Origin: Patescibacteria group bacterium UBA2773
GTDB taxonomy: Bacteria > Patescibacteriota > Minisyncoccia > Moranbacterales > DUUL01
Assembly: GCA_002352465.1 (NCBI GenBank)
Contig: DEIN01000017.1
Location: 64,777-128,776, forward strand
Reading direction: 5' to 3'
Length of the DNA: 64,000 nt
The translations under genes and the position numbers were made by a program. Every line of letters starts with the position of its first letter. Within the stretch, counting starts at the first letter, position 1. This document shows, one piece after another, positions 1-64,000 of the stretch. Below the pieces are notes generated by a model, which saw nothing but the letters and a program-made list of their open reading frames with translations, made no database searches and had not been told where the DNA came from.

Positions 1-1
1 G

Positions 2-313
2 GTGGCTTTGGGAACTTCATTGCCAGAATTGGCGGTTAGTTATACGGCGGTGCGAAAAGGAAACGTGGAAATTGCGATTGGCAATATTTTAGGTTCTAAT
101 ATTTTCAATTCGTTGGCGGTGATGGGAGTATCGGCGATGATTGGAACATTGGTGATATCTGATAGCGTCTTATTTTTTGGTCTTCCAATGATGATGGTGG
201 CAACTTTTATGTATGTTTTTATCACGCAAGATCGAAAAATTAACAAATGGAAGGGTGGATTTCTTTTAATTTTTTATGTTTTTTATATTGGTAAACTTTT
301 TGGGTGGTTTTGA
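2..313 (+). CDS. C-terminal part of a Na+/Ca2+ exchanger (CaCA/YrbG family) antiporter; the 5' end lies outside the window
   Basis: The open frame runs from the window edge. It carries the alpha-repeat motif GTSLPELAVS that is typical of CaCA antiporters, followed by hydrophobic TM segments. Confidence 0.7.
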   Translation: MALGTSLPELAVSYTAVRKGNVEIAIGNILGSNIFNSLAVMGVSAMIGTLVISDSVLFFGLPMMMVATFMYVFITQDRKINKWKGGFLLIFYVFYIGKLFGWF

Positions 314-332
314 TTTTTAAGACTTAGTTAAA

Positions 333-644
333 ATGAATAAAGGACTTTTGATTATTTTGGGAATTTTTATGGTCATTAATTTTATGGCATTTTTGATAAT
401 GTTGTGGGATAAAAATAAGTCAAAGAATTGGAATAATAAAAGAATTTCTGAGGGTTTATTGTTTTTTATGGCGACTTGTTTCGGAAGTATTGGGGTTTAT
501 GCCGGGATGTTTGTTTTTCGGCACAAAACTCAAAAATGGTATTTTTTAATGGGAATTCCATTGTTGATGATTCAAAACATTGCTTTAATCTACTTGATTT
601 TTTTATTAATTAATCGTATCGTAGCACAAAGAGTAGTTCTTTGA
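333..644 (+). CDS. DUF1294 family small membrane protein
   Basis: The product is 103 aa with WDKNKSK...RISE..L...ATCFGSIGVYAGMFVFRHKTQKW, the characteristic DUF1294 signature. It has two or three TM helices. Confidence 0.65.
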   Translation: MNKGLLIILGIFMVINFMAFLIMLWDKNKSKNWNNKRISEGLLFFMATCFGSIGVYAGMFVFRHKTQKWYFLMGIPLLMIQNIALIYLIFLLINRIVAQRVVL

Positions 645-1380
645 GAAAAAGTGAACAAATTTAAATTTAAATTTATTATTTTAAGAGGAGATCTATTTAA
701 GAAATTCGAAAAACAATATTTTTTGATTTAAGGTTTGGTCTGTATTATCTATAAACTGAATCTTATTTGATCATAATTATTTTTTTAAAAAATTATTGGG
801 AGGTAATTTAATGGAAGATGGGAAAGACATTAAAAATCAAGTCCGTTTTTTTGACGAAAGTTTGTTGTCGGGTTGATTCTATTTTTGCTTAGAGCTTATT
901 TTGGCTTCTGGGCAGAAAAATTTTGATTTGAATTTTTTTTATCAACTAAGCGACGAAAGCGGTTGCTTTGAACGTGATTATAAGAATAAAATTTTGTTTT
1001 TTTGCGTTGTGAGTGAAGTCTTTACTTTTCTCGTCGGAACGAAAACGATTTGGAGTTAAATTCTTAAAAAAAATGAAAAATCTTTAATAGGATTGGCTAC
1101 AAAGTCAAAGTGGTCGCAAGAAATTCGCTTAATGGCGGTTCAATTAATTTTCTTTATAAACCGAAATAATTTCATTGTTGAAAGACTAGTCATCAAGGAA
1201 ATTGGTAATCCTGAAAACTGGAATTTCAGCAACGAACAAATGCGTCAAATTTGTTTTTCGAACGAAGAAAGTCAAAATTCTTTAGTTCAGATTATTACTA
1301 AAGGTTTTGGCATTTAAATCAAAAAAAATCTAAAAAGTCCTGTTTTTTATTAATCAATAGGGTTTTTAGATTTATAGAAA

Positions 1381-1893
1381 CTATTTTATTTGAAGTGATT
1401 TGATTGCTTTGAGGGTAATCTCTTTTTTTCCAGTTTGATAGATATTGTTGGCAAGCGAAAGGGCTTCTTTTGGAGTGCACCATTGATAGTCGTCGAATTC
1501 GGTTCGTTTAATGTTCAACTTAGTTATCTTGGCTTGAATTTTTATGAATAAATAACGTTTACCTTTCATTTTAATTTCTTTACCAGCATCTGTTTTTAAT
1601 TCTCGAATTCCTTGAAATTTTGAAGAAAATTCAAGTTGATTTTCTTCGATAATGCTGATATCTTCAAAGTTACAATTTTTAGCAAAAGATTTACCTAATT
1701 CTTCAGTCATTTCTCGTTTTAAAGCTTCTCGAATGGTTTCTTGGTTGTCAATTCCGCCTTGAGGTAGTTGCCAAAGTTTATGGGCTTTTTTGTATAAAAA
1801 TAAAATTTTATCATTATTAATGAAACAACCGACAACTTGCGGACGAAAACCTTTTTTGCGAATGTTATCGATTATTCCTAGTTCTTCTGACAT
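1381..1893 (-). CDS. NUDIX hydrolase
   Basis: Nudix box GGIDNQETIREALKREMTEELG (GX5EX7REUXEEXGU). The gene is compact at 170 aa and sits immediately downstream of dnaE on the same strand. Confidence 0.75.
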   Translation of the reverse strand: MSEELGIIDNIRKKGFRPQVVGCFINNDKILFLYKKAHKLWQLPQGGIDNQETIREALKREMTEELGKSFAKNCNFEDISIIEENQLEFSSKFQGIRELKTDAGKEIKMKGKRYLFIKIQAKITKLNIKRTEFDDYQWCTPKEALSLANNIYQTGKKEITLKAIKSLQIK

Positions 1894-1896
1894 AGT

Positions 1897-4800
1897 TTAA
1901 TTAGATATTTTAATATTTTCTTTTCCGACGATTTTTTCAAATTCAGTGATTACTTGTTTATTATACAGAATTTTTTGAGGAATTTCCAATTTTCCAGTTC
2001 GACCTGCGGTTGTGATAAAAATTTTGCTATTACCTTTGTTTGCATTTTTTAAAAAAGTCGAAATAGCTGAAAGTTTTTCTTGAGCTCGGTTTTTTTCAAT
2101 GTGAACGGTGATTTTTATGGATTTTTCAGTTTTAACTTTATTATTTCCTGTCTCATTGCTAAAAGATGAATTGACTCCAAAGCCTTCATGTTTACCTTCT
2201 TTCTTGAATTTTTGAAGTTCGAGTTCATCAACTAAGTTAACTTCTTCGCATAAAAGTTTGTATTCGCCATCTTTATCGGAAAGTTTTCCTTTAATTAGAA
2301 CAATTTTTTCTTCTTGCCAAATTTCTGGATTTTTTTCTAGTGTTTTAGGGAAAACTAAAATTTCCATTTTGCCCATTCCATCTTCAATAGTGTTGAACAT
2401 CATTAGTTTATTTCTTCGAGTATAAATTTTTTGAACCTTAGTAATAATTCCACCGAGGACAATAGTTTGATCAATTAATCCACTGTGAAGATTTCTAATT
2501 GGGATAGCGTGAGCAGAAAAATAATCTTGATAATTTCTTAACGGATGATCAGAAATGTAAAGGCCCAAAAGTTCTTTTTCCCAAGAGAGTTTAACTCGGT
2601 TGGTAGCTGGTTTTACAGTTTGAAGAGATATTTTGGGAATTTCTAATTTGGGTTGGTCTTTTCTCGCGATGCCAAAAAGAGAGGTTTGTCCAGAAGCTAC
2701 GGTTTTTTGATATTGTTTAGAATAGGCTAAAATAACCTCCATATTTTCGACTAAGCGATTTCTTTCGGTTAGATCGTCTAGCGCGCCAGATTTTCCCATT
2801 GCTTCTAATGATTTTTTATTTAAATCTCGGCACTGAACTCTTTCAACAATTTCTATTATATCTTTAAAAGTTCCATTTTTTTCTCTTTCTTTAATTAGTT
2901 CTGAAGCAATATTGGTTCCAACTCCCTTGATAGCTTCTAGCCCAAATCGAATTTTTGGTAAGGTTTTTTTCTTAGATTTGGCTTTTTTTCTGATTTTTTC
3001 TAATTCTTCTAAATTGTTCATAATAACCGCAAAATCGTTGAAACTTTCATTGATGTTGGGAGCGAGTACTTCAATTCCCATTTGACGTGATTCTTCAATT
3101 TCAATGGCAATTCGGTCAATATCATCTTTGTCAGAATTGAGTAGCGCGGCCATAAATTGAGCGGGGTAGTGAGCTTTGAGGTAGGCTGTTTGGTAGCCAA
3201 TCAAGGCATAGCAAGCGGCGTGTGAACGATTGAAACCGTAGCCGGCGAAGGGTTCAATAAATGAAAAAACTTTTTCAGCTAATTCTTCCCTAACTTCATT
3301 CGTAACACAGCCTTCAATGAATTTTTTCTTTTGTTCTTGAATCATTTCGTGAATTTTTTTACCCATCGCTTTTCGGAGAACATCAGCTTCGCCTGGAGTA
3401 AAACCGGCTAATTCTCGTGAAATTTGCATTACTTGTTCTTGATAAACAGCTACTCCATAGGTGTTTTCTAAAATTGGTTTGAGCTTGGGATGCAAATATT
3501 CAACTTTTTTAGTGCCATGTTTTCCGCCGATAAAGTCTGGAATCCATTCCATCGGACCGGGTCGATAGAGGGCAACCATAGCGATAATGTCTTCGAAAAC
3601 AGTGGGTTTTAGTTTTTTGAGATAGCGTTTCATTCCAGATGATTCTAGCTGAAAAACTCCAGTAGTATCTCCGTTTTGTAAAAGGTTAAAAGTTTTTTTG
3701 TCGTCTAACGGTAGAATATCAATGTCGATTATGTCGCCAGTGGTTTTTTTGATAATACTAAGAGCATTTTGGATGATTGTCAGATTTTTTAGTCCCAAAA
3801 AATCCATTTTAACTAAACCAATTTTTTCAACGTAAGAAGATCTGGAAGAGCCATTGTATTGGGTCACCATACCTTGATCTTCTTTGCCGGCCATATATTG
3901 AAGTGGAGTATATTCAACTACTGGTTTAGGGGTGATTACGACTCCACAGGCGTGAACTGAAGCGTGACGAGCTACGCCTTCTAATCGAACGGCGGCGTCT
4001 AAAATTTGACGAGCATCTTCATTGGTTTTGTATTCATTCTTTAATTCAGCGGTGTTTTCCATAGCGTCTTTCAAGCCAGTAAAGGCTGGGACCAGCTTGG
4101 AAAGTTTGTCACAATAGGAATATTCAAAATCAAGGACTCTTCCGGCATCTCGAATAGCGGCTTTGGCGGCCATTGTTCCAAAGGTAATAATTTGAGCGAC
4201 GTGGTCGTGACCAAAAGTATCTCGAACGTAAGCCAAAACATCGTCTCGGCGATCGTCTGGAAAATCAAGATCAATATCAGGTAGAGAAATTCGATCAGGG
4301 TTTAAAAAACGTTCGAATAAAAGTTTGAATTCGATTGGGTCAATGTTGGTTATTCCGGTTAGATAGGCAATGATACTGCCGGCGGCACTTCCACGACCAG
4401 GTCCGACAATAATTTCGTGGTTCTTGGCCCAATTAACAAAATCTTGAACAATTAGAAAATAGCCAGCAAAACCCATTTTTTTGATTACTCCTAATTCAAA
4501 TTCTAGTCGTTCCAGGTGTCCTTTAGTGATGTTTTCTCCATAGCGTTTGGGCAGACCTTCTTCGCAAAGTTTGCGTAAATAAGATTGAGGTGTGAAGCCT
4601 TTTGGAACTTTATAATTAGGTAATTTGTGGTTGCCGAATTCAATTTCTACATTGCACATTTTTGCAATTTTTCGGGTGTTTTTAAGGGCTTCGGGGGTGT
4701 CTTTAAAAAGCTCATGCATTTTTTCTGGACTTCTTAAATGAAGCTTGAAGTCTTTCATTGAAAATCGATTGGGATCACTTATTTTTTTTCCAGTTTGGAG

Positions 4801-5475
4801 ACACATTAGAATATCTTGAACATGGGCGTCATCTTCATTGACATAGTGAACGTCGGCGGTTGCCACTAAAGGAATGCCAGTTTTTTTAGAAATTTCTTTT
4901 AGTCCCTTATTGGCAATATTCTGTTTTTCTAATTGTGGTAAATATTGAAGTTCGAGATAATAATTTCCTTTGCCTAATATTTCTTGATATTCTAGTGCTT
5001 TTTCAGTGGCTTCTTTCATTTTTCCACCAATGACTAATTGTGAAATATGACCTTGGACACAACCACTACAACCAATTAAACCTTCGGAGTATTTTTTTAA
5101 GACTTCCATATCAATTCGAGGTTTATAGTAAAAACCTTTGAGATGAGCTTCAGTTACCAATTTCATTAAATTTTGATAGCCTTTATTATTTTTGGCTAAT
5201 AAGATTAAATGAAAACGTTCTTCGTCAACGCGCGGGCGTTTATTTTTTAAACCGTTGGGAGCGAAATAAAATTCGCAACCAATAATTGGTTTAATCCCAG
5301 CTTTTTTGGCTTTTTGATAAAATTCAATTACCCCATACATTGTTCCGTGGTCAGTGATTGCCATTGAATCCATATTAAATTCTTTGGCTCGATCTAAAAG
5401 ATCGTCAATTTTTCCTAGGCCATCTAGTAAACTATAATGGGTATGAACATGTAAATGGGTGAATTTTTTATTCAC
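1897..5475 (-). CDS. dnaE: DNA polymerase III alpha subunit
   Basis: The product is 1192 aa. It has an N-terminal PHP domain (HLHVHTHYSLLDG), a polymerase core (GFYYKP, PDIDLDF) and a C-terminal OB fold region. Confidence 0.95.
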   Translation of the reverse strand: MNKKFTHLHVHTHYSLLDGLGKIDDLLDRAKEFNMDSMAITDHGTMYGVIEFYQKAKKAGIKPIIGCEFYFAPNGLKNKRPRVDEERFHLILLAKNNKGYQNLMKLVTEAHLKGFYYKPRIDMEVLKKYSEGLIGCSGCVQGHISQLVIGGKMKEATEKALEYQEILGKGNYYLELQYLPQLEKQNIANKGLKEISKKTGIPLVATADVHYVNEDDAHVQDILMCLQTGKKISDPNRFSMKDFKLHLRSPEKMHELFKDTPEALKNTRKIAKMCNVEIEFGNHKLPNYKVPKGFTPQSYLRKLCEEGLPKRYGENITKGHLERLEFELGVIKKMGFAGYFLIVQDFVNWAKNHEIIVGPGRGSAAGSIIAYLTGITNIDPIEFKLLFERFLNPDRISLPDIDLDFPDDRRDDVLAYVRDTFGHDHVAQIITFGTMAAKAAIRDAGRVLDFEYSYCDKLSKLVPAFTGLKDAMENTAELKNEYKTNEDARQILDAAVRLEGVARHASVHACGVVITPKPVVEYTPLQYMAGKEDQGMVTQYNGSSRSSYVEKIGLVKMDFLGLKNLTIIQNALSIIKKTTGDIIDIDILPLDDKKTFNLLQNGDTTGVFQLESSGMKRYLKKLKPTVFEDIIAMVALYRPGPMEWIPDFIGGKHGTKKVEYLHPKLKPILENTYGVAVYQEQVMQISRELAGFTPGEADVLRKAMGKKIHEMIQEQKKKFIEGCVTNEVREELAEKVFSFIEPFAGYGFNRSHAACYALIGYQTAYLKAHYPAQFMAALLNSDKDDIDRIAIEIEESRQMGIEVLAPNINESFNDFAVIMNNLEELEKIRKKAKSKKKTLPKIRFGLEAIKGVGTNIASELIKEREKNGTFKDIIEIVERVQCRDLNKKSLEAMGKSGALDDLTERNRLVENMEVILAYSKQYQKTVASGQTSLFGIARKDQPKLEIPKISLQTVKPATNRVKLSWEKELLGLYISDHPLRNYQDYFSAHAIPIRNLHSGLIDQTIVLGGIITKVQKIYTRRNKLMMFNTIEDGMGKMEILVFPKTLEKNPEIWQEEKIVLIKGKLSDKDGEYKLLCEEVNLVDELELQKFKKEGKHEGFGVNSSFSNETGNNKVKTEKSIKITVHIEKNRAQEKLSAISTFLKNANKGNSKIFITTAGRTGKLEIPQKILYNKQVITEFEKIVGKENIKISN

Positions 5476-5614
5476 ATTTAGAAATTATTTTTTATTGAAA
5501 GATTTTTATAGATAACTTTATCTTTTTCCATAATATCATTATTCAATTTTATTGTAAAAGAAATTTTGATGTGATAAAATTTTATTAGAATTTGTTTTAA
5601 TTAAATAAAAAACA

Positions 5615-7231
5615 ATGAATAAAAATAAAAGAGGACCGGTAGTGCTTTGTATTTTGGATGGTTGGGGTGAGACGGGAGAAATTCGAGGAAATCCGATTTT
5701 GAAAGCTAATTTACCAACAATTAAAAAACTTGATGAATATTATCCTAAAACTTATTTACAGGCTTCTGGAATTGCTGTTGGTTTGCCTTGGGGTGTTGTT
5801 GGAAATTCGGAAGTTGGACATCAAGCGATGGGAACTGGTCAAATTATTTATCAAAAATTACCAATTATCAACACTGCCATTCAAGATGGAACTTTTTTTG
5901 AAAATGAAACTTTAATTAAATCAATTGAATTTGCCAAAGAGCATAAATCTAGAATTCACTTGTTTGGTTTAGTTAGTGATGGAGGTGTTCATTCTCATGT
6001 GGAGCATTTATTTGCTTTGCTAGAGGTGATGAAAAATAATAAATTTGACGATGTTTTTATTCACGTTGTCACCGATGGTCGGGATACTGCGCCTAGAAGT
6101 GCCAGGGCTTTTTTGGCTGATTTATTAAATAAAATTAAACAAATTGGGGTAGGTGAAATTGCTACTATTGGGGGTCGTTACTATGCAATGGATAGAAGTC
6201 AGAATTGGGATCGGATTGAAAAAGCTTATAATGCGATGGTTTATGGAGAGGGAATAAAAGCAAAAGACCCAGTTAAAGCTGTTGAAGATCAATATAAAAA
6301 AGACATTTCTGATGAATTTTTTGAACCGATAGTAATCGAAAAAACTGCTGGAAAACCAGTGGCAAAAATAAAAGAAGATGATGTTTTTATTTGTTTCAAT
6401 TTTCGAAAAGATCGAGCGAAACAAATAACCGAGGCTTTTGCTTTAAATAATTTTGAAGAATTTGAAAAGATTAACCCAATTAAAAAGATTAAAGTGATTT
6501 GTTTTACTGAATATGAGGTTGGATTGCCAGTCGATATTGTTTTTGTTTCACAGAAAATTACTTCTAGAGTGGGGGCGGAAATTGAAAAAGCTAATTTAAG
6601 TCAATTACGAATAGCTGAAACGGAAAAGTTTGCTCATGTTACGTATTTTTTTGATGGAGGGAAAATGATTGATTATAAAAATCAGGAAAAAATTCATGTT
6701 TTATCAAAAAAAGTTTCTTCTTATGCCAAATTGCCAGAAATGAGTGCGCAAGAAGTGACTGACAAGATAGTTGAAGCCTTGGAAAGTAAAAAGCATCCAG
6801 ACTTTATTTTAGTGAATTATGCCAATCCGGATATGGTTGGGCATACTGGTGATTTTGATGCAGGGATTAAGGCAGTTGAATTTACTGATAAATGTCTAGG
6901 AACATTAATAGAAAAAACTTTAATGTTAAATGGAGCTTTAATTGTCACGGCTGATCATGGTAATGTTGAGGAAATGGTTAATTTATCAACCGGCGATATT
7001 GACACTGAACATTCTAATAATCCGGTTCCGTGCTGGTTGGTTAAGCCTGATAATCATCAGTCGAAAAATAAGTCAATTGAAGGAAGTGAAGAAATTAATA
7101 GATTTGAAATTGGGGGATTTTTGTCTGATATTGCTCCTACGGTTTTGGAATTATTGGAAATTAAAAAATCAAATAAAATGACTGGAGATAGTTTAGTACC
7201 TTTGTTTAATGGAGAATTTTATGAAGAATAA
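5615..7231 (+). CDS. gpmI: 2,3-bisphosphoglycerate-independent phosphoglycerate mutase
   Basis: The product is 538 aa with CILDGWGE, GNSEVGHQAMGTGQIIYQ and ADHGN motifs of iPGM. Confidence 0.9.
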   Translation: MNKNKRGPVVLCILDGWGETGEIRGNPILKANLPTIKKLDEYYPKTYLQASGIAVGLPWGVVGNSEVGHQAMGTGQIIYQKLPIINTAIQDGTFFENETLIKSIEFAKEHKSRIHLFGLVSDGGVHSHVEHLFALLEVMKNNKFDDVFIHVVTDGRDTAPRSARAFLADLLNKIKQIGVGEIATIGGRYYAMDRSQNWDRIEKAYNAMVYGEGIKAKDPVKAVEDQYKKDISDEFFEPIVIEKTAGKPVAKIKEDDVFICFNFRKDRAKQITEAFALNNFEEFEKINPIKKIKVICFTEYEVGLPVDIVFVSQKITSRVGAEIEKANLSQLRIAETEKFAHVTYFFDGGKMIDYKNQEKIHVLSKKVSSYAKLPEMSAQEVTDKIVEALESKKHPDFILVNYANPDMVGHTGDFDAGIKAVEFTDKCLGTLIEKTLMLNGALIVTADHGNVEEMVNLSTGDIDTEHSNNPVPCWLVKPDNHQSKNKSIEGSEEINRFEIGGFLSDIAPTVLELLEIKKSNKMTGDSLVPLFNGEFYEE

Positions 7232-7236
7232 AAAAA

Positions 7237-7260
7237 CCAGAAATTAATTCTGGCTTTTTG
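7237..7260. terminator. Bidirectional rho-independent terminator between gpmI and the convergent ferredoxin gene
   Basis: The hairpin ccagaa-attaa-ttctgg is preceded by an A-run and followed by a T-run (ctttttg). Confidence 0.6.
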
Positions 7261-7272
7261 AATAAAGTTGAA

Positions 7273-7458
7273 TTACTTTGTTTGATCAACTGTTATCGCA
7301 TCTGTAGGGCATTGATTAGCGGCTTTATCGGCACATTCCAAGTCATCACCTTCAATGACTTCAGCTTTCATTGTGTCGGTGTTTAGTTTGAAAATTTTAG
7401 GGCAAATCTCGGTGCATCTACCGCATCCAATGCAAGTATCAGGATTGATTTCTATCAT
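7273..7458 (-). CDS. Small 4Fe-4S ferredoxin
   Basis: The product is 61 aa with two Cys clusters, CIGCGRCTEICP and CADKAANQCP. Confidence 0.8.
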   Translation of the reverse strand: MIEINPDTCIGCGRCTEICPKIFKLNTDTMKAEVIEGDDLECADKAANQCPTDAITVDQTK

Positions 7459-7618
7459 TATTTTTTATTAATTTTTAACTCTAAATGGATTAACTTTATT
7501 TAGTATAACATATCTCTTGAAATCATTTCAAGCTTATGTTAAAATAGTCTGGTATCTGGTTGAGAGAATTTTTTATAAAGTATTCGTATACTTAATACTT
7601 AATACTATAAATATACAT

Positions 7619-7692
7619 GGCGACTATAGTTCAGTGGTAGAACACTGGTTTGTGGTACCAGCTATGAGGGTTCGATTCCCTCTAGTCGCCCA
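7619..7692 (+). tRNA. tRNA-His(GUG): tRNA-His (anticodon GTG)
   Basis: The cloverleaf was folded by hand. The acceptor GCGACTA pairs with TAGTCGC. The D arm is GTTC/GAAC. The anticodon stem CTGGT/ACCAG encloses loop TTGTGGT, giving anticodon GTG. The T arm is GAGGG-TTCGATT-CCCTC. The discriminator is C, and a genomically encoded G at position -1 is diagnostic of tRNA-His. Confidence 0.9.
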
Positions 7693-7760
7693 GAATCCAA
7701 AACCGCTCCCTTTAGGGAGTGGTTTTTCGGATTCTGGAGCGACTAGAGGGAATCGGACAG
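7693..7760. repeat. Hairpin plus an inverted 17-nt copy of the tRNA-His 3' end, immediately downstream of the tRNA
   Basis: gaatccaaaaccgctccc-ttta-gggagtggtttttcggattc forms a strong hairpin. It is followed by gcgactagagggaatcg, the exact reverse complement of the tRNA 3' segment cgattccctctagtcgc. Confidence 0.6.
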
Positions 7761-7882
7761 ACGGAGGTCCTAGATTGCGAATAAATAGAAAATGAACTGA
7801 AATCAAATTATCAATTTGATGGTTCAAATTTATTTTTTGATTGTCGTGTATACTATAGATGCATCTATTTTAAAATTATTTT

Positions 7883-9292
7883 TTATAAATTTCCTTTTTT
7901 AATTTCTTCAATCATCGTTCCGAATTTTGCATAATATTCATCCCATTGTCGGCCGGACCAATCTTCGGGTTTTTCGAGGATGATTTGATTGGGACTAGGG
8001 TAGTTGGCTGGATTGTCATAAAAACTTTTAAAAACATCTTGAAAAACTTCTTGATCTTGTTGGTCTTTAACAATTTGCTTCAGAGAAGTTCTTAATTTCC
8101 CTTCAGGGGTTCTTTCTATGATTTCTGGACCAATTAGCTCAACGTTGAACAAGTCTTCCTTAGAATAGAAATCAATAAAGAATTTTTTGGCAGGTTTATC
8201 AATTCTGGTTTGAATCAATAAATAGTCTTGAGTGGTATTTTTTATTTTTAAATCAGGCTTGGGGACATAGACGGTGGCGTCAGTTCCGGGCGGATTATAA
8301 TAGTGAACTGGATAGGAGTGGTTGTGTCTCTCAGTCACTTTTAGTCCAGCATTTAGTGCGGCTCGAAACATTGTGGTCGAGAGTTGACAAATTCCTCCTC
8401 CAAATTCAGGAACAGTTTGATTCTTTTTGATAACTAATTCTTCTTTGTAACCAGTAGTTTCGTCTACTTCGCCTAAGATGGTAGTGAAAGAGAATTCTTC
8501 TTTTGGCTTGATTACTAGACCATCAAATTTTTTGGCAGCAGTTTCAATATTGTAAATCCTGGTTTGAGAAGAACCAGTAAAATCAGATTTTCCAGTTCCA
8601 ATTAATTCTTTTATTTGATATTTATCAAGGTTGTTGCTGGAAATTTCGGGTGGAGTTTCGATGACAACTAGAGGAATATAAGAACTTTTAGGATTTTCGA
8701 TAAAGCTTTCTTTGATTTTTTGATAACTGTCTGCGACTACTAGCTCAGTTCCATTTTGACTTTTTTCTAAAATCGATATTTGTTTAGCATTGTTTATTTT
8801 GAATTTTGCATCAATTGGAATCTGATTAATATTTTTGGAAATTGATCTTAAAAATTCTTTGGTTTCGTCTTCTTTAAGAAAAATGGTAGAACTTTTTCGA
8901 TAATTTAATTTGTTCTCATAAAGTTGTTCTAATTCTAGATAAGCATTCTTGAGCAGATTTTCTTGATTATTTAGTAAGGGATCTTCAATCTCCGATGAAT
9001 AGTTAGTGTCGAAAACTAATTGATAGTCCCATTCAATAAAGTCCTTGAGATAGAAGAGACTAGCATTTTCTTTATTGTTTCCAAATAAGTAAAAAGGTTT
9101 TTCTAGGATTTCTTGTAAGGGTTTGTTTTTGAAAAATCCAAGTTTATTTTTTTCTTCAGAAGCCTGAACATTATTAAAAACGCTTGTTAAAAAAATCAAG
9201 ATAAAAAGTAAGATTAGATTTTTTTGATATTTTTTCATTTTCATTCTGGTTTTTATGGAAGGTTCTTCAGCTTTAAAAATTAAGACCAGCAT
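7883..9292 (-). CDS. VanW domain-containing secreted protein
   Basis: The product is 469 aa with an N-terminal signal/TM (LILLFILIFLTSVF). The C-terminal VanW signature is GGGICQLSTTMFRAALNAGLKVTERHNHSYPVHYY. Confidence 0.75.
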   Translation of the reverse strand: MLVLIFKAEEPSIKTRMKMKKYQKNLILLFILIFLTSVFNNVQASEEKNKLGFFKNKPLQEILEKPFYLFGNNKENASLFYLKDFIEWDYQLVFDTNYSSEIEDPLLNNQENLLKNAYLELEQLYENKLNYRKSSTIFLKEDETKEFLRSISKNINQIPIDAKFKINNAKQISILEKSQNGTELVVADSYQKIKESFIENPKSSYIPLVVIETPPEISSNNLDKYQIKELIGTGKSDFTGSSQTRIYNIETAAKKFDGLVIKPKEEFSFTTILGEVDETTGYKEELVIKKNQTVPEFGGGICQLSTTMFRAALNAGLKVTERHNHSYPVHYYNPPGTDATVYVPKPDLKIKNTTQDYLLIQTRIDKPAKKFFIDFYSKEDLFNVELIGPEIIERTPEGKLRTSLKQIVKDQQDQEVFQDVFKSFYDNPANYPSPNQIILEKPEDWSGRQWDEYYAKFGTMIEEIKKGNL

Positions 9293-9305
9293 TGGCTGGT
9301 CTTAA
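9281..9305 (-). terminator. Hairpin terminator after the Hsp20 gene
   Basis: taagaccagc-attg-gctggtctta is a perfect 10-bp stem lying between the Hsp20 stop and the VanW start. Confidence 0.45.
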
Positions 9306-9334
9306 CTATCATATAAAAGAGGAGAAGACTTAAT

Positions 9335-9991
9335 TTAGAAGCCTCGAACTTGTAATTTCCTGGTTTTAGCTACTTCTATTTTTGGCAATCGAATGGTTAA
9401 AATTCCGTTTTTCATGGTAGCTTCAGCTTTTTCGGTAATAATTTCTACTGGCAAAATTATTGAACGGGAGAAAGGTCCCCAATAACATTCTTGATAGTAA
9501 TAATTCTCAGCGTCAACTTCGTCGTCTTGAGTTCTTTTTCCCTTAACAGTCACCATCTCACTGTTGATATCAACATCTAAATTTTCTGGTTTAACTCCGG
9601 CGATAGTTGATTTAATGACAATATCTTTGTCTGTTTGATAAACATCGATTGTTAATTGTCCTTCGGCATCAACTTCTAGATCTTCGTCTGGAATTTCTTC
9701 TTTTTTGATTTCTTTGGTAGGTTTTTCAACTTCTTCAAAAGGATCTGGATCATTTTTTTTTGGTGGTTCTGCTTGAACATCATCTTCTTTATTTTCTTCT
9801 TCTTTCGAAAAAAAATCGTTTTCTGGTTCTTCCTCTTTTTTTGATGTATCTTTTGTTGGAAATTCATAAGCATCATCTTCGACCAATTCTTTTTTTGGAA
9901 GAGAAGAATTGTTTATTTCGATTTCGCTTTCATCGTCAATTTTTTGAATACCAGTAAGCTTTTCGAAAAAAGATTTTTTTTGTTTTGTCAT
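9335..9991 (-). CDS. Hsp20/alpha-crystallin family small heat-shock protein with a long acidic low-complexity N-terminal extension
   Basis: The C-terminal ~100 aa match the alpha-crystallin domain (IDVYQTDKDIVIKSTIAGVKPENLDVDI...GILTIRLPK). The N-terminal ~110 aa are E/D/K-rich. Confidence 0.75.
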   Translation of the reverse strand: MTKQKKSFFEKLTGIQKIDDESEIEINNSSLPKKELVEDDAYEFPTKDTSKKEEEPENDFFSKEEENKEDDVQAEPPKKNDPDPFEEVEKPTKEIKKEEIPDEDLEVDAEGQLTIDVYQTDKDIVIKSTIAGVKPENLDVDINSEMVTVKGKRTQDDEVDAENYYYQECYWGPFSRSIILPVEIITEKAEATMKNGILTIRLPKIEVAKTRKLQVRGF

Positions 9992-10060
9992 GATTTTTTG
10001 ATTATTTAAAATGATAGGAGATTTCTCCTTGAATATTTATAATTATTTTAACAAGTATTT

Positions 10061-10564
10061 TTAAAATTGTAAATCAATTATATTTAAATTATAAATTAAA
10101 TGCAAGAAAATTGCCAATAGAAAATAAATGATAAATATTTTAGAGTTATTTCTAAGATAAATAACGGCTATCATTAGGAGAATTGAGGTGATGACGTGAA
10201 TTAATACAATCAGAGAAATCGGGAATAATTCCAATAATTGAGGGTCGAAGTGAGGAAAAATTAGAATAAATTCGAAAAAACTGAAACCAAGACCGAAAAA
10301 AAATCCTTTGAAAATATTTGCTAGATTTATTATTCTAGAATTAATTAATAAGAAATTGATTAAGCTGAATTTAATAAATTCTTCAATTAAAACTAGAATT
10401 ATTAGAAAAATTAAATTTTCTTTTGACCAGAAACTAAAATTTTCAAAAATTAAATTAATGACGATTGAAAAGATTAAGGCCAAAAATCCAGCTGAAAAAC
10501 CGCCTAGCAGAAAAAGAATTAAGCCAGAAGATTTTTTATTTAATGGTTTGGAGTTGAGTTTCAA
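10061..10564 (-). CDS. Hypothetical polytopic membrane protein
   Basis: The product is 167 aa and almost entirely hydrophobic (4-5 predicted TM). The start overlaps the valS stop by ~29 nt. There is no recognisable motif beyond a weak EExxK element. Confidence 0.4.
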   Translation of the reverse strand: MKLNSKPLNKKSSGLILFLLGGFSAGFLALIFSIVINLIFENFSFWSKENLIFLIILVLIEEFIKFSLINFLLINSRIINLANIFKGFFFGLGFSFFEFILIFPHFDPQLLELFPISLIVLIHVITSILLMIAVIYLRNNSKIFIIYFLLAIFLHLIYNLNIIDLQF

Positions 10565-13178
10565 GGTCTTTTATCTTTATTTTTATTTGAGTTTGTTTGA
10601 TTTGTTCTTTTTTGACAATTTCTTTGGGGGCATTTTTGACGAATCGTTGATTGTTCAATTTGCTGTCTAAAGATTTCAGGAGTTTGTTTAATCTTTCGAT
10701 TTCAGTTTTCAATTTTTTAGCTTCTTTATCTAAATCAACGATTCCTTCTAGCGGAATATAGATTTTAATCGTTTCGACTTGAGAATAGAAAGCGTTCGGA
10801 ACTTCATCGCTGGATTCAGTGATTTCAATTTTTTCAGTGTTGGTTTGCAGATTGGTTAATAGATTTTTTTGGTCTTTGAGTACTTCTAGTTTATCATCAG
10901 CTTGAATAAAAACTTTAATTTTATCTTGAGGATTTAGCTTGTATTGTGCCCGAGCATTTCTAACTATAACTATAATCTGTTTAATCAAATCAAAATCAGC
11001 AATTTCTTTTGTATATTTTTTATATTTATTTTCTTCAGGCAAAGACTCTGTCATCAACATTGAACTGGCAACTTTTTGCCAGATGGTTTCGGTAATGAAG
11101 GGAATAAGGGGATGCCATAGTTTCAGTAAATCTTTTAGGATTTCTGTTAAAATAATTTTTTTAGAAGAATTAGTTTCGATTTTACTAATTTCTAAATACC
11201 AATCGGCAAAATCTTCTCGGGTGAATTTTCGAAGTTTTTCTCCGGCAATAGAAAAATTGTGGTTTTCAATATCAGTTTTAACTTCAATATTAAGTTGATG
11301 CATCTTGGACAAAATCCATTGATCAGCTAGGGTTAAATCAGCTAAATCTAAATCGGCTATTTTTTTACTGAAATCTAATTTTTCGGTCTTTAATTGATTC
11401 AAAACAAATCGAGCAATATTCCAAATTTTATTAACAAAATTTCGATAACCTTCAATCTTTCTTTCTGATATTTTCATATCGTTACCGGCAGTGCTTCCAA
11501 TCAACAAAGAAAGTCGAACGGCATCGGTGCCATATTTTTCAATCATTTCGATTGGATCGATTCCGTTTCCTTTAGATTTGCTCATTTTTTTACCGTGTTG
11601 GTCCAAAATCATTCCGTGGAGGTGGACTTTTTCAAAAGGAATCTCACCAACTGCAAAAAGCGACATCATAATCATTCTTGAAACCCATAAAGTCAAAATT
11701 TCATAACCAGTATTTAAAACTTGAGTAGGATGAAATTGAGCGAGATCTCCAGATTTTTTATTATCTTCAAAAGTATTAGGCCAACCGAGAGTAGAGAAAG
11801 TCCACATTCCAGAGGAGAACCAAGTGTCGAGAGTGTCTGGGTCTTGAGTCCAACCAGGGCCTGGAGTCTCGGCTTGAACTTTTATTTTGCCGTCTTTGTG
11901 CCAAGCGGGAATTCGATGACCAAGCCAAATTTGCCTTGAAATACACCAGTCGTGAAGATTTTCCATCCAATCCTCATAACGCTTGGTGAATCTTTTGGGA
12001 ATAAATTCAATTTCTTTGGACTTGGAAACTTCAATAGCTCGTTCTTTTAAGGATTGGTTGTCGAATTTTTCTAATTTTTTATCAACTGAAATAAACCATT
12101 GTTCGGAGGGTAGGGGCTCGATTATTGTTCCGCATCGATAACAAACGGCGGCTGAATGTTGATAATTTTCATCAATATGGTCGATTAATCTTAGCTCTTG
12201 CATATCAACTACAATTGCTTCTCGGGCTTTCAAAACGGTCATTCCAGCGTATTTTCCGCAGTTTTCCATCATTTTGCCGTTTTCATCAATAATTTTTTTA
12301 GAAGGAAGATTGTGTCGGATAGCAATTTCGTTATCCACAAAACTGTGAGCTGGAGTTACTTTGATGGCACCAGAGCCAAATTTTGGGTCAACAGCTTTAT
12401 CTGCTACTACTTTGACTATAAATTTTCCTAAGACTCCTTCGATTTCATAATCTTTTCCAACCATTGCTTGATAGCGTTTGTCATCGGGATGAACGGCTAC
12501 GGCGGTGTCTCCAAGTTTGGTCTCTGGGCGAGAAGTAGCTAAAACAAAAGGACCATATTTTAGCCAATAAAGTTTAGCTTTTTCTTCTTTGTGTTCAACT
12601 TCGTCGTCGGCTAGAGTGGAATGACAGCGAGGACACCAATTAACCATTCGTTCACCTCGATAAATTGCACCGGCTTCGAACATATCGATAAACATTTTTT
12701 CAACCGCTTTTTTTCGTTGGTCATCAAAGGTAAAGGCCAGCCTTGACCAATCTAAGCTAGCTCCCATTCGGCGAGTTTGATTCAAGATAGTGGATTGAGT
12801 GGTTTTCATAAAATCCCAAGCTTCTTCCATAAATTTTTCTCGGCCTAAGTCGTGGCGAGTTTGATTTTTTTCTTTAAATAATTTTTTTTCAACTACATTT
12901 TGAGTGGCAATGGCAGCGTGATCAGTTCCGGGAAGCCAGAGCGTTCGAAAGCCCTTCATTCGGTGGAAACGCACTAATAAATCTTCGATGGCGAGCATTG
13001 AAGAATGACCAAGATGAAGTTTGTCGGTGATATTAGGAGGAGGAAGAATGATGGTGTAGGGTTTGGCGTTTTCGGCCAAATCTAAATTATCGGGATTGAA
13101 TTTTCCTGATTCTTCCCAATATTGATAAATTTTTTCTTCGTTTTCTTTGGGATTATAAGTTTTGGCTAGAGTTGGCAT
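10536..13178 (-). CDS. valS: Valine--tRNA ligase
   Basis: The product is 880 aa. Class I HIGH motif is PPPNITDKLHLGH and the KMSKS motif is KMSKSKGN. It has an editing domain and a C-terminal coiled-coil typical of ValS. Confidence 0.9.
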   Translation of the reverse strand: MPTLAKTYNPKENEEKIYQYWEESGKFNPDNLDLAENAKPYTIILPPPNITDKLHLGHSSMLAIEDLLVRFHRMKGFRTLWLPGTDHAAIATQNVVEKKLFKEKNQTRHDLGREKFMEEAWDFMKTTQSTILNQTRRMGASLDWSRLAFTFDDQRKKAVEKMFIDMFEAGAIYRGERMVNWCPRCHSTLADDEVEHKEEKAKLYWLKYGPFVLATSRPETKLGDTAVAVHPDDKRYQAMVGKDYEIEGVLGKFIVKVVADKAVDPKFGSGAIKVTPAHSFVDNEIAIRHNLPSKKIIDENGKMMENCGKYAGMTVLKAREAIVVDMQELRLIDHIDENYQHSAAVCYRCGTIIEPLPSEQWFISVDKKLEKFDNQSLKERAIEVSKSKEIEFIPKRFTKRYEDWMENLHDWCISRQIWLGHRIPAWHKDGKIKVQAETPGPGWTQDPDTLDTWFSSGMWTFSTLGWPNTFEDNKKSGDLAQFHPTQVLNTGYEILTLWVSRMIMMSLFAVGEIPFEKVHLHGMILDQHGKKMSKSKGNGIDPIEMIEKYGTDAVRLSLLIGSTAGNDMKISERKIEGYRNFVNKIWNIARFVLNQLKTEKLDFSKKIADLDLADLTLADQWILSKMHQLNIEVKTDIENHNFSIAGEKLRKFTREDFADWYLEISKIETNSSKKIILTEILKDLLKLWHPLIPFITETIWQKVASSMLMTESLPEENKYKKYTKEIADFDLIKQIIVIVRNARAQYKLNPQDKIKVFIQADDKLEVLKDQKNLLTNLQTNTEKIEITESSDEVPNAFYSQVETIKIYIPLEGIVDLDKEAKKLKTEIERLNKLLKSLDSKLNNQRFVKNAPKEIVKKEQIKQTQIKIKIKDLETQLQTIK

Positions 13179-13253
13179 TGTTTGTAATAAAGTTTTATTT
13201 TTTGGAATTTCCCGGAGTCGAACTTCGGAAAATCACAGGAATAGTTTGTTGAT

Positions 13254-14624
13254 TTACTTAGTTATTTTACCAGAAGTTAGCAATAAGGCAAGGGCAAGCC
13301 AGAAGATGAACTGACCTTGAGGAAGAGTCCAGAAGTAGTGATCAAAAAATCCAAGCAATAAAAAACTGCTGACTAATAAAATAAACAGGGTTTGTTTCGC
13401 GGAAAATTTGAAAGATTGAGACTTTATAAATAAAGTTAGTAGAATTAGTCCAACTAGCCCAATTTCGCTCCAAATTAATAAATAAAGGTTATGAACGGGT
13501 TGGATATTGTAAGCGGGTAGATTTTGAGGATTGAGATCTTTGAAGATTATTGGAAATTGACCAATTCCAACTCCCAGCCAGCAATTGTGACGAAGAATTT
13601 CTTTTCTGGAAAAATCAGCGTATTGAGCTCTGAGAGAAAATGATTGATCTTGGCAATTTCCAGGGCAAAGACGAGCCGGGATAAATTTATGAAATCCGAT
13701 TAATAAAATTATTAGAATTATTAAAACGGGAAATATGGATTTAAATACTGATTTAAATCTATATTTTTGATAAAAAAGATATTTGAAATATTTTATTATT
13801 AAATAAATACTTAAAAAAGCGGTTATTAGCCAAATGCTTCGAGAAAAAGTGACTATAATTCCAGTTAAAATTAGAATTAAACCGATTTTAAAATGAATTT
13901 GGCCAGTTAGGAATTTGAATTTTGGTTTTAGCTGAAGTTTTTTAAATTTTCGAGGAAGTTTGAATGGGATTTTGAAATTTTTATTTAAAATGAAATATAG
14001 ACCAGTGACTAGGGATAGAAAGAGAAAAGCTCCAAGTAAGTTGGGATGAGGCAAGGTTCCGTAGCCTCGAATGAATTTTTCGCCACCCGCTTCTAGTTTG
14101 GCGACTCCTAGGATTTGGGGAGATAAAGCATTTTCCCCTAAATATTTTAGACCGAGGGATTTTTGAAAAATAAATTGCAATAAGGTGATGATGGATTGAA
14201 TCACACCTGAGAGAAAAATCAGATAAAGAGTTTGGTTGAAAGGTTTTTTGGTTTTAATTAGGTCGATAAAAATTAGGGAAAATCCGATAACTTCTAATAA
14301 TCGGAGAGAATTATACAATGAAATATTTGAATTAGTAGAAATAAACAGAGAATTCCAAGCTAAATAGATGATTAGTAAAAATAAAAACCAATTAGATTTG
14401 GAATTTTTTGGAATTTTTTTAGTTTTAATTTTTCGAAGAAACCAGCTTGAGAAAATTATTAAAAATAAAATGTCAAAAAAATAGAGAGAATATTGAAGAT
14501 TTTCTTTAAAAAATAAAAAATCTTTGGTAGTGGAGAAGTTGAAAATATAGTGAAAATTGAATGGCAAAATAAAAACCAAAATTAGAATTAACTTCTCTGT
14601 TGTTTTATTGGTATTTATTTGCAT
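13254..14624 (-). CDS. O-antigen ligase (Wzy_C/WaaL-like) family membrane protein
   Basis: The product is 456 aa with about 10 TM segments. It has the conserved H-N-x-Y-L-x4-E-x-G-x-x-G motif (VHNLYLLIWSEIGLVG). Confidence 0.6.
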   Translation of the reverse strand: MQINTNKTTEKLILILVFILPFNFHYIFNFSTTKDFLFFKENLQYSLYFFDILFLIIFSSWFLRKIKTKKIPKNSKSNWFLFLLIIYLAWNSLFISTNSNISLYNSLRLLEVIGFSLIFIDLIKTKKPFNQTLYLIFLSGVIQSIITLLQFIFQKSLGLKYLGENALSPQILGVAKLEAGGEKFIRGYGTLPHPNLLGAFLFLSLVTGLYFILNKNFKIPFKLPRKFKKLQLKPKFKFLTGQIHFKIGLILILTGIIVTFSRSIWLITAFLSIYLIIKYFKYLFYQKYRFKSVFKSIFPVLIILIILLIGFHKFIPARLCPGNCQDQSFSLRAQYADFSRKEILRHNCWLGVGIGQFPIIFKDLNPQNLPAYNIQPVHNLYLLIWSEIGLVGLILLTLFIKSQSFKFSAKQTLFILLVSSFLLLGFFDHYFWTLPQGQFIFWLALALLLTSGKITK

Positions 14625-14973
14625 AGCTTAATTCTAGGAAAATTTTTATAAGAAAGCAAGGTGCGGTAGAATTAAATTGAAAAATTATTAAATTATATTA
14701 AAAATAAGAAGTTTAAAATAGATTTTTAAATTTAAATAAAAAACATGAAAAAATCAATGATTGGAATTGAAATTGTATTGCAAGTTTAATGATAACTGAC
14801 TCTAGTTAATTATTAAACTTATGTCAATAATAAGTTTTTGTGGTTAAATTATAAATAAAAACTTTCTAACTTTCTAAACTTTAGAGACTTTTTGATCATC
14901 TTGTTTGATAAAGAAAATGAGTTGAGGTAGAATTGAATTAAATAAATTAATATTTTAAATTAAATTTTATTAT

Positions 14974-15732
14974 ATGAAAATATTCAAAAAATTATTCAAG
15001 GGGAATACTTTGTATTATCCGGGGTGTTTGACTAAGTTCGCGCTGAAAGACATTCAAGCTAGTTATGAAGAGATTTTGCGTCGGGAGGGAATTGATTTTA
15101 TCAAACTTGCTGACAAAGAATTGTGTTGTGGTTCGCCGGTCAAAAATGCTGGCGGAAAAAAACTTTTCAAAGAAATAGCCGAGAAGAATTTGAAGATTTT
15201 TAAGGAGCACAGTGTTGACCGAATTATTACTAATTGTCCGGCTTGTGCTTTGGTTTTAAGAAAGGACTATAAGGAAATTTTGGAGGAGCAGTGGGATATT
15301 GAAGTTCAGCATATGACTGAGATTATTACCGAGAAAAATTTGAAGCAATTTGAGGGGGTGAATAATGGAGTTGCTACTTATCATGATCCTTGTCACTTAG
15401 GGAGAGGTTTGGAAATTTATGAGGAACCGAGAGAAATTATTAAAAAGGCTGGTTTTGAAATTAAGGAAATGGATTTGAATAGAGAAAAAAGCTATTGTTG
15501 TGGAGCCGGTGGAGGCGTGAAGACTAACAATCCAGAATTGTCCAATCGAATTGCTGGGGAACGGTTTGATCAAGCTCAAAAAACCAAAGCCGACAAACTG
15601 ATAACTCCTTGTCCAATGTGTTTTGCTCAATTTAAAGAAAATGCTAAAAAACAAAATAAAAAAATTGAAATTAAAGAATTGAGCGAAATTTTGGTGGAGA
15701 AGAATAAAAAAAATAAGAATAACAAAAAATAA
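14974..15732 (+). CDS. Cysteine-rich CCG-domain (Fe-S)-binding oxidoreductase subunit (HdrB/GlcF/LutA-like)
   Basis: Two CCG-type Cys clusters are present (CLTKF...CCGSP...CPAC and CHLGRG...CCGAGGG...CPMC). The 3' end lies inside a 158-bp sequence that is repeated downstream. Confidence 0.65.
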   Translation: MKIFKKLFKGNTLYYPGCLTKFALKDIQASYEEILRREGIDFIKLADKELCCGSPVKNAGGKKLFKEIAEKNLKIFKEHSVDRIITNCPACALVLRKDYKEILEEQWDIEVQHMTEIITEKNLKQFEGVNNGVATYHDPCHLGRGLEIYEEPREIIKKAGFEIKEMDLNREKSYCCGAGGGVKTNNPELSNRIAGERFDQAQKTKADKLITPCPMCFAQFKENAKKQNKKIEIKELSEILVEKNKKNKNNKK

Positions 15733-15822
15733 AAAAAAGTAAAAAATAGCCATAAAATTAAGGATAATCAGCCTTAAAAAAATAGTTTTTCTACCATTCT
15801 TCAGTGAATGGTGGGAAATGAG
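15665..15822. repeat. Left copy of a ~158-bp direct repeat (3' end of the CCG-domain gene plus its downstream hairpin)
   Basis: It is nearly identical to 20167..20324, with 4-5 mismatches. It contains the hairpin accattc-ttcagt-gaatggt. Confidence 0.85.
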
Positions 15823-15846
15823 TTAATTTTTAAATAAAAAAATTTT

Positions 15847-18800
15847 ATGGAAAATCAAAATTTTAAACAAGAAACAGTTAATTCTCTTGAGGAAATTGAA
15901 ATGCCTGAAAGTGAAGCCCAAAAGGAAACTTTTGAAGAAGCGCTTTTAAAAAAGATTGAAAAACTAGAAAATAAAATTAGAAAATCTATTGATCAGAAAA
16001 AAGAAGCTGAATTAAAAGAATATGCTGAAAAACAATTAGAAAGAGTGAAAGAAACAGAAGTGACAAGAAAAAAGATTGAAGATTCTAAAAAGCAACGGCA
16101 ACTTCATAAAGAAAAATCTTTAGAAAATAAGGCAGAAAAACCAAAAGGATTTATCGATAAATTGAAAGAAAAAAATATTATTAGAAAACTAAAGAAAGAG
16201 GGAATTGAAAATCCTGAAAAAGTTTTAGAATTTGTTGCCTATGTTAAAAACAAAGGAGGCGGAGATGCTAAAAATTTTGAACAAATAAAGTCTTGGGGTT
16301 ATTTGGAGGCTTTTGAATATTTAGATGACCCGATTGTTTTTTATGAGAAAGTGAATTCGATAACAGGAGCAACAGTTGAACCTTGTCCTTCTGAAATAAA
16401 AAGCGATGATTATTGGATCGATAGTCTCATAAAAATTCCAAATATTTTAGAGAAGTTAAATTTATGCGAAGAAGTTAAAAATTATTTAGGTTTAGAATTT
16501 AACGAAATGAGCGTTCAGTGTTTTTGTGAAGAATCAGGGTTGCAGTCTAAATTGTCTAAGGAGAATCTTGAAAAAGTTAAAAATTTGATTGAAATTTCGG
16601 ATAAAGTTTTAGAACTAAAAAGAGGTTATGGTCCAATCGCTAATTTGGAGTTTATTTTGGATTATGTGGAGAATGAAGACCATTATGAGTTACTAACTAG
16701 ATATGTTAAAGATTCAGGAAACAAACTTTCGACTGAATTTTTAGACCAAGTTTTGAAATCTGAAATTGGTGAGGATCTGTTGATTGGTAATAGTAATTAT
16801 TTGAACTTAAAGAAAGACGTGTTGAGTTATTCTCATGAGATGTCAGATGAAAAAAAGTTAAGAATTAAGGCTTTGAATTTAGGCGAATTTGCAGAAGACA
16901 AAGCTTTTTCTAAATTTGCAGAAGATTTTCATTTTTTGAAGGAGGACAAATTTTCGTTGGAAGAATATGAGCTATTAAAAGATTTGTATGAAAATCACAA
17001 AGAGCATGCTTTAGCATTTTATCAGGTTTTTGAAGAGTTAGAAATTGCTGATGATTTTCAAGATTTTTATTTGAAATTTAACGAGTGGAGAAAGGACGTT
17101 AAGGGAATTAAAGATTTTTTCTTGATTTTAGATGAATCTTTTCAAGAGGTAGCCAAGGGTTTTGAAAATTGCAAAGATTATATGTCAATTAGCTATTTAG
17201 GATATTTAGCTTTTGTGTTCAATAATACCGAAATATCAGAGAATTCAAATTTGATAAAAGAAATAATGGAAGAAGCCTCTTTTGATTTCAATATTAGGGA
17301 TTTTGGATTTTTGTTTTTTGCTGAACGTGATTCAATTAACTCTATTGGAATGATAATTAAAAACATTGCTAATAAAGCTGAATTAAAAATTTGTCTTGAA
17401 TTTATTCGGAGAGATTACAGCGATTTTGTAGAAAATTTTAAGGCTTTTGTTAGTATAAAGGACAAATATGATTATGATATTAGCTTAAGCACATTGTTGA
17501 ACAATCCAGAAATAATAGAAAAACTTGATTCTTGGGAAGCTAAAAAATTGATGGATTCTTTTGATAAGAACGGAATTAGTTTAGTAGAAAATATAGGGTT
17601 ATTCGATTATCCTGAGAATTCTTTGAGATTGATTGAGATGATGAGCCGTTTTTTTAATATAGACGGGCGATCAATGGATCATTTTATTAAATATGCGAAA
17701 GAAAATACGGACGAATTTTTAAACTTTATGGCTAGTTGTAATTTTAAAGAAGAAAAAAGTTATTTGAATTTTGACTCTTTGGCTATTCTTTTCGACAATC
17801 TTAAGGATTTTAATCAGCTTGAATTTTTAGGAAAACATTCTGAATTTTATTTTAATGGAAAAGTGGTCGCTTTTATAGAGGATAATCCAGATAAAGTAGT
17901 CGGGATATTTTCGTTAGCAGAACAAGGTGTCTTGGAGAAAAAAGACTTTTGCGAAATTGTAGCGAATAATTTAGAAGATGTTTTGAGGGCTCCTTCGGAA
18001 AAAATTAATTTATGGGTTGAGCTTTATAAAAAGCTGGATGGTATCCAATCATCTGAACTGCAGAAAACTAAAAAAGAAATTGCTAGGGAATTATTGTATT
18101 CAAAAAATCCAGAAGAAGCTTGTCAAGAAATCATAGAAGTATTTACGACTAATTGTTTGCCTATGGTAGGGAAAAAATATAAAGTATTTTCTATTTTGTA
18201 TAATCCACAAAAAATAAAAAAAGATTTTGAAGAACGAAAGTATCTAAGTCCTTATTTGGAGAAATCAAGCAGTCGGCGGAAATATTTTACTTTTTATCGA
18301 GATCTCTTGAATATTAGTATCAAATCAAATGATAGTTCTTTGAGAAAATATTTGGAAGTTTTTCAAGAAGGTCAAGCAGTTTTTGAAAAAATTGATATTG
18401 AAGGTGAGGAAGGGCTTGATGAAACAGAAAGAAGGCAGGCAGAGTTTATTCTAAAAAGGTTTAAAATGCTGTGGCTCAATTCGGCTTTAAGTAATCATAA
18501 AAATATTAATGATATTAATTTGGACGAAGGAATAGAAACTTCGTATATAAAAATGAGAGCTTTAATAAAAGCGGAAGATGGTCAGTCAGTTGAAGATAGA
18601 GTTTCTCAGATGTTTTTGAAGCCGGCTAGATTTAATGATGTAAAAGAGGTTTTGGATGAAATGAAGCAATCGAAAGAATTAGCAAAAAAAAGAAATTTTG
18701 AAAATTATAATTCAATAATAAAAGGAGATTTCAGTTGTGAGGAAGGTGATCTTGTGAAAGGTGTTGATGCTGCAAGTAGCGATTTTATTTTAGAATTTGG

Positions 18801-20127
18801 GATGACTGCGGGTGAATTTTTGGGGGTTGACGCTGGTAGTGATCAAACTCCTTACGATTCTGATTTTATAAGGATTCCCGAGAAATCTGAAGATAAATCT
18901 TTTATTGATAATATTAATCATTATTCGATAAGATGGGGTGACATTGATTTAATTATTAAAAACAGAGGGCAGTTTAGTGAAACTTCTCAAGGGGAGGGAG
19001 CGGAGTATGATGTTTCGAAATTTGAAATTTTTAATTCAGGTGTGATGAATAGAAATCACTATGGAGTAAGAACAGGCCTTCCTTCAACTGAAATTGATTT
19101 GATAGTGAGTCGTGATAATCGTAATAAAAATTTATTTTTGAATATTGCAAAAAATGGATTTTATATACCGGTTGTAGACGAAAAAGGACGGGTTGTATTT
19201 GATCCTGAACAGTATGAGGAGTATAGGAAGGTTTTTAGGGGAATTGATAGTCTTGAAGGAGATACTTTTGAATATCTTGATACTAAAACTGAAGATTTTG
19301 ATTATGATGATGTAGAAAAAATTAGAAAAGATATTCAAACAAGTTCTTTCGAAGTGCAAAATAAAACAAAGGAGATTAGAAACTTGATTAAGGAAACTTT
19401 AGAAGAATTTGGAATTCAATTGAAAGATGAATATGATGATAGTATTTTTGGCGCGAATTTATTGGATATTGGTTCTACTGGCAGGGGCACTAATATGACT
19501 GGAGATTTTGATTTTGATTATAGTTTATGTTTAGATAATCAGGATATAGATAAGGTTAGTTCGATTTTGGATTCGCTTAGAAAAAAATTAGGGATAACGG
19601 AAGACAATGGCTCTCATGACGACGTCGATGGTTATCAGTTGAGAGTCAAAAATTGCAAAGTTTTTGGTGAAGAGCCTTTGGATATTGATGTTGGATTTGT
19701 TCGAAAAAATGATTTAATCAATCTTAGTTCCGGTGAAGCCATTCAAGAGAGATTTGATTGGATAAAAAATAATATTGGTAAAGCAGAATACGAGAAGGTT
19801 ATCGCCAATATTGTTTTGACTAAAAAAATATTAAAAGAAGGTGGAGCGTATAAAAAATTTGAAGATGGAGGAATTGGAGGGGTTGGGGTCGAAAATTGGA
19901 TATTATTGAACGATGGTAATATGATTAAGGCTTTTGAATCTTTTCTCGATAATGCGCTAGGAAAAGATGGAGAAGTGATTTCTTTGGATGATTTTCGGGG
20001 AAAATATAGTATTATAGATCCAGGATTGAATTTAAAAGGAGGAGGTCATGATGATTTTGTCTATAAATTGAAAAAAGAGGGATATAATAATATGATTAAA
20101 GTTATAAGAAAATATCTTGATACATAA
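15847..20127 (+). CDS. Large (1426 aa) acidic, largely alpha-helical hypothetical protein with a C-terminal Pol-beta-superfamily nucleotidyltransferase-like domain
   Basis: This is a single uninterrupted ORF. The C-terminal ~230 aa carry hG[GS]-x9-13-DhDh (IGSTGRGTNMTGDFDFDY, nt ~19468-19521) and a downstream hDh (LDIDVGFV, nt ~19678-19701). The N-terminal region is coiled-coil/charged and has no motif I recognise. Confidence 0.6.
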   Translation: MENQNFKQETVNSLEEIEMPESEAQKETFEEALLKKIEKLENKIRKSIDQKKEAELKEYAEKQLERVKETEVTRKKIEDSKKQRQLHKEKSLENKAEKPKGFIDKLKEKNIIRKLKKEGIENPEKVLEFVAYVKNKGGGDAKNFEQIKSWGYLEAFEYLDDPIVFYEKVNSITGATVEPCPSEIKSDDYWIDSLIKIPNILEKLNLCEEVKNYLGLEFNEMSVQCFCEESGLQSKLSKENLEKVKNLIEISDKVLELKRGYGPIANLEFILDYVENEDHYELLTRYVKDSGNKLSTEFLDQVLKSEIGEDLLIGNSNYLNLKKDVLSYSHEMSDEKKLRIKALNLGEFAEDKAFSKFAEDFHFLKEDKFSLEEYELLKDLYENHKEHALAFYQVFEELEIADDFQDFYLKFNEWRKDVKGIKDFFLILDESFQEVAKGFENCKDYMSISYLGYLAFVFNNTEISENSNLIKEIMEEASFDFNIRDFGFLFFAERDSINSIGMIIKNIANKAELKICLEFIRRDYSDFVENFKAFVSIKDKYDYDISLSTLLNNPEIIEKLDSWEAKKLMDSFDKNGISLVENIGLFDYPENSLRLIEMMSRFFNIDGRSMDHFIKYAKENTDEFLNFMASCNFKEEKSYLNFDSLAILFDNLKDFNQLEFLGKHSEFYFNGKVVAFIEDNPDKVVGIFSLAEQGVLEKKDFCEIVANNLEDVLRAPSEKINLWVELYKKLDGIQSSELQKTKKEIARELLYSKNPEEACQEIIEVFTTNCLPMVGKKYKVFSILYNPQKIKKDFEERKYLSPYLEKSSSRRKYFTFYRDLLNISIKSNDSSLRKYLEVFQEGQAVFEKIDIEGEEGLDETERRQAEFILKRFKMLWLNSALSNHKNINDINLDEGIETSYIKMRALIKAEDGQSVEDRVSQMFLKPARFNDVKEVLDEMKQSKELAKKRNFENYNSIIKGDFSCEEGDLVKGVDAASSDFILEFGMTAGEFLGVDAGSDQTPYDSDFIRIPEKSEDKSFIDNINHYSIRWGDIDLIIKNRGQFSETSQGEGAEYDVSKFEIFNSGVMNRNHYGVRTGLPSTEIDLIVSRDNRNKNLFLNIAKNGFYIPVVDEKGRVVFDPEQYEEYRKVFRGIDSLEGDTFEYLDTKTEDFDYDDVEKIRKDIQTSSFEVQNKTKEIRNLIKETLEEFGIQLKDEYDDSIFGANLLDIGSTGRGTNMTGDFDFDYSLCLDNQDIDKVSSILDSLRKKLGITEDNGSHDDVDGYQLRVKNCKVFGEEPLDIDVGFVRKNDLINLSSGEAIQERFDWIKNNIGKAEYEKVIANIVLTKKILKEGGAYKKFEDGGIGGVGVENWILLNDGNMIKAFESFLDNALGKDGEVISLDDFRGKYSIIDPGLNLKGGGHDDFVYKLKKEGYNNMIKVIRKYLDT

Positions 20128-20166
20128 AATTGTAAAAATTATTTCAAACAAAACAAAATAAATAGT

Positions 20167-20324
20167 TTGAAATTAAAGAATTGAGCGAAATTTTAGTGGA
20201 GAAGAATAAAAAAAATAAGAATAACAAAAAATAAAAAAAAGTAAAAAATAACCATAAAATTAAGGATAATCAGCCTTAAAAAAATAGTTTTTCTACTATT
20301 CTTCAGTGAATGGTGGAAAATGAA
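20167..20324. repeat. Right copy of the ~158-bp direct repeat
   Basis: It duplicates the last ~22 codons (IKELSEILVEKNKKNKNNKK*) of the CCG-domain gene and its terminator hairpin. Confidence 0.85.
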
Positions 20325-20430
20325 GAAAATTTTTTTGTTTAGTTTTTGTCTTTTCTTGGGGTTTTAAATTGATTTTTCAAGTTGAGGAGCGAAAAAATAA
20401 AACTATTTTTAATAAATTTTTACAAAGAAT

Positions 20431-20739
20431 ATGAAAAAATTTCAGCGGAGGATTGAGGATTTTGAGTGTGAGAATTGTGGGGCGTTTGTGGCAGGGAATG
20501 GGTATACTAATCATTGTCCGGAATGTTTGTGTTCTAAACATGTTGATATTAATCCGGGAGATAGGCTCAATGAATGTGGCGGGTTGATGAGACCAGTTAA
20601 CGCTTTTTTGAAAAATCAAGAATGGATTTTAGAACAAAAATGTGAAAAGTGTGGGGAAGTGAGGAATATTAAAGTTCGAGAAGAAGACAATAAAAAAGTG
20701 ATCGAAAAAATCGTTGCAGAAAAAGTAAAGCATTTTTGA
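20431..20739 (+). CDS. RNHCP domain-containing protein (Cys-rich zinc-ribbon-like)
   Basis: The product is 102 aa with ENCGAF...YTNHCPECLCSKH...CEKCGE. The NHCP motif defines the RNHCP family. Confidence 0.55.
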   Translation: MKKFQRRIEDFECENCGAFVAGNGYTNHCPECLCSKHVDINPGDRLNECGGLMRPVNAFLKNQEWILEQKCEKCGEVRNIKVREEDNKKVIEKIVAEKVKHF

Positions 20740-20821
20740 GAAATAAAATTAATTTTTAGAGGATATCCTAAAATGTTCTATAGTACATACTATTTTGATT
20801 TATAATCTTTAAGTTTTTTGT

Positions 20822-21205
20822 ATGAAAATAATTTTAGTCGATGCGGTGAATGTTTTTGTGAGTAAAGAGGGCAAAATTTTTGAAGAAATGTCCGAGTTAC
20901 TAGAAGAATATCCAAATAGAAAAATTATTCTTACTGGGGCGGATGAGAAACAACAAGTTGTATTTGGTTTGGATAAAATGCCGTATGAAGTCTTTACTTT
21001 AAATCATAATCCAGAGAAAATCGATCCGAGTTATTATAGAAAGACGTTGGAATATTTCAATCTGGATTCGGAAGATGTTATTTATTTTGAACACGACAAA
21101 GCGGCAGTTGAGAGTGCTGAGTCAGTTGGAATAAAAACTTATTATTATAACAAGGACAAGCGGGATGTCGTTGACTTAAAGGGGTTTTTGGATAATAATG
21201 TTTAG
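20822..21205 (+). CDS. Hypothetical protein with a degenerate HAD-like fold
   Basis: The product is 127 aa. The C-terminus resembles HAD motif III (EDVIYFEHDKAAVESAESVGIKT). The N-terminal DxDG catalytic motif is degenerate (LVDAVNV). Confidence 0.35.
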   Translation: MKIILVDAVNVFVSKEGKIFEEMSELLEEYPNRKIILTGADEKQQVVFGLDKMPYEVFTLNHNPEKIDPSYYRKTLEYFNLDSEDVIYFEHDKAAVESAESVGIKTYYYNKDKRDVVDLKGFLDNNV

Positions 21206-21283
21206 GGTTGATTTTTTAAATAAAGATTGTTCTTTTTATAAAGTTTAAAATAAATTTTTTGTAATTTAAAGGGGAGGTAAAAG

Positions 21284-21559
21284 ATGAAGGGGTTTAGATC
21301 GTTTTTTGGATTTTTAGGCAAATTGATTTTTTGGTGGTTTTTAATGTTTCTTAACTTAGAAGATGACGGAAGTCTGAAAGATCTTCTCAAGGGATTTGCT
21401 TTGTTGATAATTGGAGCTTTGTTTATTATTCCAATGTCCCTGTATATTGAATTTTTTGATTTAAAAAATTCAGTTTATTTTGGATTAGCCTATTTGATTA
21501 CTGGCGGAATTGTAGAGCTGTTTGCGAGATATTTTTTAAAGAAATCAATTCTTGAATAG
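21284..21559 (+). CDS. Small membrane protein carrying a GWxxxxFINxDEDDG-like module
   Basis: The product is 91 aa with two TM segments. It is paralogous to the two internal repeats of the next gene. Confidence 0.5.
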   Translation: MKGFRSFFGFLGKLIFWWFLMFLNLEDDGSLKDLLKGFALLIIGALFIIPMSLYIEFFDLKNSVYFGLAYLITGGIVELFARYFLKKSILE

Positions 21560-21586
21560 AAATATTTAAAGAAGGAGCGAGATAAA

Positions 21587-22123
21587 ATGAAAAAACGTGA
21601 GAAATCTTTTCTTGTTTTAAGGTTTTTTGGGTGGCCCTTGTGCCTATTTATAAATCTTGATAAAGATTATGACGAGTTTAGAAATGCTTTGAGTAGTGTT
21701 TTCGTTGCAACTGGAGTCGTATTTTGGTGGTTGATTTTTGATGAACCTAATTTTTATCGCATTTGTATTTATTTGGTTGTGGGCTTAATAGTTCATTTCT
21801 TGGAAAGACGAATGTGGAAAGATTCTTTTTTGGAGAAAGACCTAAAAAGAGGAGAGAAATATAAAAAGTTTATTTTTGTCTTAAAATTATTAGGGTGGAT
21901 GATTTTTATGTTCATAAATATGGACGAAGATGATGGAAATAGCAAAAGTTTTTTTAACAGTATTTTTTTGGCGATTGGAACAGCTGCGATTCTTTTGACT
22001 ATCGTTAGTTTTAAATCTTGGTGGGGGCTAATACCCTTTCTTGTTTATTTGTCGGTGGGCTTCATTGCGCATCGTTACGCTAAATCTGAATGGGGAGGCT
22101 CTTTTCTGAGAGAAAAAAGTTAA
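21587..22123 (+). CDS. Membrane protein with two tandem copies of the same module
   Basis: The product is 178 aa. FFGWPLCLFINLDKDYDEF... and LLGWMIFMFINMDEDDGNSKSFF... each resemble the preceding 91-aa protein. Confidence 0.5.
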   Translation: MKKREKSFLVLRFFGWPLCLFINLDKDYDEFRNALSSVFVATGVVFWWLIFDEPNFYRICIYLVVGLIVHFLERRMWKDSFLEKDLKRGEKYKKFIFVLKLLGWMIFMFINMDEDDGNSKSFFNSIFLAIGTAAILLTIVSFKSWWGLIPFLVYLSVGFIAHRYAKSEWGGSFLREKS

Positions 22124-22402
22124 AAAAAGATTTTATGAGGCGTTGTTCGAGGAACAGGGCCTTTTTTGTTTGTTTTGACTATTTTTTAGGTTTATGATTT
22201 TGTGGAGAGGTAATAATATTTTTAAATAACTTGATTCCCGCTTTTACACAGTCGCTGAAGCTATGGTGCATGAGGCGCGGGAATGACAAGGTATAAAATA
22301 AAGAAAAGCGGAAAGTCGAGTTAAATAGCTAAAATTCCAGCGGTTCGACCGCTGTATCCACAGAGGTCAAACCGCTCGGAATTTTTCGTGGAAATGATAA
22401 AT

Positions 22403-22436
22403 AAAAAAACACCTCATTGTAAAGAGGTGTTTTTTA
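22403..22436. terminator. Bidirectional rho-independent terminator
   Basis: An A-run, then cacctc-attgtaaa-gaggtg, then a T-run. It lies between convergent genes. Confidence 0.65.
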
Positions 22437-22452
22437 ATATAAAAAAGTAAAT

Positions 22453-22806
22453 CTATTTGCTTAATTTCATCTTATCGATCATTCTTTTGAAAATCTCTGG
22501 TTCATTCATTGCCAATTTGGACAAAATCTTTCGGTCTAAATTAATGGTGTTATCTCTGAGATATTTAATGAAAGTAGAATATTTCCAGTCATTTTGTCTT
22601 AAGGCATTGTTAAGTTGTAAAATCCAAAGTGCTCGGAAAGTTCGTTTTTTGTTTCTTCGATCTCGGTAAGCATATTTTCCAGCTTTAATTAAGGCTTCTT
22701 TAGCAGCTCTGAAATTGCTTTTTCGTCGCCATTTGAAACCTTTGGCTCTTTTTAATAGATTTGATCGTCGTTTTGAGGCGGTTACTCCTCTTTTTATTCT
22801 TGGCAT
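22453..22806 (-). CDS. rplT: 50S ribosomal protein L20
   Basis: The product is 117 aa, MPRIKRGVTASKRRSNLLKRAKGF... Confidence 0.95.
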   Translation of the reverse strand: MPRIKRGVTASKRRSNLLKRAKGFKWRRKSNFRAAKEALIKAGKYAYRDRRNKKRTFRALWILQLNNALRQNDWKYSTFIKYLRDNTINLDRKILSKLAMNEPEIFKRMIDKMKLSK

Positions 22807-22967
22807 ATCTATAATAGAAGTTAAATGTTTGGCGCAGTTCTTTGTTGGATTTTTAGCTACTCATTCGTCGTACTATTCAGTGCGTCTCATTCGTTGCTCA
22901 AATCCGCCTCGAATTGTTCTCAAACCTTTAATTTCCCCTGATTATTCGAATTATTTATAAATGATTT

Positions 22968-23165
22968 CTATTCACTCAAAAGGTCTCTTTTAATAGAAGC
23001 TCCTATTTTACCGGTCACAATTTGATTTCCTCGCTTAGTTCTTTTTTGATCAGAGGTTTGTCTGGCATTAAAATGATTTTGGTTGGATTTTCTTCTAGAA
23101 ACTTTTCCAGTACCAGTGATTTTAAATCTCTTTGCTACCGCTTTTCTTGTTTTAAGTTTTGGCAT
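22968..23165 (-). CDS. rpmI: 50S ribosomal protein L35
   Basis: The product is 65 aa, [21 protein letters not shown]... Confidence 0.9.
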
Positions 23166-23250
23166 AGTTTGGTGAAATTATCTGCAAATATTTTTTTAAC
23201 TTTCTAGTCAAAACTGTGATTGAAAACAATTTCTTAATCGTAAATTAAAA

Positions 23251-23751
23251 CTAGTCTCCTTTAATAATGGGAGCTATGATGACATTAAATCCATTTCCTT
23301 GTTGTCTAATGTCTTGTTCTATTTTAACTGGAAAATCGATTTTGTCAATGAATTCTTTCAATCGTTTCTTGGCTTGTTCAGCAAACGCCTTTTCTCGTCC
23401 TCTTAAAACGACTTGAATTTTAATCTTATTTTCTTTGGTTAAGAATTTTTTGGCTTGTTCGGCTTTGAAAGTTAAGTCTCCGTCACCAGTGCTTGGTCGA
23501 AATCTGATTCCTTTTAGTTTGGTCTTTTTTTGAGTTTTCTTGTTCTCGTATTTCTTTTTAGTTTCCATATATTGAAATTTTCCCCAGTCAATTATTTTGC
23601 AAACTGGTGGTTCGGCTTTGGGGGCAATTTCGACTAAGTCTAGATCTTGAGATCTGGCTAAAATCAAAGCATCACGAATTGCCATAATTCCGTGTTGTTC
23701 GCCTCTTTCGCCCACTACTCGAACGGTTGGTATATGAATAGCTTCATTCAC
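23251..23751 (-). CDS. infC: Translation initiation factor IF-3
   Basis: IRVVGERGEQHGIMAIRDALILARSQDLDLVEIAPKAEPPVCKIIDWGKF. The start is non-ATG, apparently GTG. The infC-rpmI-rplT order is conserved. Confidence 0.9.
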   Translation of the reverse strand: MNEAIHIPTVRVVGERGEQHGIMAIRDALILARSQDLDLVEIAPKAEPPVCKIIDWGKFQYMETKKKYENKKTQKKTKLKGIRFRPSTGDGDLTFKAEQAKKFLTKENKIKIQVVLRGREKAFAEQAKKRLKEFIDKIDFPVKIEQDIRQQGNGFNVIIAPIIKGD

Positions 23752-24059
23752 CTTATTCTTCGGTTTTCGCGGGACTGGTTTAAATACTCTTTTGATAAAT
23801 TTAATTTATTGATTAATTCTTTTGAGGGATTATTTTTAATCACCCTTTTGATGTTGCTAATATAGCAATATTCTTTATTTTTAGCAAGGCTAGAAAAATA
23901 AATTCTGAATTTTGAATTTAAAATTTCGATCCAATTTTGAATGACTTCATTTTTTAAATTCATAAGCGAAGCTTATGTAATTAAAAACTAAATAATTATT
24001 ATATTAAAAATTCATTTAAAATTTAAAATTGATTTTTCTTCAAAAGAAGAAAAACTTTG

Positions 24060-24654
24060 TGGAGGTGATGGGAATTGAACCCATGTCCAGTGTCAAAATT
24101 TTAAAATCGTCTACAGATATGTTCCATCTGTTTTTGAGAATAAATCTCAGAAGTTCAATCGCGTTGAGATGGACAAAAAAAGCGAGAGAACTTTTCTTTT
24201 GTGTGATTTGATTAATTTGCCAAAAGAAAACAAACTAACTACGTTCTAATGTTGACACCGATAAGGAATTGCAAGCAATTCCAGAGACTTATTAGAAATC
24301 AGTCAATCGATGGGCCATAGGTTAAAATTAAGCTATGGCAGCAGCAAAGTTAGGTGTGAAAGCAGATGCTAACGCACTTTTTGCTTTATTATATAAGTTT
24401 GCACTTATAAGGTTTCGGGATTGGCTTTAAATGTTCTTTTTACTACAATCGAAAATTTTTGATTAAATTTTCTTCAAATTTTTTTACATTAATTTTGGTT
24501 AGTGCTTCAAAAATTATTTAGAAAATTTATTCTAAAAATTTTCAATTTCGAAAACAAAATAACACTTAAAGCCAATCCCTGTATATTTTTAACAAGATAT
24601 ACAGCTTGATCTGCAAATTTCAAAATACTTAACCTGTCGAAGCCTGGCACCCCC
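24060..24654 (-). ncRNA. ssrA: tmRNA (SsrA), unusually long at ~595 nt
   Basis: On the minus strand the 5' end GGGGGUGCCAGGCUUCGACAGG matches the tmRNA consensus GGGGxUGxxxxGGxUUCGACxGG. The 3' end is a T-arm AUGGG-UUCAAUU-CCCAU followed by CACCUCC-A. Acceptor GGGGGUG/CACCUCC pairs with the G3:U wobble that specifies alanylation. The terminal CCA is not fully encoded. The gene lies immediately downstream of smpB on the same strand. A candidate tag frame is ...GCU GCU GCC AUA GCU UAA. Confidence 0.7.
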
Positions 24655-24659
24655 AGCGT

Positions 24660-24815
24660 GTTTTTCCGAAGAAACAAGGACACAAGAAACAAACAAATTA
24701 AAAATTTCAATATTTAAATTTCAAACTAAAAGCCTTTGGCTTTTTTATTTTTAAAATTTTAATTTGAGATTTGTTTGTTTCTTGTATCTTGTGTCCTTGT
24801 ATCTTAAAAAAATAA
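24660..24815. repeat. Long imperfect inverted repeat with a central terminator hairpin between smpB and ssrA
   Basis: aacaaggacacaagaaacaaacaaat pairs with atttgtttgtttcttgtatcttgtgtccttgt. The central hairpin is aaaagcc-tttg-gctttttt with a T-run. A related copy of the arm sequence occurs at 63888-63946. Confidence 0.6.
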
Positions 24816-24827
24816 TCAAATAATTTT

Positions 24828-25304
24828 TTAACGTCTTTCCTTATAGGCTCTTTCAATCTTGACCTTGTCTTCACGATTTTGAATCGATTGACGTTTGTCG
24901 TGCTTTTTCTTTCCCTTAGCTAAGGCAAATGAAAGCTTAATTAGGCTTTTTTTATTATACATTGAAACAGGTACTAATGTCAAGCCTTCAGTTCGAACTT
25001 TTCCTAGTAATTTTTTGATTTCACTTTTTTTGACTAACAATTTTCGCGGTCTGGTCGGGTTGTAGCCTTCGATAATTCCAGCTTGCTTGTAGGGATTGAT
25101 GTGAGCGTTGGTGAGGTATAATTCACTTCTGTTGAAAGTGACAAAAGCACCTTTGAGAGAGACGTGACCTGATTTGACTGATTTGACTTCGTAGCCTTTT
25201 AACACTAAACCGGCCTCGAAGGTTTCGAGGAGTTGGTAGTCAAAGTGAGCTCGTTTGTTGACAGCTAGTGATTTCATTGTGTTGACGGCTTGTCTATTTG
25301 ACAC
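24828..25304 (-). CDS. smpB: SsrA-binding protein
   Basis: The product is 158 aa, KRAHFDYQLLETFEAGLVLKGYEVKSVKSGHVSLKGAFV... Confidence 0.9.
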   Translation of the reverse strand: MSNRQAVNTMKSLAVNKRAHFDYQLLETFEAGLVLKGYEVKSVKSGHVSLKGAFVTFNRSELYLTNAHINPYKQAGIIEGYNPTRPRKLLVKKSEIKKLLGKVRTEGLTLVPVSMYNKKSLIKLSFALAKGKKKHDKRQSIQNREDKVKIERAYKERR

Positions 25305-25477
25305 ACTTTTTTGTCGAATTTTCCGTCACTCATTCAATGTACCAGTTTAGTACATTTCGTTCGGTACTCAAATTCTCCTCAAATTGTGCTCAAATATACA
25401 ACCCTTAATTAGAAAAATACTTAATCAAACTATTGTATGAGGCGTCTTTATTAGTTTTCAAGCTAATTGTAATCTAT

Positions 25478-26395
25478 TTAAAAGAAAATTTCAATGAAAC
25501 GCCATTTTTGGGAGAAGTCTTTGCTGAATTTGAAGTTGGCCTGGGGAAAAATCTTTTTAAATTCTGTTTGAGCGAACTTTTTTTGTTCCGGAGAAATTTC
25601 AAAAATTAGATAAAGATTTTGAACTAAATCAGGTAGTTTATGTCGTTTGATTTGGTTTAAAAGCTTTAAATAGAATTCTAGGCCGTCTTTTTTGGCAATC
25701 AGGGCTTTTTTAGGTTCAAAAGCCTGAACAGAAGCGGGGCAGTTGTGATAGATTTTTGGTGATAAGTAGGGGAGATTGGCCGTGATTATTAATTGGGTTT
25801 TGTTATCGAACTTGTTACTTAACAAGTTACTTAACAAAGATTTTAATAAATCTCCTTTTGAAAAATCAATTTTCCAGTTAACTTCCAAATTTTTCGCATT
25901 TTTTTCTGCAATTTTCAAAGCTTTTGTCGAGATGTCTATTCCGAAAGCTTCGATTTGGGAGTTTCTGAATCGACTTTTTTGGAGTTCTTTCAAGAGGGAA
26001 ATTAAAATACAGCCTGAGCCTGTTCCAACGTCAATTAAGGCGATTTTTTTAGAGGGATAAAATTGCTGGTGACAATATTCTAAGGTTTTTTCGATTAATA
26101 GTTCAGTTTCAGGGCGAGGAATCAAGGTGTCAAGACTGACGCCGAAAGGTCGACCGTAAAAATTTTTTTCTTTGATTAAATAGGCGATTGGCTCTTGCTG
26201 AATTCTTTTTTGAATTAAAGTTTTGAATTTTATTATTTTTTGAGGAGAAACTTCCGCATCAGGATAGGAAAATAAAAATTCGCGATTTTTTTTTAAAATT
26301 GAGCTTAATAAAATTTCTGCATCCAAGTCTGGGGTTGGTGAAAAATTGCAAAGTTTTAATTTGCTTTGCTGAAGCAATTTTTTAATTTTCATCAT
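25478..26395 (-). CDS. prmC: Release factor glutamine N5-methyltransferase (HemK/PrmC family)
   Basis: SAM-binding [11 protein letters not shown] and an NPPY-like motif (ANLPY). The gene overlaps the 3' end of prfA by 14 nt in the classic prfA-prmC arrangement. Confidence 0.7.
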
Positions 26396-27452
26396 TCAAT
26401 TTCATTTCTAAATCTTTTTGGGTAATTTGCTCAACGATGTCGTCTAAGTTGCCGTTTAAAATTATTTCAATGTTAGACCAACTGACTTTGATTCGATGAT
26501 CAGTAATTCGGTCTTGAGGGAAATTATAGGTCCTGATTTTTTCACTCCGATCTCCTGTTCCGATTTGTTGTTTTCGTTCCGAAGAAGCTGCCGCTTGTTC
26601 TTTTTCTTCTTTTTGGGCTAAGAGTCTGGAGCGAAGAATCTGCATCGCTTTTTCCTTGTTTTGAAGTTGAGATTTTTGATCTTGGCAAGAAGACATTGTG
26701 CCAGTTGGAAGATGGGTAATTCGAACAGCAGAGTTGGTGGTATTGACGGATTGACCACCTGGGCCTGAAGAAGCGAAAGTATCAATCCTTAGTTCGTCTG
26801 GTCTGATTTTTAAATCAGTTTTTTCAGCGCGAGGAATAACGGCGACTGTGACGGTCGAAGTGTGGACTCGCCCTTGTTTTTCGGTTTCGGGAATTCTTTG
26901 GACTCGATGAACTCCGGATTCAAATTTAAGTTTAGAGTAAACATTTTTACCAGAAATTTCAAAAATTATTTCCTTAAAGCCACCCAAGACGTTGGGACTA
27001 GAACTGTTGAGTTCAGTTCGCCAATTATTTTTTTCAGCGAAACGGGAATACATTTTGAATAATTCTCCTACAAAAAGACTGGCTTCATCGCCACCGGCGC
27101 CGGCTCGAATTTCAATAATAATACTTTTTTTATCTCGAGGATCAGAAGGCAAGAGCAATTTTTCCATGTTTGTCTCTGTTTTTTTTAAAATGTTTTCAAG
27201 TTCGATTTTTTCTAGTTTAGACATTTCTAAAAATTCTTCGTCAGTTTCTTCTTCTAAAAATTTTTCATTTTCTTTGAGTTGTCTTTGCGTTTCTTCTAGC
27301 GTTTTTGTTTCCGTTACTATTTCTTCAATTTCGCTCAAGTCTTGGTTGAGTTTTTTGAGTTTTTCGGGATTAGAAAAATTAGCTGGGTTTTCTAGCTCTT
27401 TTTTTAGGTCGGTGTATTCTTTTTTGATTTTGTCGATTCTTTTTTGATTCAT
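26382..27452 (-). CDS. prfA: Peptide chain release factor 1
   Basis: GGQ motif ([12 protein letters not shown]) and the RF1-type PxT tripeptide ([17 protein letters not shown]). Confidence 0.9.
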
Positions 27453-27591
27453 AGAAATTAGTTAGAAAGTTCATAAAGTTAAAAGTTCGTAAAGTCTTTC
27501 ATATTAAATAGAGTATAACATAGATTTTAATAAAAAAATTCCCGCTAATAATTTGAAAAGGTTTAGCGGGAATTTTGTAGTGTCCTCAAAG

Positions 27592-27891
27592 TTATTTTTT
27601 ATCTTCTTTTTTCTCTGATTTTTCAGGAGTGTTGGTTGTTTCTTCTTTAGGAGCTTCTTTTTTAGTAGTTTTTTTAACTTGCATGGCAGAACTTTTTTCC
27701 ATTCGTTTCTTGAATCGGTCAACTCGGCCAGTGCTATCGACTAATTTTTCTTTTCCAGTGTAAAAAGGATGACATTTATTGCAAATTTCAATGTCTATTT
27801 TTTCGGCGGTGGAACCAACTTTAAAAGTGCTTCCACAAGCACATTTGACTTCAACGTCAGAATTGTATTTTGGGTGAATCTTTTTTTTCAT
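27592..27891 (-). CDS. rpmE: 50S ribosomal protein L31 with a Lys/Glu-rich C-terminal tail
   Basis: [28 protein letters not shown]...[11 protein letters not shown]. Confidence 0.85.
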
Positions 27892-28106
27892 AAAGCTTTT
27901 TAATCTTATAAGTAGTTAAATCGGAAATAATTCCAAGTAACTTCAAGTGAAATTTTAGCATAATTTTGGAAAGGAGGCAATAGATAGTGAAATTGATTTT
28001 GAATAATAATTAAAATTTGCATATTTTTTAAAAATTAGTATACTTTAAATTAAGCCATTGTTTTTTTGGCAGATTTGAATTTTTAAAAAATCAGTAAATA
28101 ATATAA

Positions 28107-30704
28107 ATGAAAAAAGACGAAATAAAAAATTTTTTGAAAACCAGAAAAAATGTTGAAATTAAGGCTCAAAAAAATGAAGAGACGACTACAATGAAAAATG
28201 AAAACAAAACAGGGGAAGTGACGAAAAAAGTTAAAAATTCAAAATTAATTGATTGTACAATTAAAATTCCTCTTTATTTAGTGGTCATATTATTGCCAAT
28301 CTTTTTTTATGCCAATGTTTCAAGCCCGTTTGAACTTAATAAGCAGATTTTGTTAGTTGGATTGGTTGGAATTAGTGCGTTGGCCTGGATTGGAAAAATG
28401 GCTTGGAAAAATGAAATAAAATTTAAAAAAAGCTTTTTATTAATTCCTGTTTTAACATTTTTGCTAATTTATGGAATCAGTACCGTTTATTCTAGCTATT
28501 ATGAACAAAGTATGTGGGGATATTTTGGTGGTGAAAGCAACGCTTTTGTCACGGTTTTGTTTTTGATTACTTTTTTTGTTTTGATTTTTAACAATATTAA
28601 TAATTACAGCGGAATTGCTAAATTGATTTTTTCTTTTCTTTTTAGTGGTTTCATTTTGACGATTTTCAGTATTCTTCAATTTTCAGGTGTTTATTTGTTG
28701 CCTTTTGAATTTGCCAAGGTTAGTTCTTTTACTACGATTGGATCTGTGTATGTTTTTTCGATTTATATTGCTTTAATTTTTTTGGTTTCTGTAACACTAT
28801 TTTTATCCAGTGCCTCCAAATGGATTAAAGCTTTTTTGATGCTTTTGTCTTTTGGTTCATTCTTTTTGTTAGCAGTGATTAATTTTAAAATGATTTGGAT
28901 ATTTTTGATTTTTATGTTGGCTGTCATTTTGGGAATAACTATTTTAATTGAAAATAAAAAACCTTCTCAATCAAGGGTTTTGCCAATGATTTTTATTATT
29001 TTTACTCTTTTGTTTTTTTTAAGAGGGAAGCCTCTCATAAATAATGTTAATTTGCCAGTGGAGGTTTTCTTGAAGCATAAAGTAGCGGCAGAAATTTCTT
29101 TGAGTTCAATCAAGGACAATCCGATGCTGGGAAGTGGACCAACTACTTTTGCTAATGTCTATAAGAAGAACAGACCAAGTGATTTGGGAGAATTTTCAGC
29201 GGTTAATTTTAATGAATCGACTAGCTATTTCTCGACACTAGCTTCTACGACTGGTATTTTGGGAGTAGCTTCTTTCTTGTTTTTAGTAATTGCTGGGTTG
29301 TTCGTTGTTTTCAAAGAAGTTATGCGAATTATTAAGAGCGTTGATGATAGGCAGAAAAATAATTTCAATAATTATTCGATAATTGCGTTGGCGGTAGGGT
29401 GGTTGTTTCTGACAATCTTTCTTTTTGCCTATTTTTCAAATATCACCATTATGATGTTGTGGTGGCTTTTTCTTGCTCTGCTTCTAGTTTCGTATTTTTT
29501 AAATAGGAAGAGCGAAAATTCAGCTTTGAATGAAATTACAACTACTTCTAATAGCCCTAAAACTTCTTTCATTCTTTCTTTTGGTTTTGTTTTGGTGATA
29601 ATTGGTTTTACAGCAGTTATGTACCTTCATGGTCAAAAATATGTGGCTGCGGTTTATTTTGGGCAAGCTCTAGCTGCTAGCAACAAGGAAGACAATATTG
29701 AAAAAACAGCTGAAAAAATATCGAAAGCGGTTTCTTTGGATCCTAATCGAGATCTATATTATCGAGATTTGGCAGTAGTCCATTTGGCTTTGGCCAAAGA
29801 TAAAATTGAAGAGAAAGGTTTGGAAAATTTAACGCCAGATGAATCTAATTTCATCAGTACTAGATTTAGAAGTGCTTTACAATCTTTGGATAAAGCCAAA
29901 ACTTTGAATCCAGCTGATTCTCTTAATTTTATTTCGATTGCTAATCTTTATCGAGAGTTCATTGTTATTCAGAAAGATTCTGGTATTAAGGCTATTGAAA
30001 ACTACGAAAAAGCAATTGAGTTGGATCCAAAAAATCCAGAAATATATCAATATTTAGCTAACGTTCAAATAACTTTAGCCGATTTGGAGATGATAGAACA
30101 AAATTCAGGTAAACAGGCTGAAGCGGAGATGGAGCTTCCTCAAAAAAGTTTAGAATATTTATCAATGGCAGAAGATTATTTAAAAAAAGTATTAATTTTA
30201 AAACCGGAACATGTCGGAGCTAATATTACTTTAGTTAGTCTTTATGAAAGACAACGAGAGACAGAAAAGGCTTTGAATAAGGCGATTGAAAATGTGGAAC
30301 TTTATCCTCAGGCAGCTGAATTGCAAATGGATTTGGGAAGACTTTATTATCAACGAGAAGATTATGATCAGGCAGAAGATTCTCTTTTAAGAGCACTTGG
30401 GTTGAATGTTGAATATGCCAATGCTAGATATTTATATGGCTTGGTTCTTGATAAAAAAGGCAATAAAAATCAAGCGATAAAAGAGTTCGAAAAAATCAAA
30501 GAATCAAATCAAGACAATGAATTGCTTCAGAAAATAATTGATAATTTGAAAAATAATCGAGAAGCTCTGGCTAATTTGAATGAAAGTGCTTCAGCGACTT
30601 TGCCGGTTGTTGAGGAAAATGCAACTGATCAGGAAGGTCCTGTTTTAGAAGAGCCAGCTGGGGTTGATTCACCGGCTGAAAATCCAGAAAATATAGCTAA
30701 CTAA
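28107..30704 (+). CDS. Polytopic membrane protein with an O-antigen-ligase-like N-terminal domain and C-terminal TPR repeats
   Basis: The product is 865 aa. The first ~500 aa are ~12 TM helices. The C-terminal ~330 aa are TPR-like (AIENYEKAIELDPKNPEIYQYLANV...). It ends in an acidic tail. Confidence 0.6.
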   Translation: MKKDEIKNFLKTRKNVEIKAQKNEETTTMKNENKTGEVTKKVKNSKLIDCTIKIPLYLVVILLPIFFYANVSSPFELNKQILLVGLVGISALAWIGKMAWKNEIKFKKSFLLIPVLTFLLIYGISTVYSSYYEQSMWGYFGGESNAFVTVLFLITFFVLIFNNINNYSGIAKLIFSFLFSGFILTIFSILQFSGVYLLPFEFAKVSSFTTIGSVYVFSIYIALIFLVSVTLFLSSASKWIKAFLMLLSFGSFFLLAVINFKMIWIFLIFMLAVILGITILIENKKPSQSRVLPMIFIIFTLLFFLRGKPLINNVNLPVEVFLKHKVAAEISLSSIKDNPMLGSGPTTFANVYKKNRPSDLGEFSAVNFNESTSYFSTLASTTGILGVASFLFLVIAGLFVVFKEVMRIIKSVDDRQKNNFNNYSIIALAVGWLFLTIFLFAYFSNITIMMLWWLFLALLLVSYFLNRKSENSALNEITTTSNSPKTSFILSFGFVLVIIGFTAVMYLHGQKYVAAVYFGQALAASNKEDNIEKTAEKISKAVSLDPNRDLYYRDLAVVHLALAKDKIEEKGLENLTPDESNFISTRFRSALQSLDKAKTLNPADSLNFISIANLYREFIVIQKDSGIKAIENYEKAIELDPKNPEIYQYLANVQITLADLEMIEQNSGKQAEAEMELPQKSLEYLSMAEDYLKKVLILKPEHVGANITLVSLYERQRETEKALNKAIENVELYPQAAELQMDLGRLYYQREDYDQAEDSLLRALGLNVEYANARYLYGLVLDKKGNKNQAIKEFEKIKESNQDNELLQKIIDNLKNNREALANLNESASATLPVVEENATDQEGPVLEEPAGVDSPAENPENIAN

Positions 30705-30862
30705 TTTTGTTTCAAAGAGAATGTTTTTGATTACTCTTTTCACCGTTTACCTCGCTGAGGTTTGTTGAGATGAACAATTTTCTAATTTTGGATTAAGCGT
30801 TTACTTTACGAAACTGCGACTGGAAAAAATTTCCTAAAAATTAAGTTAATATTAAAGATAGA

Positions 30863-32200
30863 ATGCCAAAAAAGGAAACAAAAAATATAATAGAAATAAA
30901 AAATCTTAACGTTATTTATCATAAAGGAGAATCAAATCAGGTTCGGGCTTTGGATGATGTTAATTTAGAATTTGAAGCGGAAGAATGGATTATAATTTTT
31001 GGTCCTTCTGGTTGTGGAAAATCAACTTTGTTAAATTCAATTGCTAGTTTTGAAACGCCTACTAGAGGCACGATTAATGTCTTAGGCAAAAATATTAATG
31101 ATTTTGATAGTGACGAAAAATCAATATATAGACGAAGAACCGTCGGAATGATTTTTCAGTCTTTTCATTTAATTAATTCTCTAAAGGTTTTAGATAATGT
31201 TTGTTTGCCCCAGGTTTTTTTTGGAGTTAATTTGGAAAAAAGAAGATCTTTAGCGAGAGGTTTTTTGGAACGATTTGATATTGCTAATCAGGCGGAAAAG
31301 TATCCATCTGATATTTCTGGAGGACAACGGCAAAAAGTTTCAATTGCGAGAGCTTTGATGAATCAACCGGAGATAATTTTAGCGGATGAACCGGTAGGAA
31401 ATTTGGATTCTAAGTCGGTCTATAATGTGATGGCGATTCTCAAAGAGTTGAACGAGCTTGACAAAAAGACGATTATAATGGTGACGCACGATGCTAATCA
31501 TTTGGTTTTTGCTGATCGAATTGTTTATATTAAAGATGGAAAAATTCAAAAAGTAGTTGTGACAAAGAAGAGAAGAGAAGCAAAATTCAACAAGGAAAAA
31601 AAGAAAAAAATGGTTCTTACTAAACAAACCAAAATTCCCAATGATCTGCGACTTTTAATGAATTCTTTCAAAGATTTATCGAGTGCTAATATTGGTCAAT
31701 TGTTGACGCCTTTTAAAGTGAAACAAATTTTTTCTCACTTAATGTTGCCGATAACTAATTATCAAACGGATTTGACTCAGCGTTATATGAAGAACTATTT
31801 GTTGGGAACTTTAAACGAAAAACAATTTTTTGACCAAATAAATAAATCATTGGAAGATGGTGGAGCTGGTTGGGACAAGCGAAGTGCAAAACATTTTGTT
31901 GAACAGGTGGCAGTTTTTTATAAAGAAGCTGAAAAAATTGATTATTCAGAACCGTTTAAATCAGCGATAAGATTAAAGAATTTTTTTATTAAACGATATC
32001 CGATTAAAAAAACGGAATACAGGATGAATGTTTTGAAAAACAGCATTGAAAGTCGTTTAAATGAAGAATTAGCTCGGGATGATTTTCAGGCAATTTTAGA
32101 TCGACCGGTTTCGGAAGAAGGATTGGGTTTGAATTCGAGAACAGCCGAAAAGATTGCTAGAGAGCTGGAATTGTTGATTCTAATAAGATATTCGGGCTAA
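30863..32200 (+). CDS. ABC transporter ATP-binding protein (MacB/LolD-like) with a ~220-aa C-terminal extension
   Basis: Walker A GPSGCGKST, signature LSGGQRQKVSIARAL, Walker B ILADEP. Confidence 0.85.
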   Translation: MPKKETKNIIEIKNLNVIYHKGESNQVRALDDVNLEFEAEEWIIIFGPSGCGKSTLLNSIASFETPTRGTINVLGKNINDFDSDEKSIYRRRTVGMIFQSFHLINSLKVLDNVCLPQVFFGVNLEKRRSLARGFLERFDIANQAEKYPSDISGGQRQKVSIARALMNQPEIILADEPVGNLDSKSVYNVMAILKELNELDKKTIIMVTHDANHLVFADRIVYIKDGKIQKVVVTKKRREAKFNKEKKKKMVLTKQTKIPNDLRLLMNSFKDLSSANIGQLLTPFKVKQIFSHLMLPITNYQTDLTQRYMKNYLLGTLNEKQFFDQINKSLEDGGAGWDKRSAKHFVEQVAVFYKEAEKIDYSEPFKSAIRLKNFFIKRYPIKKTEYRMNVLKNSIESRLNEELARDDFQAILDRPVSEEGLGLNSRTAEKIARELELLILIRYSG

Positions 32201-32201
32201 T

Positions 32202-33389
32202 ATGAAATTTATTGATTTAATAAAGTTATCCACTAGAATGTTTCGAGCTAGAACGTCGCGAACGCTTTTGACTATTTTGGGGATTGGAGTTGGAACAGCA
32301 ACGATTTTGTTTCTGATTTCTTTGGGATTTGGAGTTCAGGAAGTGGTTTTGAATAGAATTACTACTTCTGATTCATTATCTTCGATTGATGTTTATTCTA
32401 ATGATGAGACAGGTAAAAAAATTAATCAAAAAACGGTTGATCAATTCAGCTATATTAATGAATTGGAGAAAATTATTCCGTTGATGAAATATGATGGCCA
32501 AATAATAACTGAAGATAATCTTAGTAATACCTCTTTTTTCATTACCGATCCGGGTTATTTGAGTATGGATGGGAAAAAGATGCTTTTAGGGGAAATGCTT
32601 TCGAAAGAAATGGAAAACGGGATTGTTTTGTCTTCGGCTTTTTCGAAAATTTTGGGAATGGAAATGGAAGATTTGATGAATGAGGAAGTCGAAATTGTTT
32701 TAAATATTCCTAGCGGAGAACAGGGGCAATTTTTGGAAAAAAAGATTGAAAAAACTTTTACGGTTATTGGAATAGTCGAGAATGATCGGTCTAATGTTTT
32801 TGTTAGCGCTATTGATTTTCAAGATCAAGGTTTAACTGAGATTTTTTTGCTGAAAGTCAAGGCTTGGAACTCTAATCAAGTTGACGACGTTAAGGCAGTG
32901 ATTGAAAAATTGGGTTATAAGACTTCTTCTATTTCAGAGGTAGTGCAACAATCTAAAAAATTCTTTTCAGTAGTCAGTTTGATTTTGGCAATTTTGGGAG
33001 TAGTGGCCTTGTTTGTTAGTTCGATTGGAATGTTCAATACGATGATTATTACTTTACTGGAAAGAACTGAAGAAATCGGTATAATGAAAGCAATCGGAGC
33101 AACGGACAAAAATATTTTAAGTATTTTTATTTTTGAATCAGCTCTGATGGGTTTTCTGGGGGGAGTTTCGGGAGTTTTAATGGGCTTTTTGGTTCAAAAT
33201 GTTTTTAATTGGATTGTTAATTTTATTGCGGTTCGAATGGGTGGTGAGGCTTTTGATTTGTTTCACTCCCCGTTTTGGTTTATTTGTTTATTATTAACCA
33301 GTTCTTTATTAATAGGAATCTTCACTGGTTTAATTCCAGCCAGAAAAGCCAGCGTTGTTGATCCGCTAGAAGCTTTGAAGAGAAGATAG
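32202..33389 (+). CDS. ABC transporter permease, FtsX/MacB-like
   Basis: The product is 395 aa. It has an N-terminal TM, a large periplasmic domain and a C-terminal three-TM FtsX-like domain. The start is adjacent to the ATPase stop. Confidence 0.75.
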   Translation: MKFIDLIKLSTRMFRARTSRTLLTILGIGVGTATILFLISLGFGVQEVVLNRITTSDSLSSIDVYSNDETGKKINQKTVDQFSYINELEKIIPLMKYDGQIITEDNLSNTSFFITDPGYLSMDGKKMLLGEMLSKEMENGIVLSSAFSKILGMEMEDLMNEEVEIVLNIPSGEQGQFLEKKIEKTFTVIGIVENDRSNVFVSAIDFQDQGLTEIFLLKVKAWNSNQVDDVKAVIEKLGYKTSSISEVVQQSKKFFSVVSLILAILGVVALFVSSIGMFNTMIITLLERTEEIGIMKAIGATDKNILSIFIFESALMGFLGGVSGVLMGFLVQNVFNWIVNFIAVRMGGEAFDLFHSPFWFICLLLTSSLLIGIFTGLIPARKASVVDPLEALKRR

Positions 33390-33519
33390 GAAGAATAAAA
33401 ATGGAAGAATCGAGTTTAAGTTCGGGGAAAATTTCGCATCTGAAGGGCATTATAAATTTTGAATTTCGAATTTTGATTCAATTTCGAATGAATTAATTTA
33501 TGATTTATAAACTATATTT

Positions 33520-33690
33520 AATTTTAAATTTTAAAATAAAAACCCCTTCAACCCTTCCCTTTTTTTATCAAGGGGGGGGTGGCGAAGAAGCTTTTTAAAA
33601 TAAACGTGAAAGATTGGGTGAAGTATCCCCCTTTTGCAAAGGGCCCTGCCTCCGCAAGCTTAGAACGAGCCAAGGGACACAGGGGGTTTT
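33520..33690. repeat. Cluster of MITE-like aaaaCCCnCC...CCCTTT-loop-AAAGGG repeat units
   Basis: ccccttcaacccttcccttttttt...gggggggg and gtatcccccttttgcaaaggg...agggggtttt. Related copies are listed under findings. Confidence 0.6.
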
Positions 33691-33797
33691 AGAAAACAAT
33701 AAACAACAAAAATTATAAATTGACTAGATTCCCACCAGATCTTATTCTCAAACAGTCGGGGCAGGAACAACAAAAAAGGATAATTTTATAACATAAA

Positions 33798-34451
33798 ATG
33801 AAAAAAATTTTAATAAAAAAAATTTTAATAAATTCTTTGCAAACCATTCTGCTTTTTGCTTTGCTTTTTGGTGGCTTGGTGTCTTTCGAGTATTGGCAAC
33901 AGCAGAATGAAAGTAATAAAATGAGTGCGGTTAATTTGTATCAAAAGGATTCTAGAAAAGGTTTAGTGCAAGTTTTGGGTGAGACTACTAAAGCTGGAGA
34001 AGAATATAGTGGTGAGCGTTTTGTGGCTCAGGACATCGTTTTGGGAAGCGAGGCTTTGATGGCGATGACTGATGATGATCGAACCAGACCAATTGAAATT
34101 TCTCATTTTCAAGGCAAGCTTTTTAGGTCCAGTGAAGATAAAGACGATATTAGTTATTATGCCTCTTGGCAGTCCAATAAGCCGATTTTTTCAACAATCA
34201 GATATAAAGGCGATGAAGATTCAAAGTTTCAAGAAATAGCGGAAAATAATTTTGCTTATGTTCATAGTTTTACTTTGCCTAGTATTGAATTTTCTAGCGT
34301 TTATACTTATGTTATTCAAAGCAAAGATCGTTGGGGCAATGAGGTTGAATCAGATGAATTTGTATTTTATACTGGTCCGCCAGATACTTCTTTCTTCCAA
34401 TTACTGGAAGAATCTTTTAATGATATTTTTGGTTGGACGGTGGGGAAGTAA
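33798..34451 (+). CDS. Hypothetical secreted/membrane-anchored protein
   Basis: The product is 217 aa with an N-terminal TM/signal peptide (LFALLFGGLVSF). There is no recognisable motif. It is bracketed by 20-bp direct repeats. Confidence 0.45.
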   Translation: MKKILIKKILINSLQTILLFALLFGGLVSFEYWQQQNESNKMSAVNLYQKDSRKGLVQVLGETTKAGEEYSGERFVAQDIVLGSEALMAMTDDDRTRPIEISHFQGKLFRSSEDKDDISYYASWQSNKPIFSTIRYKGDEDSKFQEIAENNFAYVHSFTLPSIEFSSVYTYVIQSKDRWGNEVESDEFVFYTGPPDTSFFQLLEESFNDIFGWTVGK

Positions 34452-34539
34452 TTCGCAGTATTTAGTATCAAGTATTAAGTATAAAAATTTTGAATGTTTT
34501 AATTTAAAATAACAAGGTAATGATTAGAATGATAGCGGT

Positions 34540-34935
34540 TTGACCACAGTGGAACGGTGGTCGAACCGTGGGAGACTACAAGAGGGAAATAAATTAAATA
34601 ATCAATATTCAACAATTAGCATTCATTCAACATTCAAGGTTCTAAAAATCAAACAACTTAAATTAGTCTAAAAGTTTTTCAAAATTTCCCTCGGTTTGAC
34701 CAGTGTATTCACATCGGTCGAACTGGGGAGGATTTTGTTTCGAAAAAATTTTATGTTAAAATAAATTTACTGAAAATAGCCTTTAATATTTTTGAAATAC
34801 AAAATAAAACATTTTTTTTAAAACTCAAAATTTCCCTAAAAACCTTTCCTCTGGTTTCCACTGGTTGAACCAGTGCACTGGTTCAACCAGTGGAAACCAG
34901 TGTATTCACCTAGGTTGAACTGGGGGAAAAACTTA
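34540..34935. repeat. Non-coding region packed with REP-like palindromes of families 1 and 2
   Basis: 34546-34573 is gcggtttgaccacagtggaacggtggtcgaaccgtggg. 34684-34735 is a family-1 unit. 34858-34893 is the perfect 36-bp palindrome ccactggttgaaccagtgcactggttcaaccagtgg, followed by another family-1 unit. Confidence 0.7.
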
Positions 34936-35324
34936 TTCTTCAAAAAATTAAAATCTTATAGTATACTAGAAATTGAAAACTAGCATTGAAAGTCTAAATA
35001 CAAAATTTAAAAATGTTTTAAAATATTAAATTAAGAACAACAACTAGAAATTAAAAATAATAATTATAAATTGACTAGATTTCCGCTTGCGCGGGAATGA
35101 CAAGCAAGGTAATTGAAAATAATAATTATAAATTATGAATTATGAAACAAAAAATAGAAAATGTTGTTGAAAATAGGAACGGAAAAAACCCCTCGGTCCC
35201 CCTTTGGGAAAGGGGGAGGAGAAAAGAGAAAATTAAAAAACAAATTGGAATTCTAAAGATTTTTTTTCGAAAAAAGATTAAAAAAACAATTACTAGATTG
35301 AAGAAAATTGGGGATTGGGGATTG

Positions 35325-35954
35325 ATGAAAAAACGAAAAATTGTTTCAGTTTTGGGAGTGGTGGTGGTGGGAGTGGTGACGGGATTTTTTTTGGTCTATG
35401 CCCAAGAAATTATTGACAGTTTTACGAGTGATTCAAGCGTGGCAGATACTTGGAACGTGGAAGTGGATACTACGGCAGGAGAAGTGAAATTGGAAGCTCG
35501 GAGTTGTGACAGCGGGACTTGGTTTTGTGGAACTGGTTATGATGATGTTTGCGCTAATACTTTGGGCGATGGGGATTATATTGTGGTGGCTAAAACTGAT
35601 ATTGCAACTACGCAACAATGGAAAAGCGAAAATACAGCTTGTAATCAGTCTCAGTGTGGAATTGATGGTGGGCAAAATGGAGATGAAATGGTAGCAGATA
35701 ATACGGTTAATTTTGCTGATTATCCCGCTCGGCAAGCTTGTAAAGCGATTGGAGGGCGTTTACCAACTAAAACCGAGTTGAGCTATATTTATAGCAATAA
35801 AACTACTTTCGGGGACAATTTCGGCACGAGCTACTATTGGTCCGCCACGGAGTACAATGCTACGAACGCTTGGTACGTGAGATTTTCCGACGGGTATGTG
35901 TCCAGCCCCAATAAGACGAATAGCTTCTCAGTTAGGTGTGTTCTAGGGTGGTAA
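35325..35954 (+). CDS. DUF1566 (Lcl C-terminal domain) secreted protein
   Basis: The start is placed at MKKRKIVSVLGVVVV, a signal peptide. The C-terminus GRLPTKTELSYIY...YYWSATEYNATNAWYVRFSDGYVSSPNKTNSFSVRCV is the DUF1566 signature. The longer ORF starting at 35142 is rejected because it reads through an intergenic repeat. Confidence 0.7.
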   Translation: MKKRKIVSVLGVVVVGVVTGFFLVYAQEIIDSFTSDSSVADTWNVEVDTTAGEVKLEARSCDSGTWFCGTGYDDVCANTLGDGDYIVVAKTDIATTQQWKSENTACNQSQCGIDGGQNGDEMVADNTVNFADYPARQACKAIGGRLPTKTELSYIYSNKTTFGDNFGTSYYWSATEYNATNAWYVRFSDGYVSSPNKTNSFSVRCVLGW

Positions 35955-36039
35955 TTCCTGCCGGTAGGCAGGAATAATTTGGTTTTTGGAAACTTGTCTC
36001 CGAAGCCGCTTGCGGTTTTAGATTTGGAAATTTTGATTT

Positions 36040-36145
36040 TTAAAATAAAAACCTCCACCTCGGCAAGTCTCGGCGAGACGGGTCCTCAGTCTCCCTTTAC
36101 CTGTCTTCGCTAAAGCTACGCCGAGGCAAGAGCGAAGAATAAAAT
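36040..36145. repeat. MITE-like repeat unit upstream of the LamG giant gene
   Basis: aaaataaaaacctccacctcgg...cttcgctaaagctacgccgaggcaagagcgaag. The gctaaagctacggcgaggcaag motif is shared with 52404, 63824 and 63984. Confidence 0.55.
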
Positions 36146-36166
36146 TTTCAAAAATTTAAATAAAAA

Positions 36167-39100
36167 ATGAAATTAAAAATTCAATACAAATTAGCGGTTT
36201 ATTTTTGCTTGAGCTTCCTGCTTTTTGGCGGGGTTTCTTTGGCGCGGGCTGATTATTATGCTCAAGGTACAATGAAATCTACTAATCTTTTGGTGGGTGC
36301 GGAGGTGACGGCCATCAACAGTTTTACGGTTGATTCAACTATTCCAGCCGGAACTACTGTTTCAGTTCAATTTTCCCAAGATCGACATATTTTTTATTCT
36401 TCGGCGGGAACCAAGGGCGGTTGGGATTCTTTGAGCGCCGGAGAGGATGAAGTTGATCTTTCTGGATTGAGCTGGGATGGGGCGGTTTTGTATTATAAAT
36501 TGAAACTAGAAACGACTGATTCTGCTTTGACGCCAGTGGTGAATGATACGACTTTAGATTATACGGGGACGGAAGCCGATGCTCCGGGAGGAACAATTTA
36601 TCATCAAGAAGGAGCGATTGTTTCTACTAATATGGTTGGTAGCACTGGAGAAAGAATTTTGGCTGTTAATAGTATTGATATTACCACTGATATTCCAGCT
36701 GGAACTAGTGTGGCAGCTCAATTTTCAGAAGACGGAGAAAGTTGGTATTCATCTTCTGGAACCGCCAACGGCTGGGATTCTTTGGTTGACGAAGAAAATT
36801 TGATTGATCTTTCGGGGCTGGAGTGGACCAGTTCTCTATATTATAAAGCCAAACTGGAGACCATCGACGGAGCAATGATTTCTAAAATTACTGAAGTGGA
36901 GGTGGATTATGATAGTGGAGGACCGGCTGATCCAGTGGGGTATTGGAGTTTTGATGAGGGGTTTGGGACAACGGCGTATGATGAAAGTTCACAGGGGAAT
37001 GATGGGACGCTGACTAATGGCCCGGTTTGGAAAGATGAGAGTGAGTGTGTCTCGGGAAAATGTCTTTATTTTGATGGAACTGACGACTCCGTCGCAATTT
37101 CCAATTTCCAATTTCCAATTTTCAATCAATTTTCAACTACCCAATTTTTTAATTTTCAAACGCTAGCAGTTTCCAAACCAATCACGGCTCAATGGGGTGA
37201 TAGTCAAAATGCAGTTTTAATAAAATTAGATGATACTAATAGCGATGAAATCAAAGTTTGCATCGCCGACGCTTTAACTGATGATTGCACTAATTATGGA
37301 ATAACTACTGACGCTGATATTTCGGCGAATAGTTGGTATAATTTGCAAATAGTTTATGATGGAGCGGGAAGTGAAAATTCGGACAAAATAAAATTGTATT
37401 TAGACGGAATAGAAAAAACTTTATCTTTCACTGGCACCATTCCGACTGCATTTCCTGAATCAAGTGAAGGATTAGAAATTGGTGGAGACACAGATTTGGC
37501 GACTTATACTAATGGAAAAATCGACGAAGTGAAGATCTATCCGTATGCGAGGACGGCGGGACAGATCAAGCAGGATTATAATGCGGGGCTTTCAGGAGTG
37601 AAATCCAGTCGGGGGACCTCAGTGTCTTTCGGCGGGAAATCAGACAAGTGGATGTCGGATGGGTTGGTGGGACATTGGAAGATGGATGAAGCCAGTTGGG
37701 ATGGAACGGCGGGGGAAGTGCTGGATGCGAGTGGGAATGGGAATGATGGAACGCGAACGGGAGATGCTACTACAGCGGGAGGAAAATATGGCAACGGCGG
37801 AATATTTGATGGAGATGGTGATCTTATTACAAGAGATAGCACAGCAAGTCTAGAACTTACCATGGCGGGAACTATTTCGACTTGGATAAAACAAAGTGGC
37901 GCTGATCAGGATACTTATGCTGGATATGTAGCAAAAACTGTTGGAGGGAATCCTGTAAATGTATCTTATGCTTTATATCACTATGATGATTCTAATGTTA
38001 TTCGAGGTATAATTTGTGATGATAGTGCGTGTGACATTGTGGAAATTCCAGAATTAAGTATGAGTGACACGGATTGGCATCATTTCATTTTTAGTTGGGA
38101 TGGGTCTTCTTTGTATTTATATCAGGATGGAATTCTATTAAACACAGAAACGCAAACAATCGTGCTTGATGTTGAGTCTACTGATAAATTTAAAATAGGG
38201 GGAGACTGTTTTGGTCTTAGTTCCTACTCAGATGATTTTAATGGTCAAATCGATGAAGTGCGGATTTATAATCGGGCGTTGAGTCCTGATGAAGTCAAGG
38301 GGTTGTATGAATACGCGCCAGGGCCAGTTTTGCATTTGAAGATGGATGAGAAAGTGGCGGGGGATGCCCAGACGCTTTATGACATTTCCGGCAATGAAAA
38401 CAACGGCACGACGGTAGACGGCGCCAATGATTCGGGGATGGATTGTTCGGTTTTGGGGAAATACGGCTCGGCTTGTGAATTTGACGGAACGGATGATTAT
38501 GTGGATGTTGGAAATGATGCAACATTGAAACCAGGAGCAAATAATTTTTCAGTAGGAGGGTGGTTTAAGCATGCTGCTGTCGATTCTTTCGAAATTATTT
38601 TTGGAAAGGCAAAAACTATCCCTGTCTATCAACAATGGACGGTTTCATCGGGATCTGTTCAGTCAACAGGCTCTACTAATCCAAGTAAAAGAATTTCAGT
38701 TATGCTGATACATACTGGTGGGAACTTAGTTTTTTCTGCTTATACGGATACCGATATTATTGATGGTAATTGGCATTATGTTTCTTTGGTGAGGGAAGGT
38801 GCAGATTATCCCAAGTTATACATTGATGGTATTGAGCAAGGATTGACGATTACTAAGGCTTGGGGACCTTTTAACTTTGATGTAGATACCGATAATTCCT
38901 TTAAGATAGGAGGTAATGGAGTAAACGCTAATTTTACTGGGCAGATTGATGATGTGAAATATTATAATTACGCGCGGACGCAAAGCCAAATTTTGGAAGA
39001 CATGAATGGGGGAGGTCCAGCAAACAAATCTCCGATTTTGCATTTGAATTTTGATGAAGGGCGGGGAGCGACGGCGTATGATTCTTCCGGATTTTCTAAT

Positions 39101-41068
39101 GATGGAACTTTGATTCCTGGAACCCTCGGAACTAACACCACTGTTTCTTCAATGTGGGATAAAAATGGGAAAATGGGTGGGGCGATGGAGTTTGATGGGA
39201 GCGATGATTATGTTGAAATCCAAGATACTGCACTATTTATTGATATGCAACAGTATACTTTGTCTGCGTGGATTAATCCAGTAATTTTAGATACAAGTCA
39301 AAGACAAGGGATTATGGGTTGGGGATTGTATGGCACTCAACGAGCAGTCAATGCTCTTAGACTTGTGGAAAACTCAGTTTGTCCTGGCGGAGATGGTTTG
39401 GTTAATTATTGGTGGAGTGATGATTTTAGGGAATGTAATTTGGGATTGTCAGTGGGAGAGTGGAACCATGTGCTCGTAACATATAATGGTTTTGAAAGGG
39501 CTATGTATGTGGACGGAGAATTAAAAAACACTAATACTCCGACAGGCAGTCCAAGTTTTAAAGACGGAAAATTTACAGTTGGAACAACAGGGGAAGGGGA
39601 AGTAGCAGATTTTAAAGGTCAAATCGACGAAGTGAAGGTTTGGAATTATGCTTTGACGGAGGATGAGGTGAGGCAGGAGTATGCTAATTCGGGTTCGGCG
39701 GTTTCGATGGGAGGGGAGAGGGCTGAGGCGAGTGATGACGGGACAGAAGTGGGAGGATTTTCTAGTAAATATTGTATTCCCGGTGATACCGCCAAATGCT
39801 CTCCACCGGTTTTGGAACTTTCGATGGATGAAAAATCTGGCACAACAGCCTATGACACTTCGGGGAACGGCAATGACGGAACTTTGACTAATGGTCCGAG
39901 TTGGGTGCGAGGAAAATATGGTAGTGCTTTGGATTTTGATGGGGTGGATGATTATGTGGACTTAGGCACATATCCAAAAATAAGTTCAGAAGATACTGTT
40001 TATACTATTTCTGCGTGGATGAAATCTTCTAGCGATAATTCAATAGGGATTTCCAGAGGAAATTCAGGAAATTGCTATTATAATCCTTCTGTAACTTTAA
40101 ACTCTGTAAATGAGAGTGGATGTTCTGGATTGAATCAACTATTGCTTGGAACAAACACGGATGGCTTGTGGCACAACGTTACTGCTGTGCGGAGTGGCGA
40201 TGATTTTAAAGCATATCTTGACGGAAAATTAATGGCTTCAAAAATTATTGCCTCTCACGGCCTGACAGACTCTACTTTTACTCCTGAGGCTCGGATAGGT
40301 TCGTACTATAAAAGTATTGGAAGTAGTTTTAAAGACGGCATTGTCGATCAAGTTGTTGTTTATGACTACGCGCGGACGCCGGCGCAGATTGCTTGGGACT
40401 ATAATCGCGGGAAACCGGTGGCCCATTGGAAAATGGACGAAGGGACAGGAACGACGGTTCACGATGAAAGCGGGAACGATAACGACGGCACTATGACCAA
40501 TATGGACGCCAACACTGATTGGGTTGACGGTCATTCGGGAGAAGCCTTGGATTTTGATGGAGCAGATGATTATGTTGAAATAGCAAATTCAAGTATTTGT
40601 AATATTAATGAAGAGTTAACAATTTCTATGTGGGTAAGACCTGCGATTGTATACGACTCTTCATTATCTGATTATAGAGTAATGCTTGATAGACAATGGA
40701 CTGCGGAAAATGATTCATATTTTTTTGGTTTTAATGCTGATGGCAAAATGCATTTAGGTTCAAACGGAGGAAGTATTCAATCGACTCAAAGTGTTTGGAA
40801 TGCAAATCAATGGTATTTTATTACTGGAACATATAGAGATGTGGGAGGCGTTTATAGTGGTGAGCTCTATGTAGATGGAGTTTCGGAGGTGCTATCTATC
40901 GATAATTATGATGATATGGAAGGAGGAAGTAATAGTATCGGCATTGGGGGGTCTGATCGTTTTGATAAATTTAATGGTCAAATCGACGATGTTCAAATTT
41001 TTAACTACGCTTTGACAGAAGAACAAATCAAAAATCTTTATAACGGAAGCGCGATGAGGTTTGAGTAG
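36167..41068 (+). CDS. Giant (1633 aa) secreted protein composed of ~8-9 tandem LamG/concanavalin-A-like lectin modules
   Basis: It has a signal peptide. The repeated module signature is Y/HWxFDEG.GTTAYD.SGNGNDGTLTNGP.W..GK.G.AL.FDG.DDYV...FxGQIDEVRIYNRALS..EV, the classic LamG_3 pattern. Confidence 0.75.
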   Translation: MKLKIQYKLAVYFCLSFLLFGGVSLARADYYAQGTMKSTNLLVGAEVTAINSFTVDSTIPAGTTVSVQFSQDRHIFYSSAGTKGGWDSLSAGEDEVDLSGLSWDGAVLYYKLKLETTDSALTPVVNDTTLDYTGTEADAPGGTIYHQEGAIVSTNMVGSTGERILAVNSIDITTDIPAGTSVAAQFSEDGESWYSSSGTANGWDSLVDEENLIDLSGLEWTSSLYYKAKLETIDGAMISKITEVEVDYDSGGPADPVGYWSFDEGFGTTAYDESSQGNDGTLTNGPVWKDESECVSGKCLYFDGTDDSVAISNFQFPIFNQFSTTQFFNFQTLAVSKPITAQWGDSQNAVLIKLDDTNSDEIKVCIADALTDDCTNYGITTDADISANSWYNLQIVYDGAGSENSDKIKLYLDGIEKTLSFTGTIPTAFPESSEGLEIGGDTDLATYTNGKIDEVKIYPYARTAGQIKQDYNAGLSGVKSSRGTSVSFGGKSDKWMSDGLVGHWKMDEASWDGTAGEVLDASGNGNDGTRTGDATTAGGKYGNGGIFDGDGDLITRDSTASLELTMAGTISTWIKQSGADQDTYAGYVAKTVGGNPVNVSYALYHYDDSNVIRGIICDDSACDIVEIPELSMSDTDWHHFIFSWDGSSLYLYQDGILLNTETQTIVLDVESTDKFKIGGDCFGLSSYSDDFNGQIDEVRIYNRALSPDEVKGLYEYAPGPVLHLKMDEKVAGDAQTLYDISGNENNGTTVDGANDSGMDCSVLGKYGSACEFDGTDDYVDVGNDATLKPGANNFSVGGWFKHAAVDSFEIIFGKAKTIPVYQQWTVSSGSVQSTGSTNPSKRISVMLIHTGGNLVFSAYTDTDIIDGNWHYVSLVREGADYPKLYIDGIEQGLTITKAWGPFNFDVDTDNSFKIGGNGVNANFTGQIDDVKYYNYARTQSQILEDMNGGGPANKSPILHLNFDEGRGATAYDSSGFSNDGTLIPGTLGTNTTVSSMWDKNGKMGGAMEFDGSDDYVEIQDTALFIDMQQYTLSAWINPVILDTSQRQGIMGWGLYGTQRAVNALRLVENSVCPGGDGLVNYWWSDDFRECNLGLSVGEWNHVLVTYNGFERAMYVDGELKNTNTPTGSPSFKDGKFTVGTTGEGEVADFKGQIDEVKVWNYALTEDEVRQEYANSGSAVSMGGERAEASDDGTEVGGFSSKYCIPGDTAKCSPPVLELSMDEKSGTTAYDTSGNGNDGTLTNGPSWVRGKYGSALDFDGVDDYVDLGTYPKISSEDTVYTISAWMKSSSDNSIGISRGNSGNCYYNPSVTLNSVNESGCSGLNQLLLGTNTDGLWHNVTAVRSGDDFKAYLDGKLMASKIIASHGLTDSTFTPEARIGSYYKSIGSSFKDGIVDQVVVYDYARTPAQIAWDYNRGKPVAHWKMDEGTGTTVHDESGNDNDGTMTNMDANTDWVDGHSGEALDFDGADDYVEIANSSICNINEELTISMWVRPAIVYDSSLSDYRVMLDRQWTAENDSYFFGFNADGKMHLGSNGGSIQSTQSVWNANQWYFITGTYRDVGGVYSGELYVDGVSEVLSIDNYDDMEGGSNSIGIGGSDRFDKFNGQIDDVQIFNYALTEEQIKNLYNGSAMRFE

Positions 41069-41115
41069 GGTATTGAGCATCTAGTATTAAGTGGGGAGGT
41101 TTTTGGACTAAGCGA

Positions 41116-41167
41116 GTTCTGGAGGTTTGACCTCGGTGGATACCGCGGTTGAACCTCGGGAATGGAG
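41116..41167. repeat. REP-like family-1 palindromic element directly after the LamG gene stop
   Basis: ctggaggtttgacctcggtggataccgcggttgaacctcgggaatgg. It is nearly identical to 59794-59843. Confidence 0.7.
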
Positions 41168-41424
41168 TTTCGGAAATAGAACATACTATAGAAAAGAAGT
41201 AAATTCAAAATTAAGCATCATTTATAAATTACAAATTATAAATTAATTCGAAATACGAGGATTTGTATTTTAGGTTGATTAGATTTCTGTTTATTTTCGC
41301 TAAATCCGCCTGCCAGTAGGCAGTACTATGGTGAGGCAAGCCTGAGCAGAAATGAAAAAATAAGAGAACAAGCGATAGAAAATATGAACACAACATTTTT
41401 CTATCGGTTTCTCCCACTGGTCTC

Positions 41425-41460
41425 CCACTGGTTGAACCAGTGCACTGGTTCAACCAGTGG
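41425..41460. repeat. REP (family 2) perfect 36-bp palindrome upstream of the RAYT gene
   Basis: ccactggttgaaccagtgcactggttcaaccagtgg. A half-copy tctcccactgg precedes it. Confidence 0.85.
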
Positions 41461-41596
41461 GAATTAAAAAATTGATAATAAATTCAAATGTTCTCAGTTT
41501 TTTTGTTTCAATTTAATTAGAAAGATAGTTTAGGGGATAGTTTGTTGATTGAGTCTTGGTTTCAGTTGAATAACTAATTAAATTAAATCAAATCCA

Positions 41597-42253
41597 ATGA
41601 AAAAAGAACTTTTTTGGGGAGATTGTTATCATATTTTTAATAGGGGTGTAGAAAAAAGAAAGGTTTTTTGTGATAAATATGATTACAAAAGATTTATTGA
41701 CAGTATGAAAGAATTCAACAACCACGAAGTTGGATCTTTGCGAGATAGATTAGATTCAAAATTTTCCACTGGTCCAACCAGTGCACTGGTTCAACCAGTG
41801 GAAGAAGAAAAGCTGGTTGAAATAGTAGCTTATTGCTTGAATGCTAATCATTATCATTTAATTTTAAAAGAAGTTTCTGAAGATGGTATTGCAAAATTTA
41901 TTCAAAAAATAGCAACAGGTTATACTCGATATTTTAATGAAAAGTATAAAAGAACAGGTGGTTTATTTCAAGGTCGGTATAAAAGAGTCGAAGTGGAATC
42001 GAACCCGCAATTGCTTTATTTGTCGGCTTACGTTAATGGAAATCATTACATTCATAAAATTAAAGAACTTGAGAGTTGGGAGTTTTCAAGTTTGCCAGAA
42101 TATTTGAAAAATAAAAAAAATGGATTTTGTTTTAAGAACGATATTTTAGGTCAATTTAATAATAGTGGAGAAGATTATTTAAAATTTTGCAAGAAAAATT
42201 GTGATGACATAAAAGAGAAAAGAGCTTTCTCTAAATTTTTGTTAGAAGAATAA
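41597..42253 (+). mobile_element. REP-associated tyrosine transposase (RAYT, IS200/IS605-like Y1 HUH transposase)
   Basis: The product is 218 aa with the HUH motif NHYHLIL, then GGLFQGRYKRV...LLYLSAYV, which matches the G-LWQ-RY / catalytic Tyr region of RAYTs. REP palindromes lie upstream, inside and downstream of the gene. Confidence 0.7.
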
Positions 42254-42276
42254 GGTGCGTTTCGTTTGTTGATTTT

Positions 42277-42312
42277 CCACTGGTCCAACCAGTGCACTGG
42301 TTGGACCAGTGG
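42277..42312. repeat. REP (family 2) perfect palindrome 24 nt downstream of the RAYT stop
   Basis: ccactggtccaaccagtgcactggttggaccagtgg. Confidence 0.85.
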
Positions 42313-43015
42313 GAGGAAATTTAAGGATAAAAATTTTGAAGTTCGTCAAGGGAATTTTTTTTGAAAGTTTACTATTAGAAAGTTAAATTTAGGTAAAAAA
42401 TATTTAACAAAAAACAAATTGGTTATTTGTTTTTTTTGTTTTTATTTTACTTCCATACGACGTCGTATAGTAGCAAAAAAGTGAGTTGAATAAATAAATT
42501 ATTAATTGAATTTTTTTGTTTTTATAAGTTGGTTTTTATTGGTATTGAGAGTTTTTTGAAATTGAGATATCGGAGTTATTTTTTTGTTGAATGATTTGTT
42601 TTTAGAGTTTTAAAATATTCAAGTTTGTTTTTGTTTATTTTATAGAATAAAATATTTCGGTGGTTTATTTTACAAAAATTTAGGGAATTTTTTAAATTTT
42701 AAATTTTATAAAAATTAATATTTTTGGTAATATTTTTTATTTTCAAAAAATGTTTTTTTTATTTTTTAAAAAAATTCAAAAATAGGATTTTTTGAAAAAT
42801 ATTTTTAGCTTAAATAAGGGATTTTTTTGAGGCCAAAAAAGAGTCAAAAAAAGAGTCAAAAGTTATGCACAAAAAAGACTTTTTTCTATTTGGCAGAGGC
42901 TTATTTTTGTGTTAAAGTTAAACTAGTTTGAAAAATATAAAAAACCTCTCTTGGTTTTGTCTTCTCGGTTGTTTGTTTTAAAACAAAGAAAGACCTAAAA
43001 ACAGGAGTTTATAGT

Positions 43016-46000
43016 TTGTCAAAAATGAATTTAGTTCAAACAAAAATAATAGAAAAAATAAAGGCTAATTTTAGCCAAAAACGAGAACTAATTCTTGGTA
43101 AGGGAGGTGATTTTGTTATGGTCTTTTTTGCTGTTTTTTTAGGCTTTATTTTGTTTTCAATACCAGCTGAAGCTTCGATTGCCATGGATCTTTCAATGTT
43201 TGTTCTTGATAAAGAAACTAACAAACCTTTGGAGGGGGTTCAAACAGTAATTTTTTCAATTTATCCGGAAAATTCAGAGATTGCAATTTGGCAAGAAACT
43301 CAAGAAATTGAGCTGAATTTTGGTTTGATTCGAACTGCTTTAGGTGAAATAAATGTTTTGCCTTTGAATTTAAACATGCTTGACAATAATTATTATTTGG
43401 GAATAAAAATTGGAGATGATAAAGAATTGGTTCCAAGAAAAAGAATTTCTCCGAATTTGTTTGCAGTTTCTTCTGCTTATGCTCAAAATGCTGGAAGTTT
43501 AAACGGCAGTGTTATTGGTGAAAATGAAGGCAACTTGATGCTATTGGGAAAAGGCGGAGAAGTAGATTCAAAATTTTTGTCTAGTGATCTTTCTTTGCTA
43601 GGAGACGAAATCGATATTTCTTCTGAAACAAACTTGGGAGTGGCTGGTTCATTATTGACGCTTAGTGGTGACAATCTTTCAGTTAAAGAAGGAGTTTTGA
43701 CGGATGGAAGATTCTGTACTTACAGTACTACTAATGGATTGGTTTGTGATACCGATGGGGGGGCAATTACTCATGATGAAGTGACATTGAGTAATTCTCC
43801 CGGAATTTATGATTATTTAACACTTTCCGGACAAGCTTTGACACTCGACCAAATTGATTTGACTACGGATGTCAGCGGAATTCTTCCTGATGTAAATGTT
43901 GCTAATAATTTGACTATTGACGGCGGATTGATTTTTGGTACTGATTTAGACTTGAAAACTGGAACTGATATTACCGAGGGTAGAATTCAGTGGGATGCTA
44001 CAACTGATAGAATTGTGGTTGGAACTGGAAGCGATTTTACGACTTTTTATTCTGGATCAGGAGCAGGTGGAATTGCTGGAAGTGGAATAACAAATCATTT
44101 GGCTTATTGGTTGGATTCAAACACCTTAACTTCAACTGGTGGATCCGCTAGTCAAATGTTAATAAATAATGCTTCAAGCGTTCCAACTTTTGTTTCAATC
44201 GGTGGTGACATTGCAATAACTTCCGGCGGATTAACTAGTATTCAAGCTGATTCAGTGGCGTTAGGAACCGACACGACTGGCAGTTATGTTCAATCAATCA
44301 CCAATGGCAATGGAATTAGCGGAGCCGACGGTGGTTCGGAATCAGCCATTTTAACTTTAGCAATCGACGCTACAACAACTGGAACGACTGTCACAACTGC
44401 TTCTAATTCTGGTTTAGAAACTACTGCTGATGGTTTGAGAATAATTGGAGGTTGTAGCGATGGTCAAATTTTGACTTGGAATTCTTCACTTGAAGTTTGG
44501 TCTTGCAATAATAATACAGGGGGAACAAGTAATTGGACGGATAGTGGAAATTTGACATTTTTAACAAATACTACCGACGATTTTGCTATTGGTGGAGGAA
44601 CTTTGGCTTCAGCAATGTTCGCTATTGATGAAAGTGCTGGTAATTTCTACTTCGCTTCTGACAACAGTGCTAATCCAACTTTCTTGTTTGAAGCGACTGA
44701 TTCAGATACGGGAAGTTTTGGATTTAATACGAATGACGCTTTCTATTTCTCAGATGCGAATGTGGGAATCGGAACAACAGATCCATCAACATTTTTTGAG
44801 GTTGCTACTACTGCCAGATTTTCTGGTTCTGTTGATGAAACTGCTTTGGGGTTGGATCGAATTGACATCGGGGTTCAAAATGGAACACCAAGAATGGTTT
44901 TTGAAGACAATAGCTATACTAGATGGGAAATTGATAATTCAGAAGGAGTCTTCAGGTGGTTTACTCCTGGATTTGAAAGGCTAACCTTAGACGCGAGCGG
45001 AAATATGAATTTAGTGACTGGAAATTTAGAGATAGGATCAGTTAGTGTTTTGACAAGTGCTCGACAATTACAAAATTTAACAGGGCTAGCTTCTTCTGGA
45101 ACAATTACTTTTTCTGGTTTAACTACCGATGGAGTTGTCACAGTTTCTTCTGGAGCTCTTTCAAGTGAAGCTCAATTAGCAATATCTCAAGGTGGAACCG
45201 GAGCTTCTTTGACTGACCCAAATGACGACCGAATTATGTTCTGGGATGACACAGCTGGAGCTGTCACTTGGTTAGACTTAGGAGCCAACTTGACTATTAC
45301 TGGCACTACCATTGCAGCTACTGACACTAACACTACTTACACCGCTGGAATCGCTCTTGATCTAAACTCTACTACTTTTGATGTTGATTTAAGCGAATTA
45401 ACAACTTCAACCGCTGATATTGATGGAGATTACTTTGTGGTAATAGACACTTCCAACGCTCAAAAGAAACTAACTAAAGCTAATATTGCTTTAAGTGGCT
45501 TTGATAATGACTTAGGTTGGACTACTAGTACTGGAGATATTACAAGTGTTGTCGCCGGAGCTGGACTAACTAACGGAGGAACTTCTGGAGATGTCACTCT
45601 TAACATCGGCGCTGGAACAGGAATTACCGTTAATGCTGATTCGATTGAAGCGACTTTGGGAACAGCGATTGAAAAAGGAGAACTAGTCAATTCTGGAAGT
45701 CTGTCCTTTGATTGGCTCGACAGTGAAGTTGCTAATAGCTTGACTATTACTGGTGGAACGATTGACGCTACTACTACGATCGACAAAGACCCAGTGATTA
45801 CCTTGGGAACAGACTTGACTGGAAATGTCACTTTGTCCAACCTAGCTTCTGGAACTTTAAATGCCACAATCGTTGCTAATTCAGTAGCCTTAGGAACCGA
45901 TACTACTGGAAATTATGTCTCAACCATCACTGGTGGAACGGGAATTGATTCAACTGGAGCGACTTCTGGAGAAAATATCGTTCATTCTTTGAGTGTTAAT

Positions 46001-49000
46001 ACAACTGAGATAGGAACAACAACTTGGTTCGACAAAACCGCTGGAACTGACATTCTTTGGAAATTTGATGGAGAATCTAATGATGGAACATTTGGGTATT
46101 ATGAAGATGAAGACGCTTTTGGGTTTACTAATTCAAGCGTTGGGATTGGAACAACCAATCCAACCGCTAAACTTCAAATCGCTGCTGGAACTACTTCGGC
46201 TGGTTCAGCACCTTTGAAATTAACCAGTGGAGATTCAATGACCACCGTCGAAGCTGGAGCTTTAGAATATGACGGATCTAAGCTTTATTTCACTCCAGTT
46301 GGAACCAGAGAAACAGTGGCTTACATCTCAGACATCACTGGAGCCGCTCACCCAGCAGTGACCATCGGAACAGCCAGTGGTTTAAGCATCGATGGTTCTC
46401 AAGTTCTTTCACTTGGATTAGCTTCATCCGGTGTCACTGGTGCTTTAAGTGGAACTGATTGGGATACTTTTAATGCTAAACAAGTCGCTTTAACTATTGG
46501 AGATTTATCTGGAATGGCTGATCAAGTGACTGTTGCAAATGGAGCTGGATCAATCATTGGTTCAGGCGTGACTTTGAGTTTGCCACAATCGATTGCGATA
46601 ACTTCAACTCCAACTTTTGGAGGGTTGACTTTGACAACTGATCTTTCAGTGGACAACGGTGGAACTGGCACTTCGACTTTCACTTCAGGTGGAATGCTCT
46701 ATGGTAATGGAGCTTCGGCGATTGGAGCGACGGCAGTTTTAAGCAATGGTCAACTTTTGATTGGAGATGGTTCTGGCGTTCCAACTTTGACGACTTTGAC
46801 GGATGGAACGGGAATCACTATTACCGAAGGGGCCGGTTCAATCACAATTGCCTCAACTTTGGGAGAGACTATTGAAACGGGAGAAATAACTAATGATTCA
46901 ATTTTGGAAGTTGATTTTGATGTGACAAATGTTGCAACTGATAATTATATTTTGAGTTATGATTCAGATTCTGGCGGTTTCACTTGGATTGATAACACTG
47001 GAGGAACAGGGGCTTCTAAATGGACTGATGATGGAACTTTCAGTTATTTGACGGAAACGAATGACGATTTGGTTATCGGTGGATCCACAACTTCTGCTCC
47101 TTTATTCTTCGATTCTTCTGAAGCGACACTTTCTTTGGGCTACAATGGAACTTCGGGCTCTTTGTCTCTTTATAGTGAAGTGGGTGGGACTGATTATACT
47201 CTTAAATTCCAACCAAGTTCTTCAATGACTCAAAATGTTACTTATATGATGCCTGTTGACGATGGAACTTCTGACCAAACTCTTATTACTAATGGAGCTG
47301 GAGTTCTTGCTTGGGGAACCGTAACGGAAATTAGTGGAGCTGGAGACATTACTGCTATTGGAGACGTTTCCACCGGATCAGCTTTTACTGCCACTGGGAC
47401 TCAAGGAACTTCCCTTTATTTTTATGATGCTGATGGTCGAGGTCAATTGAAAACGGCCGACCTCACCGCCGCTAGAACCTATACATTGCCAGATGCCACT
47501 GGAACAATGGCTTTAACTTCGCAATTGCATGACGCAGTGACCATCGGAACAGCCAGTGGTTTAAGCATCGATGGTTCTCAAGTTCTTTCACTTGGCTTAG
47601 CTTCATCCGGTGTCACTGGTGCTTTAAGTGGAACTGATTGGGATACTTTCAACAACAAACAAACAGCTGGAAATTATCTTACCGCTTTAACTGGAGATGC
47701 GACTGCTACTGGACCAGGATCAGCAGCAATTACTTTGGCTACTGTAAATTCCAACATTGGAGTCTTTAACAATCTTACGGTTAACGCTAAAGGTTTAGTG
47801 ACTGGAGCTTCGAATGTTGCTTATCTTACCAGCTATACTGAAACTGATCCGATATACATAGCTTCACAAGCTCACAACATTGATGCGACTGATATTGCTA
47901 ATCTTGGAAATCTTTCTGGAACTAATACTGGAGATATTACTTTAGCTGGAACTCTAGATTACTTGACTTTAAGTGGACAACAAATAACCAGAGGCTTAAT
48001 TGATTTAACCACAGATGTTTCTGAAATTTTACCAATTACTAACGGTGGAACTGGTGCTTCAAGTTTGGCTGATTTAATCGCACTAGGAACCGACACTACT
48101 GGAAATTATGTTAAATCAATCACTAACGGCAATGGAATTACTGGCGGAGATGGTGGTTCTGAATCAGCTGTTTTAACAATTGCAATTGATGCTGATACTA
48201 CTGGAACAACGGCAACTACTTATTCTAACTCTGGTTTAGAAGCCACTGCCGATGGACTAAGAATAATAGGGGGTTGTTCAACTGGTCAAATTCTGACTTG
48301 GGATGCCTCGGATGTTCGTTGGGAATGTACTACTAATACAGCTGGATCAAGTGATTGGACAGATACTGGAACTTTGACTCACTTGACCGACACTGCCAAT
48401 GACTTTGCAATTGGTGGAACTTCATTGGTTGCTTCAATGTTTGCGATTGATGAAAGTGCTGGTAATTTCTACTTCGCTTCTGACAACAGTGCTAATCCAA
48501 CTTTCTTGTTTGAAGCGACTGATTCAGATGCGGGAAGTTTTGGATTTAATACGAATGACGCTTTCTATTTCTCAGATGCGAATGTGGGAATTGGCGACAC
48601 TTCACCGACGGCTCTTTTCACGGTTGGAACCGCGGATGCCTTTCAAATAGACGCTTCTGGAAACGTGACAACTTCAGGAACAGTGGAGGGTTTGACTCTA
48701 GCTTCAGCGGAGGATGGTTTCACAATTGCTGGTGGAACAACTTCTAGAACTTTAACCATCGCAGGAGATGACGTTTCGATTAATCAATCTTTACTGACAA
48801 CTTCCGCTCCAACCTTTGTTACTTTAAACACTGGCAACGGAGATTATGAGCTTTTCGCAATGAATCAAGATGTTGAAACCACTGATTCGGTCACCTTTAC
48901 CGGTTTAACTTTGAGCGGATTAACTCAAGGTTCAGTGCCATTTATCGGAGCCAGCGGAGTAGTTAGTCAAGATAATTCCAATCTTTTCTTTGATGATACT

Positions 49001-52000
49001 AACAAACGATTAGGAGTGGGAACAGCGACGCCAACCACTGGTTTAGAGCTTTATGGTTCAACGGTCGACACAATTTTCACGATTACTTCGGCTAGTGATA
49101 CTTATAATCCAATGATGCAATTTAGGTCTGGGGCGACTCCTTCAGTTGGATTCTCTTTAGGAATGGACAACTCTGACAGTGATAAATTCAAGATTTATCC
49201 AGGGGATGACATTGCTGGAACTAGTATCTTTACCATGGATTCAGTTGGAAAAACTTCTATTTCTAATCTTCAATTAGGAAGTCAATCTTTCGCTGATGAT
49301 TCAGGAATAATTAGTTGGATTGATATGGCCGTCACCAGTAGTGCAGTTGATGACACGGTTGAATCCTATACTGCAATGCTGGATGGAAATGCGATGATAA
49401 CAGTTTATGGACTTTCTGACGGAGCCGGTGGAGTCGATAATTTGGGAGTTGGTATTAACACTGCCACGCCAACGGCCAGACTTCATCTTCCAGCGGGAAC
49501 AACCACTGCCGGTACGGCACCGTTGAAACTAACCAACGGAGATATAATGACTGCTGGAGAAGCTGGAGCTTTAGAATATGACGGATCTGAGCTTTATTTC
49601 ACTCCAAGTGGAACTACTCAAGAAACTGTGGCTTATGTTTCAGATATCACAGCTAGCGCCGTTTCTTTGACTAATTCTCCTGGAACTTATGATTATCTAA
49701 CTCTTTCTGGTCAAGCTATTACTCTAGCTCAAATTGATTTAACCACTGACATTACTGGAATTTTGCCAATGGCCAACGGTGGAACCAACAAAAATATGAC
49801 CGCTTCTGCTGGTTCAATTGCTTATTCTGACTCTGATTCTCTTGAATTTTCCGCCGTCGGAACTGCTGGTCAAGCTCTGATCTCTGGTGCTACTGGCGCT
49901 CCAACTTGGTTTGCTCCAACGGCTGGATCGCTCTTATTTGCTGGAACTTCTGGAATTCTTCAACAAGACAACGCAAGCTTATTCTTCGACGATACCAACA
50001 ACCGATTAGGAATTGGAACCGCTACGCCAAGTTATACATTAGACATTAATGGAGCTAGCGGGGTGACGGATTTATTCCAAGTGGCTACTAATGGCACTAG
50101 CGTTTTAACTGTGACGGACACTCAAACTACTTTTGATAATCCAGTTAATTTCGCCAATGTCGGAGATGTTTCAATGGCTTATGACTTGTTGATGACCAAT
50201 GCAACGGCGGGGAATATTAAATTCTCGGGACCGGGTTATGTTCAAACTGACAGCGCTTGGCAGAATTTGGATTTGACTTTGAACGCCGCTAATGATGGAT
50301 TTGTGGTAGTGGATGATACTTTACAAAATGCGCTAGATTTAACCACTACCACTGCTGGAGACTACTACGGTTTCTTAGGTGATGTTAACTCTACTGGAAT
50401 TTTCACCGCTGATACTACGAATACTTACGGAGTTTATGGAGATGCTTCCTCAACTGGAGTGTCAACTGGTGGAACAGTCAACACTTATGGCGGATATTTC
50501 ACTGCTACCGGAGAAAGCACTGGTGCTGCCACTACTAATGCTTATGGTTTGTATGTGGATGGAGCAACTGGCGCTGACAATAACTACAGCGCGGTGTTTG
50601 AGAATGGGAATGTCGGAATTGGCGACGCTACTCCTTCTGCCCTTTTAACCGTTGGAACTAGTGACGCTTTCCAAGTAGATAGCTCTGGAAATTTGACAAC
50701 GACAGGAACAGTGGAGGGTTTGACTCTAGCTTCAGCGGCGGATGGTTTCACAATTGCTGGTGGAACAACTTCAAGAACTTTGACTATTACTGGAGCGGAT
50801 GTTTCAATTAATCAATCTCTGCAAACAACTGATGCTCCAACTTTTGCTACTTTAAACACTGGTCAAGGAGATTATGAACTTTATGCGATGAATCAAGATT
50901 TGGAAACGACTGATAGTCCGAGTTTTGTTTCGCTTGATCTTCAAGAAGCGGGAACAGCTAAAGTTAATACCGATATTTTCTCGATTACCAATTCTGGCAA
51001 TGCAGTTGATATGGATGGAACTTTAAGTTCAATTCTTTTCAATCAATACTATTATGATGCTTCCACTCCAGCGGTGGCGGATGCCGGACGAATTTCAATT
51101 GGAACGGAAACTGACTGGACTTCAACTGCTTCCACTCAAGATTCATACCTTTCATTATCAGTGGCTGTTGATGGGACTTTGACTGAATATGCCAAATTGA
51201 CTAGTGCTGGATATTTCAATATCTATGATTCAACTGGAGCTGATTATGTTTCCATTTATCACGATGGAATGGATGCTCAAATCAGCACCAACACTGGTTC
51301 AATTGAAATTGGTTCTTCTGGAGATTTTGTGATTGACAGTGGTGTAAATGTTGGAATTGGTGGGGTGACCAGTTTTGGAACCAGTGCTGATAATGTTTTA
51401 GCAATTGCTTCGAGCACGGCGCCAACTACTTCAATTACAGATGGGGTTCAGCTGTACAGCATTGAAGCCACTGGCTATCATCGACTATATGTTCGAGATG
51501 AAGAAGGGAACGCTACTCCTGTTTCTCCTCATGATTTTTCCTTATTGCCTGAAGATGAAATAAGAGAATCTTTGTCTTGGTCTTACTATTCAGAAAAAGA
51601 TGATTCGGCAATTAATGTTGATATGACTAAAGCAATCAGACTAATCGAACAAATTTCTGGTGAAAAATTGATTTATAAGGTTGACTTGTTGACTGGTTTG
51701 GAACTTGTGGAAGAAAATCTTGATTTGGAAATAGATTCAGAATTCTTGTTTAGTGAAGAACAACAACAGGCAATTACAGTTCTTACTAATAATCTTGAAA
51801 CTTTGCAAACTGAAACGACTGACACGCAAGCCCGATTGATTGAAATAGAAACTTTGGTTGAAAGTTTGACTTCATTTGACAGTTTGGCGGCTGAACAACT
51901 TTCTTCTCAACAACAAAGAATTAACGCTTTGGAAATCGCAATTGAGACTGGAATAATCCCAGATGCTGAAAAATTCTCAGTTGACGCCGAGGGCAATGTC

Positions 52001-52318
52001 ACTTTTGCTCAAACGCTTTTTGCCGAAAAAGTTGAGTCAAATGTGATTGTGGCGGGAGAATATGTGATTGCTAAAGATGAAAGTGAGAGCGATAAGAATA
52101 CTGGTTCGGTGACAATCTATGCCGGGCAATCAGAAATTTTTGTAGAAAATACCAAGATTAATAATAGCTCTAGAGTAATGGTGACTCCAATTGGAAGTAG
52201 TCCAATTAATTGGATTGTTTCTGAGAAGAGGGAAGGACAAGGATTTATTATTAAATTAGACGGTGGCGTTAGTGAAGATATTGTATTTGATTATTGGATA
52301 GTTCAGGCGGAGGAATAG
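43016..52318 (+). CDS. Giant (3100 aa) membrane-anchored Gly/Thr/Ser-rich fibre-like repeat protein
   Basis: N-terminal TM (MVFFAVFLGFILFSIP). Motifs recurring 3+ times include LTNSPGIYDYLTLSGQALTLDQIDLTTDVSGILP, NVGIGTTDPS and GTTSAGSAPLKLTSGD...GALEYDGSKLYFTP, which are tail-fibre-like. The C-terminus has a coiled-coil. Several near-identical 150-bp intragenic DNA repeats are present. Confidence 0.7.
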   Translation: MSKMNLVQTKIIEKIKANFSQKRELILGKGGDFVMVFFAVFLGFILFSIPAEASIAMDLSMFVLDKETNKPLEGVQTVIFSIYPENSEIAIWQETQEIELNFGLIRTALGEINVLPLNLNMLDNNYYLGIKIGDDKELVPRKRISPNLFAVSSAYAQNAGSLNGSVIGENEGNLMLLGKGGEVDSKFLSSDLSLLGDEIDISSETNLGVAGSLLTLSGDNLSVKEGVLTDGRFCTYSTTNGLVCDTDGGAITHDEVTLSNSPGIYDYLTLSGQALTLDQIDLTTDVSGILPDVNVANNLTIDGGLIFGTDLDLKTGTDITEGRIQWDATTDRIVVGTGSDFTTFYSGSGAGGIAGSGITNHLAYWLDSNTLTSTGGSASQMLINNASSVPTFVSIGGDIAITSGGLTSIQADSVALGTDTTGSYVQSITNGNGISGADGGSESAILTLAIDATTTGTTVTTASNSGLETTADGLRIIGGCSDGQILTWNSSLEVWSCNNNTGGTSNWTDSGNLTFLTNTTDDFAIGGGTLASAMFAIDESAGNFYFASDNSANPTFLFEATDSDTGSFGFNTNDAFYFSDANVGIGTTDPSTFFEVATTARFSGSVDETALGLDRIDIGVQNGTPRMVFEDNSYTRWEIDNSEGVFRWFTPGFERLTLDASGNMNLVTGNLEIGSVSVLTSARQLQNLTGLASSGTITFSGLTTDGVVTVSSGALSSEAQLAISQGGTGASLTDPNDDRIMFWDDTAGAVTWLDLGANLTITGTTIAATDTNTTYTAGIALDLNSTTFDVDLSELTTSTADIDGDYFVVIDTSNAQKKLTKANIALSGFDNDLGWTTSTGDITSVVAGAGLTNGGTSGDVTLNIGAGTGITVNADSIEATLGTAIEKGELVNSGSLSFDWLDSEVANSLTITGGTIDATTTIDKDPVITLGTDLTGNVTLSNLASGTLNATIVANSVALGTDTTGNYVSTITGGTGIDSTGATSGENIVHSLSVNTTEIGTTTWFDKTAGTDILWKFDGESNDGTFGYYEDEDAFGFTNSSVGIGTTNPTAKLQIAAGTTSAGSAPLKLTSGDSMTTVEAGALEYDGSKLYFTPVGTRETVAYISDITGAAHPAVTIGTASGLSIDGSQVLSLGLASSGVTGALSGTDWDTFNAKQVALTIGDLSGMADQVTVANGAGSIIGSGVTLSLPQSIAITSTPTFGGLTLTTDLSVDNGGTGTSTFTSGGMLYGNGASAIGATAVLSNGQLLIGDGSGVPTLTTLTDGTGITITEGAGSITIASTLGETIETGEITNDSILEVDFDVTNVATDNYILSYDSDSGGFTWIDNTGGTGASKWTDDGTFSYLTETNDDLVIGGSTTSAPLFFDSSEATLSLGYNGTSGSLSLYSEVGGTDYTLKFQPSSSMTQNVTYMMPVDDGTSDQTLITNGAGVLAWGTVTEISGAGDITAIGDVSTGSAFTATGTQGTSLYFYDADGRGQLKTADLTAARTYTLPDATGTMALTSQLHDAVTIGTASGLSIDGSQVLSLGLASSGVTGALSGTDWDTFNNKQTAGNYLTALTGDATATGPGSAAITLATVNSNIGVFNNLTVNAKGLVTGASNVAYLTSYTETDPIYIASQAHNIDATDIANLGNLSGTNTGDITLAGTLDYLTLSGQQITRGLIDLTTDVSEILPITNGGTGASSLADLIALGTDTTGNYVKSITNGNGITGGDGGSESAVLTIAIDADTTGTTATTYSNSGLEATADGLRIIGGCSTGQILTWDASDVRWECTTNTAGSSDWTDTGTLTHLTDTANDFAIGGTSLVASMFAIDESAGNFYFASDNSANPTFLFEATDSDAGSFGFNTNDAFYFSDANVGIGDTSPTALFTVGTADAFQIDASGNVTTSGTVEGLTLASAEDGFTIAGGTTSRTLTIAGDDVSINQSLLTTSAPTFVTLNTGNGDYELFAMNQDVETTDSVTFTGLTLSGLTQGSVPFIGASGVVSQDNSNLFFDDTNKRLGVGTATPTTGLELYGSTVDTIFTITSASDTYNPMMQFRSGATPSVGFSLGMDNSDSDKFKIYPGDDIAGTSIFTMDSVGKTSISNLQLGSQSFADDSGIISWIDMAVTSSAVDDTVESYTAMLDGNAMITVYGLSDGAGGVDNLGVGINTATPTARLHLPAGTTTAGTAPLKLTNGDIMTAGEAGALEYDGSELYFTPSGTTQETVAYVSDITASAVSLTNSPGTYDYLTLSGQAITLAQIDLTTDITGILPMANGGTNKNMTASAGSIAYSDSDSLEFSAVGTAGQALISGATGAPTWFAPTAGSLLFAGTSGILQQDNASLFFDDTNNRLGIGTATPSYTLDINGASGVTDLFQVATNGTSVLTVTDTQTTFDNPVNFANVGDVSMAYDLLMTNATAGNIKFSGPGYVQTDSAWQNLDLTLNAANDGFVVVDDTLQNALDLTTTTAGDYYGFLGDVNSTGIFTADTTNTYGVYGDASSTGVSTGGTVNTYGGYFTATGESTGAATTNAYGLYVDGATGADNNYSAVFENGNVGIGDATPSALLTVGTSDAFQVDSSGNLTTTGTVEGLTLASAADGFTIAGGTTSRTLTITGADVSINQSLQTTDAPTFATLNTGQGDYELYAMNQDLETTDSPSFVSLDLQEAGTAKVNTDIFSITNSGNAVDMDGTLSSILFNQYYYDASTPAVADAGRISIGTETDWTSTASTQDSYLSLSVAVDGTLTEYAKLTSAGYFNIYDSTGADYVSIYHDGMDAQISTNTGSIEIGSSGDFVIDSGVNVGIGGVTSFGTSADNVLAIASSTAPTTSITDGVQLYSIEATGYHRLYVRDEEGNATPVSPHDFSLLPEDEIRESLSWSYYSEKDDSAINVDMTKAIRLIEQISGEKLIYKVDLLTGLELVEENLDLEIDSEFLFSEEQQQAITVLTNNLETLQTETTDTQARLIEIETLVESLTSFDSLAAEQLSSQQQRINALEIAIETGIIPDAEKFSVDAEGNVTFAQTLFAEKVESNVIVAGEYVIAKDESESDKNTGSVTIYAGQSEIFVENTKINNSSRVMVTPIGSSPINWIVSEKREGQGFIIKLDGGVSEDIVFDYWIVQAEE

Positions 52319-52374
52319 GAGGGAGAATTTTAAATTTTAAATTTGAAGTCAATTTTAAATGTTTTAATTTTCAA

Positions 52375-52845
52375 GAAAAAACCCACCTAGCCTCCTCGCC
52401 TCGCTAAAGCTATGGCGGAGCGGGTCTTTGAAAAGGGAGGGGAGCAAAAAACAAGTTTTTTAAAAAATTAGACATTTTAATTAGGGCGAAGCATCCCCCT
52501 TTCCTAAAAGGGGAATTAAAGGGGGTTTTAACAAATAACAAGTATTGACTGAATTTTATTTCGGTAAAAAAACGACGCAAAAAATTGGGTCTAGGAGGCT
52601 TTTAAATTAAAAAAAGGATTAGAAATACTTGGGAAATTTTAAATTTAGAATTTTAAATTTTACTTGCCTCGCCAGAAGTTTATTGAAGGCGGGATTCAAT
52701 TTTGAATGATTTAATTTTTAATTTTAAAATAAAAACCCACCCAGCCTCCCTTTGCGAAAGGGAGGGGAGCGAAGAAGAATATTTTAATCGGGGTGAAGTG
52801 TCCCTCTTTTGGAAAAGGGGGAGGAGCGTGGAACAAGATTTAAAG
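52375..52845. repeat. Array of at least five MITE-like units between two giant genes
   Basis: aaaacccacctagcctcctcgcctcgctaaagctatggcggagcgggtc. gcatccccctttcctaaaaggggaattaaagggggtttt. aaaacccacccagcctccctttgcgaaagggaggggagcgaagaag. gtccctcttttggaaaagggggaggagcg. Confidence 0.65.
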
Positions 52846-53032
52846 TAGTTTAAGTTTTGAGATAGAATGTGTCATGGAACGTTTTATAGTACATATTAGG
52901 CAAAGAAGATATTATTGAGTTTTTCTTTGAGAAGTTAGGAGCAAAAATAATAAAAATTAAAATGATAAAATTAAAAATTGAATATTAAAATATTGAATGA
53001 ATATTGAATATTGATTATTGAGCATTTAACTT

Positions 53033-56000
53033 ATGAATAAATTAAAATACACAATCTATTTTTTGATTTTTGGAATAGCAACATTGACAGCTAATCAAAC
53101 TCAAGCTGTTTACCTCGTTGCTGGGCGAAAAAAGTTTCGGTTTGGATTATTCTTGATTTTTGCTGTTTTCTTTTTTGGTCTAGCTATAGCCTCGCCGACT
53201 TTTGCTGCTACTTGCAACGATCAAGCGGATGGAAATTGGAACTCGGCGGCGACTTGGGATTGTGGGATTGTTCCGGATGCCGATGATGATGTGACGATTG
53301 ATTCGCATACGGTGACGATGACGGCCGATTCGCTTTCCAATACTGTCACGATTTCTGGTGGGACTTTATCTTCTGGCAATTATAAAATTATTACTAAGGA
53401 TTTTGTGCAAACGGGAGGGACGGTTTCGATGGGGTCGGGAGCGATGAAAGTGGCGGGGGATTTCACTAGGATGGGAGGGATTTTCACGGCGGGGACGAGT
53501 GTGGTTTCGTTGGTGGGAGTGGATCAAACCATTGACGTGACAGGAGCACCGACAACATTTTATAAACTTTATAAACTTACTAATTCGGCGGATACTTTGA
53601 CTATCACCGCTGGGAATGAATTGATGATTGCGTCAGGTGGGGTGATGCGGTTTTGGGGAAAACCAGAATCAAAAACTTTATCCATTGTTTCTTCCAGTCC
53701 TGGAACTTCCTACACTATTACTCGAATGGGAACCGCTGAACTAGAATACACCGATTGGTCGGATGCGACTTGGTCTGCTTCTCAAACAGTGGCGGCTTCT
53801 AGTTTGGGAACTGGAAATACTAATTTGACCGTGACAAAAGAATTTATTTCGACTATCAGAGCAACGGGTGGAGATTATTCCTCTTTGTCTTCTTGGGAAT
53901 CAGCCAATCAAACTGATTTAACGGCGACGACTACCAAAGTTTTTTCTCACGGCGGAATTACTGGCACCATCGCTGACACCGACACAATCACTGGTTCAAC
54001 CAGTGGAGCGACCGCTAATGTTGTCCACGCCACCACAACTCAAATACTTCTTGAATCAATTTCTGGTACTTTCCAATCTGGCGAGCAAGTTCAAGTGGAT
54101 GCCTCTAACCTCGTCACGATTTCGGACGCCGGCTTCGGCGCCATTTCCACGGCGGAATGCTACAACGATTGGCCGAGCGGGTTGGTGGAAGATTATGTGT
54201 CAATTTCTGGTTGGACAACGGGTAAAAATAATTATGTAAAAGTTTATACACCTCAAGGTCAACGTCACAACGGTGTATTAAAAAATGAAAGTGGAAATTA
54301 TACAGGTTTTACAATTAAACAAACAAATTATTCTGGTAAGACCTCGGTTTTTGGTAACGAACAAAATTATACGATTATTGATGGGATAATTATAGTTGCT
54401 GCTGAAAGTCAGGTTTCCTACGGGATTTCGAGTGAAGTCGCATATTCCACTGTGAGTAATAATATTGTTTACAGGGAGGTTGGTACAGGACAGCAAGGAA
54501 TAAGATTTTATACGACAGCAAGTGTCGGTTCGTATATTTTTAATAATATTGTTTATGGATCTGACAGTAATAATTGGGAAATTTGTTTTATGGGTTGCAA
54601 GGGAGAGGTATATAATAACGTGGCTTATGAGTGTGATTATGGGTTTGTTAATTATTCTACTTACGATAATGAATTGACAAATAATAGTGCATTCAATAAT
54701 AATATTTATGATTTTGGTGGTTCTGTTAATGCAATTATTTCAAATAGTATATCAAGTGATGGCACAGCTGATGATTTTGGGGGTAGCGATAATATTGTAG
54801 ATGCGACTTTGGCTGATCTAGATTTTGTCTCGACTACGTCTGGATTAGAGGATTTGCACATTGAAACAGATTCGGTGGCCCGAAATGAGGGATTGGATTT
54901 GTCGGTTGATCCTGATTATCCATTAGTTTCTGATATTGACGGAGATTCAATGCTGGGGTTTGCGGAGTGGTCGATTGGGGCAGATCAATATTCTGATTTT
55001 GACTATTCTTCCCTTAGTCCGACTGATGGAAATAAATCGGTGGCGGTGGGAGCGGATTTTGTGATGAATTTCTCAGAAAGTGTGACAGCCCAAGCGGGAA
55101 AATATATTTATATTAAACGAGAAGATGATGACTCAACGGTTTTTGCGATTGAAGCTGACGACACCACCCAAGTTTCGGGTTCGGGCACGGTGCAAATCAC
55201 TGTCAATCCAGCCGAGAATTTGGAAGCGGGAACAAAATATTACGTCACAATGGACAGGAGTTGTTTTATAAATGTTTATTTGCACCAAAACGCGGTGATT
55301 TCCGACAGCATCGAGTGGAATTTTCAGACTGCGTCTTTTGATTGGCATGATAAGTCTTGGACTAAACGCAAAAAAATCACCATTGACGAGGGGGAAGTCT
55401 CGGGTGGGCAAACTGATTTTCCGGTTTTGCTTTCCGTGACGGACACTGATTTCAAAGACCACGCTCAAACTGATGGCAATGATTTTTTCTTGACTGACAC
55501 CGCTGGCAACCAACTTCCGCACGAAATCGAATCCTACACCGCCTCAACTGGTGAGTTGGTTTTGTGGTTTAAAGCCTCCTATCTTTATGACACCTCTGAC
55601 ACTCATTTCTATGTATATTATGGCAATTCGTTGGCAGATGATCAGCAAGACGCGGAGAATGTTTGGGATGAGAATTACAAAATGGTTCAGCATATGGATG
55701 ATACTACAACGTCAACTATCACTGATTCAACGGCTAATGATAATGATGGAACAAAATATGCAGTTAATGAACCAGCGGCGGGAACAGGATTATTGGCTGA
55801 TGGCTTAGTTGGAAAGGCACAAGACTTTGATGTGGTTGACGATGTGGTTAATTGTGGCTCTGGAGCATCTATTGATGATATTTTTGCTGGTGGTGGAACT
55901 GTTCAATTCATAATGAAGCCACAAGGTTGGGGTGAGTTTGAATATGGAAGAGTCTTAGATAAGGGTCCCGATGCTTCTAATTTAACATCTACACAATTTT

Positions 56001-57778
56001 ATATTTCCTCTAATGGTGATCTCCTCTTTACTAAATCTTTTTCAACTACAAACGGAGTTTGGGGTCCTGGTTCTGACACAATTTCATTAAATAATATATA
56101 TTTTTGTAGTTTGGTATATGATAGTGATTCTGTCACAAATAATCCTATTATGTATTTAAATGGATCAGATGCTACAGCACTAGCAGCTGCTACGCCATCT
56201 GGATCTGCAACATCAGATGCTGGAAATGATTTATTTTTAGGTGCAAGGGGCACGGATAGAGAATTTGATGGGCTTATAGATGAAGTTAAGTTTTTATCAA
56301 CAGAGTTATCAGCAGATTGGATTTCAACAGAATACAACAACCAATCCGCGCCGGGGGATTTCTTGAGTTTGAGTGCGGAGGAATCAAGTGGAGCAGAGTC
56401 TTCGGCCGGGCAAGACGGGGGAGTGAGTAGCGACGGTTTGGTCGGTTACTGGTCTTTTGACGGCTCCGACATCTCTGGCACGACGGTTTATGATCGAAGT
56501 GGCCAAGGCAACAACGGAACTTTGACCAATGGCCCCACTCCTGCTCTAGGTAAACTTGGTCAAGGAATGAGTTTTGATGATACTAATGACTATGTAAATA
56601 TTGGAAATATTTCTGCTTTAAAACCTGCTTTTCCTTTTAGTGTTTCTTTTTGGTCGAAAAGAACAATAGGTAGTGGAGTCGTTTTCAGTACTGGACCAGC
56701 TAATATGGGTGCGTCTGGTTATAGAGGTTGGATGATTTATGATGGAGGAGATTTTAGGGGCGGTGATGGATCAGGTGTCGGAATTGGAGACAGATTTGGG
56801 CGGAATGTACTTGTTAATCCTGGCATTGATGGCATTTGGCATTATAAAACGATTGTAGTGACTAGCTCTACTAATATTAATTTATATTTAGATGGAGAAT
56901 TAAATAATGGTGCATACACAAATGGAACTGCTTCTAGTTTGGGATATGGATCGGACAGGGTTCTTATTGGTGCAAGTGATGATGGGGGAACTCCAGAGAA
57001 TTTTTTTGGTGGCTTTGTTGATGAAGTTCGGGTTTATAATCGAGCTTTGTCGGCTAATGAAATTTCCGGGCTTTATAATTCCGGGCAAGCGAAATTCCAA
57101 ACTTCTGATAACGAAAATAATCTTTCTGATGGTTTGGTAGGCTATTGGCCATTTGACGGCTCCGACATCTCTGGCACTAACGCCTATGACCGTTCGGGAA
57201 ATGGCAACAACGGCACTCTCACCAACGACCCCATCCCCGCCCTAGGAAAATTAGGTCAAGCGTTGAGTTTTGACGGGATGGACGATTATGTCTTAGTGCC
57301 AAACAGTTCTGAAATTCATCCAGTAAATGAATTGACAATAGGGGCTTGGGTTAACCAAAATAATAATGCTACTAGTCCATATCAAAGAATAACTGAAAAA
57401 AATGATGATTTAACGTGTTGGATTAACGATAATAATGGTGATGTGTGTGTTAGGCTCAGTGCTAATAAAAATGGTGAAGCGTCTCAAACTTGCTTTGAGG
57501 CAGATATAAGTCAAAATAGGTGGTATCATTTATTTTTTACTTATAAAAGTGATGAATCTGTCGTTAGTCTTTACATTGATGGAGAATTATTTGATACTAG
57601 TAGCTATTACTATGGACTTTTAACGACTAATACTAATGCTTTGTATATTGGTAATAAGAGTAGTATTGATAGATCTTGGATGGGACAAATTGACGAAGTG
57701 CGGATTTATGATCGGGCTTTGTCGGCTGTTGAAATATCCCAATTATACAACATGGGTCGAGTGGAAATAACGAACTAA
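53033..57778 (+). CDS. Giant (1581 aa) secreted protein with a beta-helix-like N-terminal region, an AECYNDWPSGL module and C-terminal LamG-like modules
   Basis: The N-terminal leader contains VAGRKKFRF. The FISTIRATGGDY...AECYNDWPSGL module is shared with the 60043 gene. The C-terminus has two LamG modules (SDGLVGYWSFDGSDISGT.VYDRSG.GNNGTLTN...FFGGFVDEVRVYNRALSANEI). Confidence 0.7.
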   Translation: MNKLKYTIYFLIFGIATLTANQTQAVYLVAGRKKFRFGLFLIFAVFFFGLAIASPTFAATCNDQADGNWNSAATWDCGIVPDADDDVTIDSHTVTMTADSLSNTVTISGGTLSSGNYKIITKDFVQTGGTVSMGSGAMKVAGDFTRMGGIFTAGTSVVSLVGVDQTIDVTGAPTTFYKLYKLTNSADTLTITAGNELMIASGGVMRFWGKPESKTLSIVSSSPGTSYTITRMGTAELEYTDWSDATWSASQTVAASSLGTGNTNLTVTKEFISTIRATGGDYSSLSSWESANQTDLTATTTKVFSHGGITGTIADTDTITGSTSGATANVVHATTTQILLESISGTFQSGEQVQVDASNLVTISDAGFGAISTAECYNDWPSGLVEDYVSISGWTTGKNNYVKVYTPQGQRHNGVLKNESGNYTGFTIKQTNYSGKTSVFGNEQNYTIIDGIIIVAAESQVSYGISSEVAYSTVSNNIVYREVGTGQQGIRFYTTASVGSYIFNNIVYGSDSNNWEICFMGCKGEVYNNVAYECDYGFVNYSTYDNELTNNSAFNNNIYDFGGSVNAIISNSISSDGTADDFGGSDNIVDATLADLDFVSTTSGLEDLHIETDSVARNEGLDLSVDPDYPLVSDIDGDSMLGFAEWSIGADQYSDFDYSSLSPTDGNKSVAVGADFVMNFSESVTAQAGKYIYIKREDDDSTVFAIEADDTTQVSGSGTVQITVNPAENLEAGTKYYVTMDRSCFINVYLHQNAVISDSIEWNFQTASFDWHDKSWTKRKKITIDEGEVSGGQTDFPVLLSVTDTDFKDHAQTDGNDFFLTDTAGNQLPHEIESYTASTGELVLWFKASYLYDTSDTHFYVYYGNSLADDQQDAENVWDENYKMVQHMDDTTTSTITDSTANDNDGTKYAVNEPAAGTGLLADGLVGKAQDFDVVDDVVNCGSGASIDDIFAGGGTVQFIMKPQGWGEFEYGRVLDKGPDASNLTSTQFYISSNGDLLFTKSFSTTNGVWGPGSDTISLNNIYFCSLVYDSDSVTNNPIMYLNGSDATALAAATPSGSATSDAGNDLFLGARGTDREFDGLIDEVKFLSTELSADWISTEYNNQSAPGDFLSLSAEESSGAESSAGQDGGVSSDGLVGYWSFDGSDISGTTVYDRSGQGNNGTLTNGPTPALGKLGQGMSFDDTNDYVNIGNISALKPAFPFSVSFWSKRTIGSGVVFSTGPANMGASGYRGWMIYDGGDFRGGDGSGVGIGDRFGRNVLVNPGIDGIWHYKTIVVTSSTNINLYLDGELNNGAYTNGTASSLGYGSDRVLIGASDDGGTPENFFGGFVDEVRVYNRALSANEISGLYNSGQAKFQTSDNENNLSDGLVGYWPFDGSDISGTNAYDRSGNGNNGTLTNDPIPALGKLGQALSFDGMDDYVLVPNSSEIHPVNELTIGAWVNQNNNATSPYQRITEKNDDLTCWINDNNGDVCVRLSANKNGEASQTCFEADISQNRWYHLFFTYKSDESVVSLYIDGELFDTSSYYYGLLTTNTNALYIGNKSSIDRSWMGQIDEVRIYDRALSAVEISQLYNMGRVEITN

Positions 57779-57796
57779 GAATTAAGTATCTTTCCT

Positions 57797-57851
57797 AATT
57801 TCCCTCATCGGTTTGACCGTTGTATTCATATCGGTCGGACTAGGGGAAATT
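57797..57851. repeat. REP-like family-1 element immediately after the giant-gene stop
   Basis: aatttccctcatcggtttgaccgttgtattcatatcggtcggactaggggaaatt. Confidence 0.7.
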
Positions 57852-57932
57852 ATGATTGGAAATAGCTTTGTCAATTTTTTAAAAATAAGTTAAAATTACT
57901 TATAAATTGGATTAAAAAATATAAAATAAAAA

Positions 57933-58529
57933 ATGGAAGAGAAAAAAAAGATTATTGTAGAGAACTCTATAGAGACGGTTAAAAAAAGAAAATATAAAAT
58001 TGATTATCGAAACTTGAGTTTTTTGATTGGAGGATTGATTTTATTGATTGGGATTATTGGAGGAGGGATTTGGTTTTTTAAATCAAAAAAAGGAGAAGTC
58101 AAAGTTTATGATGCTTTGGTGATGTTGAAAGATCAAAAATCTGCTAATTCCGAAGAAGATGCTAAAAATTCAGCCAAAAAAGGAGATGTGATTTTGATCA
58201 GAGAAACTGGTCAAGAATGGTCAAAGACGGAAAAAATCAGTTATTTGATTTTAAAAATTAAATTGAATGAAAAACAAGCGCAAAAAATTGTTCAGGCTAA
58301 AACCAAAAAACTTTCGAAAGATGAAGCCAAGGAAAAAGGACTGGTGGATGATGAGCGATTGAAAACTATGGAAAAAGAAGAGCTTGAGCAGACCTTAAAA
58401 GAGGATATTTTGTTTCGGGAATATCGAGTAAAGATTGAAAAGTTGGAATTTGATCCGATGAAAGTCCGGAATGAGCAACCGTTTGAAGATGAGGAGTTTG
58501 GGTGGAGTCTTGTTGAGAAAAAAGATTAA
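57933..58529 (+). CDS. Hypothetical single-pass membrane protein with a charged C-terminal domain
   Basis: The product is 198 aa. It has an N-terminal TM (LSFLIGGLILLIGIIGGGIWFF) followed by K/E-rich sequence. Confidence 0.45.
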   Translation: MEEKKKIIVENSIETVKKRKYKIDYRNLSFLIGGLILLIGIIGGGIWFFKSKKGEVKVYDALVMLKDQKSANSEEDAKNSAKKGDVILIRETGQEWSKTEKISYLILKIKLNEKQAQKIVQAKTKKLSKDEAKEKGLVDDERLKTMEKEELEQTLKEDILFREYRVKIEKLEFDPMKVRNEQPFEDEEFGWSLVEKKD

Positions 58530-58660
58530 AAGAATTTATAGTCAATATATGACAAAAAGAAAAATAAACGTAAAAAATAGAATCAGTTAGTTTTATCTTG
58601 GAACATACTGTCGATAATGGCAGAAAATAAATAATCTAAATTTTAAACTGGTCGAATTCG

Positions 58661-59722
58661 ATGGGTTTAGAGGTTGACGAAAAGACAATTGACATTAAAC
58701 AACCTGATATGTTAAAAAAAAATCAACAAAAATCACAAATCATTATTTATAAAACTGAAGATGGACGGACGAAAATCGACGTGCGTTTTGATGGGGATAC
58801 GGTTTGGTTGACGCAAAAACTTATAGCGCAGTTGTTCCAGGTTTCTATACCAACTATAAATGAGCATATTAAAAATATCTACAATGAGGCTGAATTAAAT
58901 AAAAATTCAACTATTAGGAAATTCCGAACAGTTCAAAAAGAAGGCAATCGTGAAATAAAAAGAGCGCTGGAGTTTTATAATCTTGATCTTATTATTTCCG
59001 TTGGTTATCGGGTTAAAAGCTCAATTGCTACAGCTTTCCGTCAATGGGCGACGCAGCGTTTAAGCGAATATATTATAAAAGGTTTCGTGCTTGACGATGA
59101 ACGACTTAAAAATCCAGATTTGCCTTTTGATTATTTTGAAGAACTTACTAGGCGAATTGCTGATATTCGAATAAGCGAAAAAAGATTTTATCGTAAAATT
59201 ACTGATATTTATGCAACTAGTGTTGATTATAATCCAACTAGTAAGGAAAGTCTTAGGTTTTTCAAAACTGTCCAGAACAAAGTTCATTGGGCAATAACCG
59301 GTCAAACTGCACCGGAAATTATTGCATCACGTGTCGATAGTAAAAAACCGCAAATGGGACTGACTTCCTGGCGAGCTGTAAAACCACGCAAAGAAGATGT
59401 TGCGATTGCAAAAAATTATTTGAACGAAAAGGAATTATTGGCTTTGAATAATCTGGTTGAACAGTATTTAGTATTTGCTGAGGGTCAGGCGATGCGTCGA
59501 GTGCCGATGTATATGAAAGATTGGATTGATAAATTGCACGGTTTTTTGTCGATTAATGATCGAAAAATATTAAATAATGCAGGTAAAGTATCGCACGAAA
59601 AAGCTTTGGAAAAAGTAGATAAAGAATATGAAATTTTTCATAAAAAATCGAAAGAAAAGTTTATAGAAACGGATTTTGATCGAGAGGTGAAAAGGATATT
59701 AAAAAAGGGGGAAAGAAAATAA
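58661..59722 (+). CDS. RhuM family (virulence-associated, Fic/DOC-related DNA-binding) protein
   Basis: IRKFRTVQKEGNREIKRALEFYNLDLIISVGYRVKSSIATAFRQWATQRLSEYIIKGFVLDDERLKN is the hallmark RhuM core. Confidence 0.75.
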   Translation: MGLEVDEKTIDIKQPDMLKKNQQKSQIIIYKTEDGRTKIDVRFDGDTVWLTQKLIAQLFQVSIPTINEHIKNIYNEAELNKNSTIRKFRTVQKEGNREIKRALEFYNLDLIISVGYRVKSSIATAFRQWATQRLSEYIIKGFVLDDERLKNPDLPFDYFEELTRRIADIRISEKRFYRKITDIYATSVDYNPTSKESLRFFKTVQNKVHWAITGQTAPEIIASRVDSKKPQMGLTSWRAVKPRKEDVAIAKNYLNEKELLALNNLVEQYLVFAEGQAMRRVPMYMKDWIDKLHGFLSINDRKILNNAGKVSHEKALEKVDKEYEIFHKKSKEKFIETDFDREVKRILKKGERK

Positions 59723-59734
59723 AATCCTTAAATT

Positions 59735-60030
59735 TCAAACAAAAACCCCTCGGTCCCCCTTCTCAAAGGGGAAGGAGCGAAGGAGATGATCTAGTTCCGG
59801 AGGTTCGACCTCGGTGGATACCGCGGTCGAACCTCGGGAACGGAGATGGAATTTTGAAAGATTGGTATTAAGTATTAAGTATTGAGTATAAAACCCACCC
59901 AACCTCCCTTTTCAAAGGGAGCGGAGCGGAGAACAAGTTTTTGAAAAATAAATAATTAAAATCGATGTAAAAATTTTTCTAGGAGTTTCCACCGGTTCGA
60001 TCGGTGTATCCATATTGGTCGAACTGGTAA
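59735..60030. repeat. Composite of two MITE-like units and two REP-like family-1 palindromes
   Basis: 59740-59790 aaaacccctcggtcccccttctcaaaggggaaggagcgaagg. 59794-59843 ccggaggttcgacctcggtggataccgcggtcgaacctcgggaacgg. 59885-59940 aaaacccacccaacctcccttttcaaagggagcggagcgg. 59985-60030 ccaccggttcgatcggtgtatccatattggtcgaactgg. Confidence 0.7.
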
Positions 60031-60042
60031 AAAATAAATTAT

Positions 60043-63000
60043 GTGTTTATTATGAAAAAAATAAAAATTAGTTTAATATTTTTTATTTATTTTATTGCTT
60101 TAGCTAGTGCTAGGGGTTTTTTGGGGGTTTACTCCGTTGCTGGGCGAAAAAAGTTTCGATTTTTAAAACCTTTATTAGTTAGCTTCATTTTCTTTTTTGG
60201 GCTAGCTATTACCTCGCCGGCTTATGGGGCGACGGAATTTATTTCAACCATCAGGTCTAGCGGTGGGGACTATACAACTCTTTCTGGTTGGGAATCAGCC
60301 AATCAAACGGATTTGACCGCTTCAACTACCAAAGTTTTTTCGCACGGTGGAATCACTGGAGCGATTGCTGACACCGACACCGTCACGGGAAAAAATTCTG
60401 GAGCAACGGCTTCGGTGGTTCATACTACTACCGACCAAATTCTTCTAGAAACAATCTCGGGAACTTTTCAATCGGGAGAGCAAATTTATGTCACGCTTGA
60501 TACTATTTACGTGACAATTTCAGATGCAGGAGATTCTGCTATTGCCGTCGCCGAATGCTACAACGATTGGCCAAGCGGGTTGGATGACTCGGTCAATATT
60601 GACGGTTGGACAACGGGAGTGAATAATTATGTGAAAATTTACACTCCAGAATCAGAAAGACATAATGGTAAAATTTTCAATGGCACAGACTATACTGGAT
60701 TTGCTTTAAAAAGTACTCAAGTTGGAAATGTTATTGATTTATCTGCTAATTATTCAAGGATTGATGGTTTGATAATTGATGCAGCTCATGTAGATGTGGA
60801 AGATGGAATTAGCGAAGAAGGAGCATTACTTGATCATTTTATTTCAAATAATATTTTATACAGATCTGTTGGGAATAATGATAATGGAATTTACACTTAT
60901 TCTACGAGTTCTATTAATAGAACAATTGTTTGGAATAATATAGTTATTTGCGGTGATTCTAATACATGGAGTTCTGGTATAAACACTAATCATGGAGATA
61001 TACAAAATAATACTGTTTATAATTGCACTAATGGAATTACTCAATCTATAGATTATCCTAATAAATTAAATAATAATATTTCTGTTGATAATTCTTCCGC
61101 TGATTATTTATTAAGCGCTGGTAGTTGGCAAGTGGATTCTAGTAATAACATCTCCTCTGACACCACTGCTCCTGAAGCGAATTCTCAAACCAGTGTAGCG
61201 TTAGCGGATTTGGATTTTGTGAGTACCACTTTAGGTTCGGAGGATTTTCATATTGGGGCGGATTCAGTGGCGTTGAATGCAGGGGTAGATTTATCTTCAA
61301 CTTTTACAGATGACATTGATGGGCAGACGCGGGATATGGATGGGGAGGGTTTTGATATTGGGGCAGATGAGGGACAGCAGGATTTTATTTCTAAAATTAG
61401 AGTTAATACCGAGTCAGATTGGGATTTTGATAAACTTTCAACTTGGGAAGATGCGATTGAGTCAGATCTGACCGCCACCACTTCCAAAATATATACCGTT
61501 TCTGACACGGGAACTTTTGACGACACCACTGACCAAGAGCAAGCCGTGACGTTCACCGGTGGGGGAACTGGAACTTTGCTCGATATCAATTCTTCGGGGG
61601 TGGCGTATATCACCGGTGTTTCTGGCACAGTGCAAGCGGGAATCGTCACGGTTGACACCAATTCCCACACTTTTACCATCTCCGACACCGGCGCCAAAGT
61701 CGGCCGAGCCGTCGCCGAATGCTACAACGATTGGCCAAGTGGGCTGGAGGATAATTTTTGGATTAGTGGTTGGACAACTAGCGCAACGAATTATGTAAAA
61801 GTTTATACATTAGCAAGTGAAAGACACGATGGTTGGACTTGGACGGATGACACTCAAACTGTTTATTCTGGTTTTGCAGTTGTGAATAATTCAATTTATT
61901 GTACAATTCGTGCTAGCAATTATTATACACAAATCGAAGGAGTTATTGTTAATCAAAACAATAAAGGTGGTGGTACTTATAGCGGTTTGCGATTAGGCGA
62001 TTATGTTAAAGCAGATTCTATAATTGCTTTTAATTCACCTAAAGCTGGGGTAATGACTGTTCCAGGTACATGGACAAACCCTTTATATTTATCAAATATT
62101 CTTGTTTATGATAATAATTATGGAATTTATAATGGTTATGGGGTTAGACTTTATAATGTGACAGCAGTGAATAATACCAGTTATGGAATTTACAAAAATA
62201 ATCTTTTAACTACGTATTTAAAAAATGTTTTAGCTTATGATAATGGTATCAAAGATTTTTATAATTCAGGTAGTGGTGATTTCGATGTTTTAAATTGTGC
62301 CTCTTCTGATGATACAGCTGATGATTTTGGTGGCTCTGGAAATCGGATTGATCAAGAATTTTCTTTTGTAGATGAAGATAATGATGATTTTCATTTGGCT
62401 TTGGATGACACGGGGGCGAGGAATTTTGGAACTGATTTGAGTTTGGATTCGACTTTTCCTATTTCAACAGATATTGATGGGGAAGTGCGGGATGTGGATG
62501 GAGAAGGATGGGATATTGGGGCGGATGAGAGTGGGCAGGATTTTGTTTCGAAAATTCGAGTGAATACCGAGTCGGATTGGGATTTTGATAAACTTTCAAC
62601 TTGGGAAGATGCAATTGAATCGGACTTGACGGCGACGACTTCTAAAATCTATACGGTTTCTGATACCGGAACCTACAGCGACACTACCGACCAATCTCAA
62701 GCCGTGACATTCACCGGCGGGGGAACTGGAACTTTGCTGGATATCAATTCTTCGGGTGTAGCCTATATCACCGGAGTTTCTGGCACAGTCACGGCTGGAA
62801 CCGTCACAGTCACTTCTTCCTCCCACACTTTCACCATCTCCGACACCGGCGCCAAAGTCGGCCGAGCCGTCGCCGAATGCTACAACGATTGGCCAAGTGG
62901 GTTGGATGATAGGGTTGATATTAATGGTTGGATAACGGGGGTGAATAATTATGTTAAAGTTACTTCACCATCTTCTGAGAGACACACAGGAGTTGCTGGA

Positions 63001-63774
63001 ACCGGATTTATAATAAAAAATGATACGAATTCATATGTTGTAGGTTTATATAATTACTACTCTGTTGTTGAATGGTTGGAGGTTACCGGAGTCGGAGCGG
63101 ATACAACTTATCACAATGGTGTTGGAATGAGTCGATACTCTACCGCTAGAAATTTGATTGTTCATGATATAGTAACAAACGATGGAGGTGATCTTGTGAC
63201 AGGTATATCAATGGGTTCTAATGGAGGAAGTTATATATATAACAATATTATTTATAATATTAAAAATTATTCTGCAACCGTCACAAAGAATCCGAACGGA
63301 ATCAAATACATAGGAACCTCTCCATTTATTTATAATAACACTGTCTACGGTATCGATGCTCCTAATAATCCTGGAAAAGGTACTGGTATTTTTGCAGGTC
63401 TGGGATTTGTTAAAAATAATATTGTAATTAACAGCGGATATGTGGATTTTAATATTATGGAAAGTGCAAATCATACTAATAATATATCTTCTGATGATAC
63501 GGCGCTGGGGTCGAATTCTCAAACCAGTGTAGCGTTAGCGGATTTGGATTTTGTGAGTACCACGGCGGGAACGGAAGATTTGCATATTGGTGAAGACTCA
63601 GTCGCGCGAAATGTGGGGACGGATTTGTCTTCGGTTTTTACACTGGACATTGATGGTTATGAGCGGGGAGTGGGATTGACTAGTTGGGATATTGGAGCGG
63701 ATGAGGTGAATGAATATACTACTACTATTAAGGGAGGGGTTAATATTAAGGGAGGGGTTAAGATTACTAATTAA
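60043..63774 (+). CDS. Giant (1243 aa) secreted protein with three tandem ~386-aa beta-helix-like modules, each containing AECYNDWPSGLDD
   Basis: The leader has VAGRKKFRF. Modules 2 and 3 are near-identical at the DNA level (61378-61755 vs 62536-62913). Each module ends with DIDG..RD.DGEG.DIGADE. The C-terminus is IKGGVNIKGGVKITN. Confidence 0.7.
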   Translation: MFIMKKIKISLIFFIYFIALASARGFLGVYSVAGRKKFRFLKPLLVSFIFFFGLAITSPAYGATEFISTIRSSGGDYTTLSGWESANQTDLTASTTKVFSHGGITGAIADTDTVTGKNSGATASVVHTTTDQILLETISGTFQSGEQIYVTLDTIYVTISDAGDSAIAVAECYNDWPSGLDDSVNIDGWTTGVNNYVKIYTPESERHNGKIFNGTDYTGFALKSTQVGNVIDLSANYSRIDGLIIDAAHVDVEDGISEEGALLDHFISNNILYRSVGNNDNGIYTYSTSSINRTIVWNNIVICGDSNTWSSGINTNHGDIQNNTVYNCTNGITQSIDYPNKLNNNISVDNSSADYLLSAGSWQVDSSNNISSDTTAPEANSQTSVALADLDFVSTTLGSEDFHIGADSVALNAGVDLSSTFTDDIDGQTRDMDGEGFDIGADEGQQDFISKIRVNTESDWDFDKLSTWEDAIESDLTATTSKIYTVSDTGTFDDTTDQEQAVTFTGGGTGTLLDINSSGVAYITGVSGTVQAGIVTVDTNSHTFTISDTGAKVGRAVAECYNDWPSGLEDNFWISGWTTSATNYVKVYTLASERHDGWTWTDDTQTVYSGFAVVNNSIYCTIRASNYYTQIEGVIVNQNNKGGGTYSGLRLGDYVKADSIIAFNSPKAGVMTVPGTWTNPLYLSNILVYDNNYGIYNGYGVRLYNVTAVNNTSYGIYKNNLLTTYLKNVLAYDNGIKDFYNSGSGDFDVLNCASSDDTADDFGGSGNRIDQEFSFVDEDNDDFHLALDDTGARNFGTDLSLDSTFPISTDIDGEVRDVDGEGWDIGADESGQDFVSKIRVNTESDWDFDKLSTWEDAIESDLTATTSKIYTVSDTGTYSDTTDQSQAVTFTGGGTGTLLDINSSGVAYITGVSGTVTAGTVTVTSSSHTFTISDTGAKVGRAVAECYNDWPSGLDDRVDINGWITGVNNYVKVTSPSSERHTGVAGTGFIIKNDTNSYVVGLYNYYSVVEWLEVTGVGADTTYHNGVGMSRYSTARNLIVHDIVTNDGGDLVTGISMGSNGGSYIYNNIIYNIKNYSATVTKNPNGIKYIGTSPFIYNNTVYGIDAPNNPGKGTGIFAGLGFVKNNIVINSGYVDFNIMESANHTNNISSDDTALGSNSQTSVALADLDFVSTTAGTEDLHIGEDSVARNVGTDLSSVFTLDIDGYERGVGLTSWDIGADEVNEYTTTIKGGVNIKGGVKITN

Positions 63775-63779
63775 TTAAC

Positions 63780-64000
63780 AAGGATTGTTAATTACAAGAT
63801 ACAAGAAACAAGGACACCCACCTCCGCTAAAGCTACGGCGAGGCAAGCAAGAAATAAATAAATTAAGTCATAAAGGACACAAGATACAAGGACGCAAGAT
63901 ACAAACAAATTAAAAATTAAAATATTTAAATTTCAAATAAAAAGCTTCGCTTTGATAAGATATACAAGGACACCCACCTCCGCTAAAGCTACGGCGAGGC
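63780..64000. repeat. Repeat block at the window end (caaggacacaagatacaa-type plus MITE-like acacccacctccgctaaagctacggcgaggc, twice)
   Basis: It shares caaggacRcaagaWacaaacaaattaaaaatt...atttaaatttcaaa with 24671-24733. cacccacctccgctaaagctacggcgaggc occurs at 63817 and 63975. Confidence 0.6.

Follow-up and report, generated by a model that had tools for sequence, protein, structure and literature searches.

How does a protein of 1243 amino acids (aa) come to consist of three similar modules, and what might such a protein do? The sequence-only reading of this locus had proposed a recent tandem duplication. The window, by which we mean the whole 64,000-nucleotide stretch of DNA that was analyzed, derives from an ultra-small Patescibacteria (CPR) bacterium, and the three-module gene sits there in a LamG-rich cluster of giant surface-protein genes. 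The placement among Patescibacteria agrees with the relatives of its ValRS, of which the nearest named ones are Falkowbacteria at about 60%. Domains in the neighboring genes include LamG, Big_5, DUF2341, and Lcl_C; no reverse transcriptase was found among the window ORFs that were scanned (part of all ORFs).

Organization of the three-module protein

The gene is a single ORF that opens at a GTG codon. The ATG at 60052 is the probable start, which gives a database protein of 1240 aa. Scans for promoters and terminators stayed at background level. The gene, its parts, and the paralogous neighbor are as follows.

60043..63774, + strand: CDS, single ORF of 1243 aa, opening at GTG 60043
60043..60234, + strand: N-terminal leader, two hydrophobic segments around VAGRKKFRF, ending SPAYGA/TE
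60235..61371, + strand: module 1, 379 aa (aa 65-443), with predicted cap helix, inserted beta-barrel, right-handed beta-helix, and choice-of-anchor Q cap
61381..62529, + strand: module 2, 383 aa (aa 447-829), predicted fold as module 1, "type B" N-part
62539..63705, + strand: module 3, 389 aa (aa 833-1221), predicted fold as module 1, "type B" N-part, module 1-like tail
63706..63771, + strand: C-terminal tail after module 3, VNEYTTTIKGGVNIKGGVKITN
53033-57778: neighboring 1581-aa gene, with a paralogous module followed by Big_5, DUF2341, and three LamG domains
53840..54988, + strand: fourth, paralogous module (aa 270-652 of the 1581-aa protein)

The tandem build of three modules had been recognized correctly from the ORF translation, as had the recurrence of AECYNDWPSGL once per module and a fourth time in the 1581-aa gene. 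A 20-nt core of this motif, GAATGCTACAACGATTGGCC, occurs exactly four times against 0 expected, and the spacing from motif to motif across the three modules is 1164 and 1158 nt.

60550..60582, + strand: AECYNDWPSGL, module 1, aa 170; in the strand at module residues 104-108, at the onset of the helix strands
61714..61746, + strand: AECYNDWPSGL, module 2, aa 558
62872..62904, + strand: AECYNDWPSGL, module 3, aa 944
54152-54184: AECYNDWPSGL, neighboring 1581-aa gene, aa 374

Two further claims held in part. The acidic end motif DIDG..RD(M/V)DGEG(F/W)DIGADE, said to close every module, is present in modules 1 and 2 and absent from module 3, which reads DIDGYERGVGLTSWDIGADE. Module 1 had been called the more diverged; its N-part is indeed set apart, being nearest the module of the neighboring gene (74-76% aa identity), while its C-terminal tail is nearest that of module 3. 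The leader is shared as well, with 79% nucleotide identity over 101 nt to the 1581-aa gene, including a 24-nt exact match. By-eye inspection reads it as a putative Sec signal or membrane anchor, and the 1243-aa protein is most likely secreted or surface anchored.

Predicted fold and known relatives

The AF2 model of a single module reached a pLDDT of 94.2 and a pTM of 0.92, and that of all three modules, in which the secondary-structure pattern is repeated three times, a pLDDT of 87.7 and a pTM of 0.63. The beta-helix that had been suggested for structure prediction appears in these models, where each module adopts a right-handed parallel beta-helix (pectate-lyase-like) fold. Each modeled module runs from an N-terminal strand and cap helix through a beta-barrel of ~65 residues to the right-handed parallel beta-helix, which begins near the AECYNDWPSGL strand, and on to an Asp-rich cap. 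Top Foldseek matches in the PDB were Pel9A, PL6 alginate lyase, LnbX, pectin methylesterases, GH87/GH110, tailspikes, and AlgE; the first four had probabilities of 0.97-1.0 yet were remote (E of at least 2e-4, TM 0.3-0.43). The beta-barrel subdomain matched phage fiber and baseplate proteins (probability 1.0, rmsd 2-4 Å) as well as PHROG 358 and 4406.

At the sequence level, the C-terminal DFH...DIDG..R...DIGADE region matched the NCBIfam choice-of-anchor Q model (NF041518; 37.4 bits, cutoff of 25, E = 2.3e-9) in two stretches, the best at aa 401-443. Pfam returned nothing significant for the whole 1243-aa protein, and neither that protein nor module 1 matched PF13229 (Beta_helix). The same Pfam model was matched by 5/37 homologous modules (best E = 1.1e-8), and precomputed PF13229 matches exist on several homologues. 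With the N-part as sole query, sequence matches in the PDB did not rise above chance (triosephosphate isomerase, E about 1).

Among known proteins, those of the choice-of-anchor Q type (NF041518; PF13229 clan) resemble the modules in predicted fold and in their DFH...DIDG..R...DIGA(D/Y)E cap. The unit described here differs in being a larger composite (cap, phage-like beta-barrel, helix, Q-cap), in its tandem arrangement, and in falling below Pfam Beta_helix significance. The "choice of anchor" concept denotes a domain followed by a C-terminal sorting or anchor signal. Pfam and NCBIfam scans of the 1243-aa protein detected no recognized anchor or lattice-forming domain. Part of its C-terminal tail was modeled with very low confidence and is likely disordered; the tail resembles the conserved doubled basic G-x-V tail, (K/R)GxVx(F/I)(K/R)GxVK, that closes 19/213 family members.

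Recognition, catalysis, or structure

On balance, we favor a reading in which the protein is a secreted or surface CPR protein built of three autonomous, old beta-helix modules of ~385 aa whose edges have been partly converted, and acts in glycan recognition or attachment. The variable beta-helix surfaces would recognize, and possibly cleave, differing polysaccharides on the surface of host or partner cells, and the three modules together may form a multivalent attachment protein. This plan resembles that of phage tailspikes, in which conserved termini flank a variable, receptor-recognizing beta-helix. PL6/PL9 lyases and tailspike depolymerases (7dmk, 1ru4, 7w1c, and 6w4q) are indeed the best structural matches of the modules. 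They are remote (E of at least 2e-4, 8-14% identity) and consist of a single rather than a tandem helix; moreover, neither a trimerization domain nor, over 37 modules, conserved catalytic residues were identified here.

A possible but less probable alternative is a multicatalytic enzyme that degrades or modifies polysaccharides, in which every beta-helix would be active as a lyase, hydrolase, or epimerase of separate specificity. Nearly all of the closest folds are enzymes (PL9, PL6, GH136, GH87, GH110, CE8, AlgE/AlgG, and phage depolymerases), and the module has the size of the AlgE A-module, ~385 aa. Azotobacter vinelandii AlgE proteins are secreted and carry one or two such beta-helix A-modules per polypeptide, a number that varies among paralogues; in AlgE1 and AlgE3, which have two, each A-module has its own specificity. 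AlgE mannuronan C5-epimerases (PDB 2pyg and 5lw3) are among the fold matches of the modules, although the likeness is at the fold level only (TM of 0.26 or less). Unlike them, the protein described here has no R-modules, RTX repeats, or DPH(D/E) epimerase motif and possesses an extra beta-barrel insertion. Profile matches to enzymes in the PDB were likewise marginal (PL6, chondroitinase B, and AlgG, E 0.0036-0.044). Over 37 modules, the only conserved positions of the beta-helix core are Asn (an Asn ladder), Gly, and Tyr, and no charged residue, acidic or basic, is invariant, which argues against a shared catalytic site and does not thereby prove a binding role.

A structural envelope component, such as an S-layer or sheath subunit, is unlikely. 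A preprint (10.1101/2024.05.28.596244) describes S-layers in Patescibacteria and, for several phyla, S-layer proteins of beta-helix type, but the beta-helix class reported there comes from other phyla. Hypervariable cores and a variable module number suit recognition proteins better than a lattice, and, as noted above, the domain scans revealed neither a lattice-forming nor a known anchoring domain.

DNA repeats and the age of the modules

Against the proposal of a recent duplication stands the DNA itself. BLASTN between modules aligned a single pair of segments, at 83% identity and over 495 of the 1158 nt per unit. This pair is the sole long DNA repeat, and it straddles the module junction, so that each copy joins the tail of one module to the N-part of the next.

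61312..61803, + strand: long DNA repeat, copy 1 (module 1 tail, junction, module 2 N-part), 83% identical to 62470-62961
62470..62961, + strand: long DNA repeat, copy 2 (module 2 tail, junction, module 3 N-part)
61675..61743, + strand: 69-bp perfect repeat, GC rich, encoding TISDTGAKVGRAVAECYNDWPSG, identical to 62833-62901
62833..62901, + strand: matching copy of the 69-bp repeat
61178..61229, + strand: perfect repeat of 52 bp within the tail of module 1, encoding NSQTSVALADLDFVSTT, identical to 63512-63563
63512..63563, + strand: matching copy of the 52-bp repeat, within the tail of module 3

Positions 61378-61755 and 62536-62913, previously described as nearly identical, agree at 322/378 positions (85.2%). 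Beyond the repeat block, the two units show about 22-45% nucleotide identity at a fixed offset and 33% identity at the protein level, and between the beta-helix cores of these modules, 2 and 3, amino acid identity is 22-35%. Near-identity (>95%) across the whole unit, the mark of recent DNA-identical tandem repeats, was not observed; the longest stretches of perfect agreement measure 69, 52, and 38 bp.

Synonymous sites give a similar picture. In the shared block of the modules, dS ranges from 0.2 to 1.8 and dN from 0.01 to 0.15. In a same-codon test, identical residues of the module 2/3 N-block keep their codon at a frequency of 0.70, against 0.43 at saturation (p = 2e-9), and those of the module 1/3 tail at 0.73 against 0.44 (p = 1.5e-4). 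The repeat block is nonetheless largely saturated, and the cores fully so (55% versus 53% expected). The cores of modules 2 and 3 also have different nearest relatives, each in proteins of other organisms, and the nearest neighbors of N-parts and cores are discordant.

Because synonymous sites are largely saturated in the block and fully saturated in the cores, a recent duplication of whole modules was rejected. The wider proposal, that modules 2 and 3 are a recent tandem duplicate and that the array is a hotspot of slipped-strand or unequal recombination with copy-number heterogeneity, is accordingly very improbable. It could draw on the in-frame direct repeats 1158 nt apart with their 69-bp perfect core and on the variation of module number among homologues; against it stand the restriction of the 83-85% identity to about 495 nt, the diverged and saturated cores with their different relatives, and the presence of three modules in both assemblies. 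In alpha C/Rib-type surface adhesins, tandem repeats are near-identical at the DNA level. The likeness to that type lies in being a surface protein of tandem in-frame units; here, the 83% identity extends over under half of each unit and the remainder is saturated, so that rapid RecA-mediated switching of copy number would not be expected.

That the repeat structure is an artifact of a collapsed or expanded repeat, the outcome that would have undercut the sequence-only reading, is hardly conceivable. The sequence is metagenome derived and a separately assembled JGI contig ends inside the neighboring gene, but that contig is identical across the whole gene; the one mismatch along its 10,454 nt falls at 63995, beyond the gene. 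Repeats at 83% identity are too diverged for misassembly, the ORF is unbroken, and the fold of each of the three modules is modeled with confidence.

Codon statistics instead support the view that the modules are old patchwork paralogues of a very large family. Purifying selection may hold the module edges (junction, cap, barrel, and tail) similar; the hypervariable beta-helix cores have reached saturation. To this, segmental gene conversion or partial duplication may have added the likeness of the module 2/3 N-blocks, that of the module 1/3 tails, and the short perfect patches; the 69-bp repeat probably marks a short tract that was converted recently. The case for conversion is made from synonymous-site statistics of short segments, and uneven constraint could by itself account for some of the mosaic in identity.

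GC3 mosaic of edges and cores

Edges and cores also differ in GC content at third codon positions (GC3): the edges have a value of 0.40, the cores one of 0.16 (odds ratio, 3.5; p = 4e-16). All four AECYNDWPSGL copies have rare C-ending codons in common, in contrast to the homologues from UBA2772. The edge/core contrast is lineage specific. Since GC3 is flat in the UBA2772 homologues, a constraint on mRNA or codons throughout the family was rejected as its cause. GC-biased conversion as a simple, universal explanation is weakened in turn because the internal repeats of a 3100-aa gene show no rise in GC3 (0.27 versus 0.27).

A rather doubtful extension would have the GC3-rich edges serve as homology arms in repeated rounds of GC-biased gene conversion, which would keep the edges uniform while whole cores move as cassettes from one module, paralogue, or perhaps genome to another. 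The GC3 contrast, the C-ending codons, the 69- and 52-bp perfect patches, and the discordant relatives of N-parts and cores are compatible with such swapping. In public metagenomes, the sole match to the exact 20-mer of the motif was a 366-aa protein in an unrelated context from an organism of 40-44% GC, and no further paralogues or donors were retrieved.

The module family and its biological meaning

The module belongs to a family of 18,656 representative proteins (E ≤ 1e-3, 50% clustering), mostly from Patescibacteria. Family-wide, the number of modules per protein runs from 1 to about 18, with matched stretches of up to 18-23; a set of 100 homologues, mostly from CPR bacteria, carries 1-5 modules each. 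These differences are variation over evolutionary time. No close allele of the three-module gene was found in public data, and a search of GTDB representative genomes with the single protein retrieved one relative only, in UBA2772, at 40% identity. NCBI annotates the homologues as right-handed parallel beta-helix repeat-containing proteins of the choice-of-anchor Q type; no curated model spans the whole module, and a literature search on choice-of-anchor, rhombotarget, and giant or adhesin proteins of CPR bacteria retrieved no functional study of the family.

Taken alone, the three-module gene is an ordinary modular surface protein. Patescibacteria, however, rely on attachment to other cells, and their recognition proteins are mostly unknown. 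The module family is very large and has a confidently predicted fold, and the gene described here offers a compact example of it for binding and activity assays. Its lineage-specific GC3 codon mosaic provides a concrete handle on gene conversion in CPR surface proteins. If cores are indeed exchanged as cassettes, a CPR episymbiont would diversify its host-recognition surface by recombination.

Module anatomy

The open reading frame at 60043-63774 (+) encodes 1243 aa, with a probable start at ATG 60052 (MKKIK...) that yields the 1240-aa database protein (P0001). Motif and repeat searches bore out the three-module architecture proposed from the sequence alone and delimited a further module in the neighboring 1581-aa gene:

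nt 60235-61371 (+), aa 65-443: module 1
nt 61381-62529 (+), aa 447-829: module 2
nt 62539-63705 (+), aa 833-1221: module 3
nt 53840-54988, aa 270-652 of the 1581-aa protein: fourth module

The three tandem units have a register spacing of 1164 and 1158 nt. As the sequence-only reading had stated, AECYNDWPSGL occurs in each module (aa 170, 558, and 944) and a fourth time in the neighboring protein (aa 374); the 20-nt core of this motif has exactly 4 copies in the window versus 0 expected. The terminal acidic motif ascribed to every module holds for modules 1 and 2 but does not fit module 3 as written.

Both module-bearing genes have a leader in common (60127-60226 and 53108-53204), in which two hydrophobic segments surround an identical VAGRKKFRF. 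This leader is kept at the DNA level (24-nt exact match), and VAGRKKFRF is absent from the other 98 homologues. Directly after the last DIGADE, the C-terminal tail (63706-63771) is a doubled basic repeat, e.g., KGGVNIKGGVKITN or KGNVKFKGNVKFK, conserved in 19/213 family proteins; it is possibly a tag for sorting or anchoring. The product of the neighboring gene ends in ...GRVEITN.

Age and mode of the repeats

Two of the modules had been described as near-identical in DNA and as products of recent tandem duplication. The near-identity does not hold: the measured identity of 61378-61755 and 62536-62913 is 85.2%, and the BLASTN alignment is limited to 61312-61803 and 62470-62961 (83% over 495 nt), outside which identity drops to background. 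In amino acid sequence, modules 2 and 3 share 84% identity over the first ~150 residues and 33% over the remaining ~235. Perfect patches of 69, 52, and 38 bp are embedded in DNA that is otherwise diverged. The repeats are not an assembly artifact: a JGI metagenome contig from a separate assembly (sample 3300001750, 10,565 bp, locus L001) agrees with window positions 53547-64000 except for one mismatch (63995, outside the three-module gene) and encodes an identical three-module protein.

Within the shared block of modules 2 and 3, dS is 0.23 to 1.8 and dN is 0.01 to 0.15; in their cores, both are saturated or nearly so. At positions with an identical amino acid, we compared the fraction keeping the same codon with that expected at saturation. 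The fraction was 70% versus 43% expected for the shared N-terminal block (p=2e-9) and 55% versus 53% for the cores (p=0.49); thus, the block is younger than the cores, yet far from recent. A second younger tract, shared by the module 1 and module 3 tails (73% versus 44%, p=1.5e-4), holds the 52-bp perfect match. The N-parts of module 1 and of the neighboring gene's module have 74 to 76% protein identity and saturated synonymous sites (50% versus 44%, p=0.12); their likeness is purely a matter of purifying selection. In nearest-neighbor analysis, the N-parts and cores of modules 2 and 3 were discordant: the N-parts group together at 85%, and their next relatives, from other organisms, reach 59%, while the cores have different foreign proteins as their nearest relatives and do not appear among each other's top matches.

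Collectively, the substitution rates, same-codon tests, discordant neighbors, and perfect patches argue for old paralogous modules and contradict a recent whole-module duplication. These data indicate old paralogues with conserved edges, on which gene conversion of segments or partial duplication has been superimposed; recombination in this gene appears to take the form of patchy conversion at module edges.

GC3 mosaic

GC3 in the three-module gene is 0.40 in edges versus 0.16 in cores, with peaks of 0.60-0.67 and troughs of 0.07-0.10 (other window genes, 0.21-0.34). Stratified by amino acid, the edge-core difference has a Mantel-Haenszel odds ratio of 3.5 (p=4e-16). All four window AECYNDW copies use TGC-TAC-AAC; copies in Patescibacteria bacterium UBA2772 mostly use TGT/TAT/AAT. 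The pattern was not seen in UBA2772 modules or in the internal repeats of the 3100-aa gene. Candidate explanations are GC-biased gene conversion and the acquisition of edge segments from a relative with higher GC. Swings within both 60043-63774 and 53033-57778 span 0.40-0.67 in edges and 0.07-0.20 in variable cores, and LamG repeat starts (56333-56512, 57113-57292) are also GC3-high (0.40-0.67).

Distribution of the family

The closest homologue of the three-module protein is only 39% identical. Module number among the 100 homologues is one (n = 29), two (n = 42), three (n = 11), four (n = 8), or five (n = 8); most homologues carry the name Parcubacteria, Moranbacteria, Falkowbacteria, Pacebacteria, or Wolfebacteria. 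ECYNDW is a subfamily marker present in 19/100. The database search proposed by the sequence-only reading retrieved, among 1.84 billion representative proteins, 18,656 that match the module profile at E<=1e-3 (3,958 at E<=1e-30), some with up to 18-23 matched stretches (e.g., one 7,731-aa protein). In UBA2772 (L002), adjacent giant genes (3-4349 and 4618-13083) hold four and six modules, ten in all; some copies bear a different, third N-part type. A stand-alone 366-aa protein from a metagenome organism with 40-44% GC (L003, 4859-5956, -; L004, 1348-2445, +) contains ECYNDWPDGLE and an exact copy of the 20-mer. In its upstream part, a barrel-like segment precedes a cap-like GGDYSLMSDWE, an apparently different order.

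Genomic surroundings

The window is part of a Patescibacteria chromosome and holds DnaE, ValRS (with patescibacterial relatives), RF1, PrmC, tmRNA, and tRNA-His. The tmRNA match (24057-24654, -) spans 598 nt versus a 374-position Rfam model (57.5 bits), which suggests a large insertion or unusual architecture. Direct repeats of 185 bp (15648-15831 and 20150-20334, 94.6% identical) lie either side of a 1426-aa gene (15847-20127) without a Pfam match. The arrangement could reflect insertion of an element or duplication of regulatory regions.

The three-module gene is one of several giant surface-type genes in a row, along with a 6x LamG gene, the 3100-aa protein, the module+Big_5+DUF2341+LamG gene, and an Lcl_C protein. 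Between the two module-bearing genes lie a RhuM-family gene (58661-59722, E=1.5e-109) and a gene for a small membrane protein (57933-58529). The 3100-aa open reading frame (43016-52318) has no Pfam match; its internal DNA repeats are 46355-46473 versus 47534-47652 (98% over 119 bp), 44246-44772 versus 48068-48594 (81% over 527 bp), and a third of 82% over 311 bp. An IS200-like Y1 transposase gene (41597-42253) is accompanied by four 36-50-bp element copies at 89-95% identity (34848-34896, 41414-41463, 41763-41803, and 42274-42312), one ~6.5 kb off. Intergenic regions around the giant genes (52355-52785, 59719-59942, 63798-64000, and 41115-41167) have repeated elements in common that hold AAAACCCACC(C/T)AGCCTCCC-type stem-loop sequences; 63808-63844 and 63964-64000 form a 37-bp perfect repeat.

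Predicted fold and role

A Pfam search of the three-module protein gave no significant match. The NCBIfam choice-of-anchor Q domain matches the module ends (37.4 bits versus a curated cutoff of 25), and 5/37 modules match Pfam Beta_helix. The beta-helix suspected from the sequence was recovered by AlphaFold2, which, using a 37-module alignment, modeled module 1 very confidently (pLDDT 94.2, pTM 0.92). The model of residues 65-1243 (pLDDT 87.7, pTM 0.63) repeats the same secondary-structure pattern three times; its C-terminal tail, partly of very low confidence, is likely partly disordered. Each modeled module begins with a strand followed by a cap helix (residues 2-23) and a beta-rich insertion (~33-95) and proceeds through regular short strands up to ~residue 293 to a C-terminal cap. 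The ~75-residue insertion resembles phage fiber and baseplate-wedge domains among predicted viral structures (probability 1.0, rmsd 2-4 A, 20-30% identity), with which PHROG matches weakly agree.

The top Foldseek matches in the PDB are all right-handed parallel beta-helix proteins and all remote (E >= 2e-4, TM 0.3-0.43): Pel9A, PL6 alginate lyases, Rhombotarget A, LnbX, pectin methylesterases, GH87/GH110, AlgE/AlgG, and phage tailspikes or depolymerases. Profile searches of PDB sequences matched PL6, chondroitinase B, and AlgG, all marginally. An enzyme akin to AlgE or the polysaccharide lyases is thus a serious rival to a binding role, although the DPH epimerase motif was not found. Among 37 modules, conserved core positions form an Asn/Gly/Tyr ladder, and polar clusters occur at the edges only (W-E near the cap, R142-H143, and the D/H/R-rich cap). 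An S-layer role is possible but less likely.

In the predicted structures, the protein comprises three independently folding beta-helix modules; these have conserved edges and hypervariable cores and belong to a surface-associated domain family. The gene encodes a genuine, well-folded surface protein of modular build and of an already known kind. Its hydrophobic leader would direct Sec-dependent export and display on the cell surface, where each variable helix may recognize, and possibly cleave, distinct glycans. Attachment to a host or partner cell would, as a result, be multivalent.
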